DNA of 63,882 nucleotides, filler included, from Reticulomyxa filosa (Eukaryota > Protista > Foraminifera): the NCBI GenBank assembly GCA_000512085.1. It is 18 parts of 18 records of this genome, joined end to end, with 100 filler letters (N's around TTAATTAATTAA, not from the genome) between each part and the next. Parts side by side here need not be neighbours in the genome. Positions count along the whole stretch, not along the records: positions 48,516 to 51,047 come from ASPP01021773.1; positions 51,148 to 52,280 come from ASPP01027437.1; positions 52,381 to 61,173 come from ASPP01045660.1; positions 61,274 to 62,782 come from ASPP01004453.1; positions 62,883 to 63,882 come from ASPP01042864.1; 13 more parts are not named here. The stretch is one strand, 5' to 3'. Shown piece after piece: positions 1-63,882 of this stretch (position 1 is the stretch's first letter; each line of letters opens with the position of its first letter). The position numbers and the translations under genes were made by a program. Below the pieces are notes generated by a model. That model ran no database searches. It worked only from the letters and a program-made list of their open reading frames with translations, and had not been told where the DNA came from.

Positions 1-931
1 TTTTTTGATTGATTGAGGTGTGCATGGATTGAAATTCAGTGATTGATATGTAGTCCGACAAAGTGACACAAAAACCTTTGCTTTTTTATCCTTTGGTGCT
101 ATCGAAAAAAGCTCATTCAAAAATAAAAACACAAAACAAATTTACATTTTTTTGAATTCGTTGTATCTCTTGTCTTAGTCGCTCGTTTTCATGGTATAAC
201 AAATTCAGTTGCTCTGTTCTTTGTGATAGCAACTTTTGTAAGCGTTTTATTGCTGTTTATTATCGTTAACATGTCCACTATTGCCTAACTTGATCGGTAC
301 ATAGTGAAAAGAAAAAAAGACAACAAACTGTTTGAGAGTGCTTCGAAATCTTCACCGGTTTGTACATGAGAGGACATTGGAAAAATTGGATATCGAGAGA
401 GATTAGAACATTATATTGATCTGTTGAAGGTGGCCATTTTTTCTTTTTTTTGTTTAAATGAAAAGGCTTTCAAAAGTTTGAAAAAGAAGTGTTTTAAAAT
501 TAATAATGCAAGCTAAGTAAAATAGATATATGTCAAAGTGTGATTTATTTTGTGATGTAACGTATTTTGATTTGTTAGGTCTTGAATTAAAAAAGCTACA
601 AGTGTTACGTGCTTACATTTTTTCAAAGAAACAAAATAGAAAGCAAAACTTTTGCGTACTATAGTGCCAACAAAGTTGAAAGCAATTAATATCTTGTTCA
701 TCAAACAATCAATGAAGTCAAAAAGTTGTGTATTTTTTAAAAATGTCCGCCGACACATTCAATTATTATTACCGAAAAGGTCACTTGGCAGTATTAGGTA
801 ACCGTTTTATTTGTTTTGGGTTCGAAGATTGCAGCAAAGGATCTCTTGATTTATTTTCTCGTTCGTTTTCCATTTGCACTCGTTTCAAAAAGCGTTGCAT
901 CATGAGAGGACTTTGGAATGTATTTTGTTTG

Positions 932-2561
932 TTAATGTGTGGTTGGATCTAAATTGGCACATTTACTAACAAAAAAAATAAATTTGGAGTTGTGTTTTAA
1001 CGTTTTGAGTGGCCGAGGGTTACGAATCAAATAGTCCAAATGCTTTTGAACAAAATATTGGGCCTTATCTGTCCAAATACTGCTTCGCAAATGATTCCAT
1101 TTGGGCATTGCGCTGACGGCATACACCAAGTCTGTGTCTTGGACCCCTTCAAACCCCATAAATAACAAATGCAGCATCATATTGGGATAACTGGATCCCT
1201 CGTAAAGAGCATCCCCAAGGATGGGAGCGTTCAAGGATCGTGCACTTGCACGTATTTGGTGGTTACACTCATCATTAATGGGCGTAAAGCAAATCACACT
1301 GATAGTGCCTAAAAAGCCGTGAACAAATGTGTCGACCACCTGATACCTGGTCTGAATTTTCGAAGCTGTCTCGCGAACCCTTGCACTGGATTCATGAAGT
1401 GGATACACATAATACCTTTTATAACATCTAAAAATCTCTTGCAAGCAGTCCTTCAACCATGCCCGATTTCCGAGGTGGAATACCCTGTTCCATTTTACAT
1501 GCACACAACATGAATACAATTTGACTTTCTCCATTTTTCTCTTCCTTTTGTCTATTCTTCCAAGTTTGACAAAATAATAAAGAATAAAAACATAAACAGA
1601 AATTATACAACTTCCAAACTCAAAAAAAAAAAAACACACACACACATATTCTGTCTCTCTCTTTATCTCTGAACTTGACATATAGCGACGTAACACTTTT
1701 TAATTCCTGACCGATGGACATAGTCTGAATTTGCTTTCAATCCGAGAAAGTGATTTTGAGAACAAAGCTTCTTTGCAAAGATCATAACTCCGGATATATC
1801 GGTGTCGAGTTGCTGGATTAGCTTTGGTTGAAATCGATAGAAAGGATACCTTCTCCACCAGTGTGCCATAAACATCTCATAAAACGACAATTCAGGTCTT
1901 CGTTGATTTTTTTCGCTTTTGTGCTTCTGTTTGCGCTTTCTCTGCATCCTGGTTTTGAAGGCATGTCATATCTTTGAGTTTTGTTGTTGTAAATGTGGAG
2001 AATGTTGAACAGGTACATGGAATTTCTTGATATTTCTAGGCCTTTTTTTTTTTTTTTTTGGTGTTGTTTTTGTCAATAAAACACGAACCTAACCAGGAGG
2101 CTTATACACGAAAATGTATGCTTCATCTTCAGCTATGACATCAATTGCACCATTTGTGACAAGGGAGTTTCTTTGGACATCCTTATTAGAATTTCCAGTA
2201 AGCCGGTCTTTGCCAAGAATTGTGCACCGGGTGTCCGCGGAAGTGTCATTGGAGCAGAATACTTGCTTAAGAGGCTTTTTGCTTCAACTATAACTTCGTC
2301 TTCTTTTTTAACTTCAACTTCCATTTCATCATCTAGAAATCCTACCTTTGTTGTGGGTCGAGATTTGGGTTGAATCAATGCGATTTTTGATACATCCGGT
2401 GCAGAGTCGTACTCTTTTGCTGACTTGAACTGAGCAAAAGATTTATCAAATGAGCGCTTTCGGAATTCTTGGAGTGGTGGAGGATCTTTGCGTTTGCGAG
2501 GGTGTTGCAGAAAACGTCGTGAAAGGCAAATTAACCCTCGAACATGACAAAGGTTAGACAT
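932..2561 (-). CDS. RluA-family pseudouridine synthase-like protein, multi-exon, probably mitochondrial
   Basis: QQLDTDISGVMIFAK matches the RluA motif HRLDxxTSGxxxFAK, and NHQIRASARSLNAPILGDALY matches HQIRVHxxxxGxPIxGDxLY. The N-terminus is Arg-rich and presequence-like. Exon boundaries and the 3' end are approximate. Confidence 0.8.
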
Positions 2562-3018
2562 GTCAACTTTTTTTATTTAATAGTTTTTTTTTTAGTAATT
2601 TATATTTTGGCTTTTAACAATTCAACTATTTTATTTGTATTTACAACAATAGTAGTGATCTTGCAAACGTTGGAATTTTGCTATTTTGTGTACTAGTTCG
2701 ATGTAGATAAATTTAAATACGTCAGCACGTTTTGAAGTGTAAAACTCTTGACCCTTTTTCTTTTTGGAAAATGGCATCACTTTCGAAAATAGACGAAATA
2801 ATCCGCTTTGTAGAATCATTATTGCCCAGTCCAAGTTGGTGGTCATTTCTTTCTTTTTTTTAAGGCCTTGACAAACATGAAAAACTTTCTCAATCTCAAC
2901 CGGAAACTTGCAACAAACTGTTGTGTATTTTTTGTGGAATTTTTAATGGAAAAAAATGGTAAATTGTTAAAAAAAGAAGTTGAAATGTATTCCTTAAAAC
3001 AACTACACAGCAAAACTA

Positions 3019-3672
3019 ATGGCAGAAAATCCAGCAAAAACTACATCTCACACATTGCGCTTTTCAATGGATCCATTTGCATTTCGCAGTTTTATTTACA
3101 AAGACAACCCATATTTGGATAAAGCTTTTATTGACTACGACAGAGCTAAATTCACCGACAAAATTAATGAGTATTATAGCGTCGAAAAACTACCTTTGCA
3201 TGATGGATACGCTCCTTTTTGCAAGCACTTATTTGTGCCAAATTTTGTTGGAGAAAGTTTGAAAGATACAATGCTTGCAATAACAGATGAGAATAAACAC
3301 TTATTGAAAAGTGAGTATGTAAGCCGTCGCAAAGAGGAATTACCCGTGTTAACGCGATGGTTTGACAGCAAAGACTTACAAAAACACAATATAAAAATAC
3401 CTGTCGCCAAAGTCGTAGACATCATCTTGTACAGTCGTGAACAAGTGTGCAAAGAAAATGCGTCAATGGGAATCAAAGACGCAGTATGCGAGGGGGATTA
3501 TGCCATTATTAGTGCCAAACCACAGTCGAAAAATGGAGAAATTCCAATGGAACCAATCACCATGATGAGAAATGTGCTACCACTAGAAGAAGGTGGGAGT
3601 GGGGTAAAATTAGACAGAGAAAAGTATTTGCAAAGTGTTGAGTTTTGGCAAGGACATGCACGAGTGCAATAA
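3019..3672 (+). CDS. DUF3228 family protein (217 aa, single exon)
   Basis: Motifs DGYAPFCKHLFVPNF, ELPVLTRWF, DIILYSREQ and PMEPITMMRN..EEGGSGV are recognised as DUF3228. The ORF is intact from ATG to TAA. Confidence 0.9.
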   Translation: MAENPAKTTSHTLRFSMDPFAFRSFIYKDNPYLDKAFIDYDRAKFTDKINEYYSVEKLPLHDGYAPFCKHLFVPNFVGESLKDTMLAITDENKHLLKSEYVSRRKEELPVLTRWFDSKDLQKHNIKIPVAKVVDIILYSREQVCKENASMGIKDAVCEGDYAIISAKPQSKNGEIPMEPITMMRNVLPLEEGGSGVKLDREKYLQSVEFWQGHARVQ

Positions 3673-4232
3673 TTCTTTTTTTTGGCACACGAGCAAACAG
3701 GTCCTCTTCCTTGGAATGACCCCCAAGTTAACCTATTGCAAAGGGATTTTGTTTTAAACAAGTAGTGCCACTTTTAAAATTAAAACTAAACAAATACACT
3801 GATATACACGTTAGAGGCTCATTTCTTTGGTTTAACGCTTTTTCTACACTCTCTTGGCTTTGTTAAATCATGTAAACTAGTTATTTTGTGTATTTTGCAT
3901 TTTAAATGAAAATAAATACTTCAACACATAAACGATAAAAAAAATTAAACAAGCTAACTACTGTTGATAAAAACAAACTTTTTTAACGTAATACAATAGC
4001 GTCCAAAAAAGTAAACACTACCAAAATCAGTTTATTTAAAAAGTTATATTTTTTTTCTGATTATACTTAAGTTATAATTATGTAACTTTACATACATATT
4101 GAACTTACACTTTTGTTCAATTGCTAAAAATTTGATACTAATTGTTTAAAAAATTCAAATATTTTATTGGTTTTCGAAATTTTCTAAGTTTTTTTTTTCG
4201 TAATCTTTGATTTGAAGGAACGAGACAAATGA

Positions 4233-4332
4233 NNNNNNNNNNNNNNNNNNNNNNNNNNNNNNNNNNNNNNNNNNNNTTAATTAATTAANNNNNNNNNNNN
4301 NNNNNNNNNNNNNNNNNNNNNNNNNNNNNNNN
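4233..4332. other. Artificial contig-joining linker (N44-TTAATTAATTAA-N44), first of 17
   Basis: The same 100-nt linker, with stops in all six frames, starts at 4233, 5457, 6985, 9161, 13015, 14345, 22315, 24080, 28116, 29577, 30699, 31880, 48416, 51048, 52281, 61174 and 62783. Confidence 0.99.
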
Positions 4333-4364
<32 letters not shown>

Positions 4365-4370
<6 letters not shown>

Positions 4371-5441
4371 TTGAAGGATAACATAACTAGGTAATGCTGT
4401 TCCTTGAGTGATCCATTGAATGATATCCGAAGAGATGGTGGTACCTGCCTTTCCCTTTTCACTATTTGCTTCTCCAAACATTCCCAAAGCAACTTGTGCA
4501 TCACTGAGTACATGTCCACGATAAGTTAGATTTCTCCATGAAATGCGACTATATCCACTGTCTAAAGACTCACGGCCAATGTCAAAAATTGAAAACATGT
4601 TAACAACATCGCCATAAGGGCCGACATTAATGAATCCATTGGTGTCTTTGAATGCACCAAATTCAAGTACTTTGATATTGAGATCATGAATTGTGACATT
4701 TTCGATTGTCGCTTTTTGCGACCTGCTTTTTGCAGCTCCAAACCAATTGATTGCAACTCCTTTCGAATTCAGCAAAATTCCATAAATGGCCGATCCATCT
4801 GGAAGACCATGTTTATTTACAAATAAGGGCAGTGCGCTTTTAAACAATTCATGATACACATCCTCTTTATCAATGTCAATGTTGTCATTTCGAGTGAAAT
4901 CATCAATTGCAATGTTTCCAGAAAACAGTTTTTCACATACAGCATCCATGGTCAGTTCCAAGTCATCGACGATATCTTCGACACTTTTTGTTTCTTGACG
5001 ATTGGCAAAATGAACAAGTTGATCTCCATGGCTGTCTCTCAAATAACGAAAATTGAGCAATCCAAATCGTGCGTTGCTCCAATACGCAGTGACAGGGACA
5101 TTGACTGCCGATGGACCAATTTCCACATTACGAATGATTACATTCGAAAAATGATTCATTTGGATTCCACCAACTTCAAATTCATAAATGTGCAATTCTG
5201 ACAAGGTCACATTCGTTGCACCGTTGCTATGAATGCCATGATGACTACTCCATCCAAGATGTCCATTATGTATCCATATGTTTGATACTCCCGATTGAGG
5301 ACTGAGAAAAGGACCAAAGTGTGCAGGTCCTTGACCCTGAATAAATGGAGCACTTCCAATTTCAATGTTTGCGTAAAATCGTTGTTGCACTCGAAATTCC
5401 ACTGACATTTCAATTTCTTTTCCATTTAAATCAATTTCCAC
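4365..5441 (-). CDS. Right-handed parallel beta-helix (pectin-lyase-like) protein, internal exon, truncated by contig ends
   Basis: 358-codon ORF with beta-helix-like segments IDLNG, NIWIHNGHLG, HGIHSNGATNVTLSELHI, GIQMNHFSNVIIRNVEI and IENVTIHDL, flanked by intron-like polyT and (TA)n. Confidence 0.65.
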
Positions 5442-6448
5442 CTTTTTTTTTTTTTTNNNNNNNNNNNNNNNNNNNNNNNNNNNNNNNNNNNNNNNNNNNN
5501 TTAATTAATTAANNNNNNNNNNNNNNNNNNNNNNNNNNNNNNNNNNNNNNNNNNNNAACTTTGATAAATGTAATCGATTAATTCAAAATAAATATGTTTT
5601 GATAGGGATGTTAGAAAACTCGTTGTCTAAAATCTGTAATATTATTTTAATACAAAAGTGCTCAAAACAACAAAAAACATCATCAAAAATTGGAAAAAGT
5701 ATAGATGTGATGCATACTATCAACAAATAGGAAGAAATAAATGTATTAATGTGTTAATGAAGCCTTTATTAGTCTGGTTGAAGAATTTTGCGTGTGAACA
5801 AGTAAAAATATGTTGTAATCTTCCATTATTTGATATTGACCATGCGCTTTTTGTTTGTAATATATTTATATATAATGAATTAGTAGAAAAGGTATGCAAT
5901 TTTTAAAATTGTTATCAAAAATCAAACTATTCCTACAATTTGAAACAATGGATAAAGCCCTCCATATTCACCTTATGTAGATGATTTTCTCAATGAAGAA
6001 ACAAAATTTTTAAAAATATAAAAGTCGATAGTTTCTTACTTTCAAAAATTTGAATGTTTCATTCATTTTTAAAATTTGGAAAAAAGTTAGCAGTCGTGTT
6101 TTTTTCATTTCATGAAATTTTCCACAAAATACATTAAATTTTTTTTTGCATAAGTTACAGCCGATTTACTTTACTATTAGCTTTAAATTACACATTTCGT
6201 GTTAGTCTTTTCGGTTGTGGTTTCGGCGGTTTGATCTGCCATATTAGATTGTGATGAGACTAAAAGTTTGCTTCGAAATAATTAATTTTGTATGAAAATT
6301 AGAGTTTCCAAAAAATTAAGTTTTGTTAATGTAATAATAAAAAGAAAACCTTTTATGCATATCAGAAGATGATGTAGATTATTTTTACTTATAAAACCTT
6401 AATGTCTATAGATATTTAAAAAAATAAAAATAAAGAAAACTTAATTAA

Positions 6449-6984
6449 TTATTTTTTAAAGAAAATAACTTTGAAGTTAATAAATTTTGACAATCTTCGA
6501 TCATTCAAGTAATGGAAATAAAGTGATCCAGAACATATCACATTTGAACTACCATTGATATTCTTTATTACAAATTGTGAATATTCAACAGACAATACAG
6601 GAGCTTTATGTTTATTGAAAGCTTGAATTTGTTGGCCAGATCGAATGTCCCACAAACGAATACTTTTATCATATGATCCAGATAATATTGTATTTGATAA
6701 TTCGTTTGATCCATATTTTACACTATTAATCTGTCTTTCATGTCCTTTGAATATATTTAATTCTTTGGTTGTTTCAATATCCCATATTCGAATGGTTTTA
6801 TCAGTTGATCCAGAACAAATTGTATATCCATTTCCACCAATAACACCAATATTATTCATTTTATTATTATTATAATAATTTTTGTTATTGCTTTGTAATG
6901 GTGAAATATCAACACATAAAATAAAATCTTCATGTCCATTGAAAACATGTAATGATTTTGATGTTTCAACATCCATAAACGAAC
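6449..6984 (-). pseudogene. WD40-repeat protein fragment (expanded foraminiferan-type family), truncated
   Basis: Repeats GHEDFILCVDIS, ICSGSTDKTIRIWDIE, GHERQINSVKY and LSGSYDKSIRLWDIR, plus the NNIGVIGGNGYTICSGS insert. The sequence breaks off mid-repeat near 6520. Confidence 0.8.
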
Positions 6985-9260
6985 NNNNNNNNNNNNNNNN
7001 NNNNNNNNNNNNNNNNNNNNNNNNNNNNTTAATTAATTAANNNNNNNNNNNNNNNNNNNNNNNNNNNNNNNNNNNNNNNNNNNNTTTTTTTTAAAGTGGA
7101 CGGTCTGTTGCAAAAACAAAACCACTTTTTCTTTAAGTTGAAAAATTGTAAATAAAAAATAAAAAAGACATACCAGTTGGACCGGTGATATCACCCTAAC
7201 TACGAGCTGGTACGTTGGACAACAAAAAAAAAAAAAAAAGCCTTTTTTTCGTTAAGACGTAAATGCACAACACATAAATGTTTATAAAAAAGATGTAAAT
7301 TTGCAATTTTTTGGAATATTTTGACATTTTTGACAAAAAACTTGAAAAAAAGAATGGTTAAAATTTTTGTATAGTATTTCATTTGTGGTTCTGCAATTGT
7401 AATTCCAAAAAATGGATCAATTACAGATAATTGAAATTAAAATTTTTTTTTGGAATGAATCATTATTTTTCCTTGAATAATATTTTTTCTGGGAGAGAAC
7501 AAGTTTTCCCTTTTTAGAAAAAGTTCTCTTGGACATTACGAATGTGGTTTTTGCTATTCTCTTCAAACAACCTAACAATCCAAACGTAGATAACATAGAG
7601 AGCTCTTTCACCAATGCATTCCTCTGCAAATTGTAACAGTTGCCGAAAAAGAAAGAGGACAACCAGCGCAAATTCAACATACCCAAAACAACACTATTGA
7701 AAAAAGGTGCTGTCATCACGGCCCAAACAAATACGCTTGCATGTTGTGATCTCTCCTGACATTGACAACATGCAGGTTGGTGTTGCATATCTATCTTCAC
7801 AGTCAAACGAGGATATCAATTTTTTTGTTTGTTCCGAAAGTCATACACATGAAATTACTCATAAATAAATAAAAAATCAGATATTCGATTATGTGCCCCT
7901 TTTCACAGCAAAAAATAAATCTTGCAATACTACCTTTTGTTCATCGATCGAAATTGATGGTATGTAATAATCAGTGCCAGAATTACAAAAAATTACCACA
8001 ACAGTGGGCCAATTGTTGCAATGAAGTTTCTCAATATTACTTTACGCTTTAGCCTTTTTTTTTTGTGGGCACTTCTTTACGTAAAACTTTTTGTTATTGC
8101 ATTCAATATGTTTAACATTACCATGTTTTAATGTATTTTTTATCACTTTATTGTGACCAAACCCATTTCAAAACATTTCAAATGTAATGTTTAATACTTT
8201 GACTATCTAGAACACTCACTGTCTTGTAAATAGGATTCTGAAAAACAAAGTATAAAAAAGTTAGCAATGGTTCAATTTGGGTGAAGTTGAAAAGTTCCTC
8301 TTTTTTGGAATTATCATCATTGGGAAAAATGTCTGATACCGAAAACGAAAAAACAGAGGAAAAACCACAGGTAAATACATACACAATGAACTAGATGATA
8401 TTTGGCATGTAAATCTTCAGCAGCACCTAAAAAAAAAAGCGACTTATTACCATTGCAACAAAAATATTTAAAAGAATATCATCAAATGCAACCAATGGAA
8501 ACACTACAAGAGGAACTTTAAGTCGTTTTTATCGGATAAAGTAAAGATTTTTTCGTTTAATTTTGATAAGAGTGAAACTGTTGTTTTTAAATAGCTTTTT
8601 ATTTGATTTTTCTCAAGCTTTTTTTGTTAGATTTGGCTACTCTCGGAAATGAAAAAGAGGCCAAAATGGTCATTTGTTTCTATATGTTTGTCGGTAGTGC
8701 TGCTCTCCGCATCGACTTGCTCTCTTTTTTTAGTTCCCTCCAAAGTGGTCATAGACCACGCCGAATGTGGTCGATGGCATACATTGTCGGTATACGTGAT
8801 TCTATATGGATACGTATCTTTTGGATAAGGGATCAGAGCTGTAAAAAAAACAAGATGTGTTGACAGGCTATTGTATACGTTGTTTCTCCCTTAGCGACTA
8901 CTTTTTCATCATCTACGCAAAAAAAAATATTTGTCAATCCGATCCTCACCCCTGGAATGTCAGAAATTATAATTTTGTCTAAATATTTTTGTTGCAATGG
9001 TTGTTGTATTGGATTTACACTGATCATTTTCTTTTTCGCCAACTGTTGCACTTTGCAAAGGAGAGCATTGGCAAATGAATTCTTAAGGGCGAATTCCATT
9101 GTAGAAGTTTGCTTTATTAGGTTGTTTGAAGAGAAGAGCCAAAACCACAGTTGTAATGTCNNNNNNNNNNNNNNNNNNNNNNNNNNNNNNNNNNNNNNNN
9201 NNNNTTAATTAATTAANNNNNNNNNNNNNNNNNNNNNNNNNNNNNNNNNNNNNNNNNNNN

Positions 9261-9703
9261 AAAAAACGACATAATGCAAAAAAAAAAAAAAAATGAAAAC
9301 TGAAACAAAAATCAACTTGTCCAGACTGATTGGACTGCTGCTTATGTGGTGACACCTTGGCATGCGACCTCTTTGAATATCTGCTTCCTCTGTAATTATC
9401 TCGTCCCATTGCAATAGCGCCTTTGGATGTCAGATTAGGTAACTCCTTTGGACGGATTCGCGACTGAATCCAACCCTTCACAAAGTCCTTCAATACATCC
9501 CTTGCCAATTCCTCCATTATTTTTATCAGTATCTTCGTTTCTGCTCTTCCCAAATGCCCACTTGCTCGGTAGTAGTCCCAAAACTCATCTCCGTCGCAAG
9601 GTGCTTGCAGAGATTCGCTTATGGGCTCATGAACCCCGCTTCCGTTCAATGAGGGGTCAATTGTTGATGACAGTGAAAATGAATCGCGTCCGTAGCTGTA
9701 CAT
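9261..9703 (-). CDS. Hypothetical protein, 5' exon
   Basis: ATG-initiated ORF with protein-like composition that runs into a polyT intron and the contig end. It is divergent from the METTL6-like gene. Confidence 0.5.
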
Positions 9704-10476
9704 TACAACCCAATTGTGTCTGGTCTAACACTTTTCATTCCTTGTTGCTTTTCCGTTTTTGTTTTGTTTTTGTTTTCTCCCCTCCCTCTAATTTTTCATT
9801 TTTGTGGTCCATTCCCAAGAAAATTGTCTTTGCTAGAAGTTCAACTTTTTACGACCTTTTTTTCTTACTCTCTAGACGCCCCCCCCTATTTCGATATTAA
9901 GGAACAACAAAAAACATTTAAACAACCTATGCGCTGGACTAATTGCATTGTTTCGCTGAATCTGCCGCTGCTTTGTATTGCGCGGCTACCTCGATCACCT
10001 AGCATCTTTGGCTCAAGTTTTTTTTTTTAAATTTGCTATCCCCCTAAACACCTCAAACTTTCGTGTGCTTTGCTGTTGTCCTCTTGGGAATCTTTTTTTT
10101 GTTATTTCTGGAGAACGACCTTTTCGATGCGTCTCGATGATGCATGTTAAACTTAAAATATATACCATGTGCACCAGCTCGTATCTAGCAAAATTTGGAT
10201 TTTTTCAAACTTTTAGACCGATTTAGCATGTTTCATCCTACAGGGACAGTACGCAGGCAAACGTTCAGTTTCATATGAAAAGAAAAAAATCTCACAACCC
10301 AAGGTCGTATTGACATGTCAGAAATCGATTTAACAAAAGAATCACAACCATTAGACTTGGTCTATACCACAACTCTCTGCACGGAGGAAGAAGAACGAGA
10401 GCTGAGTTAAAAAAAAAAAAATTAACGAACACAACTGTAAAAAAGAAAGAAACAACACAAAAAAAGGTATAAGAAA

Positions 10477-11427
10477 ATGTTGGACGCCAATACGGAACAA
10501 GAGAAAATAACCGAATTTTGGAAGACAAAGTATGAGACGGAAACCCAAAAAAATTGGGACTTGTTTTACAAACGCAACACCGTGAATTTTTACAAAGATC
10601 GACATTACTTGGATAAAGAGTTTCAAGAGATCAAATATGTTCCAAAAGACAGCAAAGAGAGAAAAGTATTTTTGGAAATTGGTTGTGGTGTAGGAAATGC
10701 GTTATTTCCATTATTGGAAACCAATCCAAATTTGTACTTCTATGGCATCGATTTTTCAGTTAAAAGACTGTTTCTGATTGGGTGATCAAAAAAAAAAAAG
10801 ATTTAAACAACCAATCAAAAATCGAGATTATTTCTATTTGTTTGTTTGTGAGGGGGGATCAAGCCCAGGGCAATTGAGTTCACTAAAAAGCACAAGCAAT
10901 ATGATGAGGCACATGTGAAGACCTTGCAGTGTGATATTGTTGAATGCAAAGAAATGCCGGTGCAAAAAATCGATTTTGCAATGATGCTGTTTGTACTGTC
11001 TTCAATTCATCCCACACACTATGTGAATGTATTGGCCAAAATCTTGAAAGCAATGAATGACAACAGTTATCTGTTTATTCGAGACTATGGCAGATATGAT
11101 ATGGCCCAATTGCGGTTTAATGCCGATAGCAAATTGTCCGATCATTTTTATGTTCGTAATGATGGCACTCGCGCATATTATTTCACAATCGAAGAAATGA
11201 AGTCTTTCATCGACAATTCTGTTCAATGTATCAATGACGAAATTTCAAAACAATCCTCTTCACCAAAATCTTCATTTGTTAAAATAGAGTTTGTTGAGAA
11301 CTATTATTGCAAAAAAATTGTCCAAAATAGGAAAACCCAAGTCCAAATGCATCGCATATGGGTGCAGACAAAAATTAAAAAAACTCTTGTTGACCAAAAT
11401 CCTAACAACATTTCACAGGATTCTTAA
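10477..11427 (+). CDS. METTL6: tRNA m3C methyltransferase (METTL2/6/Trm140 family), 2 exons, intron 10759-10863
   Basis: KNWDLFYKRNTVNFYKDRHYL, the SAM motif LEIGCGVGN, FVLSSIHP, RDYGRYDMAQLRF and YVRNDGTRAYYF are present. Removing the GT-AG intron joins GIDFS|PRAIEF in frame. Confidence 0.92.
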
Positions 11428-11722
11428 TATTTTTAAGAGTTGTTTTTCATTTCTCAATTTAACAATCGTTCGACATTGAAAAAACGTATTTCAATGTCAT
11501 TTTTGTTCCGAGTCTGAAACATTAGAATTTCAAATCGATGCCCAAAATATTTGTATTTTAGTTGATTTGATAAATCGGCATGAGGAAATAAGAATTAGCA
11601 TGATTATAATAATTGTTCAAAGAACCGTATTGCATTTTTGTAGAATCACAAGTTCATTATTGTGTTGATTTTGTATATGAGATTTTAACAATTACTCTTC
11701 AAAGTACACATAGAAAAACACG

Positions 11723-13014
11723 TCACAAATTTGTGGGCACTTTTGCAGCTTTGTCTAAATATCCTCCAATTAATTCAACACCTCTTTTAAACTTCTCTGA
11801 CACTAACAACAGATTAGATTTTTGAAAGCTCAATAATTGATAAATGTTCCAAATATGATGCAAATGATTTGCATTCAACCGGTCTTTGATTTTGTCACTT
11901 TCTGAATCGGAGTTGACGCCCTATGTATTCAAATGCAATTCAACCAATTGTAATAGGGTAGAAAAAAAAAAGAATCCATGCAAGTTGTTGCAACTAAACG
12001 GGGCAATACAATCGAATGAGAGAAGCTAGTCGTCCGTTGAGAAATGCGAGCAAATTTTCACTGTTTTTAGTCAAATATTTATAGACTTGCTTTTCATTGA
12101 AGGGAGTGATAATCTGAGTGCCATCAAAAGTAGGTGGAGATATGGCAGTGTTATTCGCGTTTGCATTTGCATTTGTGTTTGCAGTCGAAGGATAAATCCA
12201 AGTTCGCATAAACTTTTCCAAATCATTGTCTGTCATGCAGACAATACGCAAATATTGCATGACATTGTTCGCTAAATCTAGTCCCAACAATTCACGCAAA
12301 TGAACGATGTCATCTTCTGTGCCAACCTCCACTTTGGACAAATCAATATTCTGTTGTTTTTGTATTGACCTTGGTTTTATACATATTTTTAAAAAAATAC
12401 AAATACAAATACATATACATATAAATATATATATATATATATATATATGTATATGTATGTGTATGTAAAAACAGAACTTGCAGTGCAAATTTTTCAGTCA
12501 ATAGTTTTTGATCTTTTTGAATTGGTTGAGAATTGTTTAACAGTAACTGTTCAAACTGTTCGTTTAGATTGGGTTTTTCAACTTTCTTGTTCGATTCCAC
12601 TTTTTTATTATCATCATCGTGGTCACTTTCGTTATCGTTTTCATTTGCATTTACATTGTCATTTTGCTGTGAATGTTCGCTTTTAAAATCGCTTTGCATT
12701 TGTAGACGAGGAGGCGTGATTACGCAAGACATGGAGGCAGGTAGTTTGAGATTTTGCAAATGGAATTGTTTTAATTTTGCCAAGCGATCTCCGCCGAGCA
12801 AATCTAAGCGCAGCTCGACCTTGTCATTGGGATTGCCAGAGACTATAAAGCCATTGTGAATAAGCAGGTCCTCGTTTTTGCGATTGCCATAATACATGTA
12901 TATTTGCTCCCCTTTTTTCACTGGCTCCATCAAATGCATCACATGCACTTGTTCTTTTGTGTTGAAATATGTTGTCAATTTCCCATTGCGATAATTGCTT
13001 TTTTGTTTGTTTGT
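11723..13014 (-). CDS. SET-domain / Rubisco-LSMT-type methyltransferase (SETD3-like), 3' part, multi-exon
   Basis: KKGEQIYMYYGNRKNEDLLIHNGF..NPNDKV matches the SETD3-type post-SET signature. The last exon (about 11920-11723) ends VPTNL*. The 5' part is cut by a linker. Confidence 0.8.
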
Positions 13015-13329
13015 NNNNNNNNNNNNNNNNNNNNNNNNNNNNNNNNNNNNNNNNNNNNTTAATTAATTAANNNNNNNNNNNNNNNNNNNNNNNNNNNNNN
13101 NNNNNNNNNNNNNNATTAGTCATGCGGACTAATTTTTTTATTTTTATTTTTTCACGTTCTTTTTTTTTTGCGCAATCTATCCGAATGTAAAAGTAACTTA
13201 ATGAAAAAACGCGTTTTTATTGATGATAGAGATTCCAAAAGGATTTTTTCTTTCATATTCGGATTCTTCACGAAAAATTGTACTAGAAAATACTTTTTAT
13301 TTTTATAAATATGAACAGTCTATTAGCAT

Positions 13330-14000
13330 TGTGATTTGAAACAATGTGAGTTTATTGAACCACAATTTAAAACGTAAATGATATTGTTGAATAGTTTGTT
13401 GTAATGCATCAAATGATTTAATAATCAAATCAAAATGTATTTTTATATTTGATGTCAAATGATCATGAATCGCAGATTTAAATATTTCTGATTGCATCCA
13501 AATGACCCAAAACAACAGTTCACCATTTGTAAACAACAAGAATGTTTCACCTGTTTCAATTTTCTTTTGAAATCACAACTAACAATTTCAGGTATTTCTT
13601 TTTTTTCATGTCCTTGTTGTGTTGACATTTGTTGTTTTCTTGCTCTTGTTGAAATTGTCGTGGACATATCACATCCAATTTATTAATGTATCGTTTTGCC
13701 AATTGACTTTGAGAAAACGAACAGTTATCGTGAGACTCGACTGGACAAGAATTTGGATTTTGACCAAGGAATTGATTCAAGCAATTCTCCAACGATCAAT
13801 AATTCATCCATGTTTTTGTGTTGATTACAATTAATTATCATTGGGTTGTCGACGACTTGTTTGCAAATCAAACAAATAAAGTCGTGAATGGACTCCTGCT
13901 TGCTCGATTGTAAAATCCACTTTTTGTCAAAGCAAGCACGTTGTTCAGTAATTGATTTTAAGTCCAGTTTCGCATTGTCTTTACTTTTCTCTACTTCCAT
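13330..14000 (-). pseudogene. RING-like/TRAF-type zinc finger pseudogene
   Basis: FICLICKQVVDNP..NCNQH, NCLNQFL..SCPVESH, VICPRQF, CDFKRKLKQV..CC..GCNQ and IHDHL are spread over four ORF pieces, implying at least 3 frameshifts. Confidence 0.8.
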
Positions 14001-14444
14001 CTTACTCAGCTTCTTTCTTTTGGTTTTTGGTTTCTAATTAGATGATGTAGAGAAATTAATTTTGGAGAATATTTTTTTTGGAGCTTCTTTGAACTGGTGA
14101 AGTTTTGTTGTACAGACTCTATTTTTTTTTTGTACAAAAATTACATCATTTGAACAGATGAGATATACAAAAAACAAAGAATATTTGACTATGTACGATA
14201 AAATATATCATTCCCTTTTCAGAATCTACAGCGAATCGAAAATTCTCTTCAAAAAACTTTTATGCAAAGATAATGCGATGTTTTCCGAAATAAAAAAATA
14301 AAAATCTTCTTTTGAATCAAACAGTTTTTTTGAAAAATTGAAAANNNNNNNNNNNNNNNNNNNNNNNNNNNNNNNNNNNNNNNNNNNNTTAATTAATTAA
14401 NNNNNNNNNNNNNNNNNNNNNNNNNNNNNNNNNNNNNNNNNNNN

Positions 14445-15217
14445 AGCAGGAGCAGGAGCAGCCACTCGCGCCAACACAAGAACCAGAACCAGCACCAGCA
14501 CTAGCTGCAGTGATCGAAGTGGAAGAAAAAAAAGACGAAGAAAGTGAGATGGAAAAAGTGCGAGAGTTGGAATCAAAAAAAAACTTGGAAGACCAAAAGC
14601 AGAGAAACCGACTCCAAAATCAGCTCATTCGAGAGAAAGAGCAGCAAGAGCAACTACTTGATAACAATGGCAAGCTCCCATTGCACGTAAAAAGCGAATA
14701 CATTTGGGAAAAGTTTGAAGTGACTGTCAGTAAAAACCAATGTTCTGCCAAATACTTGAACTATCTAAAACAACTGAAGCAAAACGATCGATTAAGAAAA
14801 GAGACGCTTACACAAAAGAATCAAGCTGGAAAACAACATATTCAACCTTTGTTTCGTTTTATTTGTTTTTCCTCGCAATCATTTTGTAAAGAACTATTCA
14901 TATGTGTGTGTGTGTGTATATATAATGTGATTGAATTAGTATGGACAATCATATTCAAAGACGACAAAAACACAGAAAATTATGGCAGTTTTGTTGTAAT
15001 TTGCTTGTTTTCACTTACCCTTTTTAACATTGTCAGTGATTATTCCAATATCATACAAAAAAAAGAGGTCAAAAGAAAGCTGGCGTACAAATGCGCAACA
15101 GTATTGGATGGGATATACTACCAAGGGTGACCATAGTCACGACCGCGTGGACAATTATCGCCAAGCCCTTTTGGACAAAAGACGACAACACGCTTTGCTT
15201 TGGACCAGTTTATTTGT

Positions 15218-15249
<32 letters not shown>

Positions 15250-16487
15250 ACTGTATTGTATATTCCACTTGTACGACGTGCATGCAACAGAAAAATGATG
15301 CAGCGAAGTGCTGAACGAAAGCGAATCAATCAAGAAAGAGAAAACCAACAGGGAAATGAACATGAACATGAACATGAACATGAATATGATTATGAAAAAG
15401 AATATGAAAATGAGGTAATGAGACTAAAAGAAGAAAAGATTGACACCGAGACAGAGAACAGCCAGAAGCCTGAATCGTCTGAACCTGAACTTGTGCCTGT
15501 GTCTCAAGACAAAAATGACGGCAGCAATAACATCGAGAATGATGAAAAGATCAAAGAAATAGAAATACCGGAGCAATCCGAATTAGAGATAAAAGAAGCA
15601 GAAACGGAAATAGGAACAGAAACGGAAATAGGAACAGAAACAGAAACAGAAACAGAAAATGGGAAAGAAAAAAATAAAAAAGTAAGTGTGGAGAAAGAAA
15701 TGATGTCGAAAGTAACCAAACACGCACTCGAAAATTTTGCAAAGGAAAAAAAAATGCATGATTTAACACAAACGCTTATCCAAATGAATAACCACCAGCA
15801 CCTCCAGTTGCGACCGCAAACTCATGTCCCTGCGTCTTCTGCGCCTCCGCCTGGAAGTGCCGCGCATGTTCCTTCTGCTCCTGGACAAACTACACATCAA
15901 ACCACTACTCAAAACGTCTCAACAACAACAACAACAACAACAACTACAGCACATACCAAGACAAATTCTCATACCAATACACACACAAATACAAATACAA
16001 ATGCAAAGACAAATACAAAGACAAATGCAAAGACAGATACAAAGACAGATGCAAAGACAAATGCAAAGACAAATACTAATACAACCGCACATGCAAATGC
16101 ACGTGCAACTACAAATGCAAATAAAACTACACCTGCGAGAGCAGCACAAGCAAACAAAAACGCGCCTGCGAGCAAATCCACTCCTCCAAATAAAACAACA
16201 CCAGCAAACAAAACAACGCCATCTGCTTCAAATAAAACAACGCCCACAAAGAAAACAACACCATCTCCTCCAAATAAAACTACGTCTGCAAACACAAGTG
16301 CATCACGACAACATAATGCCGACAAAAATGAGAAAACGGATACTCTATCTCATCCAAAGCATGCAGCAACGCATGCAGTTTCCAAAGCCAATAGTAATAC
16401 AACTTCGACTTCTTCGAATGCTGCAAAGACGACAACAGCGCCGACATTGAAGAAAGAAAACTCAGCAAAGAAGGTTCAAACGACGCC

Positions 16488-16518
<31 letters not shown>

Positions 16519-17019
16519 CAGAAGGATGCAAAGCTGTCAGCGATCAAAGAAAAAGAAGAGTCCTCAAATGCGTATGATTTTCAATCTGTGTTTGCGAGTC
16601 GAGCCCAAACGAATAAAAAACCGAAACGCAATGGATCCAAGCACGTGTCCGCCGCCTCGGAGGATATCAAAACGGAGGAAAAACGAGTGGAGACACGTGT
16701 CGAAAAGGTCAAGAGACAACGCGAGCAATCCAAGCAATTGTATCAATTGTACAAGCAACAGTACCAAGAGAAGATAGAAACAGAACATCGGCCTATTCAG
16801 CCAAAGCAAATTCGCAAACCATCAAAGGCAAACGATACGCAAGCGCCCCCTAAGCCTCCACCGAAAAAAGAATTTAGTGCTGGTTGTATGTATGCGATGA
16901 AAGCCATTGGCCGTAGTATCACTGATGGCTCACGCTTTACCGGTTTGTTGTTGTTGTTGTTGTAAGTTTATTTTCCATACCTTATTTGTGCTCGATTTGC
17001 AAGAAATACAAACATATAC

Positions 17020-17054
<35 letters not shown>

Positions 17055-17944
17055 ACCATATGCATATATATGTATTCACAGGAGCCGCGCTATTCGAAGG
17101 CCAAACGACAGAAGTCGCCATTGAATTGGACATAACAAGCAATCGTAACGAATTAGGCGAATTCACTGGAAATAGGACGCCCTTTGACAACTCTCTGGGC
17201 AGCAGCGAAGGAAAAGGACGGCTGTGGTGTGATATGGTGTGGAACGAAGAGAAAAAAGAGTATGAAGAGGCTGTCTGCTTCCGATGGGTTGATGAACAAC
17301 AAGGAGTGATGACCGTATTGGAGTTCAACAGTGCCTGTGACAATTTAGATGTTAAACATTCGTTTTATGAAGGCATTATTATGAGATTCCCTGCTTTTGC
17401 TGATCCAAATGATTCGGATTTAGAAAATGTCACACAACATGGAACTTTCGATTTTCTCTGCTCTTCCAAAAGTTTGTTAACTATATCAATCAAATTATAT
17501 ATGTACATATATATATATATATATATACATATATGTATACTACATATGTGTGAGTAATGTTTATATTATGGTGTCATAGGAAGCAATCACAGACAAAGCT
17601 TAGACCTTGGATCATCTAGTCATGATTGGTTGTATGCCGACGAAAAAAGTGGAGATGACGAAAATCAAGAAGAACCCAGATTCATTCAGAGAATGTTTGA
17701 TTATTCTGAAAAAATTGAAGAATCGAGAGCAAAAGAAAAACGCGACTCTTTACGATTACCAGAAGGTGATGACTGGGCTTCTCATTTGTTTGGAAAACAA
17801 TACAGTGTCCATGGTACCAAAAACAGCAAATCTGTGCAATCTTCGGCCTCTGACATTGATTTAGAGGCCCTTGGTGAAACATTATCCCGAAGAACTTCTT
17901 CATTACGGAGCCGGGGTAAGTCTGCGCCACCCTCTTCTTCTTAA
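14445..17944 (+). CDS. Large hypothetical protein with coiled coils, E/H and T/N/P low-complexity tracts and a globular C-terminal region; multi-exon, 5' truncated
   Basis: Successive ORFs 14510-, 15091-16965, 16907-17557 and 17630-17944 are separated by GT-AG introns with (TG)n, (GTT)n and (TA)n. Contains KTNA repeats, NKTTP repeats and polyQ. Confidence 0.7.
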
Positions 17945-18815
17945 GTTGTTTTTTTTTGTCGAATCATAAGAATTATAATTCAAAGGGAATGGGTAGATCA
18001 ATAGACGAGGTTTTTTCTTGTTTTTTATTTTTGTTATATTTTTTTGTGATTTGCATTTTCAGAGAAAGGTTTTTTTTATATTTTTGCGATCGAAACAATG
18101 CAATGAATGTTGCACAATTTTCTGAGTACCACTTTTGTGCAATTTTTTCTTTTTTTTCTAGAGGGAAGAAATGAGGGTGTGATTTTCTTTTGTTGTTTGT
18201 CGATTGAAATCAAAGTGGTATTACCTAACTATTTAGTCATAAAATCATATATTATTTATTTTTAACTTGCATTTTCATTGCTTGTTTTACTTTTCTTTTT
18301 TGAATAAATTCACAAAAACTTTTGAAGATGTACAGTAATTACTATCACATTCACATAACCATGATTCATATTTGACTACGTAAAGAGGCACAAGCAATTG
18401 TTGATAAGACTCTTGCATAGCAAATCTACCTGTCTGTGGCATTCTGTTTGGTTACAATTGTGTGTACTTCAAATCCTAAATTTTCACTTTCGTGTGTTGT
18501 TTTCTTACTTTTTAAAAAGGTTGGGTAGGTTTTCAAGCAATAAGAACATTGATTGAGTGATTTCTAACCCAACATTAAATCAAGTTTCTTCAACAACATT
18601 ACTTTTTATGCTTACATTCAATCCCCTCAGCATCACAATTATCAAAATGTGCTGGAAAAAGCTACAAATGAATTGAATATGGATGATGACTTGATTGATT
18701 TGACAGTGTTACTTGGAGTAAAATGAAAGACCCAAAAAAAAAGACAAATACACATAAAAATATTTCGAAATTTTAAAAGAAAAGAAAAGGAACGGAAACG
18801 AAAACGCAAACATAT

Positions 18816-20750
18816 TTACTCGTGTTTATTTGATGAAGTTTGATGACGTTCGATCAGCATGGAAATAGTTTTAGGACGAAAGAGGAAGACATGTTTTAAA
18901 AACCATATAAAAAAGAGTTTAACAACTTGAAAATTGCAGTGAAGAGCTTTCGAAAATTTTTCAAATGAAACTTGTGTTTCTTTGGTTACAGGAAACATTG
19001 TATCAAGTATATGTTCAATATCCAATCCTTTTGCCTTTTCAATTTTATACTTTTCGTTGTAGTCATTTGTATTCTTTCTTTTTTGGTTGTCCATTTCGTC
19101 AATTTTCTCTGGTTCTGTGTTTGATAAAGAAAGATCATAAAAATTTTAACTTTTTTGGGTTGTGACTTCTTTTATTTAAAAAAAACAAACAAAACTTGTA
19201 AAAGTAGTTTGAAGAGCTTGAAGCAAGCCATGGACCAATTTCTTTTGTATCATTTGATCATCGTTCAAATCACACAAATGAAAGAGTAAAGAAATACTGT
19301 GCATTTTGTTTTTATCCGATAACACTGCTCCAATCAACACAATAAACTTTGGAATGTCTATTATATATTTTAAGTATGTTTGTGTTTCAAAAAAACAAGT
19401 AAAAGAGGATTAAGATTAAATTTAGTATGTTTGGCATGTACATAAAAAAAAAAAAAAAAGAGACAAAACTCCAAAATTGGGAAGAGTCGAAATCAACAAA
19501 AGAGAACAATGCCTTAGCCATGTGATGGAGAGATGAATCGGACTGAGGAGTCAAAGATAAGATTTGTGAATATTCAAACAGTGAAATAGTTCCATCATTG
19601 TCTTTATCCAATCTAGCAAATTCCTGGCACACAGCCAACACACAAGATTGGTGCAAGCCTGTTTCCGCGTATACTTTACTACAAACAATTGTGTCCAATC
19701 TGTACATTGGATTCTCGTTCCCCCAAGCTGTTTTTTTTTTTTACGTATAAGATTACAAAAACATAAATTTCAATAATAATAATAATAATAATAATAAAAA
19801 ATTAAAAAAAAGACCAGCGAGAAAATGATCAGCAACGGTATGAGGAGCGGTGATACATTGCCTGTAATTAGCGACATAAGTCTTGACTTGCTGACAGTAC
19901 CATAATGGGTCATCTTTTTCTTTTTGCGAAGGCTTGTATAGTGGCAATATTTCCACGTCAGCGTAATTGACAAACTGACAGCAAGCACGATAAAGCACCC
20001 CTGCCATCGATAGCTCCACATAATCTACCGGATTGTTTTTGTTTCGCTTATAACTTAACGTAATCGCCTGCACCGGTGCACCTGCTAAGAATGCGCCTGG
20101 CATCCATTCTGTCATCATTCTATTTCCATCCTCCGTCCACCAATCAAAAAAAAAATAAATAAATAAAAAATAAATTAAAAAAATGCAATTTATTCATTTT
20201 AAAAATATTTTAAAATATTCATACAAATTTTGCACGTGAAGATTATTCCTCCGTTGCTGTTTATAACGTGCATATAATATATGTACAGTTTAATGTACAT
20301 ATTTTTGATAATTTTGCTTATCGTACTAAACTTTTTTTTTTTTTTTTTTTTCTTCCTCCGAGTGGCACGAGAATATTAACTGATTGTTGCATGTTGTGCC
20401 TTGTGGAAAGATCAAAATGGAAGGGGTTTTCACATCGTGAATTCGCTTGATGAGCTGTGTCTTGAGTGTGGATTGTTGATTGGCAGATCCGCGATACACT
20501 GGAATGGCCATGATTTGTTTCATTGCGCGTCCCAAGATGGGGAGCTCCATAAGATCGGATCGCAACACTGGCGAGGACTGACACATGCACAACAATACAA
20601 AGCCGTCCCACACACTTACGTGGTTGCTTACTATCACGCGTGCTTTGTCAAGTTCAGAGCCTGGGTGCGCTTTTATGTTCAGATGATAAAATCCACCAAC
20701 AAACAGTCCAAACCGACTACAACCATACGCCATATTCATTAGCCATCCCC

Positions 20751-20782
<32 letters not shown>

Positions 20783-21155
20783 ATCCCTCAAATGCTACTA
20801 AGTTTGATTCTTTGCACGGCTATCAATTTGTTCACAGAGATATATTGCAGCCTAACCTGACACCTTTTTTAGGTACGGATCCGTCACTCGTGTACCCAAG
20901 GTATGCGAAGCTAAACAAGATCACACTGACAAAAATCCCAAAAAATACTAAAAAAAAACGAAGTGGGGCTATTAAGGTCACTGTCATCAATACAATTTTC
21001 AAGTACTCGGTACAAGAAGTCACTTGGCCTCGACGAAACGGCAAAGGCCCTACATAAGGTGTCAATGGAGGTAAATGTTCAAATGGCTCTTCGTCCGCAC
21101 CTACGAGGTCATCGTCATGATGTTTCTTTGTTTTGCTAGTATTTGACAATTGCAT
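18816..21155 (-). CDS. Lysophospholipid acyltransferase (LPCAT1/2-like) with C-terminal EF-hands, multi-exon
   Basis: N-terminal TM segment, acyltransferase motifs SNHVSVWD and IFPQGTT, GAFLAGAPVQ, and EF-hand loops DKDNDGTISLFE and DFDSSQF. Confidence 0.88.
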
Positions 21156-22015
21156 TACTATGATTGTGCTGATTCCAATCTTTTTTTACTGTTTCAAAGT
21201 CAAACAAAAACTATAATATAAGCGGTGTAGTTTTAACAATTTTAGAATCTGATTGAAATTTCTTGATTATTAATTTATATATTCAGTATACTGACACATA
21301 AATATATGAATTAAAAAAAGCAATTGAAATGATAATAATTCAATGCCTGATTATAACAAGCAATGCACATGAATTAATGAATCACACTTTGACAGTGACA
21401 AATTTTTGTAATGTTTGTCAAAGGGATTTATTTTTGGCACAGCAGTATCTTTAGTAATATACATATAACTCTGTTATGCAACGAAGAATAAACAGGACCA
21501 AAACAATGAATTCAACATACAATCAACTTAAAAAATTTTCTTTTTCAAAAATAGTTAGTTGTCTAGCTTAATTATTTTTAAAGGATTGTAATTACTCTGA
21601 TTTGATTAAAGTTTGAACCATCGTGTTGAAAATGATTTACTAAAGCACATTGTTTTCATTGATTTGTGCTTCCATTGCTTGGGGAAGCTGGATTTAAGGA
21701 TATTGTGTTAGAAGACAACAAAACACGTGATCTGAGCGATTTCACAATGCTTTTGGACTTTAAGATGAGTTTTTCCATTTGTATTTAAACAACTAATTTT
21801 GTGGTTAAATAACAAAAAAGTTTTCATGTGAAACTCCTTCCAATGAACAAATCCGTTGTTAAGGATATACTAGTATGCATTTGATAGATACAAGAAAGGA
21901 CTGAAAAGATTTAGAAATTTCTTTACATGCAACAAATAGTTCTCATCAACACAGCGATTTAAAAATCGAGGAAAAACAAACAAATGCAACAAGAACAGCA
22001 ACAAAAAGAAAAAGA

Positions 22016-22264
22016 TTATTTCTTCTCTTTGTCATTTGAAGCTTTGACGTTGCTCTGTATGATCCTTGTTAACTCATTAAATATTCTCTTACTATGATGA
22101 ATACGTTTTAAGATCCATCCACTTTGACTACTCTCATCTCCGCCAAGCAATGAAATATCACCCATATCTTTAAATCCTTGACAACAGCAGCCAATTGTCG
22201 CATATAAACATGACTGTCGTCGTTGCACGTCATCAACGTTTTCAAAAGCCATCGAATCCGTCAC
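22016..22264 (-). CDS. Terminal exon of an unknown gene
   Basis: Open frame after an A-rich AG acceptor, ending in TAA. The upstream part is lost at the linker. Confidence 0.35.
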   Translation of the reverse strand: MTDSMAFENVDDVQRRQSCLYATIGCCCQGFKDMGDISLLGGDESSQSGWILKRIHHSKRIFNELTRIIQSNVKASNDKEKK

Positions 22265-22414
22265 CTTTTTTTTTTTTTCGATCGAACGTATACACCTTTC
22301 GTTCCCTTTTTTTTNNNNNNNNNNNNNNNNNNNNNNNNNNNNNNNNNNNNNNNNNNNNTTAATTAATTAANNNNNNNNNNNNNNNNNNNNNNNNNNNNNN
22401 NNNNNNNNNNNNNN

Positions 22415-23080
22415 ATGACTGCATCTTTGCGATTTAGCTGAATTAAATGTTAATTTGAACGAGTTTCAAACAAACTTAGTCCCTTTCTCTCGTTTACATT
22501 TTATGACTACTAGAATGAGCCCAATTATTCCGAAAGTAGATATATCAACCGCTCCAAACGATATCCAAAAATAACAGACGACTGGTTTAAGCCAGCGAAC
22601 TGGTTTGTGAAATATACCGAATTTGATCCCGCTGAAGATAAATACATGGCCATTTCATTAAATTATCGTATTGACATAAAATCAAAAGAAGCAAACGTAC
22701 AACAGTACAATGGTTGAAATTAAATAACAAAATTGCTTTAGTAGAATGTTGTCCAACATGATTTAAAATGGATTAAATGAAGTACCAGCAGTAACATTAG
22801 AAGCTGACGATATTGGTGCATTTAGTAAAAATGCTGTAATGATAGCCAACAATACGGGCATTTCTCGTGTGTTTAGCAAGCGCATTGCCCAAAAATACGA
22901 TATTATGTACTCCCAACGAGCTTTTGTTCATTGGTACGTATGAGAATAAATGGAAGGAGAATTTGCTGAAGCTCGTGAAGACTTAGTGTTCTTAGAAAAA
23001 GATTACTTGATGTGTTGATTGAACAACCAACAAACGATGTGGTAGGTGACAATGCTGGCGACGACTCATGTGACAATTAA
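22415..23080 (+). pseudogene. Alpha-tubulin pseudogene (C-terminal half)
   Basis: [60 protein letters not shown], with multiple in-frame stops and frameshifts. Confidence 0.93.
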
Positions 23081-23704
23081 AACTTTTTTGATTTTGAGTG
23101 AAGTGTGTAAGTGTAAATGAATTGTACTAATATTTTTTTTTTAAAGCCATGGTAGCTAAATGAAGTTGCTCATGGATTTATTTTAAATTTAGTAGTCTAT
23201 TTGAATCACAAAGTTTTAATGAAATTTTTCTCAACATTCTCAAAAGTAACTAGTTTTAGTTTCTTGAAATAATCTTAAGATATTTTTAAAATCGTTATGC
23301 GTTGACTTTTTGTAAAATACTGTCGAATTAATATTTATACGTTGTCCTTTCCAAAAACAAACAAAAAAACTTCAAAAGTATAAATAAAATTATACGTTCA
23401 ATTATTTTGTTTGATGCATAAGCTCTCTAAAAAATGTAATAATGAAAAAAGCAATTGCGAAACAAAGTGTTACATGATCGCATAAACAACTAAATACTCT
23501 TGGAGCTTGGATAACTGTGGATTTTTTTAGTTTTCTTTTAATTAAAAATATTGAATAACTTAAAAATGTTATGTACAAACTGGGCTGGTTTACTGTTTGA
23601 TTCTGTGGAAATCACACTCATTGGCAAAAATTGCGCCAGTAGTGTTTTTTTTAAGTGAAAATATCTTTTTCTTACAAGTGCTTTGAAGAGCCGAGGTTAT
23701 AAAT

Positions 23705-24079
23705 ATGAGTTCCAAAGCATTCATAGATGAATTGGCAGGTGAAAAATTGACACCAGAACAAAAGAACAAAAAGATACTCGTGAAACTTGTAAAGCACTTG
23801 GAAAACAAGGAAATTGGGAATGCAATCGATGTTCTGAAAGCGACCAGAGAGGAATTTGATATAAACTATCAATTCAATGGTAATACATTGCTGCATTATG
23901 TATGCAACAGCAAGGAGCCAACAATTTATTTATTTTTGCCAATAATTTTAAGCACTGCCTTTAAAGAGGCGATCAATTTACAATCGTTGGATACAATGAA
24001 AAGAACACCACTAATGTGCGCTCAAGATATTCAAAACGAATTTGTAATAAAAGAATTGCAAAATTTTGCTAAACTTCAA
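23705..24079 (+). CDS. Ankyrin-repeat protein, 5' part
   Basis: DINYQFNGNTLLHYVC and RTPLMCA are ankyrin-like motifs. Truncated by a linker. Confidence 0.6.
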
Positions 24080-25929
24080 NNNNNNNNNNNNNNNNNNNNN
24101 NNNNNNNNNNNNNNNNNNNNNNNTTAATTAATTAANNNNNNNNNNNNNNNNNNNNNNNNNNNNNNNNNNNNNNNNNNNNAAAGAAAAGTTGACTTGCAAG
24201 TGCCGGTTTTGTCGTTGCAACTGCGAAATTTGGTTAGGTACCATTTGAACGCGATTTTGCGCAGTCACTTGAAGATATTCATTCAAGCGGAATTGAGGCA
24301 CCATTACCACACAACCAGAAAATGGTATGACGTTGCGTTGTCAATCGCTTGTCTCGATTTTAGTATTGAGAACACTGCGATTCTCTGTCTTTTGTGGCTC
24401 GTTGTCACGTACTTAGTCATTCCAAACATCTTGCGCGTGCAGTGCCACCATATTTTCATTGTAACGACTTTTTTGTTGAGATTTCCTCTTCTTTTGACAT
24501 TCATTTTTGTTGGTGTGATATTCTTCTCGAAATGTTTTTAATAACACTAGCTAAAAACTTCGAAAAGTTCTGTTCGAAACAACGTCAAAAACCGTCAATA
24601 TGCTCTAAAACGTCTACTTTTTATTTGACAATTATTGTATTAAGTTTGCAGTTGCCGACAAATTCCTTATTCCTTATTCTTTATTACGCACTGGACAACA
24701 GTTTTTTAATTTTGCTTATTTGGGTCTATTTTTTGTACTCCAGTAACTCATTGCGTTGTAAACTGTATGCCATTCATTTCCCTGGTTACAAAGACGCTTT
24801 TGTGAGTGACACACAAACACTATTCTATTTTTTAAAGTCTATTTTTTACCATTTGCTCAAATAGAACCAACACAAAAAAGTTTTCCGACAAAAACATCCA
24901 AAAAAATTTGGATGTTATTGAAGTTTAAAACGTTTTTAAAAATGGGACACTAAAAATGTTTTAGTGATATAACAAGCGTTATTTCATTTTATACTTATAA
25001 GCCATCCTTTTGCAATTGTCTTTTTGGCCCATTTGATACTCAACATTCACCAATTTTTGAAGTTTTGCCCAGTTTTATAAAATTCATAAGGAAAGACCTT
25101 TTTTGTTTTTGTCGTGAAAGGTAAGGAAAAATTACATGACTTTTTTGAAAATCACAACATAATTCCATTCATTTTCCTCTTCATTGAAGGATACACTATT
25201 TGAATGCCAGCACTTCCGCTCGAGTTTACTTTGTTTGGGAGGGGCGGGGTTCTTTGTTGAAACTTTGATCCTAAGATAGTTACAACCAATCTTAAAAAAT
25301 TTGCTCAATATTTTGCCATTTCAAATAACCAATTAACTTTTAAAATTTTTGACTATATAACAAAAACTTGAAAAAAACTAAACAATTGCCTAGGGGGAAA
25401 AAACGGGTTAATATGTGGAACATTTTTCGCAACTAATTGATAGGAATCAGTATTATATGTGAAATCTGTTGCTGCATAACGGATGAGAAGATTGGTCACG
25501 GCATTAAACAAAGGTATATCGATTAGAAGGCGCTTATTTAGGCAACAAAAAAAAATTAAAAAAAAACAACGCTCCAGTTTTTCATGCTTTTCAAAAAAAC
25601 AAAAAGCCATTGACAGTGAAAAAAAATTGCATGCTGCACATCCTTTACGTTGTTAGAAACACACCATAACGATCCATAGCATCGTTTAAATTTAGCTATT
25701 TAAAAAAGGTGTCACGCTATTTCTTCGTCTTGTCACTCTCTTATCCTCTTGGTTTTTATCTAAGCAATTTATCTATTGGCTAGTTTCGAATTATTGAAGT
25801 GAGAGCTATTATTAGTATTGCTTTCCAAGGCCTCTAGGTGAAAGCCCCAAGAGTTATTCGTATCCTAAACATAAAAACGTATAATTTTTTTTTAAAAGTA
25901 TATTTTTGGTGGTCGTTGCGGAAGTATGT

Positions 25930-26345
25930 CTAAACGTTTTGCGAGGTCGTGCTTTCTTTGTCTTGCTCCTGGTGAAAAATCTCAGCGTTCTCTCTATCTA
26001 TTTCCCACGGGACGGTAAAGAGCTCAGGTTCTAAATTCTTCGAGATTTCGTCCAATTCATACGCTTTTGTTTTTTTTTACGTTTCACATGGCCCCACTTT
26101 GGAAATATATCACACTTGTAGACACAGAGGGGTATCATCACTCTTTTTTTTTTGTTAAAAAAAACAAAAGGTTACACGGCAAGGACTTTGCAAACACAAA
26201 TGTAACTTAGATTTGAAATTATGTTTGGTGTCGACACAGCTTCTGCAAAGGACATTGTTCGACCACTTGTGGTAACTCGTTGGATTCTTGGTCCAAGAGG
26301 GTCCAAGATATTACCTACAAACACAATTTTGCACGACATTGTCGT
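25930..26345 (-). CDS. Possible small multi-exon hypothetical gene
   Basis: GC-richer blocks bounded by GT/AG translate as ..YHKWSNNVLCRSCVDTKH.., VMIPLCVYKCDIFPKWGHVK and AYELDEISKNLEPELF..QNV*. No family recognised. Confidence 0.3.
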
Positions 26346-26901
26346 CAAAAAACTAAATATGTTTTCTTCCCGTGAAGGGGCAAAAAAAAGACTGTTTAAC
26401 TTTTTTTTTCACTCGTTACACAAAAAGGAAAATTTGAAAACAACTTGGGTTAGAAATGAAATATTTGTGAACTAAAAATGAAATATTTGTGAACCAGAAA
26501 TGAATGCAAGAAATTAAATGCTGTCCAATTGCAATTAAACTACACAAGGAGGTTGATTTTTTTTGTTGCACCAATTATATTTGAATATAGTGCGAGAACT
26601 GAAACCAAAAACTTGTATGTGCATTTACAAAATTTAGGTTTGAATGCAAATTTAACAAGGAAAAAGCATTGTGCCCTAATAAACACCTTTTTCTCAAATT
26701 AAATTGCTTCTTTTATTCTTCAATTATACAACAAAACCCCCATGAAAAGCGCTATATATTTTTTTTTTTACTTTTTTATTTTTTTTTTTTTGCAATATCT
26801 ACCAACACAAATATTACTTGAAGCAAATCCAACAAAAGTCACAACGTTAATCCGCACAAAGATTTGCACAAGACAAATGCATCAAACAAGCAGGGCTGTG
26901 C

Positions 26902-27955
26902 TTATAATTCTTTCTGCTGCCTAACTACAGCGGTGAGCATTTGTTTGAGCGCGTCCAATTCAGCAGCAACGGCAAACAACTCAGCTTTGCAATCGGACAA
27001 CTCTTTTGTTTTGTCATTGCCATCCAACAAGTTTTTGACGTTTCTCAGCCGATTGTCAATTTCTTCTAATTTCTTTTTGACATTTGCAAATTCTCCTTTT
27101 GCCTGTAAATTATTTTGTGTGTGTGTGTCAGCCACATATTTTTTATTAAAAAGTTATCACCAGTTCTTGTCTTTGCAAAAAAAAAAAAAAATGTGAAATT
27201 TTGATGACACATCAAAACTTTAATAATTTTGTAATTTTTCTTGGTCATGACAAAGTCAACGCAGCGTTGCATATTTATTTTCAATTGCGCATGTCTTTTA
27301 ACCAAATTTTGGAGCGTGGCTGTTTCATTTTTCTGAAACATGTTCATCACGGACTGATTTCTTACGTGTTCCATTGATATTACCACTGAGTTTGTGCGGC
27401 CTTTCGAGCCGTCGTTTTGTTCCACGCTTAATGTCGTCAAGTCTGAGACATTGGTTCCTCTCCTAAAACAACAACACATTCACAATCAATCTTCAAAATA
27501 TAATGTGTCAATTCAATATTATTATTATTTTATTATTTTATTATTGTTTATAGATAATAGGTGACGAACATAAATATAACTAAATAAGATGTATATATGC
27601 ATATAATAAGTATTAAAACCCAATTTATAAAGAATGTATTCAAAACTTGGCAGCATCAGACAAAATTTTCAATCCTTGAGCCCACACAAAGGCTTCTTTG
27701 GGAGACTTTGCGGTGACATTCAATTGCTTCGCGTCTTTGCCATAAACGACAGTAAAAGACGTTTCGTGGATATCCTCGGCTTTCGAGCGTCGCACCACGT
27801 CCGACTCCTTTCCGATTTTGATTTCGACAATGTCTTTGATGGGAATGCGAGTGTTTTCTTTGTCTTTTTTTTGAGAAAACCAAATGAGGTATTTGTGGTC
27901 GTCGGATAATCGGAAGGTGCGATAGCCACTGCCATATCTCCCATATTTCAACTTG
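26902..27955 (-). CDS. PH-domain (PLC/Mcp5/PRAF-type) plus C-terminal coiled-coil protein, 3' part
   Basis: KYGRYG..FRLSDDHKYLIWFS..IKDIVEIKIG..SFTVVYG..LNVTAKSPKEAFVWAQGL is typical of this PH subfamily. Later exons are coiled coil and end QQKEL*. Confidence 0.8.
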
Positions 27956-28215
27956 TTTCACACATGTGCACACATATAGAAAAGCTAATGATATTTTCAT
28001 TTTATATGCATTATATATATATCATATATGTATGTATATGTATATATTCTATTTTCTCCTTTTCATCTATCTAAAAACATAAACGCCCATCAATAAAAAG
28101 TTCAAGGTCATCCACNNNNNNNNNNNNNNNNNNNNNNNNNNNNNNNNNNNNNNNNNNNNTTAATTAATTAANNNNNNNNNNNNNNNNNNNNNNNNNNNNN
28201 NNNNNNNNNNNNNNN

Positions 28216-28304
28216 GTTTTTAAAAACCCGGAATTCAAACCCTTTCGGTTCCAACGTTGGAACCGTTTTTAAAAACCCGGAATTCAAACCCTTTCGGTTC
28301 CAAC
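28216..28304. repeat. 40-bp direct duplication bridged by a 20-bp perfect palindrome
   Basis: 28216-28255 is identical to 28265-28304. CGGTTCCAAC|GTTGGAACCG lies at 28246-28265. Confidence 0.9.
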
Positions 28305-29676
28305 TCACGCTATATCACATTCTCTCGGCAAGCTCTCCCGAGCACATTTTGGACAGCACCTCGAAACTGTATCCCAACAAGTGCGTATACGTATACTTGG
28401 CATTTGCAGGGATCAAAATGCAAAATGGCATTGGAGATACCTCCGTTATTGTAGTTGTCCCAATTGCCAAGCTGTGGTTTCAACGTATACGTATGCGATT
28501 ACTGTGGGAGCTATGTCCGTCTCTGTCTCTATTTCGACCATGAGGCGTTGCGGATAATGCGAGATCCAGTGAATTGCGTGCGTTGTCAACTGATTTTTTG
28601 CCAATAAGGAAGTTCGCTTTCGATGTAACACGGACCCCCCTCTCTCTTTGGTAATAGTCTTGTGGCTTGGTTGGTGCTGTTTTGAGATCCCATGAATTGT
28701 CCCATTGCCATTGCCATAGTTCCTGGGCTCTCTTCCACTTCGTGATCTTTATGATGTTTTCATTAAGCAAAAATCACAAAGTACATATTTACATATGTAC
28801 GTATATAAAATATATTTATATATGTATACGTCGAAGAACACAGACGCACTCGTGAAGCGAAAGAATGACAAAAACAAAGGGCATCGAGTTGACAGTGGCA
28901 CGTTTCGCAAATAATATAGAGAAATACTCGTTTGATCAGTTGCTGTAAATTTTTCAATCTTAATCTTTACATTGCACTTATTTTAATTTTTGATTAAGCT
29001 CTTGTTTTTTATACTCAGTAAAAGATACTTTTCCTGCTGTGGATCTTGGCACCGGGTTTTGCCTTTGAAGAAAATATGAATGGGGTCATCCAATGAAAAA
29101 CTTGTGTCCCTTAAAACATCCTTTTTAGGACATAATCGTATTGAACCTTGCTTGCAAGATAATCTTCTACAAAAACCTACTCACTTCTCACTGCAGTATC
29201 AGTAATGAAAGCAGGTTTGAAAAATTATTTCTCCGTTTTTCCGTTCATGGTTAAAAAAAAAACAAAATTTAATTAAAATAAAAACGATAGTAGTTGAACA
29301 ATCAATTATTTTGAAGCGAGCGTATTTTAACACATTCAACGTACATATCGTTGGAATACAGAAAGAAATATCAACTGAATTTGTTCAGGTAACCATATCA
29401 ACATTTTGTTTTTCCCTTTCCCTCCAATTGTTTCGGTTATCATTTTGAAAAACATAAATGTTGTTTATATTTGACATAAGACCAAAGAGGAAATTTGTGT
29501 GTGTGTGTGTGTATTTGCACACACGACGACGAAAAACAGGAGAGGTTTGCATATAAGGAAAGTGGAGATCTCTCGGNNNNNNNNNNNNNNNNNNNNNNNN
29601 NNNNNNNNNNNNNNNNNNNNTTAATTAATTAANNNNNNNNNNNNNNNNNNNNNNNNNNNNNNNNNNNNNNNNNNNN

Positions 29677-29898
29677 GCAGTGACCGCTGTTTTTGAAGCA
29701 GTTAAATCTAATGGCATGACAATTTGTTTGAACTCTTTGTTTTCATTTATCAAGTATTTGGATTCTTCAATGTGTTTTATTTTCTTTGCATTTGTTGAAG
29801 TGGATGTGACCATGTGTTTTTTCACCGCTTCACAAGCGCTGTTACAATTACGTAAAGCATTATTTTCGTTTGAAAGACTTTTTTTCTTGTCATTGCCA

Positions 29899-29956
<58 letters not shown>

Positions 29957-30685
29957 GATTGACATTGTCATTGTCACATTTATTCAAATCAATGGCATTC
30001 TTTGTCGGACTGCAATTCATTTTCCTTCGTATTTTGACATCACTAGCACATGCTTTTTTTTGTGTTCCAAAGGCAAAGACGACGTAGGAGTCATGCGAAT
30101 GATCATCAACGTACTATTGTTTGGGGTGGTGGCATCCCGGCCATGGTCATGTGCGACGGATGGAGAGAGTAGTGTTAATGGCTGAGGAGAAGTGGTGAAT
30201 TTGGAAGGAGCATTTGGAATACCTGATTGTGGCGCTACCGACGAGGATGGAAGGTGCGTCGATAGTATTGACTTTGGCCACAACTCACTCTCTCCCTGGC
30301 CAACACCACCACCACCACCACCACCATTACTACTACCATTGCCGCACATCTTTCTCTTTGCTTGCTTGTTCTCCGATTGCATGCTGCTCTCATTCACGTT
30401 CGCTTGCAAGGTCCGACTTTGGCCAGACGGTCGCTTTGAATCGACAACAAACGATGGCAGTTTGTCGTTCAAAGGATGGGACGCTGTTACATTGCTGTCG
30501 GGTGTATTTGACTCGTTCCATCTTTTTTGGCTTGCCCTTTTTTTCAGTTCTTGTGGCTCATGTCTCATTGACATGTTTCTCGCTTGAGAAAGAAAAGGCC
30601 CTGTCTTTGATGACGTGTTCAATTCATTGTTTTCAAAATAGTCCTTTGTACGTGTGTCTGCTGTGTTTTTTGACACAATCGCCAA
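29677..30685 (-). CDS. Low-complexity (S/N/G-rich, polyN) internal coding segment of an unknown gene
   Basis: ORFs 30017-30685 and 29625-30020 are linked by a -1 frame change and contain (AAT)n polyAsn and polyGly. Confidence 0.55.
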
Positions 30686-30798
30686 GTTATTATTATTANN
30701 NNNNNNNNNNNNNNNNNNNNNNNNNNNNNNNNNNNNNNNNNNTTAATTAATTAANNNNNNNNNNNNNNNNNNNNNNNNNNNNNNNNNNNNNNNNNNNN

Positions 30799-31245
30799 TC
30801 TGCCGAAGATATGATGTTGGGTTTATTGACAGGCTCCTTTGCATGGACACCCAATGCGACTGTAAAATCTTTCGCACCACAGATTTGATAGATGCGATAC
30901 GGTCTCATGTATTCAAATATTTTGGGAGTTGTGTGTACCATGTCCGTCACAGGCTCAAATCCCCACATTAGCACACAGCCTTTGACAATCCACACAATAG
31001 ACATTATATACACATACATACATACATACATATATAAAATGCACTGCAAAAGTGTATCAAAGCAAACCTAATTTAGTAATTGCAAAGGTACGGTCTTCAA
31101 CACATTCGATTCGAACAATCGGGTCATCTTTCAATATTTCCACCTGTTTTGGAATCCATTGTGTCTCTTCGTTGCCATGTCCTAATCGATAATCTGCTCC
31201 AACACTAGTTTAATATTGTATGCCATACATATATATATGTATATG

Positions 31246-31276
<31 letters not shown>

Positions 31277-31879
31277 ATGTATACATATATAAAATAACCC
31301 AAAAGTGAAGACTTCTCCTTGTCTGGACAGCAGAGCAGCGTGGAAAGGACCAGCGCTCATATCGGCCATGGCGGGCATATTTTCCAAAAACATAGGTTTG
31401 GCAGTCTCTGGAATGTCTTGGCCAATGCCCATGCGTCCATGTTCGTTTACCCCACTTGTGCAAATGAGTCCATCGGTGAGCAGAATTAGAGTATATTGTG
31501 TCCCGCATTCTACTTTGGATACACCCAAGTTCTTGTCCTCTGTCAAAAAAAAAACAATAGTAATTGATAAGTAATAATGGAATGAAAGAAAAAACAAGCC
31601 TTGGACGGAAGGATGAAAATCAACGCGACCAAAAACCTTTTGTTGGTTTTTGTCTTCGAATCCAAGCCATGGACCAGGCATTCCCCACGTGTAGACATCG
31701 ACATGAGCAGAGTGCCAAGCAGCAGAGTGTGTGTTGGAACAAGAAATGCCAGTGACTCCCAAATTGTTTAAGAATGGCAATATTTTGGGGGCATTGACGT
31801 CGGCGGGCAAATTGGTGAGTTGTTTGGCGCCCCATCCAAAGACAGTGCACTCCAAAGTCAAGGCCAAGCCGTGACGAGA
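30799..31879 (-). CDS. RCC1-repeat protein, internal fragment, multi-exon
   Basis: VFGWG, ISCSNTHSAA, VECGTQYTLILLTDG..SGVNEHGRMGIG, MSAGPFHAALLSRQGEVFTFG and ICGAKDFTVAL. Confidence 0.88.
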
Positions 31880-31979
31880 NNNNNNNNNNNNNNNNNNNNN
31901 NNNNNNNNNNNNNNNNNNNNNNNTTAATTAATTAANNNNNNNNNNNNNNNNNNNNNNNNNNNNNNNNNNNNNNNNNNNN

Positions 31980-34900
31980 CAATCTTTTGATAATCGAGTA
32001 TCTCCTTGATTTCCGCAAAGACAAAAACAATATGGCGATCATAATAAATCCAATCAATATTATTTCGGCAAAGTTATTTTCGTTTGTAATGTACAAGTTT
32101 TTTGCATTTCTTTCATCCTTTGATACATACTCTGGTAATTCCTGATTTTCAAATACTTGGTACCATTCCCTACTTTCTGAAAATCGATTGCCTAGCAAGT
32201 ATAATCCATTCTTCAATTCGGTGTTGACATTAAGCGACAACAGTAGTGCTGTTTTTTTTGGTTCATTCCATCAATGTCTTTTTTTTTTTTTTTTTTTTTT
32301 TGTAAAATAACGTGCAAGACACGTATATACAAATACCTGACTCGTCTCCAATGGTCGTAATCTGGCTTATATTTTTGATATTAGTTGTTTGAATCAAATT
32401 GCTTGGCATTGCACCAGACAAACGATTTTGTATTAGCGTAACAAATTCAATACTCCCTTGAGTGTCCCTCCATGGCAATACTCCATCAATTGCACATTCA
32501 TGCGCAAGAAACATTTGCACACTGGTGTTGTACAAGCTGCTTGGAAGATGCCCTTTCAGATGTGGATTGTTATAAATGGATAATATCTTCAATGCTGGTG
32601 CTTTCTGAAATAAATCGTCCAACCTTAGATTATTTTGTGTTTTAATTTGAATGTAAAGGTGCACTTGTAAAACAAATGAAACAACATTTTCTTTTTTTTT
32701 TTTTTTTGAGGAATACATATATACCAATCATGCAAATTATGATCTGAAAATTGATTCATATGCAGTGTCAAGACCGATGTAAAATTCATTCGATTAGGTA
32801 GTTTCGGCAAATTTCCACTAAACATATTCTTTTCCAAAGAAAGCATAAGCAACTGATCCCAATTGTAAGAATTGCCAAATGGAATAGTTCCACTTAGCAT
32901 ATTGTCGTTGAGTCCGACAACTACCAAGCCTGTTAATGCATCCAATTGCGGCAACTCACCACTCAATCTATTTTAACATAAAAATCTGTTTAAAAAATTA
33001 GTTGTTTTTTTTTTTCGACAAATCAAATCGAATTGTGTTTCTTTTTGATAACTTATTGTAACCCAACATCAAATACTGCAAATAATCCATGTTTTCAATT
33101 CCTTTTGGTATTGTACCACTCAATTCATTTTGCTCCATAATTAAGAACCACAAGTCCAAATTTCCAATTTCTGATGGTATAGTCCCACTCAATTGATTTC
33201 GAGACAATTCCAAAATGGTCAAATCCGATATATTTCCAATTCCCTCTGGTATTGTACCAGTCAATTCATTTTGATTGAGAAATAAAAATATCAGGTTGAC
33301 TAAATTTACAAGCTCTTTTGGTATTGTACCAGAGAGCCTACAAACAAAAAGAGCATACACATATTCAAATTACCTAAAGAATTTTGGAGTGGGAAAAAAA
33401 AAAGCTTACCGATTTCGATTCAAATCCAAACATAGAAGTTGGTTCATATTTTCAATTTTTGGTGGAATGGTACCATTTAGTCTTTTTTATTTTGTATTAA
33501 TAAAAAAATAAACAATTGTTTTTTTTCAAGTATTTATTTTGTATTTTTAACTTATTCTGGCCAAAATGTAAATACATTAAATTTGTCAAATTTGTAATTT
33601 CCAGTGGTATTGTACCTGTCAACCTAGTCAATTTCATTTAAAAAAATACACTTATTTTGTAATTTGCTATTTTTAAACAAACACAATGACATGTCAAACT
33701 TAACGTATTATTACTCAGATCTAATGTTAGCAATGCCCTTAAATTTCCAATTTCTTTGGGTACGGAGCCAGACAATCTATTTAGATTGTTTAAACAACCA
33801 TCAACAACTTATTGATTTGAAAATAGTTTATCTGTGTTGTTTTCCGTGTAAAACCGAACTGATTATTGTACAACTCAAGATTTTGCAATCTAGTCAAATG
33901 ACCAATCTCCGGAGGGATCGTGCCACTTAGTCTATAATACCCACAAATTACACAAATATACATTTTGTCAAAAAAAAGACAATATTTTCCAATAAAAGCA
34001 TATATAAATATATACATACATATACACTTCTCAACCTCATTGAATTCATATTCAACAATTGTAAATTGATCAAATTTCCAATCTCTGCTGGTATTGTACC
34101 ATTTAATCTTTTGTTTTTTTTAAATAAAGGAAATTTTTTTTTATATACCCTCAAATCCAAAACACATTTTTTTTTTTACATAACTTATTCATATCCAAAA
34201 CAATAAGTGTTAAATTGCTTACATTTCCAATTTCTGGTGGTAGTGTACCAATCAAATCATTTTGCTCGAGGAGCAAGCAGTTCAATCCAACAATATTTCC
34301 AAGTTCTTTTGGTATTGTACCAGAGAACCTACACACACACATACACAAAAAGAGCAAAATATTCAAGTATCCAAAGAATTGGAGAAATAAAAAAAAACTT
34401 ACTGATTTCGACCCAAATCAAAAAATAGGAGATTGCTCAAATTTCCGATTTCTGGTGGAATTGTGCCGCTCACGTTACTAACATCAACAAAAATATTTGT
34501 ATAACTAAAAAGATATATCATATGCACGTGCGTAACACATATATATATTTATATCTCAACTTTGAATACATTTGCAAAGATTGTAAACTGGTCAATTTTC
34601 CAATCTCTCTTGGTATTGTCCCTGTCAATCTATTTATGAAAAAAAGAAACCCTTTTCTTTTTTTTTTTGTCTCCTCTCTACCTTAAAAAAAATAAAAAGG
34701 AACTGATTGTAATCCAATGCCAACGATCTCAGTTTTGAAAGTTGACTATTATTTTGAAAAAAACAAAACAAAACAAAAAAACAGCCTTTTTTTTTTTTGA
34801 ATACATTTTTTTCCCAAAGTTACCAAATTTCGGGAGGAATGGACCCTTCCAAAAAATTTTCTGCCAAAATTAATTGTTGCAAATTGGTAAGATTTACTAC

Positions 34901-35234
34901 ACATGCAGGTATTGTTCCAAACAGGGATTGATTGTTTAGGAAAATATCAGTGACGGTGGATTGTCCATCTTTAGAATCACAAACCACTCCTTCAAATGAA
35001 CATCCGTCATTTGAGGAAATGTTCCAGTTCAATCCATACATTGCATCATAAAAGCACAGTAATGCGTTCATCTCAGATTCAGGTAAACTCGATGTCTGGC
35101 TCACTTTGTGGTTTTATTTCAGTTGTTTACGAACAAGAACCAAGAAATAATGTAAGTTTGTGGAGGAAACTGCAGAAATGGGCCCACCAAATACAAATAG
35201 TGGCCAGCCAAAAAAAATTCAAGAACCAGGTCAT
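31980..35234 (-). CDS. Plant-type LRR receptor-like membrane protein (signal peptide, LRRNT cap, about 20 LRRs, TM helix); C-terminus truncated
   Basis: Repeats of LxGTIPxEIGNLxxLxxLxLxxN, a cap ALLCFY..W..GCSFEGVVC, and TM FAEIILIGFIMIAILFLSL followed by RKSRR. About 15 exons with GT-AG boundaries, read by hand. The first exon is inferred. Confidence 0.9.
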
Positions 35235-35408
35235 GTTTTATTCGGAATTTAATGTAGTTCTTCTGCGTACAGCTCCTTTTTGTCGTTCACTGTTACGTTG
35301 ACAACATAATTTTGAAACTTTGACAAAACGATAACAACAAATTGAATTAAGCGTTGCATATTGAATTGAAATATTTCTTTTCATTTTCTTTGTTTGCCTT
35401 TTCAGACC

Positions 35409-36136
35409 CAAAAGTTTCAGTATGAGTATCCATGCACTATGGAAGAAGACAGAAGAATTTTTACAGTTGTTAAGATGCTCACAAATATGTCCGAGTTTTT
35501 CAGTCTCCAAAATCAATCCATACAAAATGTTATACGATCATGCAGTGTACAAAATTTGGCCTACTTTTTTGAAGCTAGTCAGTGTAGAAAAAAAAAGAGA
35601 GTATTTTGTTTTTGTTGTTGTGTTCCTTGATCATAAACAATTACCATGAAGTAAATTGCCTATAAAGAGTTATACCTCCAATGTAATCAAGATTGATGAA
35701 AGTTTTGAAAAATACTCAGTGTTGTGTCGCCAAAATAAATAAAATAAACAATGTTTTTTCGTTAATCAAAGAAAATTTCAGTGTCAAAAACAGGTCGATT
35801 TTTTTGTGAGGACCCTAAAGCAAAAAAGAAGTTCTCGTTTCATTTGCTTTCAGAAACAAAAGGAGAGAAATTTGTTCATCTTTGCTAGTTAATACATTTT
35901 CTTTTTGTATAGAAGAAAACATGTTTGGAATGAAATATTACTGGGTGTTAACAACTTGATGAACACCCAGGATACAACATCCCAAAAAATAAAGGTTAAT
36001 ACCATGAAGAAAATGCTTTTTTTATCATTTTTCTTCAAAGTGCTGACCTAAATCAAAATAGTATAAAGTGATTGTATTTTCTCGTTATTAAAAAATGTGT
36101 TTTTTTATAGTTGCGAATTCGCGAAGCGGTTAAAGA
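35409..36136 (+). repeat. Dispersed repeat copy 1 (degenerate C2H2 zinc-finger gene remnant)
   Basis: Shares collinear blocks with 50464-50798: CAGTATGA.TATCCATGCA, GATGAAAGTTTTGAAAAATA..CAGTGTT, TTTTTGTGAGGACCC and GTTGCGAATTC.CGA.GCGGTTAAAGA. Confidence 0.8.
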
Positions 36137-36352
36137 GTTGCAAAACTGCGATCATAATTAAATTGAGAATTTTTTTCTTTGATTTGTAATTGATTTTTTA
36201 GATTGTGATACTTTATCAAATTTAATATTATTTTTTGCTTTTTAATAAACAAAAAGTTCAATCAAAAACAACAATAAAAAGCACATCATCTTGGATATTA
36301 CACGGTTCAATTTGAAATAACTAAACTATCTTTTAATTGAACGAGTGATATT

Positions 36353-37056
36353 ATGGATATAATCAAATATCATTTTCAGGGATTAAAACAAACGAATTCA
36401 GACTGTTCTCATGATACAGCAGTCTCAAAAAAAAGCAAGGCAAAAAGTCGCGTGGACGTGTTCTTCTGTCGTCTGGTCGTGGAGAACGAAAATAACAGCG
36501 ATTCTTCCGAAGGCTTAGTGTTCTACCTGTTCCAGGGCAGACAGAACGCAAGAAAAATGTGGTCGGTGGGCCCACCGCAAGTCGCCAATGCCAAATCTAA
36601 TAATATTGACGACAAATCTAACGTCGTCATCTCTATCGGCGAAATCGCAATGCAAAAGTTTGTGATGGATTGTCAACTGATCGAAACAGGTATGTACATG
36701 CATACACATATATGTTATTATTTCATTTAATCAATCAGTTCAAATTTTTTATTTTTTTTTATTTTTTTAAAAAAAGAAAAGCTATTGATAACCTGTCATG
36801 TTGGCAGCTTCGACGAATTCAATACATTGGTGACAAAAATACGAATCGTGGTGCTGTTTTATCAAGTGTTCGACAGACTATTCCAAGTGGACACAAAGAA
36901 AGTCTAAACTCTTTTCAGCATTGGAAAATGCTGAAAAATAAATTGGACATGCTAATGGAAACTAGAGTAAATACAAGAAGCAAGGTTATGGGTACTATTT
37001 TTTTAAAGAAGTCTTCGCTAATAAGTCTAATTTATCGGAGAAAGTATAATAGATGA
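36353..37056 (+). pseudogene. Hypothetical gene fragment (2 exons, no obvious continuation)
   Basis: Protein-like ORFs 36353-36730 and 36670-37056 are separated by an intron-like AT tract. No family recognised. Confidence 0.35.
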
Positions 37057-40000
37057 AATTTAGGTAAAAAAATATTGATTTGTGACAAAGTTAGACTACA
37101 ATTAGTATTTTTACAACAAATTTACTACGATAACGAAGACTTATGTATAATGATTTTATCATGACTATTGAAAATTCTAAGAGCTACAAATCGATTTGAC
37201 CAGCACATTTGCTACTTTTTACAAAGTACATTAAAAAAACTTGTTATTCATAGAATTATTTAGTATGTCAAAACTCAAGTGACATAACAACTAATTTCAA
37301 ACTTTAAAAATAAAAAATGGTTTGCATTAAGAAAAAGTTACCAATAATGAACATGGTAGAACGATACATTGCTAAGCGTTTACAAGTGATGTAGATAATA
37401 TCAGTAAGCATATCATTTAGCTATTCAGCATACAGTGACTGCATTAATTTCATCTGCAATCAGTTCATATAACTTGCAGTTGAAAAAGCAAACTAGTTCT
37501 CACTTGATTGTTCCATCAACTCATTTCGCTTATACGTTCGATATCATAACAACTACATGTCAAATCCAATTCGCAGTTCAAGTGATTTCAAATACAGTAT
37601 CTATGTCTAGCATTAGTTTAATTTTTTAGTATTTTCGCCGTTGCTCAATTAGTGCATATTCGCTATCATTTGGGTCATCATGTCATCTACTTATCCACAT
37701 TCAATTGTCATTATCAATATTATTGTCATTGTTTCTTTGGTTTAAGTGACAGTGTATCAGAATTTAGTTTGACCGCAATTGTATTAGGCCTTGTAGATTA
37801 ATATCATTTTTTTCTTCTTTTTTGATATTATGTACTTACAACTAGAATAAATGCTTTAATTATTCGTAATTTTCTATTTATTACAGTACGTAAATATGAT
37901 ATAGAATAAAGTTTGCGTAAGCGACCAGCGTAAATGTATTACGTTCAACTTATCAGCAGATTGCGGGGATACAACAGTAATGATATTTGTAATAAGAGCG
38001 ACAATTACTTGTTCAAGTGTTTGCGAGTCAAGTGTGTTCTTTGAACACTTTCTTTTGCAATATTTAGACTATTTTTTGTCTTCTGATATTAAAAAAAATT
38101 TGGTGCTAAATATACTTTTCATATTGAAAAGATAATGAAAAGTACATGTCAAAACATATGAAAAATGACTAATAATATAAAACATAAAAAAAGAAAATAA
38201 AATTAAAGTTTCCAAACTAAGTCAGAACGTTATATCAAACATTTACTAATGTTGAAATTCAGTTGAAATAACTTTGTTTTGTGACAGATTTAGACTGAGA
38301 TAAGTGTTTTTGCAATAAAATTCATAATACAACGAAACTTTTCGTGAAATGACTTTAATAAATGACTATTGAATTTTGTAACTTTTTTGTTTGTTTCTGA
38401 AACGAAGTAGTCCATCAAATTGGCAATTGCTCCGGATATATCATTGTCAGAAAATTTTTTGTTTATGATTGAACATATATTGTGCAATTTTATTAAGATT
38501 TTCTCGAATTATCTTTTTCTGATTGATTGTACATTTGATAATATCATATTCAATCTTTCTTCATATGTATATATAAATTGTCTCAGACATTGCCTTGACG
38601 CCGGTACGAACATTTTGTAGTCATTGTACTTTATTTTTGTCGGCGCAATATGCAGCTTGCCGCCAATTAGTTGTAGCTTTATCGTCGAACTAGTCAAAAA
38701 ATATACCAATATCGACTTCTTGCACACATGCAACTGAGCAATAGTATCAGATTTTTGTCATTAATTTGCTATGCTGCTTCTTCTGCTATTTTTACTAATT
38801 CCAACATTAGCTTAATGTCAAAGTGCTTTCTATCTTGTTTACTGGTGAGGCTTGAACTGAAGCTGTTACAACACCATAGTAGCTATCTTTTTCATCATCT
38901 CCCTTATGCATTGATCATTGAGTGCTTATTGCTTCTGCAAACTTTGGCGTTGACTTTTGTGCTGCATATTTCTCGCATTTTTATCTCTTTTTGTGCTATA
39001 TGGTGATTAGAAAAAATCATGTCATTTGATTTCTCATTTGGTCTGCTCATTTGTGCAAATGTGTCGTTCGCCTTCACTATCATCGTCAATATCTCCGAAA
39101 CTAGGACTAGCCGCTTTGAATTGAAGCCGCCACATATCGCAGTCATTGTCGTTATAGTGACTTGCTCAAACATGTTTAAACTTTTCACCACTTTGAATCT
39201 TATTTTTTTGGCTTTCGTCTTTCAAGTTTTTTTCCAATTTTTTGTTCCATATCAATACGGAAATTCGGATCATTTGTATCTTTTGGACAAAATGTTATTT
39301 TCTTGCCTTCTTTTTTGATTCACAAAAATATCTTTTTTTTGTCCAGTTGTTTAATATTTTATTGTTTCTGTTCAATTGTTTTTTACAAAAAAAAGAGTTG
39401 TTAGATACAAATACCATTTTTAATGTATACAATGCGGCTTTTATCCTTAATAAGGTCATTCCAAAGATCAAATAAGTCTTCATCATTATCAATATGGTCG
39501 TTAATGTGTCTTTCCTTATCAAAAGAAACCTGGACGTTATCGTCAAATGAAAGGCTTCCTTGATTATATTCAACAATCCTTCACAGCTTCTCTCTTTCGC
39601 ACTTTCGGGCATTCTTCCGTCATTACGTAGGTCAGTTGCCTTAAATGTTGCTTTTTCATTCCGATAGGATTTAACTACAAAGCACTTGGCCTTTGTGATT
39701 TTGTATATGTTTTTTCTGAACTACTTATTTTTAACTGATGTGCAATAAAAAATAATTCAGAAACCATTTTTTGAAAGCTGGTCAGTAATAACGACTGGCA
39801 AAAATAATTCAACGGTCACAAAGCCAACACCCTAAGAAAACGAAACAGTGAAGTAAAGTTGACGATTTTTTTTTGTATGAAAGCTTCGTGTTGTGCCACA
39901 CCTGTATTTTCCTTAAAGTAGAATTTCAGAAAAATTTTTTTTGATTAAAACCTTTTTCCGCAAAAAACTACAAGACAAAAAAAAACTCAGCAGTTGATTA

Positions 40001-40403
40001 GCTTCTTTTGTCCGATCAGGCACACCTGTAAAAATGATTTGTCCATTTTCCTTTTTAAACTGAGCAAAAGGTTACCAGAAACAAATAAATAAAAATATGA
40101 TAAATCGGCAATTTTAAGACAAACGTTAAAATTATCTTCTGTGAAACTTACAAAAAACTTGTCAAAGACAATTTCATGTTGGATTAATAGTTTCACACTT
40201 AATGCTTTTAATTTCAAATTACCAAAGCGAGCAACGAAAGGAAAGCAGTATGACAATATTTTAAGTTTAAGGCATAAACAGCAAATGAAAATCCCTCAAT
40301 CAAGAAGAACAAGGCCAGCCTACAGGTCAACAAAGCAACAAAGCTAATGATTTTTTTATTGTGAGCTTTTATTTTGTTTACGTTGAGCCCTATTTTGGCC
40401 GGC

Positions 40404-43400
40404 ATGTCAGTTTCAAAAGTGCTTGCAATCTATACCCCTGATGGCGGCAAACCGATCAAAAAAAGGTTGAGAAGAGTAGTTCAAAGTTACTCCCAAAAAG
40501 ATTTAGATGATGTGTATGACAGCGTCAGAAGTAAATTCTCAGAATGTTTTTCCAATTCGAATTTTGTAATTGAAATTAAAGGCGAAACAATATTGCCCAG
40601 AGATACACAAAAGTTTGGAGATTCAGTGAAAGGACTAAAAGAACTGGAGATTGTGATTAAAGTTAACTAAGTTTTTTTTTTGCATCAATATTTTTTTCTC
40701 ACTTAAAAAAATCACAAAAAAAAAATAAACAGAAAATGGAGATACAAAAAAAAACAACTCCAAAATTGTAGTGAAGAATACTGTAACCAAACGAGAAATA
40801 GAACAAACAATAATCGACGAAAAAGAGGGTGAGGCAGATATCGATTGGGAAAAAGTGTATAATGACTTGTTAAAAAATATTAACGACGAATTTAAAGTAT
40901 TGAAATTCTTATTACAAAATAAAGACGAAATTCATGTGGAAGGAGCCGATGATTTAAAACAAGAGTGGGAAGAAATGAATGACAGCGGAGACAGCACTTT
41001 GAAATTATTTCTTTCATATGAGGTAATTACCCTTTTTATTTAAAAAAGGAAATAAAAATATCTATATATATATAGTGCATACATGACATAAAGGAAACGA
41101 AAGAAAAAAAATTTAATGTAACAAATGGTATTTCATTGCTATTTGAATTCACTCCAAAGCGTGTAAATGACTCAAATGAAGCAGTGATGAAAGATACGTG
41201 GAAAAAAAATTGGAATGGATTACGAGGCCGAGTGTTTGAACATTTGCAATTGCAAAACAATGAAAAACTTTTTCTGTTATCGAGAATGGATGAAAGAGAT
41301 GACATAATCGAAGATGCTGACGAATTAAGTGATTACTTTAACGAATTATTGAATGATGATAATTCAGAAGCCTTTCAACTTATTGTTGTTCGTCCGTTTT
41401 TTTAAATTTGAGGAGAAAACAAACAAACAAACAAAAAAGGTTCATGCATGTGGAAAATAGATTTGTTTTATATTTGAATACAATGGACATTATGTGAGCT
41501 GGATCCCCTCTGATTCACCACTGTCCACAGAAATTGAAATATATGATTGGCGTAACGCATTTAAAGAGATGAAACAATTTGTATCGAAACAATTCCAACT
41601 CGAAACTGAAGATTTAACATTTCAAAATGCACAAGATGAAAGCGACATAATCGATAATGAACGAGATATAAAATATATCTGGGAAGAAATGTTGAACCAA
41701 GATTGTTTGGGTATATTTCGAATTGTTATCAAAAACTTGGATTCGGACTCTGATTCAGATTCGAGTTTGAATGAGTCAATAAAAAAGTCGAATGCAAAAG
41801 TGAAAAAAAAGAAAAGTTTGGAAGAAGAAATGAAATATGAGAACAAAGGAAATAACAATGAACAGAGGTGTGAAGCGAGTAAAAAACCAAGTGTTGGAAT
41901 CACAGAAAAAATAACAAAAGTGCAGCAATCTCAAAACTCAGAGTCAGTGCAAAATGTGGACAGCAACAAAACAGTGAAGTCGTCAATACAAATCATGACC
42001 GATATTGGAAATAAATTGTCACAATTGAATACCAATAACAAAGAAAATTGCAAGGGTTTTATGAACATAGTGGTTGACACATTATTACATATCAAACCTG
42101 ACGAAGATCGTGATATACTATACTCAACTTGGGGATTCATTCTCAAAGAGTTGGAAAATAATACCGACGGAAAAGAGAGTATTGAGGTGGTGAGAGAATT
42201 TTTGGGTTTACTGGACTTTACATTAACTAAAAATGCAAAAGATTATTTGATCACAGGACAGCCAAATATAGATATAATCAAATTTGTCAAACAAAATTTC
42301 GACGTTTTAGAAGGTGGTGTAATTATTGAAGACAATGGAAATTCACTAGAGCAGTGTCTGCATGGATTAGAAATTGAAATTCCAAAAAATGACAACGAAG
42401 TAAAACATCATAAAAATGGCATTTACGATAAGCATCATATTATATTCACTTTGCAAGAAATCAAACTCGAAGATCAAGATCTGGCATTAGTAAATAAATG
42501 CATATTGCAACCCGAATATATGAGTCGATTTATCAATTATTTTGTTTTCAATTCGTGTAGAGACGACGCTAAAATTATTGATTTTCATCGATTGGAAAAC
42601 ATTCAAATAATTCCAATCAGTTTTTTTGGTAGTGAAATTGAAGTTGTGGAGTTGCTAATGAGATTTGGGATTTTATCAACAGCATTGAAAACCAAAATGT
42701 TGGCAGAGAAAAATTGTTTGCCACCGGGTATTCACGCGTTGCTACCATTGGAACAACTCGTCTCGTTGCCTTCTATCTATGTTGTACTCTTTTATTGGCC
42801 TGTAAAAAATGCCTTTGCCAAAGACAATATCAAACGCTCGAATATTTCATGTTTATTTTCAAGAGTACTTCAAGAGGTATCCACCACATTATGCATTCCT
42901 ATCACCAAACAAGATCTGACTGACTTTGGAACTGTTGAAGAAATTAAACAAGAGCCAGTGAGAAGTGGAGTCATTTTTGATTTTCGAATTAAAGAAGATA
43001 AGGCCAATTCAGTTTCTATTTCCAATCAACTAATCGATAATATTAATCTGAAAATGGTGAAATCTTCTATTTATTCCAATTTGAACGCAGAGTCGTTAGA
43101 TAAACACCCAGAAAATCTATTTGTGCTGGGAGGAACAGATACATTTGGGTATTCTCTTTCATTCAAGTGTGGAAGTCGAACTGAAATGTGTCAACATAAC
43201 ACAAACTTCCAAAGCAAGAAAGAACTATACACCTTTCTTCAACAAACAAGCTCTTCTTATTGCATCTCATATCAACAAAATTTATGTTTTGAAGGTAAGA
43301 TTGAACTTGCCTCTGCTTTGAATGAAGATATTGTCAGAGTTTACAAGGATTCTCAACATACCATTCAGCTTCAGTATGAAGAGGATGAAAAAAATATTAC

Positions 43401-46400
43401 AACTAAAGCAGATGACCAACTAGCACAAAATCAAGAGCTCGTGAAAAAGACATTTTTTCTTATTTATTTGGATAAGCTAGAGTCTGTGTTTGTATATATG
43501 TGTTTGAGACATTACATATAAAGTGTTTTAAATTATATGAGTATATTTTGTAGCAAAGAGAACAAAAAACAAAACAAGCCCTTTTATTTGCTGTTTTAGT
43601 TACAACCACAAAGAATTTTCTCATAAAGAAGTCCAGAAAATAGCTTTATTGCTTCGTGAAAGTTTTGGTTTTTTGTTCTTTTTATCTGTTTTGAAAATTT
43701 ATTGAATTGCAAATGGCAATTGAAAAGGCATCCCTTGTTTTTTAATTTGCTTCATTGGATAGACGTCAAAGATTTGACAACTGATCAGCATTGTTCAATT
43801 GATATCGCCTTGCAAAATAAACAGGAAATTTCAGATGTCAACGTTGGATACGCAGAAAAGTCTGCATATTATCTGAAGAATTTACCAGCTGATATGGAAC
43901 GCATACTTAAAAATTACCAAAGTAAAAAAAAAGAAAAAGCAGGAAAAGAAGGGGGAAACTGGATTATTGCCGGGATCAAACAGATATTAAGCGGCTCAGA
44001 TAAAAAAGTCCTCTCGACATAAATAGTAAGATCGATACGCATGACAGAACGAATCAAAATAGCACAGAAAAAAATGATGAAAAAACAACTGATGACGTAA
44101 AAACAATTAACAACACAGAAACAACTAATGATATTGTCGCAGTTCCGATCGAGGTGCTTGAAGAAATAGATTGGACTCTTGAGTTGGGGCTATTACAGAG
44201 GTGGTACGCAAAATACCAACATTATTATAACGAGTATTCTAAAAATAAAAAGATCTGCTTGGATCGATATAAAATTATAGAAAACATTCAAAAAGACGTG
44301 AAACAAAAATTCGACAAAGATAAAGGGCATGCAAAAAAAGAATTTGAGAAGAATTTTTCAAAGTTTTTGGATGAAAAAAAGGGTTCCTCAACGTTGAAAA
44401 TGAAAATATCAGGGATAACTGTGGAGGAAAAAGCTAATTATGAAACCTTCAAGTTGGCGTATTACTTAGAGACGGAATTGCCACCCTCCAATGAATTAAA
44501 ATTCGTATCATTTGCGCAAACAAACGAGAATGTAGACAGTCGGTTTTATGAGAACATGGCGTATGAAATTCAACAGGATCAACATCTTCTTTGTCATGCA
44601 TTACTCAAAAATAAGGAGATGATGCTGATTATACGTACTACATTTCATGATAGCCAATGTTCTACCAAAGTTATAATGAGCAAACAAAAGATTCTTTCAA
44701 GTAACACAAAGCCAGTGACAAAATTTGGTAAAACAGTGGATTTTGTTGCATTCAATGGTAGAGATGAAACTCTGGCAGTTTATGCAGAAGACAGTATAGC
44801 TTTTTTCTGCTTTCAAAACAATTACGCCACGTTGAGACAACAACAGAGCCCAAGAATTAATTTGACACAATTTTCATGGTACGAAAAGACCAAAGTTCAA
44901 AATATTTTGTTTGAGGACAATACAAAGCAACTATTAGTCATTGATAAGAACAACTGGGTTCGATTTTTCGATTTACTCAACAATGGAATTGTAATGCGGG
45001 GAAAAGAGTTCCAAATCACAGATAAAAACAAAGAGCATATTGACATCCAGCATTTTTTGCTAACTCCGGAAGGAGGTTATTTGTTGGCATTTTCTCAAGA
45101 AATGGAAGAAGTACAGGCAGAACAAATAGCAAATATTTTAATACCTCAAGGTGAAACACTAGTTGATGGGGAGGAGGACACCAAAGAAATTGAAGCCACA
45201 ACTGCGACCAGTGAAGAGCCAGGAGAACAGAAACAAGAATCAATACAAACAGAGATTGATAAAAAAGTGAAAGGAGAAAAAAGAAAACCAACTGGAAAAA
45301 TTGTAATGGATTGTTGGCTATTGGCAAAGAAAGAAAAGATTGTAAGCCTAATTCTTCCCGATTCGATGACTATTGATACAATTGATATGAAGCAAATCCA
45401 AATCAAACAAAACAAAGACAAAAAAAGCTTTTTAGTTGGGACCAACAAGTTTCTTCAATTATGCATGCTTGAATTGGTGATTGAAGTTGCGCAAGCTCAT
45501 TTACATTCTTCCGTGCAAAAAATGGATAAGCAAGATCAAGAGCATTGCATTCGAAAAGAAACCAAACTGGATTATTTGGAATATCATTTTGAAAAATTTG
45601 GAAGTCGACCAGAATTCCATGATTTGGGACAAGATGGAAAACTGACATTTCATACCACGTTATTCATGGATGAGGCTCAATGCAAAACAACGGAAGAAAA
45701 AAAAAAATTGGAGTGCTTGTGCTCTCAAATTCCAAGCAATGTTACAAACATCATTCAATCTTCGTCTAAAAAAGATTTCACTTATTTAAATTGGGAATGT
45801 TCATTGGCCTGGATGTCCAAATCAAAAGAATTACTATTGTCTCATGTCATCGATGAAGTCACCGATAAAATTCCTCACATTAAATTAAGCGATTTTGTGA
45901 AATTGTTGATTATACAAGTACCTATACAAATTGCAAGAGGCTCCAATAATTCCTTTATGTTAATGTATAATGGAGAAGATAACCAACGAGAGTATATCAA
46001 TACCCGAAGTGTATTTCAATTGAGAAAGGAAATTCGATTTGGAGCATATGATGCATTAATCAATTCATGGGAAAAAGACATTAAAGTGGTTACATCAATG
46101 GGGAAACAATCCACTGGAAAATCTTACAAGTTCTTTTTTTTTTAAGTTACAAACGCAATATCATCAATTTTTGATTTGAATGTATTTTTCATAGATTGAA
46201 TCATCTGTTTGGAACCAAGTTTGATATTAGTGGCGGTCGTTGCACTGACGGAACATGGCTGTCAGTCCGAATTGTGAAAGATATTTTGTACGTGTTATTG
46301 GACTTTGAAGGTCTGGGATCGTTTGAAAGAACTCAACAAGAGGATGTCTTACTCAGTGTATTCAATGCAGCCATGTCCAATTGCACCATTTTTAAATGTG

Positions 46401-48379
46401 AAAATCGATTTGATCAAGACGTAGGAGGAATGTTCCAGAAATTTCAAAAAGGAGTGGATTTTATTAAAGGATCAGAAAAATGTTTTCAAGGGAGATTATT
46501 GTTGGTCATTAAAGATATTATTAAATCTGGAGAACAACAAGCTATTGAAGATTTTGTGAGACATATCAGGGATCTTTGTCATGAAAGTAAAGTCCAAACT
46601 GATGGTGAGACAATGGAATCGAATTCATTTTTGACAAAAATGTACAAAGGTTCATTGCGAATTGAAGCATATCCACCTCTCGCGAATGAAGGATTTTTCC
46701 GAAAGTTAGCTTTGTTTCGCAAAGATGTAGACGACATACCCGCAATGCATCGTGGTGGTCAGCAATTTTTGTCCCATATGAAGTTGATTATGAGCAAATT
46801 AAGCGTACAAGATTGGGGATCGCTCTCTGGTGAAATGGCAAAAATGCGAGTCGATGAATTAAAAGACTACATCGATGCGGCTATCAAAGCAGGAACATGC
46901 ACAATTTCAGAAAGTCAAGAGGGTGGAGCCATATTTCGAGTAGCTGAAGATAATCACTTGATAATATTGGATGGATCGAAACCAGTTTTGATTGAAAATG
47001 AAGTTGCCTTGAAGAAGGCAATTGAAAAAGCAGCCGAAAGAAATGCAGATATAATTCAAATACTCGAAAAGGAAAAATTGGAAGAAAAACTGCTAGCAGC
47101 ACTGGGCAATGTAAATGATGGAGGATTGATATTAGGATCTATTCCCTCACAAAAGTATTTATGGGAGAAATTTGAGTCAATGGTAATGAAAAGAGATCAC
47201 GACAACTTTGGAGTGGGTGTGTTTGTCTTTCAGTTATGGCTGGACACGATTCACGTGAGAAGAGAAATGCGAGTATTGCAATGGATTGAAGGCAACACAT
47301 GCAATTTTAAATCGAAAGATGAACAGGATGTAATTAATAGTTTCTTGCGAGAGTGCCAAGTGAAATTGCGACAATTGAGAGAGCCAATGGTTATTTGCAA
47401 ACAAAAATGTAAGCAATGCAATTACCCATGTTTATTGCATAAAGGGCATGAAGAAGATAAAAAATATCTCCAGCACGATTGTTGGAATGAAAATAATAGC
47501 CATCAATGTGTTTACCTTTGCTACTATTGTCAAAATGATAAAAAAGACGAAGCAAAAGATGCTATTCCTTGTGGATATCCTTGCGGACATGAAGGAAAGC
47601 ACGATTGTCAAGTTCGCAACCATTGTTGTGGCCAACCATGCAGCTTAGCTCATTTGGATCATTGTCAACAACATTGTGCTTTGGAATCGGGACATGATTC
47701 ATCTATAGATCACATGTGCGTAGCAAAGATACACTATTGCAGTCAACCATGTTCATTACCAGGCTGCAAAATGAAATGTGTGGAGGATCATATCGTTTCA
47801 CATGACAGACACTGGTGTGGTGAAAAGCGCTGTCCTCATAAATGTCAGGTCCAATGTCGAACGAAAACAGATACAATCGAGCTCTGTGGAGCTCAATGTC
47901 ATTCCGAAGATCATTTCCATCATCTCAAAATTGAAAGCGATGAAATCGGTGATGAGGGACATACATGTCATTCAGATCATTTGTGTCCGGAAAAGTGTCA
48001 CGAGCAGGGTATTTGTGAAATCATCACTGAACGGAAATTTGAAGCACGTGATTATGAAGGACAGAGAGGCACCTTCAAATACGACGCCGTGGTTGAAGTC
48101 AATGCCAAACGAAAGTACTGTGTGGTCCCAATTCCGAAATTTCACTTTCGACATTCAATAAATACAAAAGATCACATTTGCTACACTCAGCATGTATGTG
48201 ATTACAATTGCAATTGCAAACATGTTGCAAGGGATCTTAGTCATATTTGCGATGATACATGTGGATGTACTCACATTGGCAAAAAACACAGTTGCGATGT
48301 GAAATGTCCATCATGCGGATATTTTTGTGATAGACCATATGGACATACTGAAGTTAATTTTTTTAAAAAACTACACACA

Positions 48380-48415
<36 letters not shown>
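40404..48415 (+). CDS. Giant (>2,300 aa) GB1/RHD3-type (GBP/VLIG-related) P-loop GTPase with N-terminal PB1-like repeats, a beta-propeller-like region and Cys/His-rich repeats; 3' truncated
   Basis: G1 MGKQSTGKS (intron 46130-46194 joins SYK|LNHLFGTKF), G2 GRCTDGTW, G3 LLDFEGLGSFER and G4-like VIKD, followed by many CxxxC..GH..HxC repeats at 47395-48350. One apparent -1 shift at A6 44002-44007. Confidence 0.88.
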
Positions 48416-49296
48416 NNNNNNNNNNNNNNNNNNNNNNNNNNNNNNNNNNNNNNNNNNNNTTAATTAATTAANNNNNNNNNNNNNNNNNNNNNNNNNNNNN
48501 NNNNNNNNNNNNNNNGAAGCAAAACCTTGATAGTCTACAATACAAAAGTAAAATGATTTCCATGCCAATATTCCTTTGTTTTTTTATTTAAAAAAGCAAT
48601 TAAATGATTACTTCTTTTTACTTTGAAAAACTTAATCAACGACATGTGCTAGAACATTCAAGACGTGACGCTCAAATTTAAGATAGCACAAATGGTGTAC
48701 ATAGTAATGACAAAAAATGCCACAAAAGAAAAGAAAAATTTTCTGTTTTCAATTGCAAAATCAGATAACGTAGCTGCAATAATATACTTATATTGATTTA
48801 TTTTTTTGCACTAAGCAATGCATTTGAATTCAATATGTTATAATTCTACGAAAATACTGTTTTTGTTTTTTTATTTTTTTTTTGTTAATTACACATTATA
48901 ATTTAATTTTTTGAACAATTTTTTAAAATTATTGTTATGCTGTTTATACTTGAAAAAGATTTAAATGTTTTTTAAAAATGAATGTTGATTAATATTGTAT
49001 ATTTCATTTATGTATGCCTTTTACTTGTGCAATCAGTTTGATATGAACACAATTTAATTTAATGCACAATATTAGATTATTTCTTTGTTAAAATGTATAT
49101 CATTTGACTATTTTTTAGGCTAAGTATTTGTCGCATAAATAATTTGATAATTTTAATTGTAAAAATAATAAGTCGTCATAACAACTTGCATACAGATCCT
49201 TGAAAACACTTTTTTGTCGAAAAAAAATCAGGATTCAGATAATATATATGCACATATTGTTTTCTTTTAATACTATTTAGAAAAATAGTTATATTG

Positions 49297-49743
49297 CTAG
49301 TATAATATCTGCATCCTATCTGTCAATGCGTATAACAATACGCTTTCCAAGATTATTAACTTGTTGTGTTTCCACCTTTCCTTTTGTTCCATCACACTTT
49401 CTAATATAATCATATTCATTGTATATTGTATACCTTTTAATTTGTCTCGTTTTTGCAAAAATTCATCGTGAAATAACACATCTAATTGATATAATAACAC
49501 ATTTGTATCTGGAATGGTGTGGATATTGGTTATAGTTTTATCATCACTTAATGTTGCTCGATTGCTTTCTTCATAAGTGCAATCAAGACAGTACATTGAC
49601 CCACAACCTATATCATTACGTAAATATCTATCTTTTACTACCGTTCGAAGTCGATTGGATTGTCTTACATGACGATACCTTTTCTCCACACATTGAACTA
49701 AAGAATGCATTGTTAAGAAGTTTTTGTAGTTTTTCTGAAACAA
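49297..49743 (-). pseudogene. DIS3: DIS3/Rrp44 N-terminal fragment (CR3 motif plus partial PIN domain)
   Basis: VVKDRYLRNDIGCGSMYCLDC (CR3) and IPDTNVLLYQLDVL..IILESV (PIN). No RNB domain follows. Confidence 0.8.
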
Positions 49744-50463
49744 AACTCTTTTGAACTTTCTGCAAATTTGTGTTAATTCAAAGCAAGTGAAAATAGTTAA
49801 ATTTTAGATAATTCCTATTTTTGTACTTTGTCAAGAAAAAATCTTGATCTTTTATATGAAATATCAATAAAAAAGCTAATTTGAATGTTTGTTTGAAATT
49901 GGTCTTTGTTTTAAAAAATTTCAATTTGAAACGAACACATCCTATCACAATACAATTACTTTGTAACATCTCAATCATAAAGTCCCTTTTTATTTTTTTC
50001 AATTCTTCCATAAAAAGAAACCAAAAGAAAACAAATAAAATCACAATAGAAAAATGGAAAATCAGAATGCTAGTGTCACAACCTTTGTTTGTAGAACGCG
50101 AGATCAAAGACAAATCATGGTCGATACATCATTAGAATCAAGTTTATGAAATTTGGTACCTTCTAAAAACATAGATTTGATTGAAATACTTAAAACTTAT
50201 TTTTTTGAAATCTTTATAAATCTCATATTAAAACAATCTTTAGTTCTATTTCATTGTAAACTTATTCATGTAGGAGAAAAAAATAATCTAAAAGTTTATA
50301 GCAATATTGCTTTCGTTGGAAAATGTAAATGTAATGTAAAGTCAACAAATTAACAAAATTACTAATATTGTTGTGTTTGATAACTCTTTGTTCTGTAAAT
50401 TTTTTTGCTACTTGTATTAATAACAATTAAATAATGCTGGTGAAAATTACCACCTGCAAAATT

Positions 50464-50798
50464 CAAAAGCTTCAGTATGAATATCCATGCAATATGAAAG
50501 AATGCAAAAGAATTTTTAAGTCAAAGTTGATGAAAGTTTTGAAAAATAATCAGTGTTATGTTGCCAAAATAAACAAAATAAATGCATTTTTTATCAAAAC
50601 GAATTAATTTTTGTGAGGACCCCACGACAAAAAAAAAGTTTTCGTTTTATTTACTTTCATAATAAGATTAGGATCAATTGATTTATCTTTGCTAATACTA
50701 CAAAGTTATTATATTTCTTTTTTGTACAAAGAAAACACGTTACAACGGTAAATTCTGTATTTTTTTTTTAGAGTTGCGAATTCACGAGCGGTTAAAGA
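50464..50798 (+). repeat. Dispersed repeat copy 2 (C2H2 remnant, internally deleted)
   Basis: Translates as QYEYPCNMKECKRIFKSK (Y-x-C-x4-C-x3-F) and is collinear with 35409-36136. Confidence 0.8.
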
Positions 50799-52484
50799 AA
50801 ATTTTCTTCAACTTTTCTAGTCCTCGTGATTAAATTCATCGTAAAAAAAGAAATAAACTATTGGCCTGCGAAATTATTATTTTTAATCCTTTCAAAGAAA
50901 GGCAAGTGTAAAAAATAATACACTCTATGACAAGAATTTGTCTAGTTACATGAGTTTACAGTAGAAAAAATTTGTCCACTCGTGTCTAAGTTTTTTTATT
51001 ATAAAAAAAATTCTTGGTAGGTTTTATGCAATTAATTCTTCCAACAANNNNNNNNNNNNNNNNNNNNNNNNNNNNNNNNNNNNNNNNNNNNTTAATTAAT
51101 TAANNNNNNNNNNNNNNNNNNNNNNNNNNNNNNNNNNNNNNNNNNNNCATAAAAAGATAATGTGCTACTGTTCAACTCTTTGTTATAAATTCTTACGATG
51201 GAAATATTATCTTCATCTATAAAAAAAATCAATGATACATTTTCTTTTTCATTACAAAATATGGCGCATGAACGTTGTTTCCAATATTGCTTCAGTTGGA
51301 TAGATTAATTAAAGAGGAAGTCAACTCAATCATTCTATTACTACAGTAACTCACTTATGAGTACAAAAACGAAAAAATGTTCATTCTATGCATATTGAAA
51401 GAGTATCAACTAATAAATGTTATAGTCAATTAGAACCTGTATAGAATGTATGTTTTATGCATGAAATAAGTTGAACTCATTCTCTTTTTTATCAAATAAA
51501 AAACTGACCAAAAAAGACAAAACCAAAAAGGAAAGTTTTAGTTTATGCGGCGCCACGATGTTCTTGAAGGTGCCACATTATTTAAATTTTTCTTTTTCGG
51601 TTTTCCTTTTTTGGTCAATTTTTTAAAACTCTTTGGTGATGCTTTTGTTGGTATTAAATAATTTAATTTTAACTCATCATTGTTGCATTTGGATCAATTT
51701 TATTTAAAAAAGTGCTGATCATTTTGTTGGTATTTTTAACATTGGAGGAAATTATTTTTGTGATTTGTGTATGATACATTGGAATTTGTGTTTACCGTGG
51801 ATATGTGTTTGATTATTTCTTCCTTGGAGAATAATTTTATGTATGACAAACTTCAAATATTCAGTATTAAAAAGGCTGTAGACTTTTTTTGTCGTTTTAA
51901 TATTCCTACTTGAAAATATCTTTTTTTTTTGTACCGTTTCATTTGTTGTTTTGTGTTTTCTTTTTTTATTCTTTGTGATACCATTGGCTGCTACTGTTTA
52001 GAAGTGGAATTCAATCCATTACATTTAAAAAATATTAATGAAAGCTCAACAAATCCAATGATTATGCAATGGCTGGTATCAATGAAAACATATTAGAAAC
52101 CAATCATTAACGTAGCAGGCAAACAAAAAAAATGAAAAGAAACACTTGAATTGACATGCACAAATTTAATTCAATTTGTTGTTTACTGCTTATTTCAATT
52201 TCATGAAAACAAAAACTTTTTATGACTAATCACAAAAAATTGTCCTAGTTTTTGATACAAAAATTTTAACTTTAAATATCNNNNNNNNNNNNNNNNNNNN
52301 NNNNNNNNNNNNNNNNNNNNNNNNTTAATTAATTAANNNNNNNNNNNNNNNNNNNNNNNNNNNNNNNNNNNNNNNNNNNNGATATCGTTTTAGGCGTTCA
52401 GTTTTCTTTGCAACCTACTGTACACATAACATTAAGCTATTAGATTTAAAGCTAAAAAACACAAAGAACCAAGTTTCTTGAAGA

Positions 52485-52730
52485 CAAGTATTAGTGGAAA
52501 TTTCTGCCAAGACTGCTCACAATATTGAACAAGTTTCGTCTTACAATTATTATTGTTATTGTTGATTGATCTATTATAAATGAAATAAATACAATAAAAA
52601 AGCATTTGTCAAAAACATATTGTAGCATTTAATAATGTATCAAATGGACAGTACAAAAACCAAAGTGTGAATTTCTTAAACTGGCCTACAAGCGGCAGCA
52701 AAGACAAAACCTACAAATGAATATTGTTAA
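52485..52730 (+). pseudogene. Ras-superfamily small GTPase C-terminal remnant
   Basis: EISAKTAHNIEQ (G5 SAK motif), an intron-like GT..AG, then AFV and a tail K*ILL resembling a mutated CAAX box. Confidence 0.5.
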
Positions 52731-52776
52731 GGCTGTGTGTTTTTTTGGTCTGATACTTATTGGCATATATTTACAA

Positions 52777-55700
52777 TCATTGTGTTATGTCATTTAAAAC
52801 AATTTTGATTAAAGATTCAATGTTTCTGTCTGCATCACCTTTAACATTTCCATTTTCGATTGCTAAAAGTAGTTTGTCACAATCATATGTTGCTTTCCTA
52901 CGAATCACAGTATTGCAATCACTTCCAGTCACAACAATTTTGTTATTATCAACAGCATTTTTAGATGTTTCCATACGCCTTAACAAAAGATTTGGAAGAG
53001 AAAGCAAATTATATTTTTGCGCAATTGTCAAATCACGTGCCAAAGTTTCAATTATCTTTGGATTAGCAAAAAATGTTGTCAAAACATTGTTTTTTGATCG
53101 CTGTGTTCTCTTATAAATTGTTTCTGTTATACTCCCGGTAATATCAAATTCCGGCAATCCAGCTGTAGAAATTGAATCATCGCGAATTGTGCATACACTA
53201 TGTAATATCAAAACCACTGTTTCATAATACTCTTTCAATGTTGCTTTTTCTTGGATTATTTGCATATCTTGTTTTTTCTCTTCATATTCTTTCTCTTCAG
53301 CTGGTAGTAATTGTTCAAATTCCACTTTTTTTTCTTCATGCATATCTTGTATGTTCCCACGAGAATTTCGTGCAAAGTTTTCAAGAATGACAATTTCAGG
53401 GCATTTCCAAATATCACTTATTGTCGTTATATCCCGAATTTCAGATTTTCTACCATGTAAAGAATCCAATGATTCCTGTCCAAGATCATTTTCAGCATTG
53501 GAAGTGATCACTCCATTTTCGGTAGCCACTACTATATTTTGGTTCATCAACTTCAGAGCCTCTGCTGCTTTGCTGCGAACCTCCTTGTTTTCATCTTTCA
53601 AAGCAATAGCCAACTGACCCAATACATGTTCGGTAGCTGCAGTTGGTCCCATTGAGCCGAATATCTCAGCTGCATTTCTACGAATACTCCAGTTTTCATC
53701 TTTCAAAGCAGTGACAAGTTCATTCAGCACATGTTCCGTCGCCGCGGCAGTTCCCATGGCAGTCAATATCTCCGCCACATCACGACAAGCACTCCAATCT
53801 TCACTTTCAAAACGAAAATCAGTGCATTCAACATAGACTCCGTAGCTGCGGCCACTCCAAATGATTCCACTACCTTTAATGCAAGAGATAGAAGATGCCT
53901 ATCTTCTGACGGTGCTTCACTATTCAAGACACTAGCCAATCGATCCAATACAAATTCGGTGGGCGGTTTTTCAAGAGAGGCCAATATCATTGCGGCAATC
54001 ATAAAAACCTCATTGTTTTGATCGTGCAAGACATTGGTCAATTGACTCACCACATGTTCTGTTGCTGCAGCAGGTCCGAAGCTATGAAGCGTTTTGACTA
54101 CTTGTTTTCGAACGCTGACTTGCTTATCTTTGAGAGCAGCTGTTAACTGGTGTAATACCTGTTCGGTGATTGCAGCTGAGCCCAAGAAACTCAAAGTGAT
54201 TGCGGCATTTTTACGGACCTTGCGATTTGCATTACTCAAAGCCACAGCTAGATTATTGTTGACATATTCAATGGCCTTAGTGGACTGGATCAAGCATAAT
54301 GTCTCGACTGCCTGCTTTCGGAGACTCCAATCTTCGTCATTCAAAATGACTGCAGTCAGCTCCTTCAATACAGACTCTGTATCTGCAGTCACTCCAAAGT
54401 TGCCCAACACTTTGACTGCCTCTTGACGAACACTATTTTCTTTGTCTTTCAAAGCGATCGCCAATTCCTTCAACACTGGCTCCACATCAGCTTCTCGTCC
54501 CAACAGACCCAATACTTCAATTGCATTCCTACGAGCACGCCAATCCTTGTCTTTCATTGCAGTTAGGAGTGCGTCGGACACACTCTTTGTCCCGGCCTGT
54601 CCCGTCGACTTCAGAGCCTTGGCTGCGCCACTCCGAACATCCCAATCTTCATCTTTCAGAGCATTGATCAACGTATCTACCACACTCTTTTGTGTCGCCG
54701 CTGCTGGTCCCATCAAACCCAATGTCTTTGCCGCGAGTGCACAAATGTGTTTACTTTCGTCTTGCAGCATAACTTGCAATTGATCCAGCGCTAGCTCCGA
54801 GATAGCAGAGGGTCCCAATGCTCCGAGTGCCTTCACTGCCTCCATACGAATGTCTTCATTGCTATCTTTCAAAACAAGAGCCAGTCGCTTCAACGCTTCG
54901 TTGGTGACGGCCGTAGGCTTGACCTGACCTATCGCTCGCACTGCTTTGATAAAGATGGTGGTGTCTTTATCTTCCAAAGCAACCTTCAATTGATTGAGCA
55001 GTACCTGCGTATGATCCTTGTCAATACCATTGATCTGCATCAAGCATTGCACAATATTTTCTGGCTCTACTTTTTCAAAGATCGTAGCCACTTGTGTATC
55101 AAAGCGCTCTAAAAAATGGAGTAACTTGTCTTTGTATTCTTGCACATGCGTTTGGTTCGACACCTGAGTGTGTTCAAATTGATGTTCAAGTCGCGTAAAC
55201 AAGTCAACTTGTGGGGGATGATAGCGAAGGAACAATGCCTGCGGACAACATCGAATAATTGTGGGAAAAGTGGTATCTGCAAAGATCACTTGTTTGAGTT
55301 GAGATTGACCCTTTGGCAACAATAACACTACCAAATCTGTCAATCCGACGGAGTTGAGCATTGCACATCCTTGAATGTCCAATACAGATAACATACTGCT
55401 GCCCGTTGAAATGGAGACAATGGACGAACATCCTCCCAGCTGCAATGACTCCAACACAGGAGCCTTCAACTTCAATTTGGACAAGTAAGTGGCATTGATC
55501 ATCTTCCATTGTCTCAAGCACGGCATTGCAATGGATATTTCCACATTCGTCAATTTGCTGCAATGATTGCCCTCGAATCGCACCATCTTAGGTGCTTGAA
55601 AGCCTGTCAATGTGCGAATGCCTGATTCATCCACAATCAACTCGTGCAATGAAAAACACATCCAAAATGACTTCCCTTGCAATCGGGAACAACGTCTTGC

Positions 55701-58700
55701 AATCAACGTTTGCAATGTCTGACATTGTTTTGTAATCGCATTCAAGTCGCTGTCGTCCATCATCGTGTCACTCAAATCCAACCAACGCAAATTCATCATC
55801 CCGGAAAAGAAGTGCGTCATTTTGGCAGCCAACTCCATTTTTTCCACACTCCAAATGTTGAAATTAAAGCCCCGCAGAGACAGCTCTTCAAAGGGATGCA
55901 ATTGCACAATGTGTGCCAATGTCAGCTGCTGCTCATCCGACAGCTTATTCCAATGAAAAGGAGCAAATCCACGCTCCGGATCGCCTCTCAATATTGCGGA
56001 TTGGTCTTCTAATGAAAGCAATCTTTCAAATGCTTTGAAATTGCCTGATGCCACTTCGTCACAGATTTTCTCCAATTGCTGGCATTGATAACTCAGTTGA
56101 TCAAGCTCTGCCAATGCCTTGGCCGGTGTTAAGTCTTCCAAATCCCAATATCCTGTTTCCGGAAGAATGTCATTGATATGGGTGGAGATCTTTGCTCGAG
56201 TCAATGTGCGCAATGCACGAGTATTGGATGCCATCACTCCAAACTTGTTCAATTGATACCTTCCCAATTGAGCCAATCTTTCAATGGGGTCTTTATATTT
56301 TTGTAATGCGTCGCTGTATGCAATGCCTGCCTTCGGATGGAGTTGAATCAGACATTGCAATCCCGTCACATCCGGATGCAGTTTCAATAAAGTACGGAGC
56401 TTCGACCATCGACTATACATTGCTACGGCATCTCCTTTTTTCAAAGGAATGGGGATTGTGCAGCTGTTGCTTGCATCGTTGTGATGCCAACGGTGGATTA
56501 TTTCAGTAGGGAACATTTTTGAGTACATTTCATTTTGTGATTGGGTATCTCGGAAAATCGACTCCATCATTTGTCTTGAATCCAATGTCAGAAATCGCTC
56601 TCTTGCAATTGGATTGATTTGCTGATGCATGCAATCCAGACAAAACAGAATCGTCTTGATTTGCAATTGCAGCTGCTTGGTGTTCTTATCGGGGAGCCAA
56701 TCAGGAAACAAAGCATGGTCATGATCAATACTTACCAATGTATCCTTTTTATTGTCGATACATTTGACAATATAATTGGTTGGCAAGCCATCTTCTGGAT
56801 TGGTTAACAATGCAACGAATAACAGCTCTGTGTAATATTGGTGATCCAATTTGTTCAATCTCTCCGATTCATTTTCAATCACTTCTTGCAACGTAGGACC
56901 ATGAACAGCCTCCGAACAAAGGACTGGAATGGAGTCACCATCCGCATATCTCAAACATACCAATTCACTATGATACGTTCCATGACCTATTATTCGATGA
57001 TGACATTGCTCCATCAAATAACTCATCCCTGGCATTTCAGGCCATGCCTTTGCATAAATTATCGGTGGTGTATTTGTGTCCAATGCTATTGGAATTACAT
57101 CCCTTTGTCCACCGGATATCCGATTCTGCTTAAATTTCCCATTTTCATCCAATAACTGGGCAGCCACGCTAGCTTGCAATGGCTTGCATCCACCGATCAA
57201 TGGACTATTGAATGTGGGCTCGTTTGCTCTTGGGGCCCGATCTTCCACCAATTTTTGCAAAGTTTCTTTCCATTTTTTCTTTTCTTCTTTCCAAAGAGTT
57301 GTTTCGCCACATTTGTCCGGCATACGATGCAATGCAGTCAAAACATTACTTAAAAAATCCCGGGTTCCTTCATCTGCTTTTTTTGGTGCAGCATTAGAAT
57401 TTGCCGAAATGCAACACGAACAGCAATGCCATCCAATAATTGGTAGATATTTTGGTATACTTTCAATTCTCGATGCTTCAACAGCAGCACATGAATAAGT
57501 CGTGACAAGCATGACTTTTTGTTTTCCACCTCAATGCTGAGTTCCTTTTCACATTTTTTTAGCAAGGACTCTCGTTGAGTACGGACTTGCTCAAACGCAG
57601 GTCTTAGCAATGCAAATAATTGACATTGAAAATAAGGGGTAGTAGATTGAAGCGTACCTTGACGTTGTTCCTTTCGATAGCATTCCACAATTGTTTCATC
57701 AGCATCTTTGTCATGTGAATCCCTTTGATTTTGCCATTGTTCTATTCTTGTATTCCAATCTGCATTAGAAGTTTGAATTTCTTGTGTGCAGTTGTGCAGC
57801 CAATTGCTTCGCGATTGAGAGTGATCGGTCACATGACTTAGATTGATGTTATGCATTTCCAGTTTGGTCACAAATGTATTCCTTTCTTCGGTGACACGTA
57901 GCAAGTCTCTGCACACTTCCAACAACTCCAAGGACAGTCGAGCATGGACACATTTGGCAGCCCAATCACGAACCAAAGACTGGTTCCAAATATTCCATTG
58001 GTTCATGTTGCCAGCAGTGAGGATATAGCGCCGATTCTGGGCTTGCACTTCCAAAGTCAGACCTTCAATGTCATGAGGATCCAAACAGAAGCGAGCTTGA
58101 TAGCAGTTGATGGCATCATCCATTTCATTGAATTGAGCATGCACAAGCATTTGGCCTAATGAGTCGATCTGATGAATCTGCGTGCGCTTTAAAAACGAGG
58201 GATTGCCTTCCTCGGACCATCGTTTTGCGCTTTGATATAATGACCACAGAATGGCATACACTTGTTTCAGTTGAGTCTGCTCTTCGGCAGTAAGACGATA
58301 AGGCTGGACTTCAGACAAAGGGACTTGTGTATATGGTTGATATAGCCATTCATGAGCCGCTTGATAATGCATTTGAGTTGTAATTCGCCATTGCAATGCC
58401 CGACAAATCAAGTCATGTAATAATGTCAGTGTTTTATCACAAAAGGCCCTTCTCCTCCTCGCCAGCTCATTCACTTGATCGACAATATGACCAATCCCAA
58501 GTCCGTAATACAGACTCAAGGCCAAGATCATTTGTTGAGATAATCGATACAATTGCTTCTTCACACAAACACCAATCTGATCTGTTTCAACTCCTTGTGC
58601 CACTTGTGACATTGGATTCAGACTCTCTATTATCTGATCCACAATTTCCAGTGATATTTTCTCTCGCAGTCGATTTGCTTTTAACCATCCGCCCAAATTC

Positions 58701-60376
58701 TTGTTCAACAATTGTTCCAAGCATGATTGATACGTGGCAAATAGATCATCCGATCCGACTATCTTTCGATAACTTAACAAGATTTGACGATCGAGCAATT
58801 CCCAATTTCTGCTTGTCTGAATACCTGCCAGATTCGTTGGCGTGTGAAGCAGCAAATCTGAACTGCGATGTGGCATGTAAAAGTAATCTGCGTGCAATCC
58901 AGTGCGGATAATTTGTGGCTGTTCATTGCAATTATTATTGAATAAGCCTAGCAGCTCTTCAGGTGTCTCTCCCAATCCAATCAACACCAATTCAAAAATT
59001 GCACTTGCATTTGTAAAGTATTTGCGAATGTCGGGACTGTCTGTTGCAATCAAACAACCACACTCAATGTCGGAATAGGGCGTTGCTTCTTCTCGTCCCA
59101 ATGACCCCAATGCCAACAATGCATATTCACAAGGAGGTTGCGGCAATCGATCCAAAACAAACTCCCAAAGCATCTTCAAAATTCCACACAATCCTTCCGT
59201 CATTTGCTTTGTAATTCTGAGTGGAGAAGAAGAAGGAGGAGAAGGAGGAGAATTGCTTGTGTTTGTCACACATCGTCGACGTAATTGCACCAGACGGCTA
59301 TTCCAACAGTGATACAACTCATATGATATTGGCGTGGAGCTTGGCAGGACTTGTGCCAGAATTCGAATTTGCTGACTCGAAGATTGCTTTTGCCATAATA
59401 ATGCATTTGGCAAATTGAAATGCTTGGCTGCCATTGAGCAAGCAGCTGTAGCATAACCCATTGCCAAACGATACAATGTTCGCTTCCTTTCAATTTCATC
59501 TGTCCAAAATATATATGACAATGTTACATCGCTAAGTGCCAATAAACATGCAATTGCAAGCTGATGCACTGTGCGCATTGATTCGATCACTAATGCTTTA
59601 TATTCCGGATGGCATTTCGCAAATTGATTAGAATGATACTCGATCACTTCTTTTTCAGACGATTTCATTTTTGGAAAAGACAATCGAATGGCTTGAGCGT
59701 GGTCATATCTTGCTTGCAATAAGATTTGGTAGGTTGCATCGAGATTGGCAGGCCAATGGATTGATGGCTGCAAATAACAAATCACTCCAATTTTTTCACG
59801 CTTTAATGCCTCGTGTTCGGGACGATCACCATTCACAGTAATCCGTGATATATCCGCTTGATGGTCCAAAAGCCATTTAATTGCTCCCTTTTGTCCATTG
59901 CGAGCTGCTTTATGCAATGCTGTGTAATCGTAATTATTCACTTGATTCACATTCAACTCGGGACATGTATCCAATATCCATTGCAGTAATTCATGTTGTC
60001 CGGTTACTGCCACTGCATGAAATATTGTGCTTCCTTCTTCATTTCTTTCACTTATCATTCGTTTGATTGACTCCAAAGCTACATGCTCGTTCAACCATTT
60101 TATTGCTTCTTTCATATTTTTATTTTGTTGCATTCCATCTGCCCAATAAAACAAAATATTTTGTCTCATTCCATCACGTGCTTGTAATACTGATCCATCA
60201 TAGTCTAATATTTTTGTGGCACAGTTCCATCTTCCTTGTCGCAACGAATGCAGAAATAATCTTTGTAAACATGCTTTTGGCTCTTTTTGGTTCTTAACCC
60301 AATCCAACAGTTTATCCGGCTTGTCTTCATGTATCCAGTCCTCTCCTGTCTTTGGTAAACTTGCCCCAGTTGTCAT
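52777..60376 (-). CDS. Intronless multidomain protein of about 2,530 aa: ankyrin - DUF294/GlnD-type nucleotidyltransferase - PI3/4K/HipA-like kinase - LRR - HEAT (PBS-lyase-like); two apparent -1 frameshifts
   Basis: ORFs 57350-60580, 53763-57512 and 52777-53778 overlap with continuous domain logic. Motifs are ANK TALHKAARNG, NTase LGSLGREEATPYSDIE, kinase YAKAWPEMPG / NPEDGLPTNY / SIDHDH, LRR LRWLDLSDT, and HEAT LKDEDWDVRSGAAKAL repeated more than 10 times. Confidence 0.88.
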
Positions 60377-63179
60377 CTTGCAAAATGACAAAATTATTTT
60401 GGAGATTATTAACAGCAGAACAAAAATTTTTGTTTGATTGACAACTTCCTTTTTTTTTTTGTAGGTTTGCGGTTGTTCACAACAAAACTCCTTTAACTGA
60501 ATTTCACTTCGAGAAGGTGATAACAACACAAAAAAAAGTGAAGGAATAATTAGACCGATAGTTAAGCAGCAGTTGATCAATTCAATCCAATAGGAACCTT
60601 CTGATGTGGTACAAGATTGACTCTGTCTTCATTTCGATCAACTACATGTCCGAAATTATTTAAAAATTCGACATTGTAAAAACAAGACGTAAAAAATAAA
60701 ATTACAATTCATTGCACTAAATTATCATTAGATGATAAAAAAGACCACCCAAAACCGTTTAATAATGTGCAAAAGTAACTAATCATATTCCTTTGTTTTA
60801 AATAATTTTAGTCTTATTCGTTTAAAAATTATCTTACTTGAAAATGTTCCTTCTTTTAGACTGTAACTCAGGAACATCTCAAATGATTTGAAACGCGAAT
60901 TGATCAAATGCATTTCCTTTTTTGCATCTTAAACACAAGTACAATTTGTTTTTTTTGAACTGGGAATCAAGATTGTAACAAATTCATTCAAAGATAGTTA
61001 TTTCATTTCATGAGTTGTCAGACAATAATACTTATTAAATTTTAACGAAACAGCAATCAAAACAAGTTTCGTTCATTTTTCCCAAGAAATAGAAAAACGA
61101 TTTGTGTGTTTACATGTATCTTATCAACCCTAGCGTACTTCTATCTGATGAAATATCTACTTTAAAAAAACAGNNNNNNNNNNNNNNNNNNNNNNNNNNN
61201 NNNNNNNNNNNNNNNNNTTAATTAATTAANNNNNNNNNNNNNNNNNNNNNNNNNNNNNNNNNNNNNNNNNNNNGCGTGATTATCTTTGCCGAGCTAACAC
61301 AAGGCACGTGACTCTTACAGTGATGGAGTCAGAAATACAAACCAGCTCTATCTCTCTATCTCTTCACCAACTATCAATGCTCAGTGTCATTCGCAAGCCC
61401 ATCATTCATCTAATCAGTAGCACACTCACGATTCAGAATTCAAAATTGCGGATGTGCGCACTCACATCATCAGTTTTGACACGAGTAGTTAGCGCGATTT
61501 TTATAACAACCTTGTTGACTCTTTTTTTTTTTATCCTGATATTTTCGTAGTTGCACTTTCAGTTCCCTGTTCCTGCGACGATGCTCGTACTTCCTTGTTT
61601 CGCTTTGACCACATGCATTCAACAATTTTCTCGCACGGATGTCCTTTCTCCAGACTGCCCATTAAGACGTTCAGTATTAGCCACTACTTTTTGAAGATGT
61701 TGAGTCGTTGTTTTATGAGCTGTAGCTGCATGCACAGTGTCTCCAGGTCGATGCTCCCCACTTTTGTGATTCCGTGGATTTGGTTAAATAATCTCTTATT
61801 TTGCCAGCTTTTTTAGGCTCAAAAGAAATACTGGAAGTAGCGCTTTTTATTTTAATCACTGACTTGACCATTTTCTTGATTCTCATTTTCATATACTCTG
61901 TTGCTTGCTTTTGCTCAATGCCAGAAGCATTAGTGGATGGGTCAGAAATGGAATACGCAAAATTACGAACAGCATAATAGTATCAATAAAATGTTTATCG
62001 ATATTTTTTTTTTTTTTTACTAATGGTCTGTGCTGTTTGTAATTGTGATTGCAAGTGATCAGGCTCCACTTTAATTATTATGGATTATGTGAAGCATGTA
62101 TTTTTTTGATAGGGTTTGCCCGATCGAAAAGTCAAGAGATGAATAAATTTCTAAACAGAGGCAAGTAATCGTCTCCAATAGTAGAATCCGCATCATGAAT
62201 AGCGACAATCAACATTTCACGATAACTCAATATGCACTTTTCAACGCCAAGTAGAGTGACTGCTGATTCCATGGACATATCCAATTCTCTTACTTTGAGT
62301 AATTCCAGACTTTTTATTCAAAAGTTCCTTGAATGAAGGAGATTTGGTAGGCAATTGTTGTGTTGTTTTTAGAATTTGGAATTTTCCATCGGGCAATGTT
62401 CCAAAATCTGTTAAATACAAGTTGTGTCAACAAGCAATTGAAATGCTTCAGACAAAGGAATAAAAAAAAAATGGAAAAAAAAAAGCAATGACAAACATGT
62501 TATTAATGTCTTGGAGGATAGAATTGACCAAAATATTGAATATGCGCTTATCTCCAAAATTAGATGTTGCTCCAACAAATTTGTGCTTGAAATCGACCTT
62601 TGCAATTCTTGTGGATGTTCATTGTACTTTGGAACTTACTAATTATTTTGTTTGTATGATTTTTTTTTTCCAAACAAAACAGGTATATAGTATTCTTTTT
62701 TTTTAAATATACAAGTGTGCAGATATAAAATGGTGTGATCTATAGTTTGTTTGTAGTCTGGAATGAAAATTCACACCATTTANNNNNNNNNNNNNNNNNN
62801 NNNNNNNNNNNNNNNNNNNNNNNNNNTTAATTAATTAANNNNNNNNNNNNNNNNNNNNNNNNNNNNNNNNNNNNNNNNNNNNATTCGGCGTTATCTTGGA
62901 TTGTTGCTGGTGTTTATTCCTGGAATCTGGCATATTAATACCATAATTAATTCCATTTCCAACTCCATATGCATTATTTCCAATGCCACCATGCATACTG
63001 GCATTTAATGTTTTACTATTGTCAGACATGCTCGGAAGTGTAGTTAGCATGTCTGGACTTGCAGTAGAGCCTATTGGGATAAAGACACCTTGCCTCGACC
63101 CTTCACAAGCCTTGTTATCAGCGATTGGGTTTCGGTGATGTTCATTAGGAAATAAGCCTTGGTGGAGTGATTCAATTCA

Positions 63180-63882
63180 ATCAATTGAAAAGGAAGTATC
63201 GAAAATGCAGAACTGAAATGTTACAAGAAATACAAACGTGCGGCAATGCAACTAAAAAGGAAATTGAGACAGGAGAAACAAGAATATTTAATTAAGAGAT
63301 TTAATTGTTGAAAGAGGAATTTTCTCAATTCAAATCGATGAACTCAAACAAGATTTCAGTTATTCCTGCATTGGTAGTAAATATTGCAAAGACAGGCAAA
63401 GATAAGGCGGAAATGTTGGTATCGTTGTTTTCTCAACCCCCACAATCATCAAGCTATTCTGAAGAAACGAAAGAGTTGTTATCCATTATGTGGCGAATAT
63501 CATCAAATAGATATCACTGAAGAAGAAGTAATTGAGGCATTAAGGTATATTTCATCCCGCAAGGCTCAAAGACCAGATAATATTCACAATCAAATGAGCA
63601 AAAATGGTGGACAAGCATTAATTGATTCTTTGGTGATATTATTTAATTGGAGCTTCAAGATCGAGTATGTTCCAAGACTATGGAAAAGAGCAAATATGGT
63701 TCGGTCCCAAAGCCAGATAGAGACCATAGCATCTGCAAGAATTACAGCCAAAGAATTTGGATTGAAAGGAAAAATGTATTGATTGTTGGATAGTTTCCTC
63801 AAAGATCGAATTGGACAAGTGGTATTGAATGGAATCAATGCTAGTGAAAGAAATTTTGAAGTTGGAGTACCTCAAGAATCCT
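63180..63882 (+). mobile_element. Degenerate non-LTR (LINE) retrotransposon reverse-transcriptase fragment
   Basis: ITEEEVIEALRY..KAQRPDNIHNQM..LFNWSF..VPRLWKRAN..PKPDRDHS..NY, then an internal deletion to FGLKGKMY*LLDSFLKDRIGQVVLNG..GVPQES. Stops and frameshifts are present. Confidence 0.9.

Follow-up and report, generated by a model that had tools for sequence, protein, structure and literature searches.

A leucine-rich repeat gene of the foraminiferan Reticulomyxa filosa with one-repeat exons, and the predicted channel/scramblase-fold membrane domain of its paralogs

A leucine-rich repeat (LRR) gene in which single repeats occupy single exons raises two questions, namely whether such exons still behave as cassettes that are skipped or exchanged, and what kind of protein the repeat arm belongs to. 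Both are posed by a locus of Reticulomyxa filosa lying in a stretch of DNA of 63,882 nucleotides (the window), in which at least 17 contigs are strung together, each junction being the same spacer (44 N, a 12-nt AT motif and 44 N); adjacency across a spacer is thus no sign of linkage. The initial annotation of this locus described an LRR receptor built from interchangeable 72-nt phase-2 exons, any of which could be skipped, duplicated or swapped in frame, and suggested that a recognition receptor could be diversified in this way in a rhizarian.

Gene model and exon layout of RFI_30935

The gene, RFI_30935, is encoded by the minus strand, at one end of a contig of 16,436 nt (31980-48415; ASPP01027127.1), and was identified by a search with its exon 14; the database annotation comprises 350 aa only. 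Splicing was inferred from DNA alone, and the resulting model has 15 exons joined into a reading frame open over 706 aa; its 14 introns are all intact GT-AG introns of 67-104 nt, the first being of 67 nt. A version with an alternative first exon (donor at 35134, minus strand) has a frame of 718 aa and is less plausible, as it would give a 100-nt exon followed by an unlikely 31-nt intron. The frame is cut by the contig end 11 codons past a transmembrane helix (TM0), and the protein starts with a hydrophobic N-terminus and a plant-type LRR cap, continues through 18 regular repeats and a second cap, and reaches TM0, which basic residues follow. The product had been described as an LRR receptor in a rhizarian, and it is indeed a predicted surface LRR protein, with a signal-peptide-like N-terminus, LRRNT_2 cap, LRRs and TM0.

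All exons are given here on the minus strand. Exon 1 (35171..35234) encodes the predicted signal peptide, the hydrophobic N-terminus being judged by eye; exon 2 (34824..35103) holds the plant-type N-terminal cap (Pfam LRRNT_2, 23.6 bits vs a cut-off of 20.7), repeat 1 and the start of repeat 2, the remainder of which occupies exon 3 (34704..34745, 42 nt) and ends at the N-x|L site. Repeat 3 is found in exon 4 (34561..34629, 69 nt), whose donor lies one codon early, repeat 4 in exon 5 (34403..34477, 75 nt), and repeats 5 and 6 together in exon 6 (34185..34328, 144 nt). Five exons of 72 nt with one repeat each follow: exon 7 (34036..34107, repeat 7, with Met at the conserved Asn), exon 8 (33860..33931, repeat 8), exon 9 (33705..33776, repeat 9), exon 10 (33552..33623, repeat 10) and exon 11 (33410..33481, repeat 11). 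Exon 12 (33053..33337, 285 nt) carries repeats 12-15, of 24+24+23+24 aa, without internal introns, and exon 13 (32725..32967, 243 nt) repeats 16-18. Finally, degenerate LRRs and a family-specific cap are encoded by exon 14 (32337..32623), and the juxtamembrane cap and first membrane helix by exon 15 (31980..32248), which is cut by the contig end; TM0 itself spans 32013-32072 and is followed by basic residues, the remainder of the membrane domain falling outside the window.

The nine exons that had been listed initially (69, 75, 144, five times 72, and 285 nt) were all recovered at their coordinates and lengths on the minus strand, each between AG and GT and jointly in one open frame. The list was correct in every exon that it named but too short, since LRRs are also encoded in 34704-34745, 34824-35103 and 32725-32967. 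The statement that all introns are of phase 2 applies to introns 2-13 but not to introns 1 and 14, which are of phase 1 in the 15-exon model. Likewise, the proposed common junction is found in ten introns (3-12), at N-x|L-x-G or one codon before it, but not in intron 2, which is of phase 2 and lies mid-repeat. Nine of the ten repeat-junction introns split the x codon of that motif, and the remaining one splits the preceding N codon, which accounts for the pair of 69- and 75-nt exons. As each repeat offers 72 possible positions, nine introns sharing one of them cannot be put down to chance. Moreover, the contrast drawn between a conserved scaffold and a variable surface is borne out among the 14 repeats of 24 aa, with 1-3 residue types in the scaffold columns and 7-11 in the concave x columns.

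Two observations concern the splice sites themselves. The 69+75 pair (34403-34629, minus strand) resembles a compensated slide of 3 nt, donor and acceptor each lying one codon early, and no second AG is present at the usual acceptor position. Further, eight of the ten junction introns (introns 3-12; 33053-34703, minus strand) start with GTT, mimicking a coding continuation x-Leu or x-Phe, and the retained-intron text in paralog predictions opens in the same way.

The one-LRR-per-exon phase-2 layout has already been published for brown-algal ROCO genes, as two papers state (PMC3341825, PMC11378527), the initial annotation having named these genes for their one-LRR-per-exon layout. The likeness to type I ROCO LRR exons extends to 72-nt phase-2 exons of one repeat, plant-type 24-aa LRRs and a variable concave face. 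Nevertheless, the brown-algal exon is described as running GxxP...NxLx, with its border between N-x-L-x and G (PMC3341825, in the part consulted), whereas the border in RFI_30935 is N-x|L-x-G and that of ROCO falls two codons later, which suggests an independent origin. As hallmarks of the Ectocarpus genes, the same sources report LRR exons that lie spare or inverted within introns, arrays that have recombined between recent paralogs (PMC3341825), and splice variants (PMC11378527). In RFI_30935 neither such spare exons nor the ROC-COR domain are seen, and among its paralogs repeat order is kept where it can be read.

Plant LRR receptor-like kinases (GSO1, FLS2, ERECTA-like, SERK), which are also the best PDB sequence matches of the LRR part, share with RFI_30935 the signal peptide, the LRRNT_2 cap, LxGxIP repeats and a membrane helix. 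Unlike them, the paralogs carry a multi-pass domain in place of a kinase, RFI_30935 being cut after TM0. Conserved exon borders and an LRR-exon-skipping variant have been described for SERK genes in the available text of PMC3061892; the intron position within the repeat of ERECTA or SERK genes was not found in the accessible parts of PMC5296948 and PMC3061892. The exon layout is a further and probably independent case of a published pattern, and of less consequence than the fusion treated below.

Growth and present state of the repeat array

A single pair of introns, 5 (34329..34402) and 11 (33338..33409), both on the minus strand, exhibits clear homology among the 91 intron pairs (z 4.4, reached by 0/300 shuffles); the runner-up has a z of 2.3, and pairs 4~7 and 6~12 a z of about 2. 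The repeats that flank the homologous introns are among the most similar of the array (4~11, 74%; 5~12, 72%; range 44-75%), so that the unit duplicated or converted was a block comprising one exon, an intron and a portion of the following exon. The best-dated duplication is a block that crosses exon borders. The simplest history would start from an ancestral repeat with a phase-2 intron, the array growing by tandem duplication of repeat-plus-intron units and of multi-repeat blocks, with some introns lost later to yield the exons of 144 and 285 nt; the exon layout probably records this growth. A derivation of the introns from decayed LRR repeats was considered and rejected, as none of the 14 beat its shuffles (best, 18 of 100).

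Whether the cassettes are also shuffled at present is a different matter. Skipping is possible by construction, as had been claimed: every listed exon is symmetric (phase 2-2), and its omission keeps the frame. If cassettes were actively skipped in the mRNA or swapped between genes, a combinatorial receptor repertoire would result, as proposed for brown-algal ROCO genes. Apart from exon symmetry, this reading can draw on at least 20 related R. filosa entries that could exchange cassettes, on two paralogs (RFI_05076, seemingly without repeat 10, and one labelled CLAVATA1, without one repeat), and on a within-slot concave identity of 44% while the membrane domain is 72-84% identical. LRR-exon skipping in Medicago SERK3 (PMC3061892) and splice variants of Ectocarpus ROCOs (PMC11378527) provide precedents, as far as the text of these sources extends.

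The DNA around the array speaks against it. All 16 matches below E 0.01 of a repeat DNA profile (nhmmer) in the window are coding exons of RFI_30935, none being a spare or inverted cassette, and introns of 67-104 nt are too short to hold one. Short introns favour intron definition, under which exon skipping is rare, and this also weighs against skipping here. Of the earlier claim that cassettes can be duplicated and swapped, duplication is documented by introns 5 and 11, but ongoing swapping finds no counterpart in spare cassettes and is opposed by the retention of slots among paralogs.

That retention was examined in paralog sequences predicted by automatic gene calling, in which introns are retained. 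For repeats 15-18 the match is to the same slot in every case, and for repeats 12-14 in most. Concave identity amounts to 133/305 within slots vs 115/1225 across slots, a difference reached by 0/2000 permutations; the test covered 27 repeats of seven proteins in slots 11-15, mostly repeats 12-15, which share one exon, with the 23-aa repeat 14 of the window left out and two paralogs slotted with one repeat missing. For the cassette repeats 7-11, only three paralog predictions allow the order to be read, and the scores lie close together (50 vs 46; a 57-57 tie): RFI_28087 runs 7-8-9-10, the CLAVATA1-labelled paralog 10-11 (out-of-frame pieces, narrow margins), and RFI_05076 has 8-9 followed by a repeat resembling 4 or 11, repeat 10 being absent through what may be a cassette loss or a skip in the gene model. 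RFI_05076 also seems to lack repeat 15, which was disregarded because an error of the gene model is the likely cause. The comparison of cassette number and order among paralogs, proposed initially as a check, has thus yielded possible repeat losses, but order is kept wherever it can be read. Moreover, one of the two missing repeats sits within an intronless exon and hence does not represent a cassette event.

The relatives also bear on the matter. At locus L001, a distant relative, a single frame runs without interruption through 20 repeat motifs, and an intron-like gap of 67 nt lies upstream, at another position; as this array is intronless, cassettes are not a family-wide trait. In a distant family member (L002, 906-972), the LRR array is broken by what is probably a 67-nt GC-AG intron containing branch-point-like motifs.

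The check on selection that had been suggested for exposed residues did not separate them from neutrality, the concave dN/dS being about 1. Among 91 non-independent repeat pairs within RFI_30935, near saturation, concave pN was 0.64 and pS 0.59, compared with 0.16/0.64 in the scaffold; in recent repeat pairs the concave values were 0.36/0.41. These figures fit relaxed and diversifying selection equally.

Taken together, the shuffling idea is weakly supported for the RFI_30935 cassettes, and an active exchange or skipping is unlikely; skipping is allowed by construction, and the readable evidence favours an array that would now be largely fixed. With such an array, paralogs would differ mostly by substitutions on the concave face, perhaps with the occasional gain or loss of a repeat.

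The membrane domain of the paralogs

A feature absent from the initial annotation is that the paralogs of RFI_30935 end in an 11-helix domain with the predicted fold of TMEM63, OSCA, TMC and TMEM16 proteins. Besides RFI_30935, the R. filosa family has 20 entries, some of them fragments, and no kinase family was detected in 11 R. filosa proteins scanned, despite two CLAVATA1-like names. Over the final 266 aa ahead of the contig end, RFI_30935 has 51-71% identity with seven paralogs, all of which run on into the membrane domain, and 14 of 15 paralogs with a juxtamembrane NLY anchor extend 160 or more residues beyond it. Judged from these paralogs, RFI_30935 very probably shares their membrane-domain C-terminus, which itself would lie outside the window.

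The C-terminal half of RFI_28087, used as a query, returned ten proteins, all from R. filosa. A profile of the membrane part retrieved 275 homologs at E 0.001 or better among 1.84 billion proteins (150 of the 275 being listed), other foraminifera included; nine of 30 entries bear a species name (R. filosa, 2; Bolivina argentea, 5; Nonionella stella, 2). At least two plant-type LRR motifs are present in 56 of the 61 proteins with more than 150 aa upstream of the membrane domain, paralogs included. In a tree of 81 of the 120 aligned rows, a second clade of differing amino-acid composition is found.

The structural evidence comes from the membrane domain of paralog RFI_13770, modelled from 120 sequences (pLDDT 85, pTM 0.85); a first model from ten sequences (pLDDT 41) was unusable and its fold search found nothing. 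The model has 11 long helices, numbered TM0-TM10 by order. With Foldseek, all 47 rows shown are TMEM16, TMEM63, OSCA or TMC proteins at a probability of 0.97-1.00, with no E below 0.001 (best, 1.3e-3). A VIA-align comparison with human TMEM63A gave a Z of 22.0 and an rmsd of 5.6 over 408 aligned residues, TM0 included, and in an independent wide structure search the top 13 of 48,161 chains belong to the TMEM63/OSCA/TMC/TMEM16 superfamily (Z 20.6 to 9.7; the next, 8.0). The matches to the superfamily have an rmsd of 5-6 A at about 10% identity. As a lead only, Atlas returns anoctamins at 0.89 for the membrane domain; its structure search, with a poor Atlas model, gave a TM of at most 0.33.

The sequence signal is weak but in agreement, rice OSCA1.2 being the best of six PDB matches (E 0.02). 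A 3-sequence profile retrieved no PDB sequences, and profiles including the LRRs return LRR proteins only. In 35 homologs the membrane domain received no Pfam family name; RSN1_7TM and RSN1_TM match one of 59 members each (E 1.4e-4 and 0.009), at E values similar to those with which unrelated families match single members, and the TMC domain also matches one of 59 (E 0.009). On the paralog model, therefore, the membrane domain belongs by its predicted fold, with a ten-helix core, to the Transmembrane Channel/Scramblase (Anoctamin) superfamily; by sequence, it appears not to be assignable to any Pfam family, and it does not fall clearly into OSCA/TMEM63, TMC or TMEM16 as individual families.

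Among superfamily members, those of the OSCA/TMEM63 group are the best structural match and share the extra first helix: model residues 8-520 correspond to 37-719 of TMEM63A, the alignments starting at model residue 8-18 and chain residue 2-46. The N-terminus of OSCA/TMEM63 is outside the cell, which fits an LRR ectodomain. OSCA proteins have a large cytosolic domain between TM2 and TM3, whereas the corresponding loop of the model has about 22 residues (helices 121-147 and 170-197); identity is about 10%, and the R. filosa family differs further in its LRR ectodomain of 300-800 residues. The ten-helix core is shared with TMC and TMEM16 (TMC-1, Z 19.4; TMEM16F, Z 16-18), from which TM0 and the LRR ectodomain set the family apart.

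In the TM5-TM6 loop, near-invariant columns hold four cysteines and two tryptophans; charged residues of TM5-TM7 are likewise near-invariant. Near-invariant cysteines in that loop also characterize TMC, so that the four cysteines are common to both. Polar or charged residues within predicted TM5-TM8 are conserved among 120 divergent sequences (R266, 91%; K359, 91%; E405, 88%; E396, 70%). As to a TMEM16-type calcium site, the alignment has conserved columns at D394, E396, E405 and N428 and no acidic pair in TM8.

Elsewhere in the window, the last 15 codons of the family occur alone in another, 2-kb contig (8474-8521, plus strand), 87% identical to the C-terminus of RFI_28087, no other part of the gene being detected in that contig. 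About 20 nt just before this stray copy recur inverted near 8980-9001.

Proposed coupling of the repeat arm to the membrane domain

An LRR array combined with a domain of this predicted fold makes a receptor coupled directly to a channel or scramblase likely. RFI_30935 is probably such a receptor, joined to an ion channel or lipid scramblase, with an array now largely fixed in order. The LRR arm would stand outside the cell, seated on TM0, and the ten-helix core would pass ions or lipids, as characterised superfamily members are reported to do in the available text of PMC11534332. A shared fold by itself shows no function; it nevertheless makes conduction of ions or lipids by the modelled domain fairly probable. 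Ligand binding, or tension on a tethered LRR arm, would then open the core through TM0, and such gating by binding or pulling is put forward as a possibility, with some reserve.

The same architecture would also suit a receptor for adhesion or recognition whose membrane domain is a non-conducting scaffold and which signals through partners. An identity of about 10% to known channels, the lack of an assigned Pfam family in most members, the missing large domain between TM2 and TM3 and a canonical calcium site that is not evident are all in keeping with a scaffold, but the conserved polar and charged residues of TM5-TM8 are those expected of a permeation path, and the accessible part of PMC11534332 has characterised superfamily members passing ions or lipids; this reading is therefore rather improbable. 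A further reading, that RFI_30935 ends soon after TM0, either as an LRR protein with a single pass or as a pseudogene in decay, is very unlikely. In its favour, the contig ends 11 codons past that helix, the Asn is lost in repeat 7, many entries of the family are fragmentary, and its last 15 codons occur as a stray copy in another contig. Against it, neither a stop nor a frameshift interrupts the 706 codons, all 14 GT-AG introns are intact, the scaffold dN/dS among repeats is about 0.12, and the paralog match holds up to the last base.

Beyond the receptor-plus-channel reading of RFI_30935, a wider proposal can be made tentatively: foraminifera and other protists might possess an expanded and so far undescribed class of surface receptors that join a diversified LRR ectodomain of plant type, via TM0, to a pore of TMEM63/OSCA/TMC fold, recognition of prey, microbes, matrix or self directly opening a channel or scramblase, with the R. 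filosa cassettes letting the arm gain, lose or skip repeats.

To our knowledge, LRR surface receptors signal via a kinase, a TIR domain, a GPCR or a partner, and TMEM63, OSCA, TMC and TMEM16 proteins are gated by force, osmolarity or calcium; we know of none with a built-in recognition domain. A natural fusion of LRRs with the channel fold would be a new branch of the superfamily, would allow tethered or ligand gating of this fold to be tested in a single chain, and would provide a first candidate for contact sensing by foraminiferan pseudopod networks.

No paper describing an LRR fused to the TMEM63/OSCA/TMC/TMEM16 fold was found in the literature searched, as far as its text was available, most subscription papers lying outside its scope. 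The main text of a superfamily survey (PMC5868767), in the form accessible, treats seven families and no LRR fusion, the sole "LRR" standing in a reference title and "leucine" not occurring; an OSCA phylogeny (PMC12806904) mentions neither LRR nor Rhizaria in its available portion; and a survey of eukaryote LRR proteins (PMC2939053) counted, according to the part at hand, single-pass receptors only. In the databases the genes go by hypothetical or CLAVATA1-like kinase names, and the family is hence hidden there. It is likely to be an undescribed receptor-plus-channel family.

Two further regions of the window carry long open reading frames (ORFs). On the contig of RFI_30935, 6 kb upstream and divergent, such frames occupy 41461-48415 (plus strand), the last of them with a weak match, below cut-off (E 0.002), to a URGCP-like GTPase of the very large inducible type, followed by a Cys/His-rich region. 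Finally, the contig at 52381-61173 has a GC content of 40% vs 33% and long intronless ORFs, encoding an ankyrin and DUF294 nucleotidyltransferase protein (1092 aa) and two proteins with HEAT repeats (1255 and 373 aa); a symbiont or a transfer of DNA may be its source.

What the first reader, a model, noticed from the sequence alone, without database searches (positions are those of the whole stretch)
52381..61173. Candidate horizontal transfer from an endosymbiotic bacterium into the host chromosome
Seen: the 7.6-kb gene has no introns and is visibly GC-richer than neighbouring host genes, most of which carry introns every few hundred bases. It sits about 50 bp from a eukaryotic Ras-family pseudogene remnant and has AT-rich, host-like upstream DNA on the same contig. 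Its last about 250 codons look more AT-rich, suggesting a chimeric end. Inference: integrated bacterial (or giant-virus) DNA rather than a contaminant contig.
Basis: inference. Interest (0 to 1): 0.7.

Follow-up and report, generated by a model that had tools for sequence, protein, structure and literature searches.

The report
Bacterial effector gene domesticated by foraminifer
A single-celled foraminifer carries several copies of a giant gene whose closest outside relatives belong to bacteria, so it likely took the gene long ago from a bacterium that lives inside host cells; the gene now has the host's codon habits and is predicted to encode two enzymes of the kinds such bacteria use to rewire host membranes.

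Summary
The window is 18 short contigs joined by artificial linkers; the finding is one 8.8-kb contig. It holds a 7.6-kb intron-free gene, broken into three frames by two frameshifts: ankyrin repeats, DUF294 nucleotidyltransferase, atypical kinase, LRR, about 14 HEAT repeats, AT-rich tail. At least six diverged copies (40-76% identical) are named Reticulomyxa filosa proteins. Outside them, the same ANK-NTase-kinase-LRR chain occurs in bacteria (30-39%), one with a Dot/Icm secretion locus; searches of viral contigs found none. Both trees put the foraminiferan copies on a long stem among these bacteria; a clade with animal DUF294 proteins is rejected. Codon usage is host-like (8 of 8 blocks), so this is an old, ameliorated, duplicated transfer, not a fresh insert. 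Predicted folds match DrrA/GlnE adenylyltransferases and PI4K-II/LepB-type lipid kinases, with catalytic residues intact and conserved among paralogs. The GC contrast is modest, the 'chimeric' tail is family-wide, and the Ras remnant is weak. No real reads were available, so junctions, expression and the two breaks are untested. Direction of transfer is inferred, not proven.

The parts
52381..61173 (.). One assembly contig (8793 bp, GC 0.40) between two artificial 100-base linkers (52281-52380, 61174-61273)
52777..60376 (-). Whole gene, about 2530 codons, in three frames: ANK - helical - DUF294 NTase - helical linker - atypical kinase - LRR - HEAT array - tail
59834..60109 (-). Ankyrin repeats (ORF1 residues about 90-181)
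   Evidence: Pfam Ank_4 E 1.6e-15
58187..59218 (-). DUF294 / GlnE-DrrA-type nucleotidyltransferase with its C-terminal helical bundle; motif G424-S-L...D436-x-E438 and D497 (ORF1 numbering)
   Evidence: Pfam DUF294 39.5 bits over cut-off 21; model pLDDT 82; Foldseek; motif table
57377..58186 (-). Helical (TPR-like) linker, 44-56% identical in five paralogs
57352..57384 (-). Frameshift 1 (ORF1/ORF2), in a stretch holding runs of 6 and 7 identical bases; five paralogs read through in one frame
55971..57371 (-). Atypical kinase of PI4K-II/LepB-like type; Lys108, Asp194/Asn199, Asp216-His-Asp218 (domain numbering) intact
55161..55880 (-). F-box-protein-type leucine-rich repeats
   Evidence: Pfam LRR E 1.1e-4; profile hits FBXL2/SKP2 LRRs
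53533..55000 (-). HEAT (PBS-lyase-like) array, about 14 units counted by eye; absent from the bacterial homologs examined
   Evidence: Pfam HEAT_2 E 2e-50; translation
53795..53820 (-). Frameshift 2 (ORF2/ORF3) inside a HEAT unit, among short runs of 3-4 bases
52780..53532 (-). AT-rich C-terminal module (GC3 0.215), 35-38% identical in P0006 and P0162; no Pfam family
60377..61173 (.). AT-rich non-coding upstream DNA with poly-A/T runs (both flanks 2.5 runs of 8+ per kb; rest of window 2.1; bacterial intergenic 0.6; only 3 runs in the flanks)
52488..52535 (+). Ras/Rab G5-like motif, 16 codons; possible remnant, not established

Best explanation
This is one of at least six copies of a host-codon-adapted foraminiferan gene that was likely acquired long ago from an intracellular, Dot/Icm-type bacterium and is predicted to encode a protein adenylyltransferase joined to a phosphoinositide-type kinase. 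Shown: architecture, paralogs, bacterial homologs with the same ANK-NTase-kinase-LRR order, host codon signature, intact catalytic motifs, stronger conservation of catalytic sites among paralogs. Inferred: in the donor the protein was a secreted effector; after transfer the C-terminal LRR tail was replaced by a HEAT array and an AT-rich tail, and the gene duplicated, with some copies kept under purifying selection and others decaying (birth and death). Most likely mechanism (inferred, about 0.45): the ANK, LRR and HEAT repeats bind a target or membrane, the GlnE/DrrA-fold domain transfers AMP from ATP to a protein (a small GTPase is the model case), and the kinase phosphorylates phosphoinositides, so the host would use it to control phagosome or symbiont-vacuole traffic. 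Whether this particular copy is intact is open: two frameshifts, no in-frame stops.
For: Kinase: R. filosa paralogs 53-76%, then 35-39% to P0008, P0009, P0010. P0008, P0056 and L001 repeat ANK-DUF294-kinase-LRR. L001 lies in a gammaproteobacterial MAG with icmL E 7.5e-55 and icmK E 6.8e-92 in one locus; L003 sits beside mraY-murF-murE-ftsI; L005 beside a MerR-type regulator and an IS6 fragment. Kinase tree: foram 100/100, with groups A and B 99/100, outgroups include Neochlamydia and a Pseudomonadota MAG. NTase trees: foram 100, stem 1.2-1.6; foram plus animal clade rejected, p-AU 0.004. Codon usage r 0.96 with host against 0.76-0.85 with five bacterial homologs; Leu TTG 51% (host 41, bacteria 12-21), Gly GGA 49% (host 53, bacteria 9-28); 8 of 8 blocks fit the host model; 8 of 8 bacterial sets fit a bacterial model; 10 of 12 host ORFs fit host. 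Sites invariant in bacteria are better kept among paralogs: kinase 91/70, 87/67, 95/73%, but 62/58% in kinase-dead P0007; NTase significant in 5 of 6 paralogs. Folds: DrrA ATase 6YX5 E 5e-8, TM 0.65, then GlnE; PI4KIIalpha best TM 0.49; LepB_N clusters at 0.95.
Against: No raw reads or RNA runs: the only holders are synthetic runs that copy the public gene model. No genome was held, so paralog flanks and introns were not seen. R. filosa is reported to have been sequenced together with a Midichloriaceae symbiont (PMC10847448, passages), whose codon usage was not available as a control; a bacterium can hold several copies too (four loci L004-L007 in one metagenome assembly). A tree with groups A+B excluding the foram clade is not rejected (p-AU 0.26), so nesting inside bacteria rests on deeper, long-branched outgroups, most of them unlabelled. 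The NTase sister group is unresolved (84/88). Kinase fold matches are weak (E about 5e-4; canonical protein kinases rank equally by E-value) and Pfam LepB_N is hit by 0 of 9 proteins. No substrate evidence.
Confidence: 0.68

Rival explanations
1. The contig and its paralogs come from a co-sequenced bacterial symbiont, not the host genome.
For: No introns; bacterial architecture; a Rickettsiales symbiont was sequenced with R. filosa (PMC10847448 passages); a bacterium-like source holds four copies; Ras remnant weak.
Against: Host codon signature in 8 of 8 blocks with working controls; 1.2 kb of gene-free AT-rich flanks with poly-A/T runs; paralogs span wide amino-acid composition (GARP/FYMINK 0.32-1.06) with low-complexity inserts; HEAT-plus-tail module found only in R. 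filosa proteins.
Confidence: 0.08
2. The gene is an old eukaryotic (rhizarian) invention or inheritance that intracellular bacteria picked up; transfer ran host to bacterium.
For: Foram clade outside A+B not rejected; long stem; ANK and LRR are eukaryote-type repeats; the DUF294 NTase also occurs in Branchiostoma.
Against: No other named eukaryote with the fusion; foram plus animal clade rejected; deeper kinase branches include Neochlamydia and a Pseudomonadota MAG; DUF294-TPR families are expanded in Chlamydiae (PMC4209131 passage).
Confidence: 0.12
3. Origin as in the best explanation, but this copy is a young pseudogene and the family is mostly decaying repeat cargo without present function.
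For: Two frameshifts; most paralog models are split, partial or have gaps in conserved stretches; P0007 kinase, P0017 and P0031 NTase motifs are degenerate.
Against: No in-frame stop in about 2500 codons; break 1 lies in homopolymer runs, a typical sequencing-error site (general knowledge); all catalytic residues intact; purifying signal among paralogs.
Confidence: 0.3
4. Endogenised giant-virus gene, or a chimeric assembly of bacterial and host DNA.
For: Long intronless repeat-rich gene; GC falls from 0.47 to 0.32 near 53400.
Against: No relative in IMG/VR contigs for kinase or NTase (word-based scans, limited reach); only generic kinase folds in BFVD; the HEAT-to-tail join recurs in P0006 and P0162 on other contigs.
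Confidence: 0.04

Closest known systems
Uncharacterised bacterial ANK-DUF294-kinase-LRR proteins (P0008, P0009, P0056, P0010, L001, L004-L007)
   Same: Same domain order over about 1700 residues; 30-39% identity in the kinase, 26-27% in the NTase; shared motifs.
   Different: Bacterial ones end in LRR_6 repeats or another C-terminal domain; the foram family ends in a HEAT array and its own tail, has host codon usage and lacks a DUF294_C Pfam hit.
Legionella DrrA/SidM AMPylation domain and E. coli GlnE adenylyltransferase (DNA polymerase beta-like fold)
   Same: Top Foldseek hits; G-S-L then acid pair 12 residues on, plus a third Asp, as G98-S99-L100...D110-x-D112, D150 in DrrA (PMC7815794 passages).
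   Different: 14% identity; second acid is Glu (71 of 77 family rows); no SidM_N, GEF or P4M hit; substrate unknown.
PI4K type II alpha and bacterial phosphoinositide-kinase effectors LepB (PI4K) and Risk1 (PI3K)
   Same: Best TM-score to PI4KIIalpha; feature neighbours include LepB_N clusters; Lys, D-x4-N and D-x-D motifs present; LepB and Risk1 activities from PMC7298712 passages.
   Different: No Pfam PI3_PI4_kinase or LepB_N hit; embedded between an NTase and repeats; protein-kinase activity not excluded.
Neochlamydia NEX2 family (F-box-DUF294-TPR)
   Same: Expanded DUF294 repeat proteins of an amoeba endosymbiont (PMC4209131 passage).
   Different: No F-box/OTU/TPR array here; chlamydial NTases fall in other branches.
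Prokaryote-derived lateral transfers in Rhizaria
   Same: Reported as common, often duplicated, with 69% of R. filosa cases carrying an annotated intron (bioRxiv 10.1101/2023.01.27.525846 passages).
   Different: This copy has no real intron; its three annotated introns are model artefacts. Whether that study lists this family could not be seen (supplements closed).

Membership tests
DUF294 putative nucleotidyltransferase (PF03445) | Pfam score above the curated cut-off | tested here: met
   39.5 bits, cut-off 21
DNA polymerase beta-like protein adenylyltransferases (GlnE/DrrA type) | G-S-x...[DE]-x-[DE] motif plus third acid, on the GlnE-type fold | tested here: met
   G424, S425, D436, E438, D497; predicted fold E 5e-8 to 3e-6
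DNA polymerase beta-like protein adenylyltransferases (GlnE/DrrA type) | Transfers AMP to a protein | not testable with these tools
   needs an assay
DrrA/SidM orthologs | SidM_N, GEF and P4M domains | tested here: not met
   no such Pfam hit at E 0.05; works-like claim only
PI4K-II / LepB-type phosphoinositide kinases | Catalytic Lys, D-x4-N loop and D-x-D/G metal motif | tested here: met
PI4K-II / LepB-type phosphoinositide kinases | Family profile hit (PF00454 or PF18640) | tested here: not met
   0 of 9 proteins at E up to 1; only fold and feature likeness
PI4K-II / LepB-type phosphoinositide kinases | Lipid kinase activity | not testable with these tools
   needs an assay
Bacteria-to-eukaryote horizontal transfer | Nested among bacterial homologs in trees | tested here: inconclusive
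   grouped with bacterial A+B at 99/100; eukaryote clade rejected; exact nesting not required by AU test
Bacteria-to-eukaryote horizontal transfer | Host compositional signature and duplication in the host assembly | tested here: met
Bacteria-to-eukaryote horizontal transfer | Physical linkage to host genes by reads; spliceosomal introns; poly(A) expression | not testable with these tools
   no genome held, no real reads; no intron in this copy
Dot/Icm (T4BSS) effector origin | Homolog-bearing genome encodes T4BSS | tested here: met
   1 of 1 searchable genome has icmL and icmK; dotA not found; five metagenome loci not searchable
Dot/Icm (T4BSS) effector origin | The homolog is translocated | not testable with these tools
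   inferred from architecture only
Ras-family pseudogene (flank) | Significant match to several G motifs | tested here: inconclusive
   only a G5-like motif, 6.5 bits; 2 of 274 background pieces score higher

The most novel reading that the evidence does not exclude
A foraminifer captured a two-enzyme vacuole-hijacking effector (Rab-type AMPylase plus phosphoinositide kinase) from a Legionellales-like parasite, swapped in variable HEAT arrays and expanded it into a family of sensor-enzyme proteins that it now uses to police phagosomes and symbiont vacuoles: a protist innate-defence system built from its parasites' weapon.
Probability: 0.2. Interest if true: 0.78.

Novelty: new variant of a known kind. 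Interest (0 to 1): 0.52.

Why it matters
Effector genes are usually described as moving from protists into Legionellales and Chlamydiae (recalled); here an effector-type gene appears to have been kept and multiplied by a protist. It also flags an undescribed bacterial fusion of a DrrA/GlnE-fold transferase and a PI4K/LepB-like kinase, gives DUF294 a testable function (protein AMPylation), and records a past gammaproteobacterial-type associate different from the Rickettsiales symbiont reported for R. filosa. Practically, it shows that annotated introns in such genes can be artefacts of frameshift repair and should not be used as proof of integration.

Tried and rejected
No genome held for the window. 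Sequencing runs: no RNA holder listed; three synthetic-metagenome runs of one study, two with 0.12 of the words. Their contigs cover 12 of 30 bins, miss both frameshifts, and one skips 53898-54007 exactly as the public gene model P0016 does, so they appear to be made from gene models and were rejected as evidence of splicing or junctions. A control lay on another contig gave no result. The three annotated introns were rejected: one removes 8 residues kept by paralogs, two bypass the frameshifts through wrong frames. Viral contigs: none for kinase (34 candidate stretches) or NTase (7); plasmids: none for the kinase, six generic HEAT hits at 30-38%. PDB sequence search of the kinase: 0. Flanks share no repeat with the rest of the window (best E 0.018). 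Atlas for the tail gave exportin-like eukaryotic clusters at 0.91 with low recognition (1562): lead only. Order-level search around G001 returned only G001, so the donor order is not resolved. VIA-align searches did not complete. Earlier findings: three look-ups, nothing. The R. filosa genome paper cited in PMC10847448 is not held.
Full report
WHAT IS THERE. The window is not a chromosome stretch: 17 identical 100-base linkers split it into 18 contigs, and 52381-61173 is exactly one of them. On its minus strand a gene runs from ATG 60376 to the stop at 52777 in three overlapping frames. Pfam gives ankyrin repeats, DUF294, LRR and HEAT repeats. Between NTase and LRR lies a kinase-like domain without a Pfam hit. 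Paralogs read through both frame changes, so these are frameshifts; the first lies in homopolymer runs. The public model of this gene (P0016, 100% identical) has three small introns; one deletes 8 residues that paralogs keep and two bypass the frameshifts via wrong frames. The only sequencing runs found are synthetic and reproduce that model's third intron, so they are no independent evidence.

THE FAMILY. Three word-based searches and one full HMMER search gave top hits named Reticulomyxa filosa: P0001, P0002+P0003, P0006, P0018+P0007, P0017, P0019, P0031+P0032, P0162. Six sequences overlap at the linker before the kinase (window, P0001, P0003, P0006, P0007, P0017), so there are at least six copies, 40-76% identical. 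The window is therefore taken to be from this foraminifer or a very close one. The AT-rich tail is shared with P0006 and P0162 (35-38%) and begins in P0007: a family feature, not a private chimera.

OUTSIDE RELATIVES. The next kinase hits are P0008, P0009, P0010 (35-39%), then Neochlamydia P0011 (30%) and a Pseudomonadota MAG P0012 (26%). P0008, P0056 and the ORF of L001 have the same ANK-DUF294-kinase-LRR order. Their context is bacterial: L001 is a gammaproteobacterial MAG contig whose genome has an icmM-icmL-icmK-type locus (dotA not found); L003 borders mraY-murF-murE-ftsI; L005 has a MerR-type gene and an IS6 fragment. T4BSS is present in almost all Legionellales and also in Fangia (PMC8896642 passages), so a Legionellales-like donor is likely but not fixed. 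No relatives in viral contigs or plasmids.

TREES. Kinase (23 rows, 459 columns): foram 100/100 on a 0.78 stem, sister to group B at 93/90, with A and B at 99/100; A+B without foram is not rejected (p-AU 0.26). NTase: 80 rows by FastTree and 28 of these 80 by IQ-TREE without mixture: foram 100, long stem, loosely with group B and other NTase-kinase fusions (84/88). Two named Branchiostoma proteins and animal-like P0005 form another clade; joining them to the foram clade is rejected (p-AU 0.004; the tool notes this model rejects true clades a little too often). Most rows carry no taxon label. So vertical eukaryotic inheritance is disfavoured; direction is inferred.

HOST OR CONTAMINANT. Domain GC3 of 0.32-0.51 lies in the range of 16 host ORFs (0.15-0.54); codon-usage correlation is 0.96 with host and 0.76-0.85 with five bacterial homologs. 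GC-neutral traits agree: Leu TTG 51% (host 41%, eight bacterial sets 12-21%), Gly GGA 49% (53%; 9-28%). Eight of eight 300-codon blocks fit the host model best (the last 123 codons not scored); eight of eight bacterial sets fit a bacterial model; ten of twelve host ORFs fit the host. 'Host' here means ORFs on other contigs of the window with eukaryote-type Pfam hits. The Midichloriaceae symbiont reported with R. filosa (PMC10847448 passages) could not be included. The Ras remnant is marginal.

HOW IT LIKELY WORKS. The NTase model (pLDDT 82) matches DrrA/SidM 6YX5 (E 5e-8, TM 0.65) and GlnE. Its G424-S-L...D436-x-E438 and D497 parallel DrrA G98-S99-L100...D110-x-D112 and D150 (PMC7815794 passages). 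The kinase model (pLDDT 76) has its best TM-score with PI4KIIalpha, though E-values are weak and shared with protein kinases; Atlas neighbours are bacterial clusters, including LepB_N at 0.95 (the tool warns its taxa do not show transfer); LepB is a PI4K and Risk1 a PI3K (PMC7298712 passages). Pfam LepB_N itself is not hit. Catalytic residues are intact here, in P0003 and P0006, and lost in P0007. Sites invariant in bacteria are better kept among paralogs in 3 of 4 kinase and 5 of 6 NTase comparisons, and not in kinase-dead P0007: selection kept the enzymes working after duplication, while repeats drifted to 38-55%. Inference: a repeat-targeted AMPylase plus phosphoinositide kinase, first a secreted effector, now a host tool on phagosome or vacuole membranes, evolving by birth and death.

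KNOWN OR NEW. Lateral transfer into Rhizaria is reported as common (bioRxiv 10.1101/2023.01.27.525846, passages; its supplements are closed and may list this family). DUF294 repeat families are known from Neochlamydia (PMC4209131, one passage). I found no paper on this family or fusion in searches for Reticulomyxa with nucleotidyltransferase (1 unrelated listing), with effector terms, with HEAT/PBS lyase (0), DUF294 with AMPylation (0), and (listings only); subscription papers, including the genome paper, were not seen. Domesticated bacterial toxins in animals are a known kind (recalled). Verdict: real, old and duplicated bacterial-type gene in a foraminiferan genome; new variant of a known kind; interest 0.52.

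Noticed in passing
window, 17 places, e.g. 52281-52380: Identical 100-base N/TTAATTAATTAA linkers: the window is a concatenation of 18 unrelated contigs; ORFs that cross them are artefacts.
   Followed up: yes
window 41461-48415 +: Large gene with 2-kb stop-free stretches, weak URGCP-like GTPase hit (E 0.002) and a Cys/His-rich tail; looks like a very large inducible GTPase (name recalled).
   Followed up: no
window 4368-5456 -: Uninterrupted 363-codon ORF with a right-handed beta-helix hit (E 9e-4) filling a 1.1-kb contig; possibly another bacterial-type gene.
   Followed up: no
window 2998-3669 +: DUF3228 gene, E 1e-71, single exon.
   Followed up: no
L007 1-9237: Bacterial homolog with two tandem kinase blocks in a 2564-codon frame, and the ANK/NTase part lying on the opposite strand: rearranged or misassembled; four copies (L004-L007) come from one metagenome assembly.
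   Followed up: partly
L001 5703-11244: Operon of a lysA/FslC-like decarboxylase, a second methionyl-tRNA-ligase-like protein, an amine N-monooxygenase, a short cupin-like ORF and a further ORF next to the homolog: probable small-metabolite cluster.
   Followed up: no
P0082, P0136, P0005: The same DUF294 NTase occurs in Branchiostoma and an animal-like protein in a clade apart from the foram copies, suggesting an independent acquisition by animals.
   Followed up: partly
P0011, P0012, P0013: Neochlamydia and a Pseudomonadota MAG carry two tandem copies of this kinase before LRRs; P0013 (unlabelled, Asn/Ile/Lys-rich) might be another eukaryotic carrier.
   Followed up: no
window 52780-53475 -: The tail's nearest Atlas clusters are eukaryotic exportin-like proteins (0.91, low recognition), a weak hint that the tail is host-derived.
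   Followed up: partly
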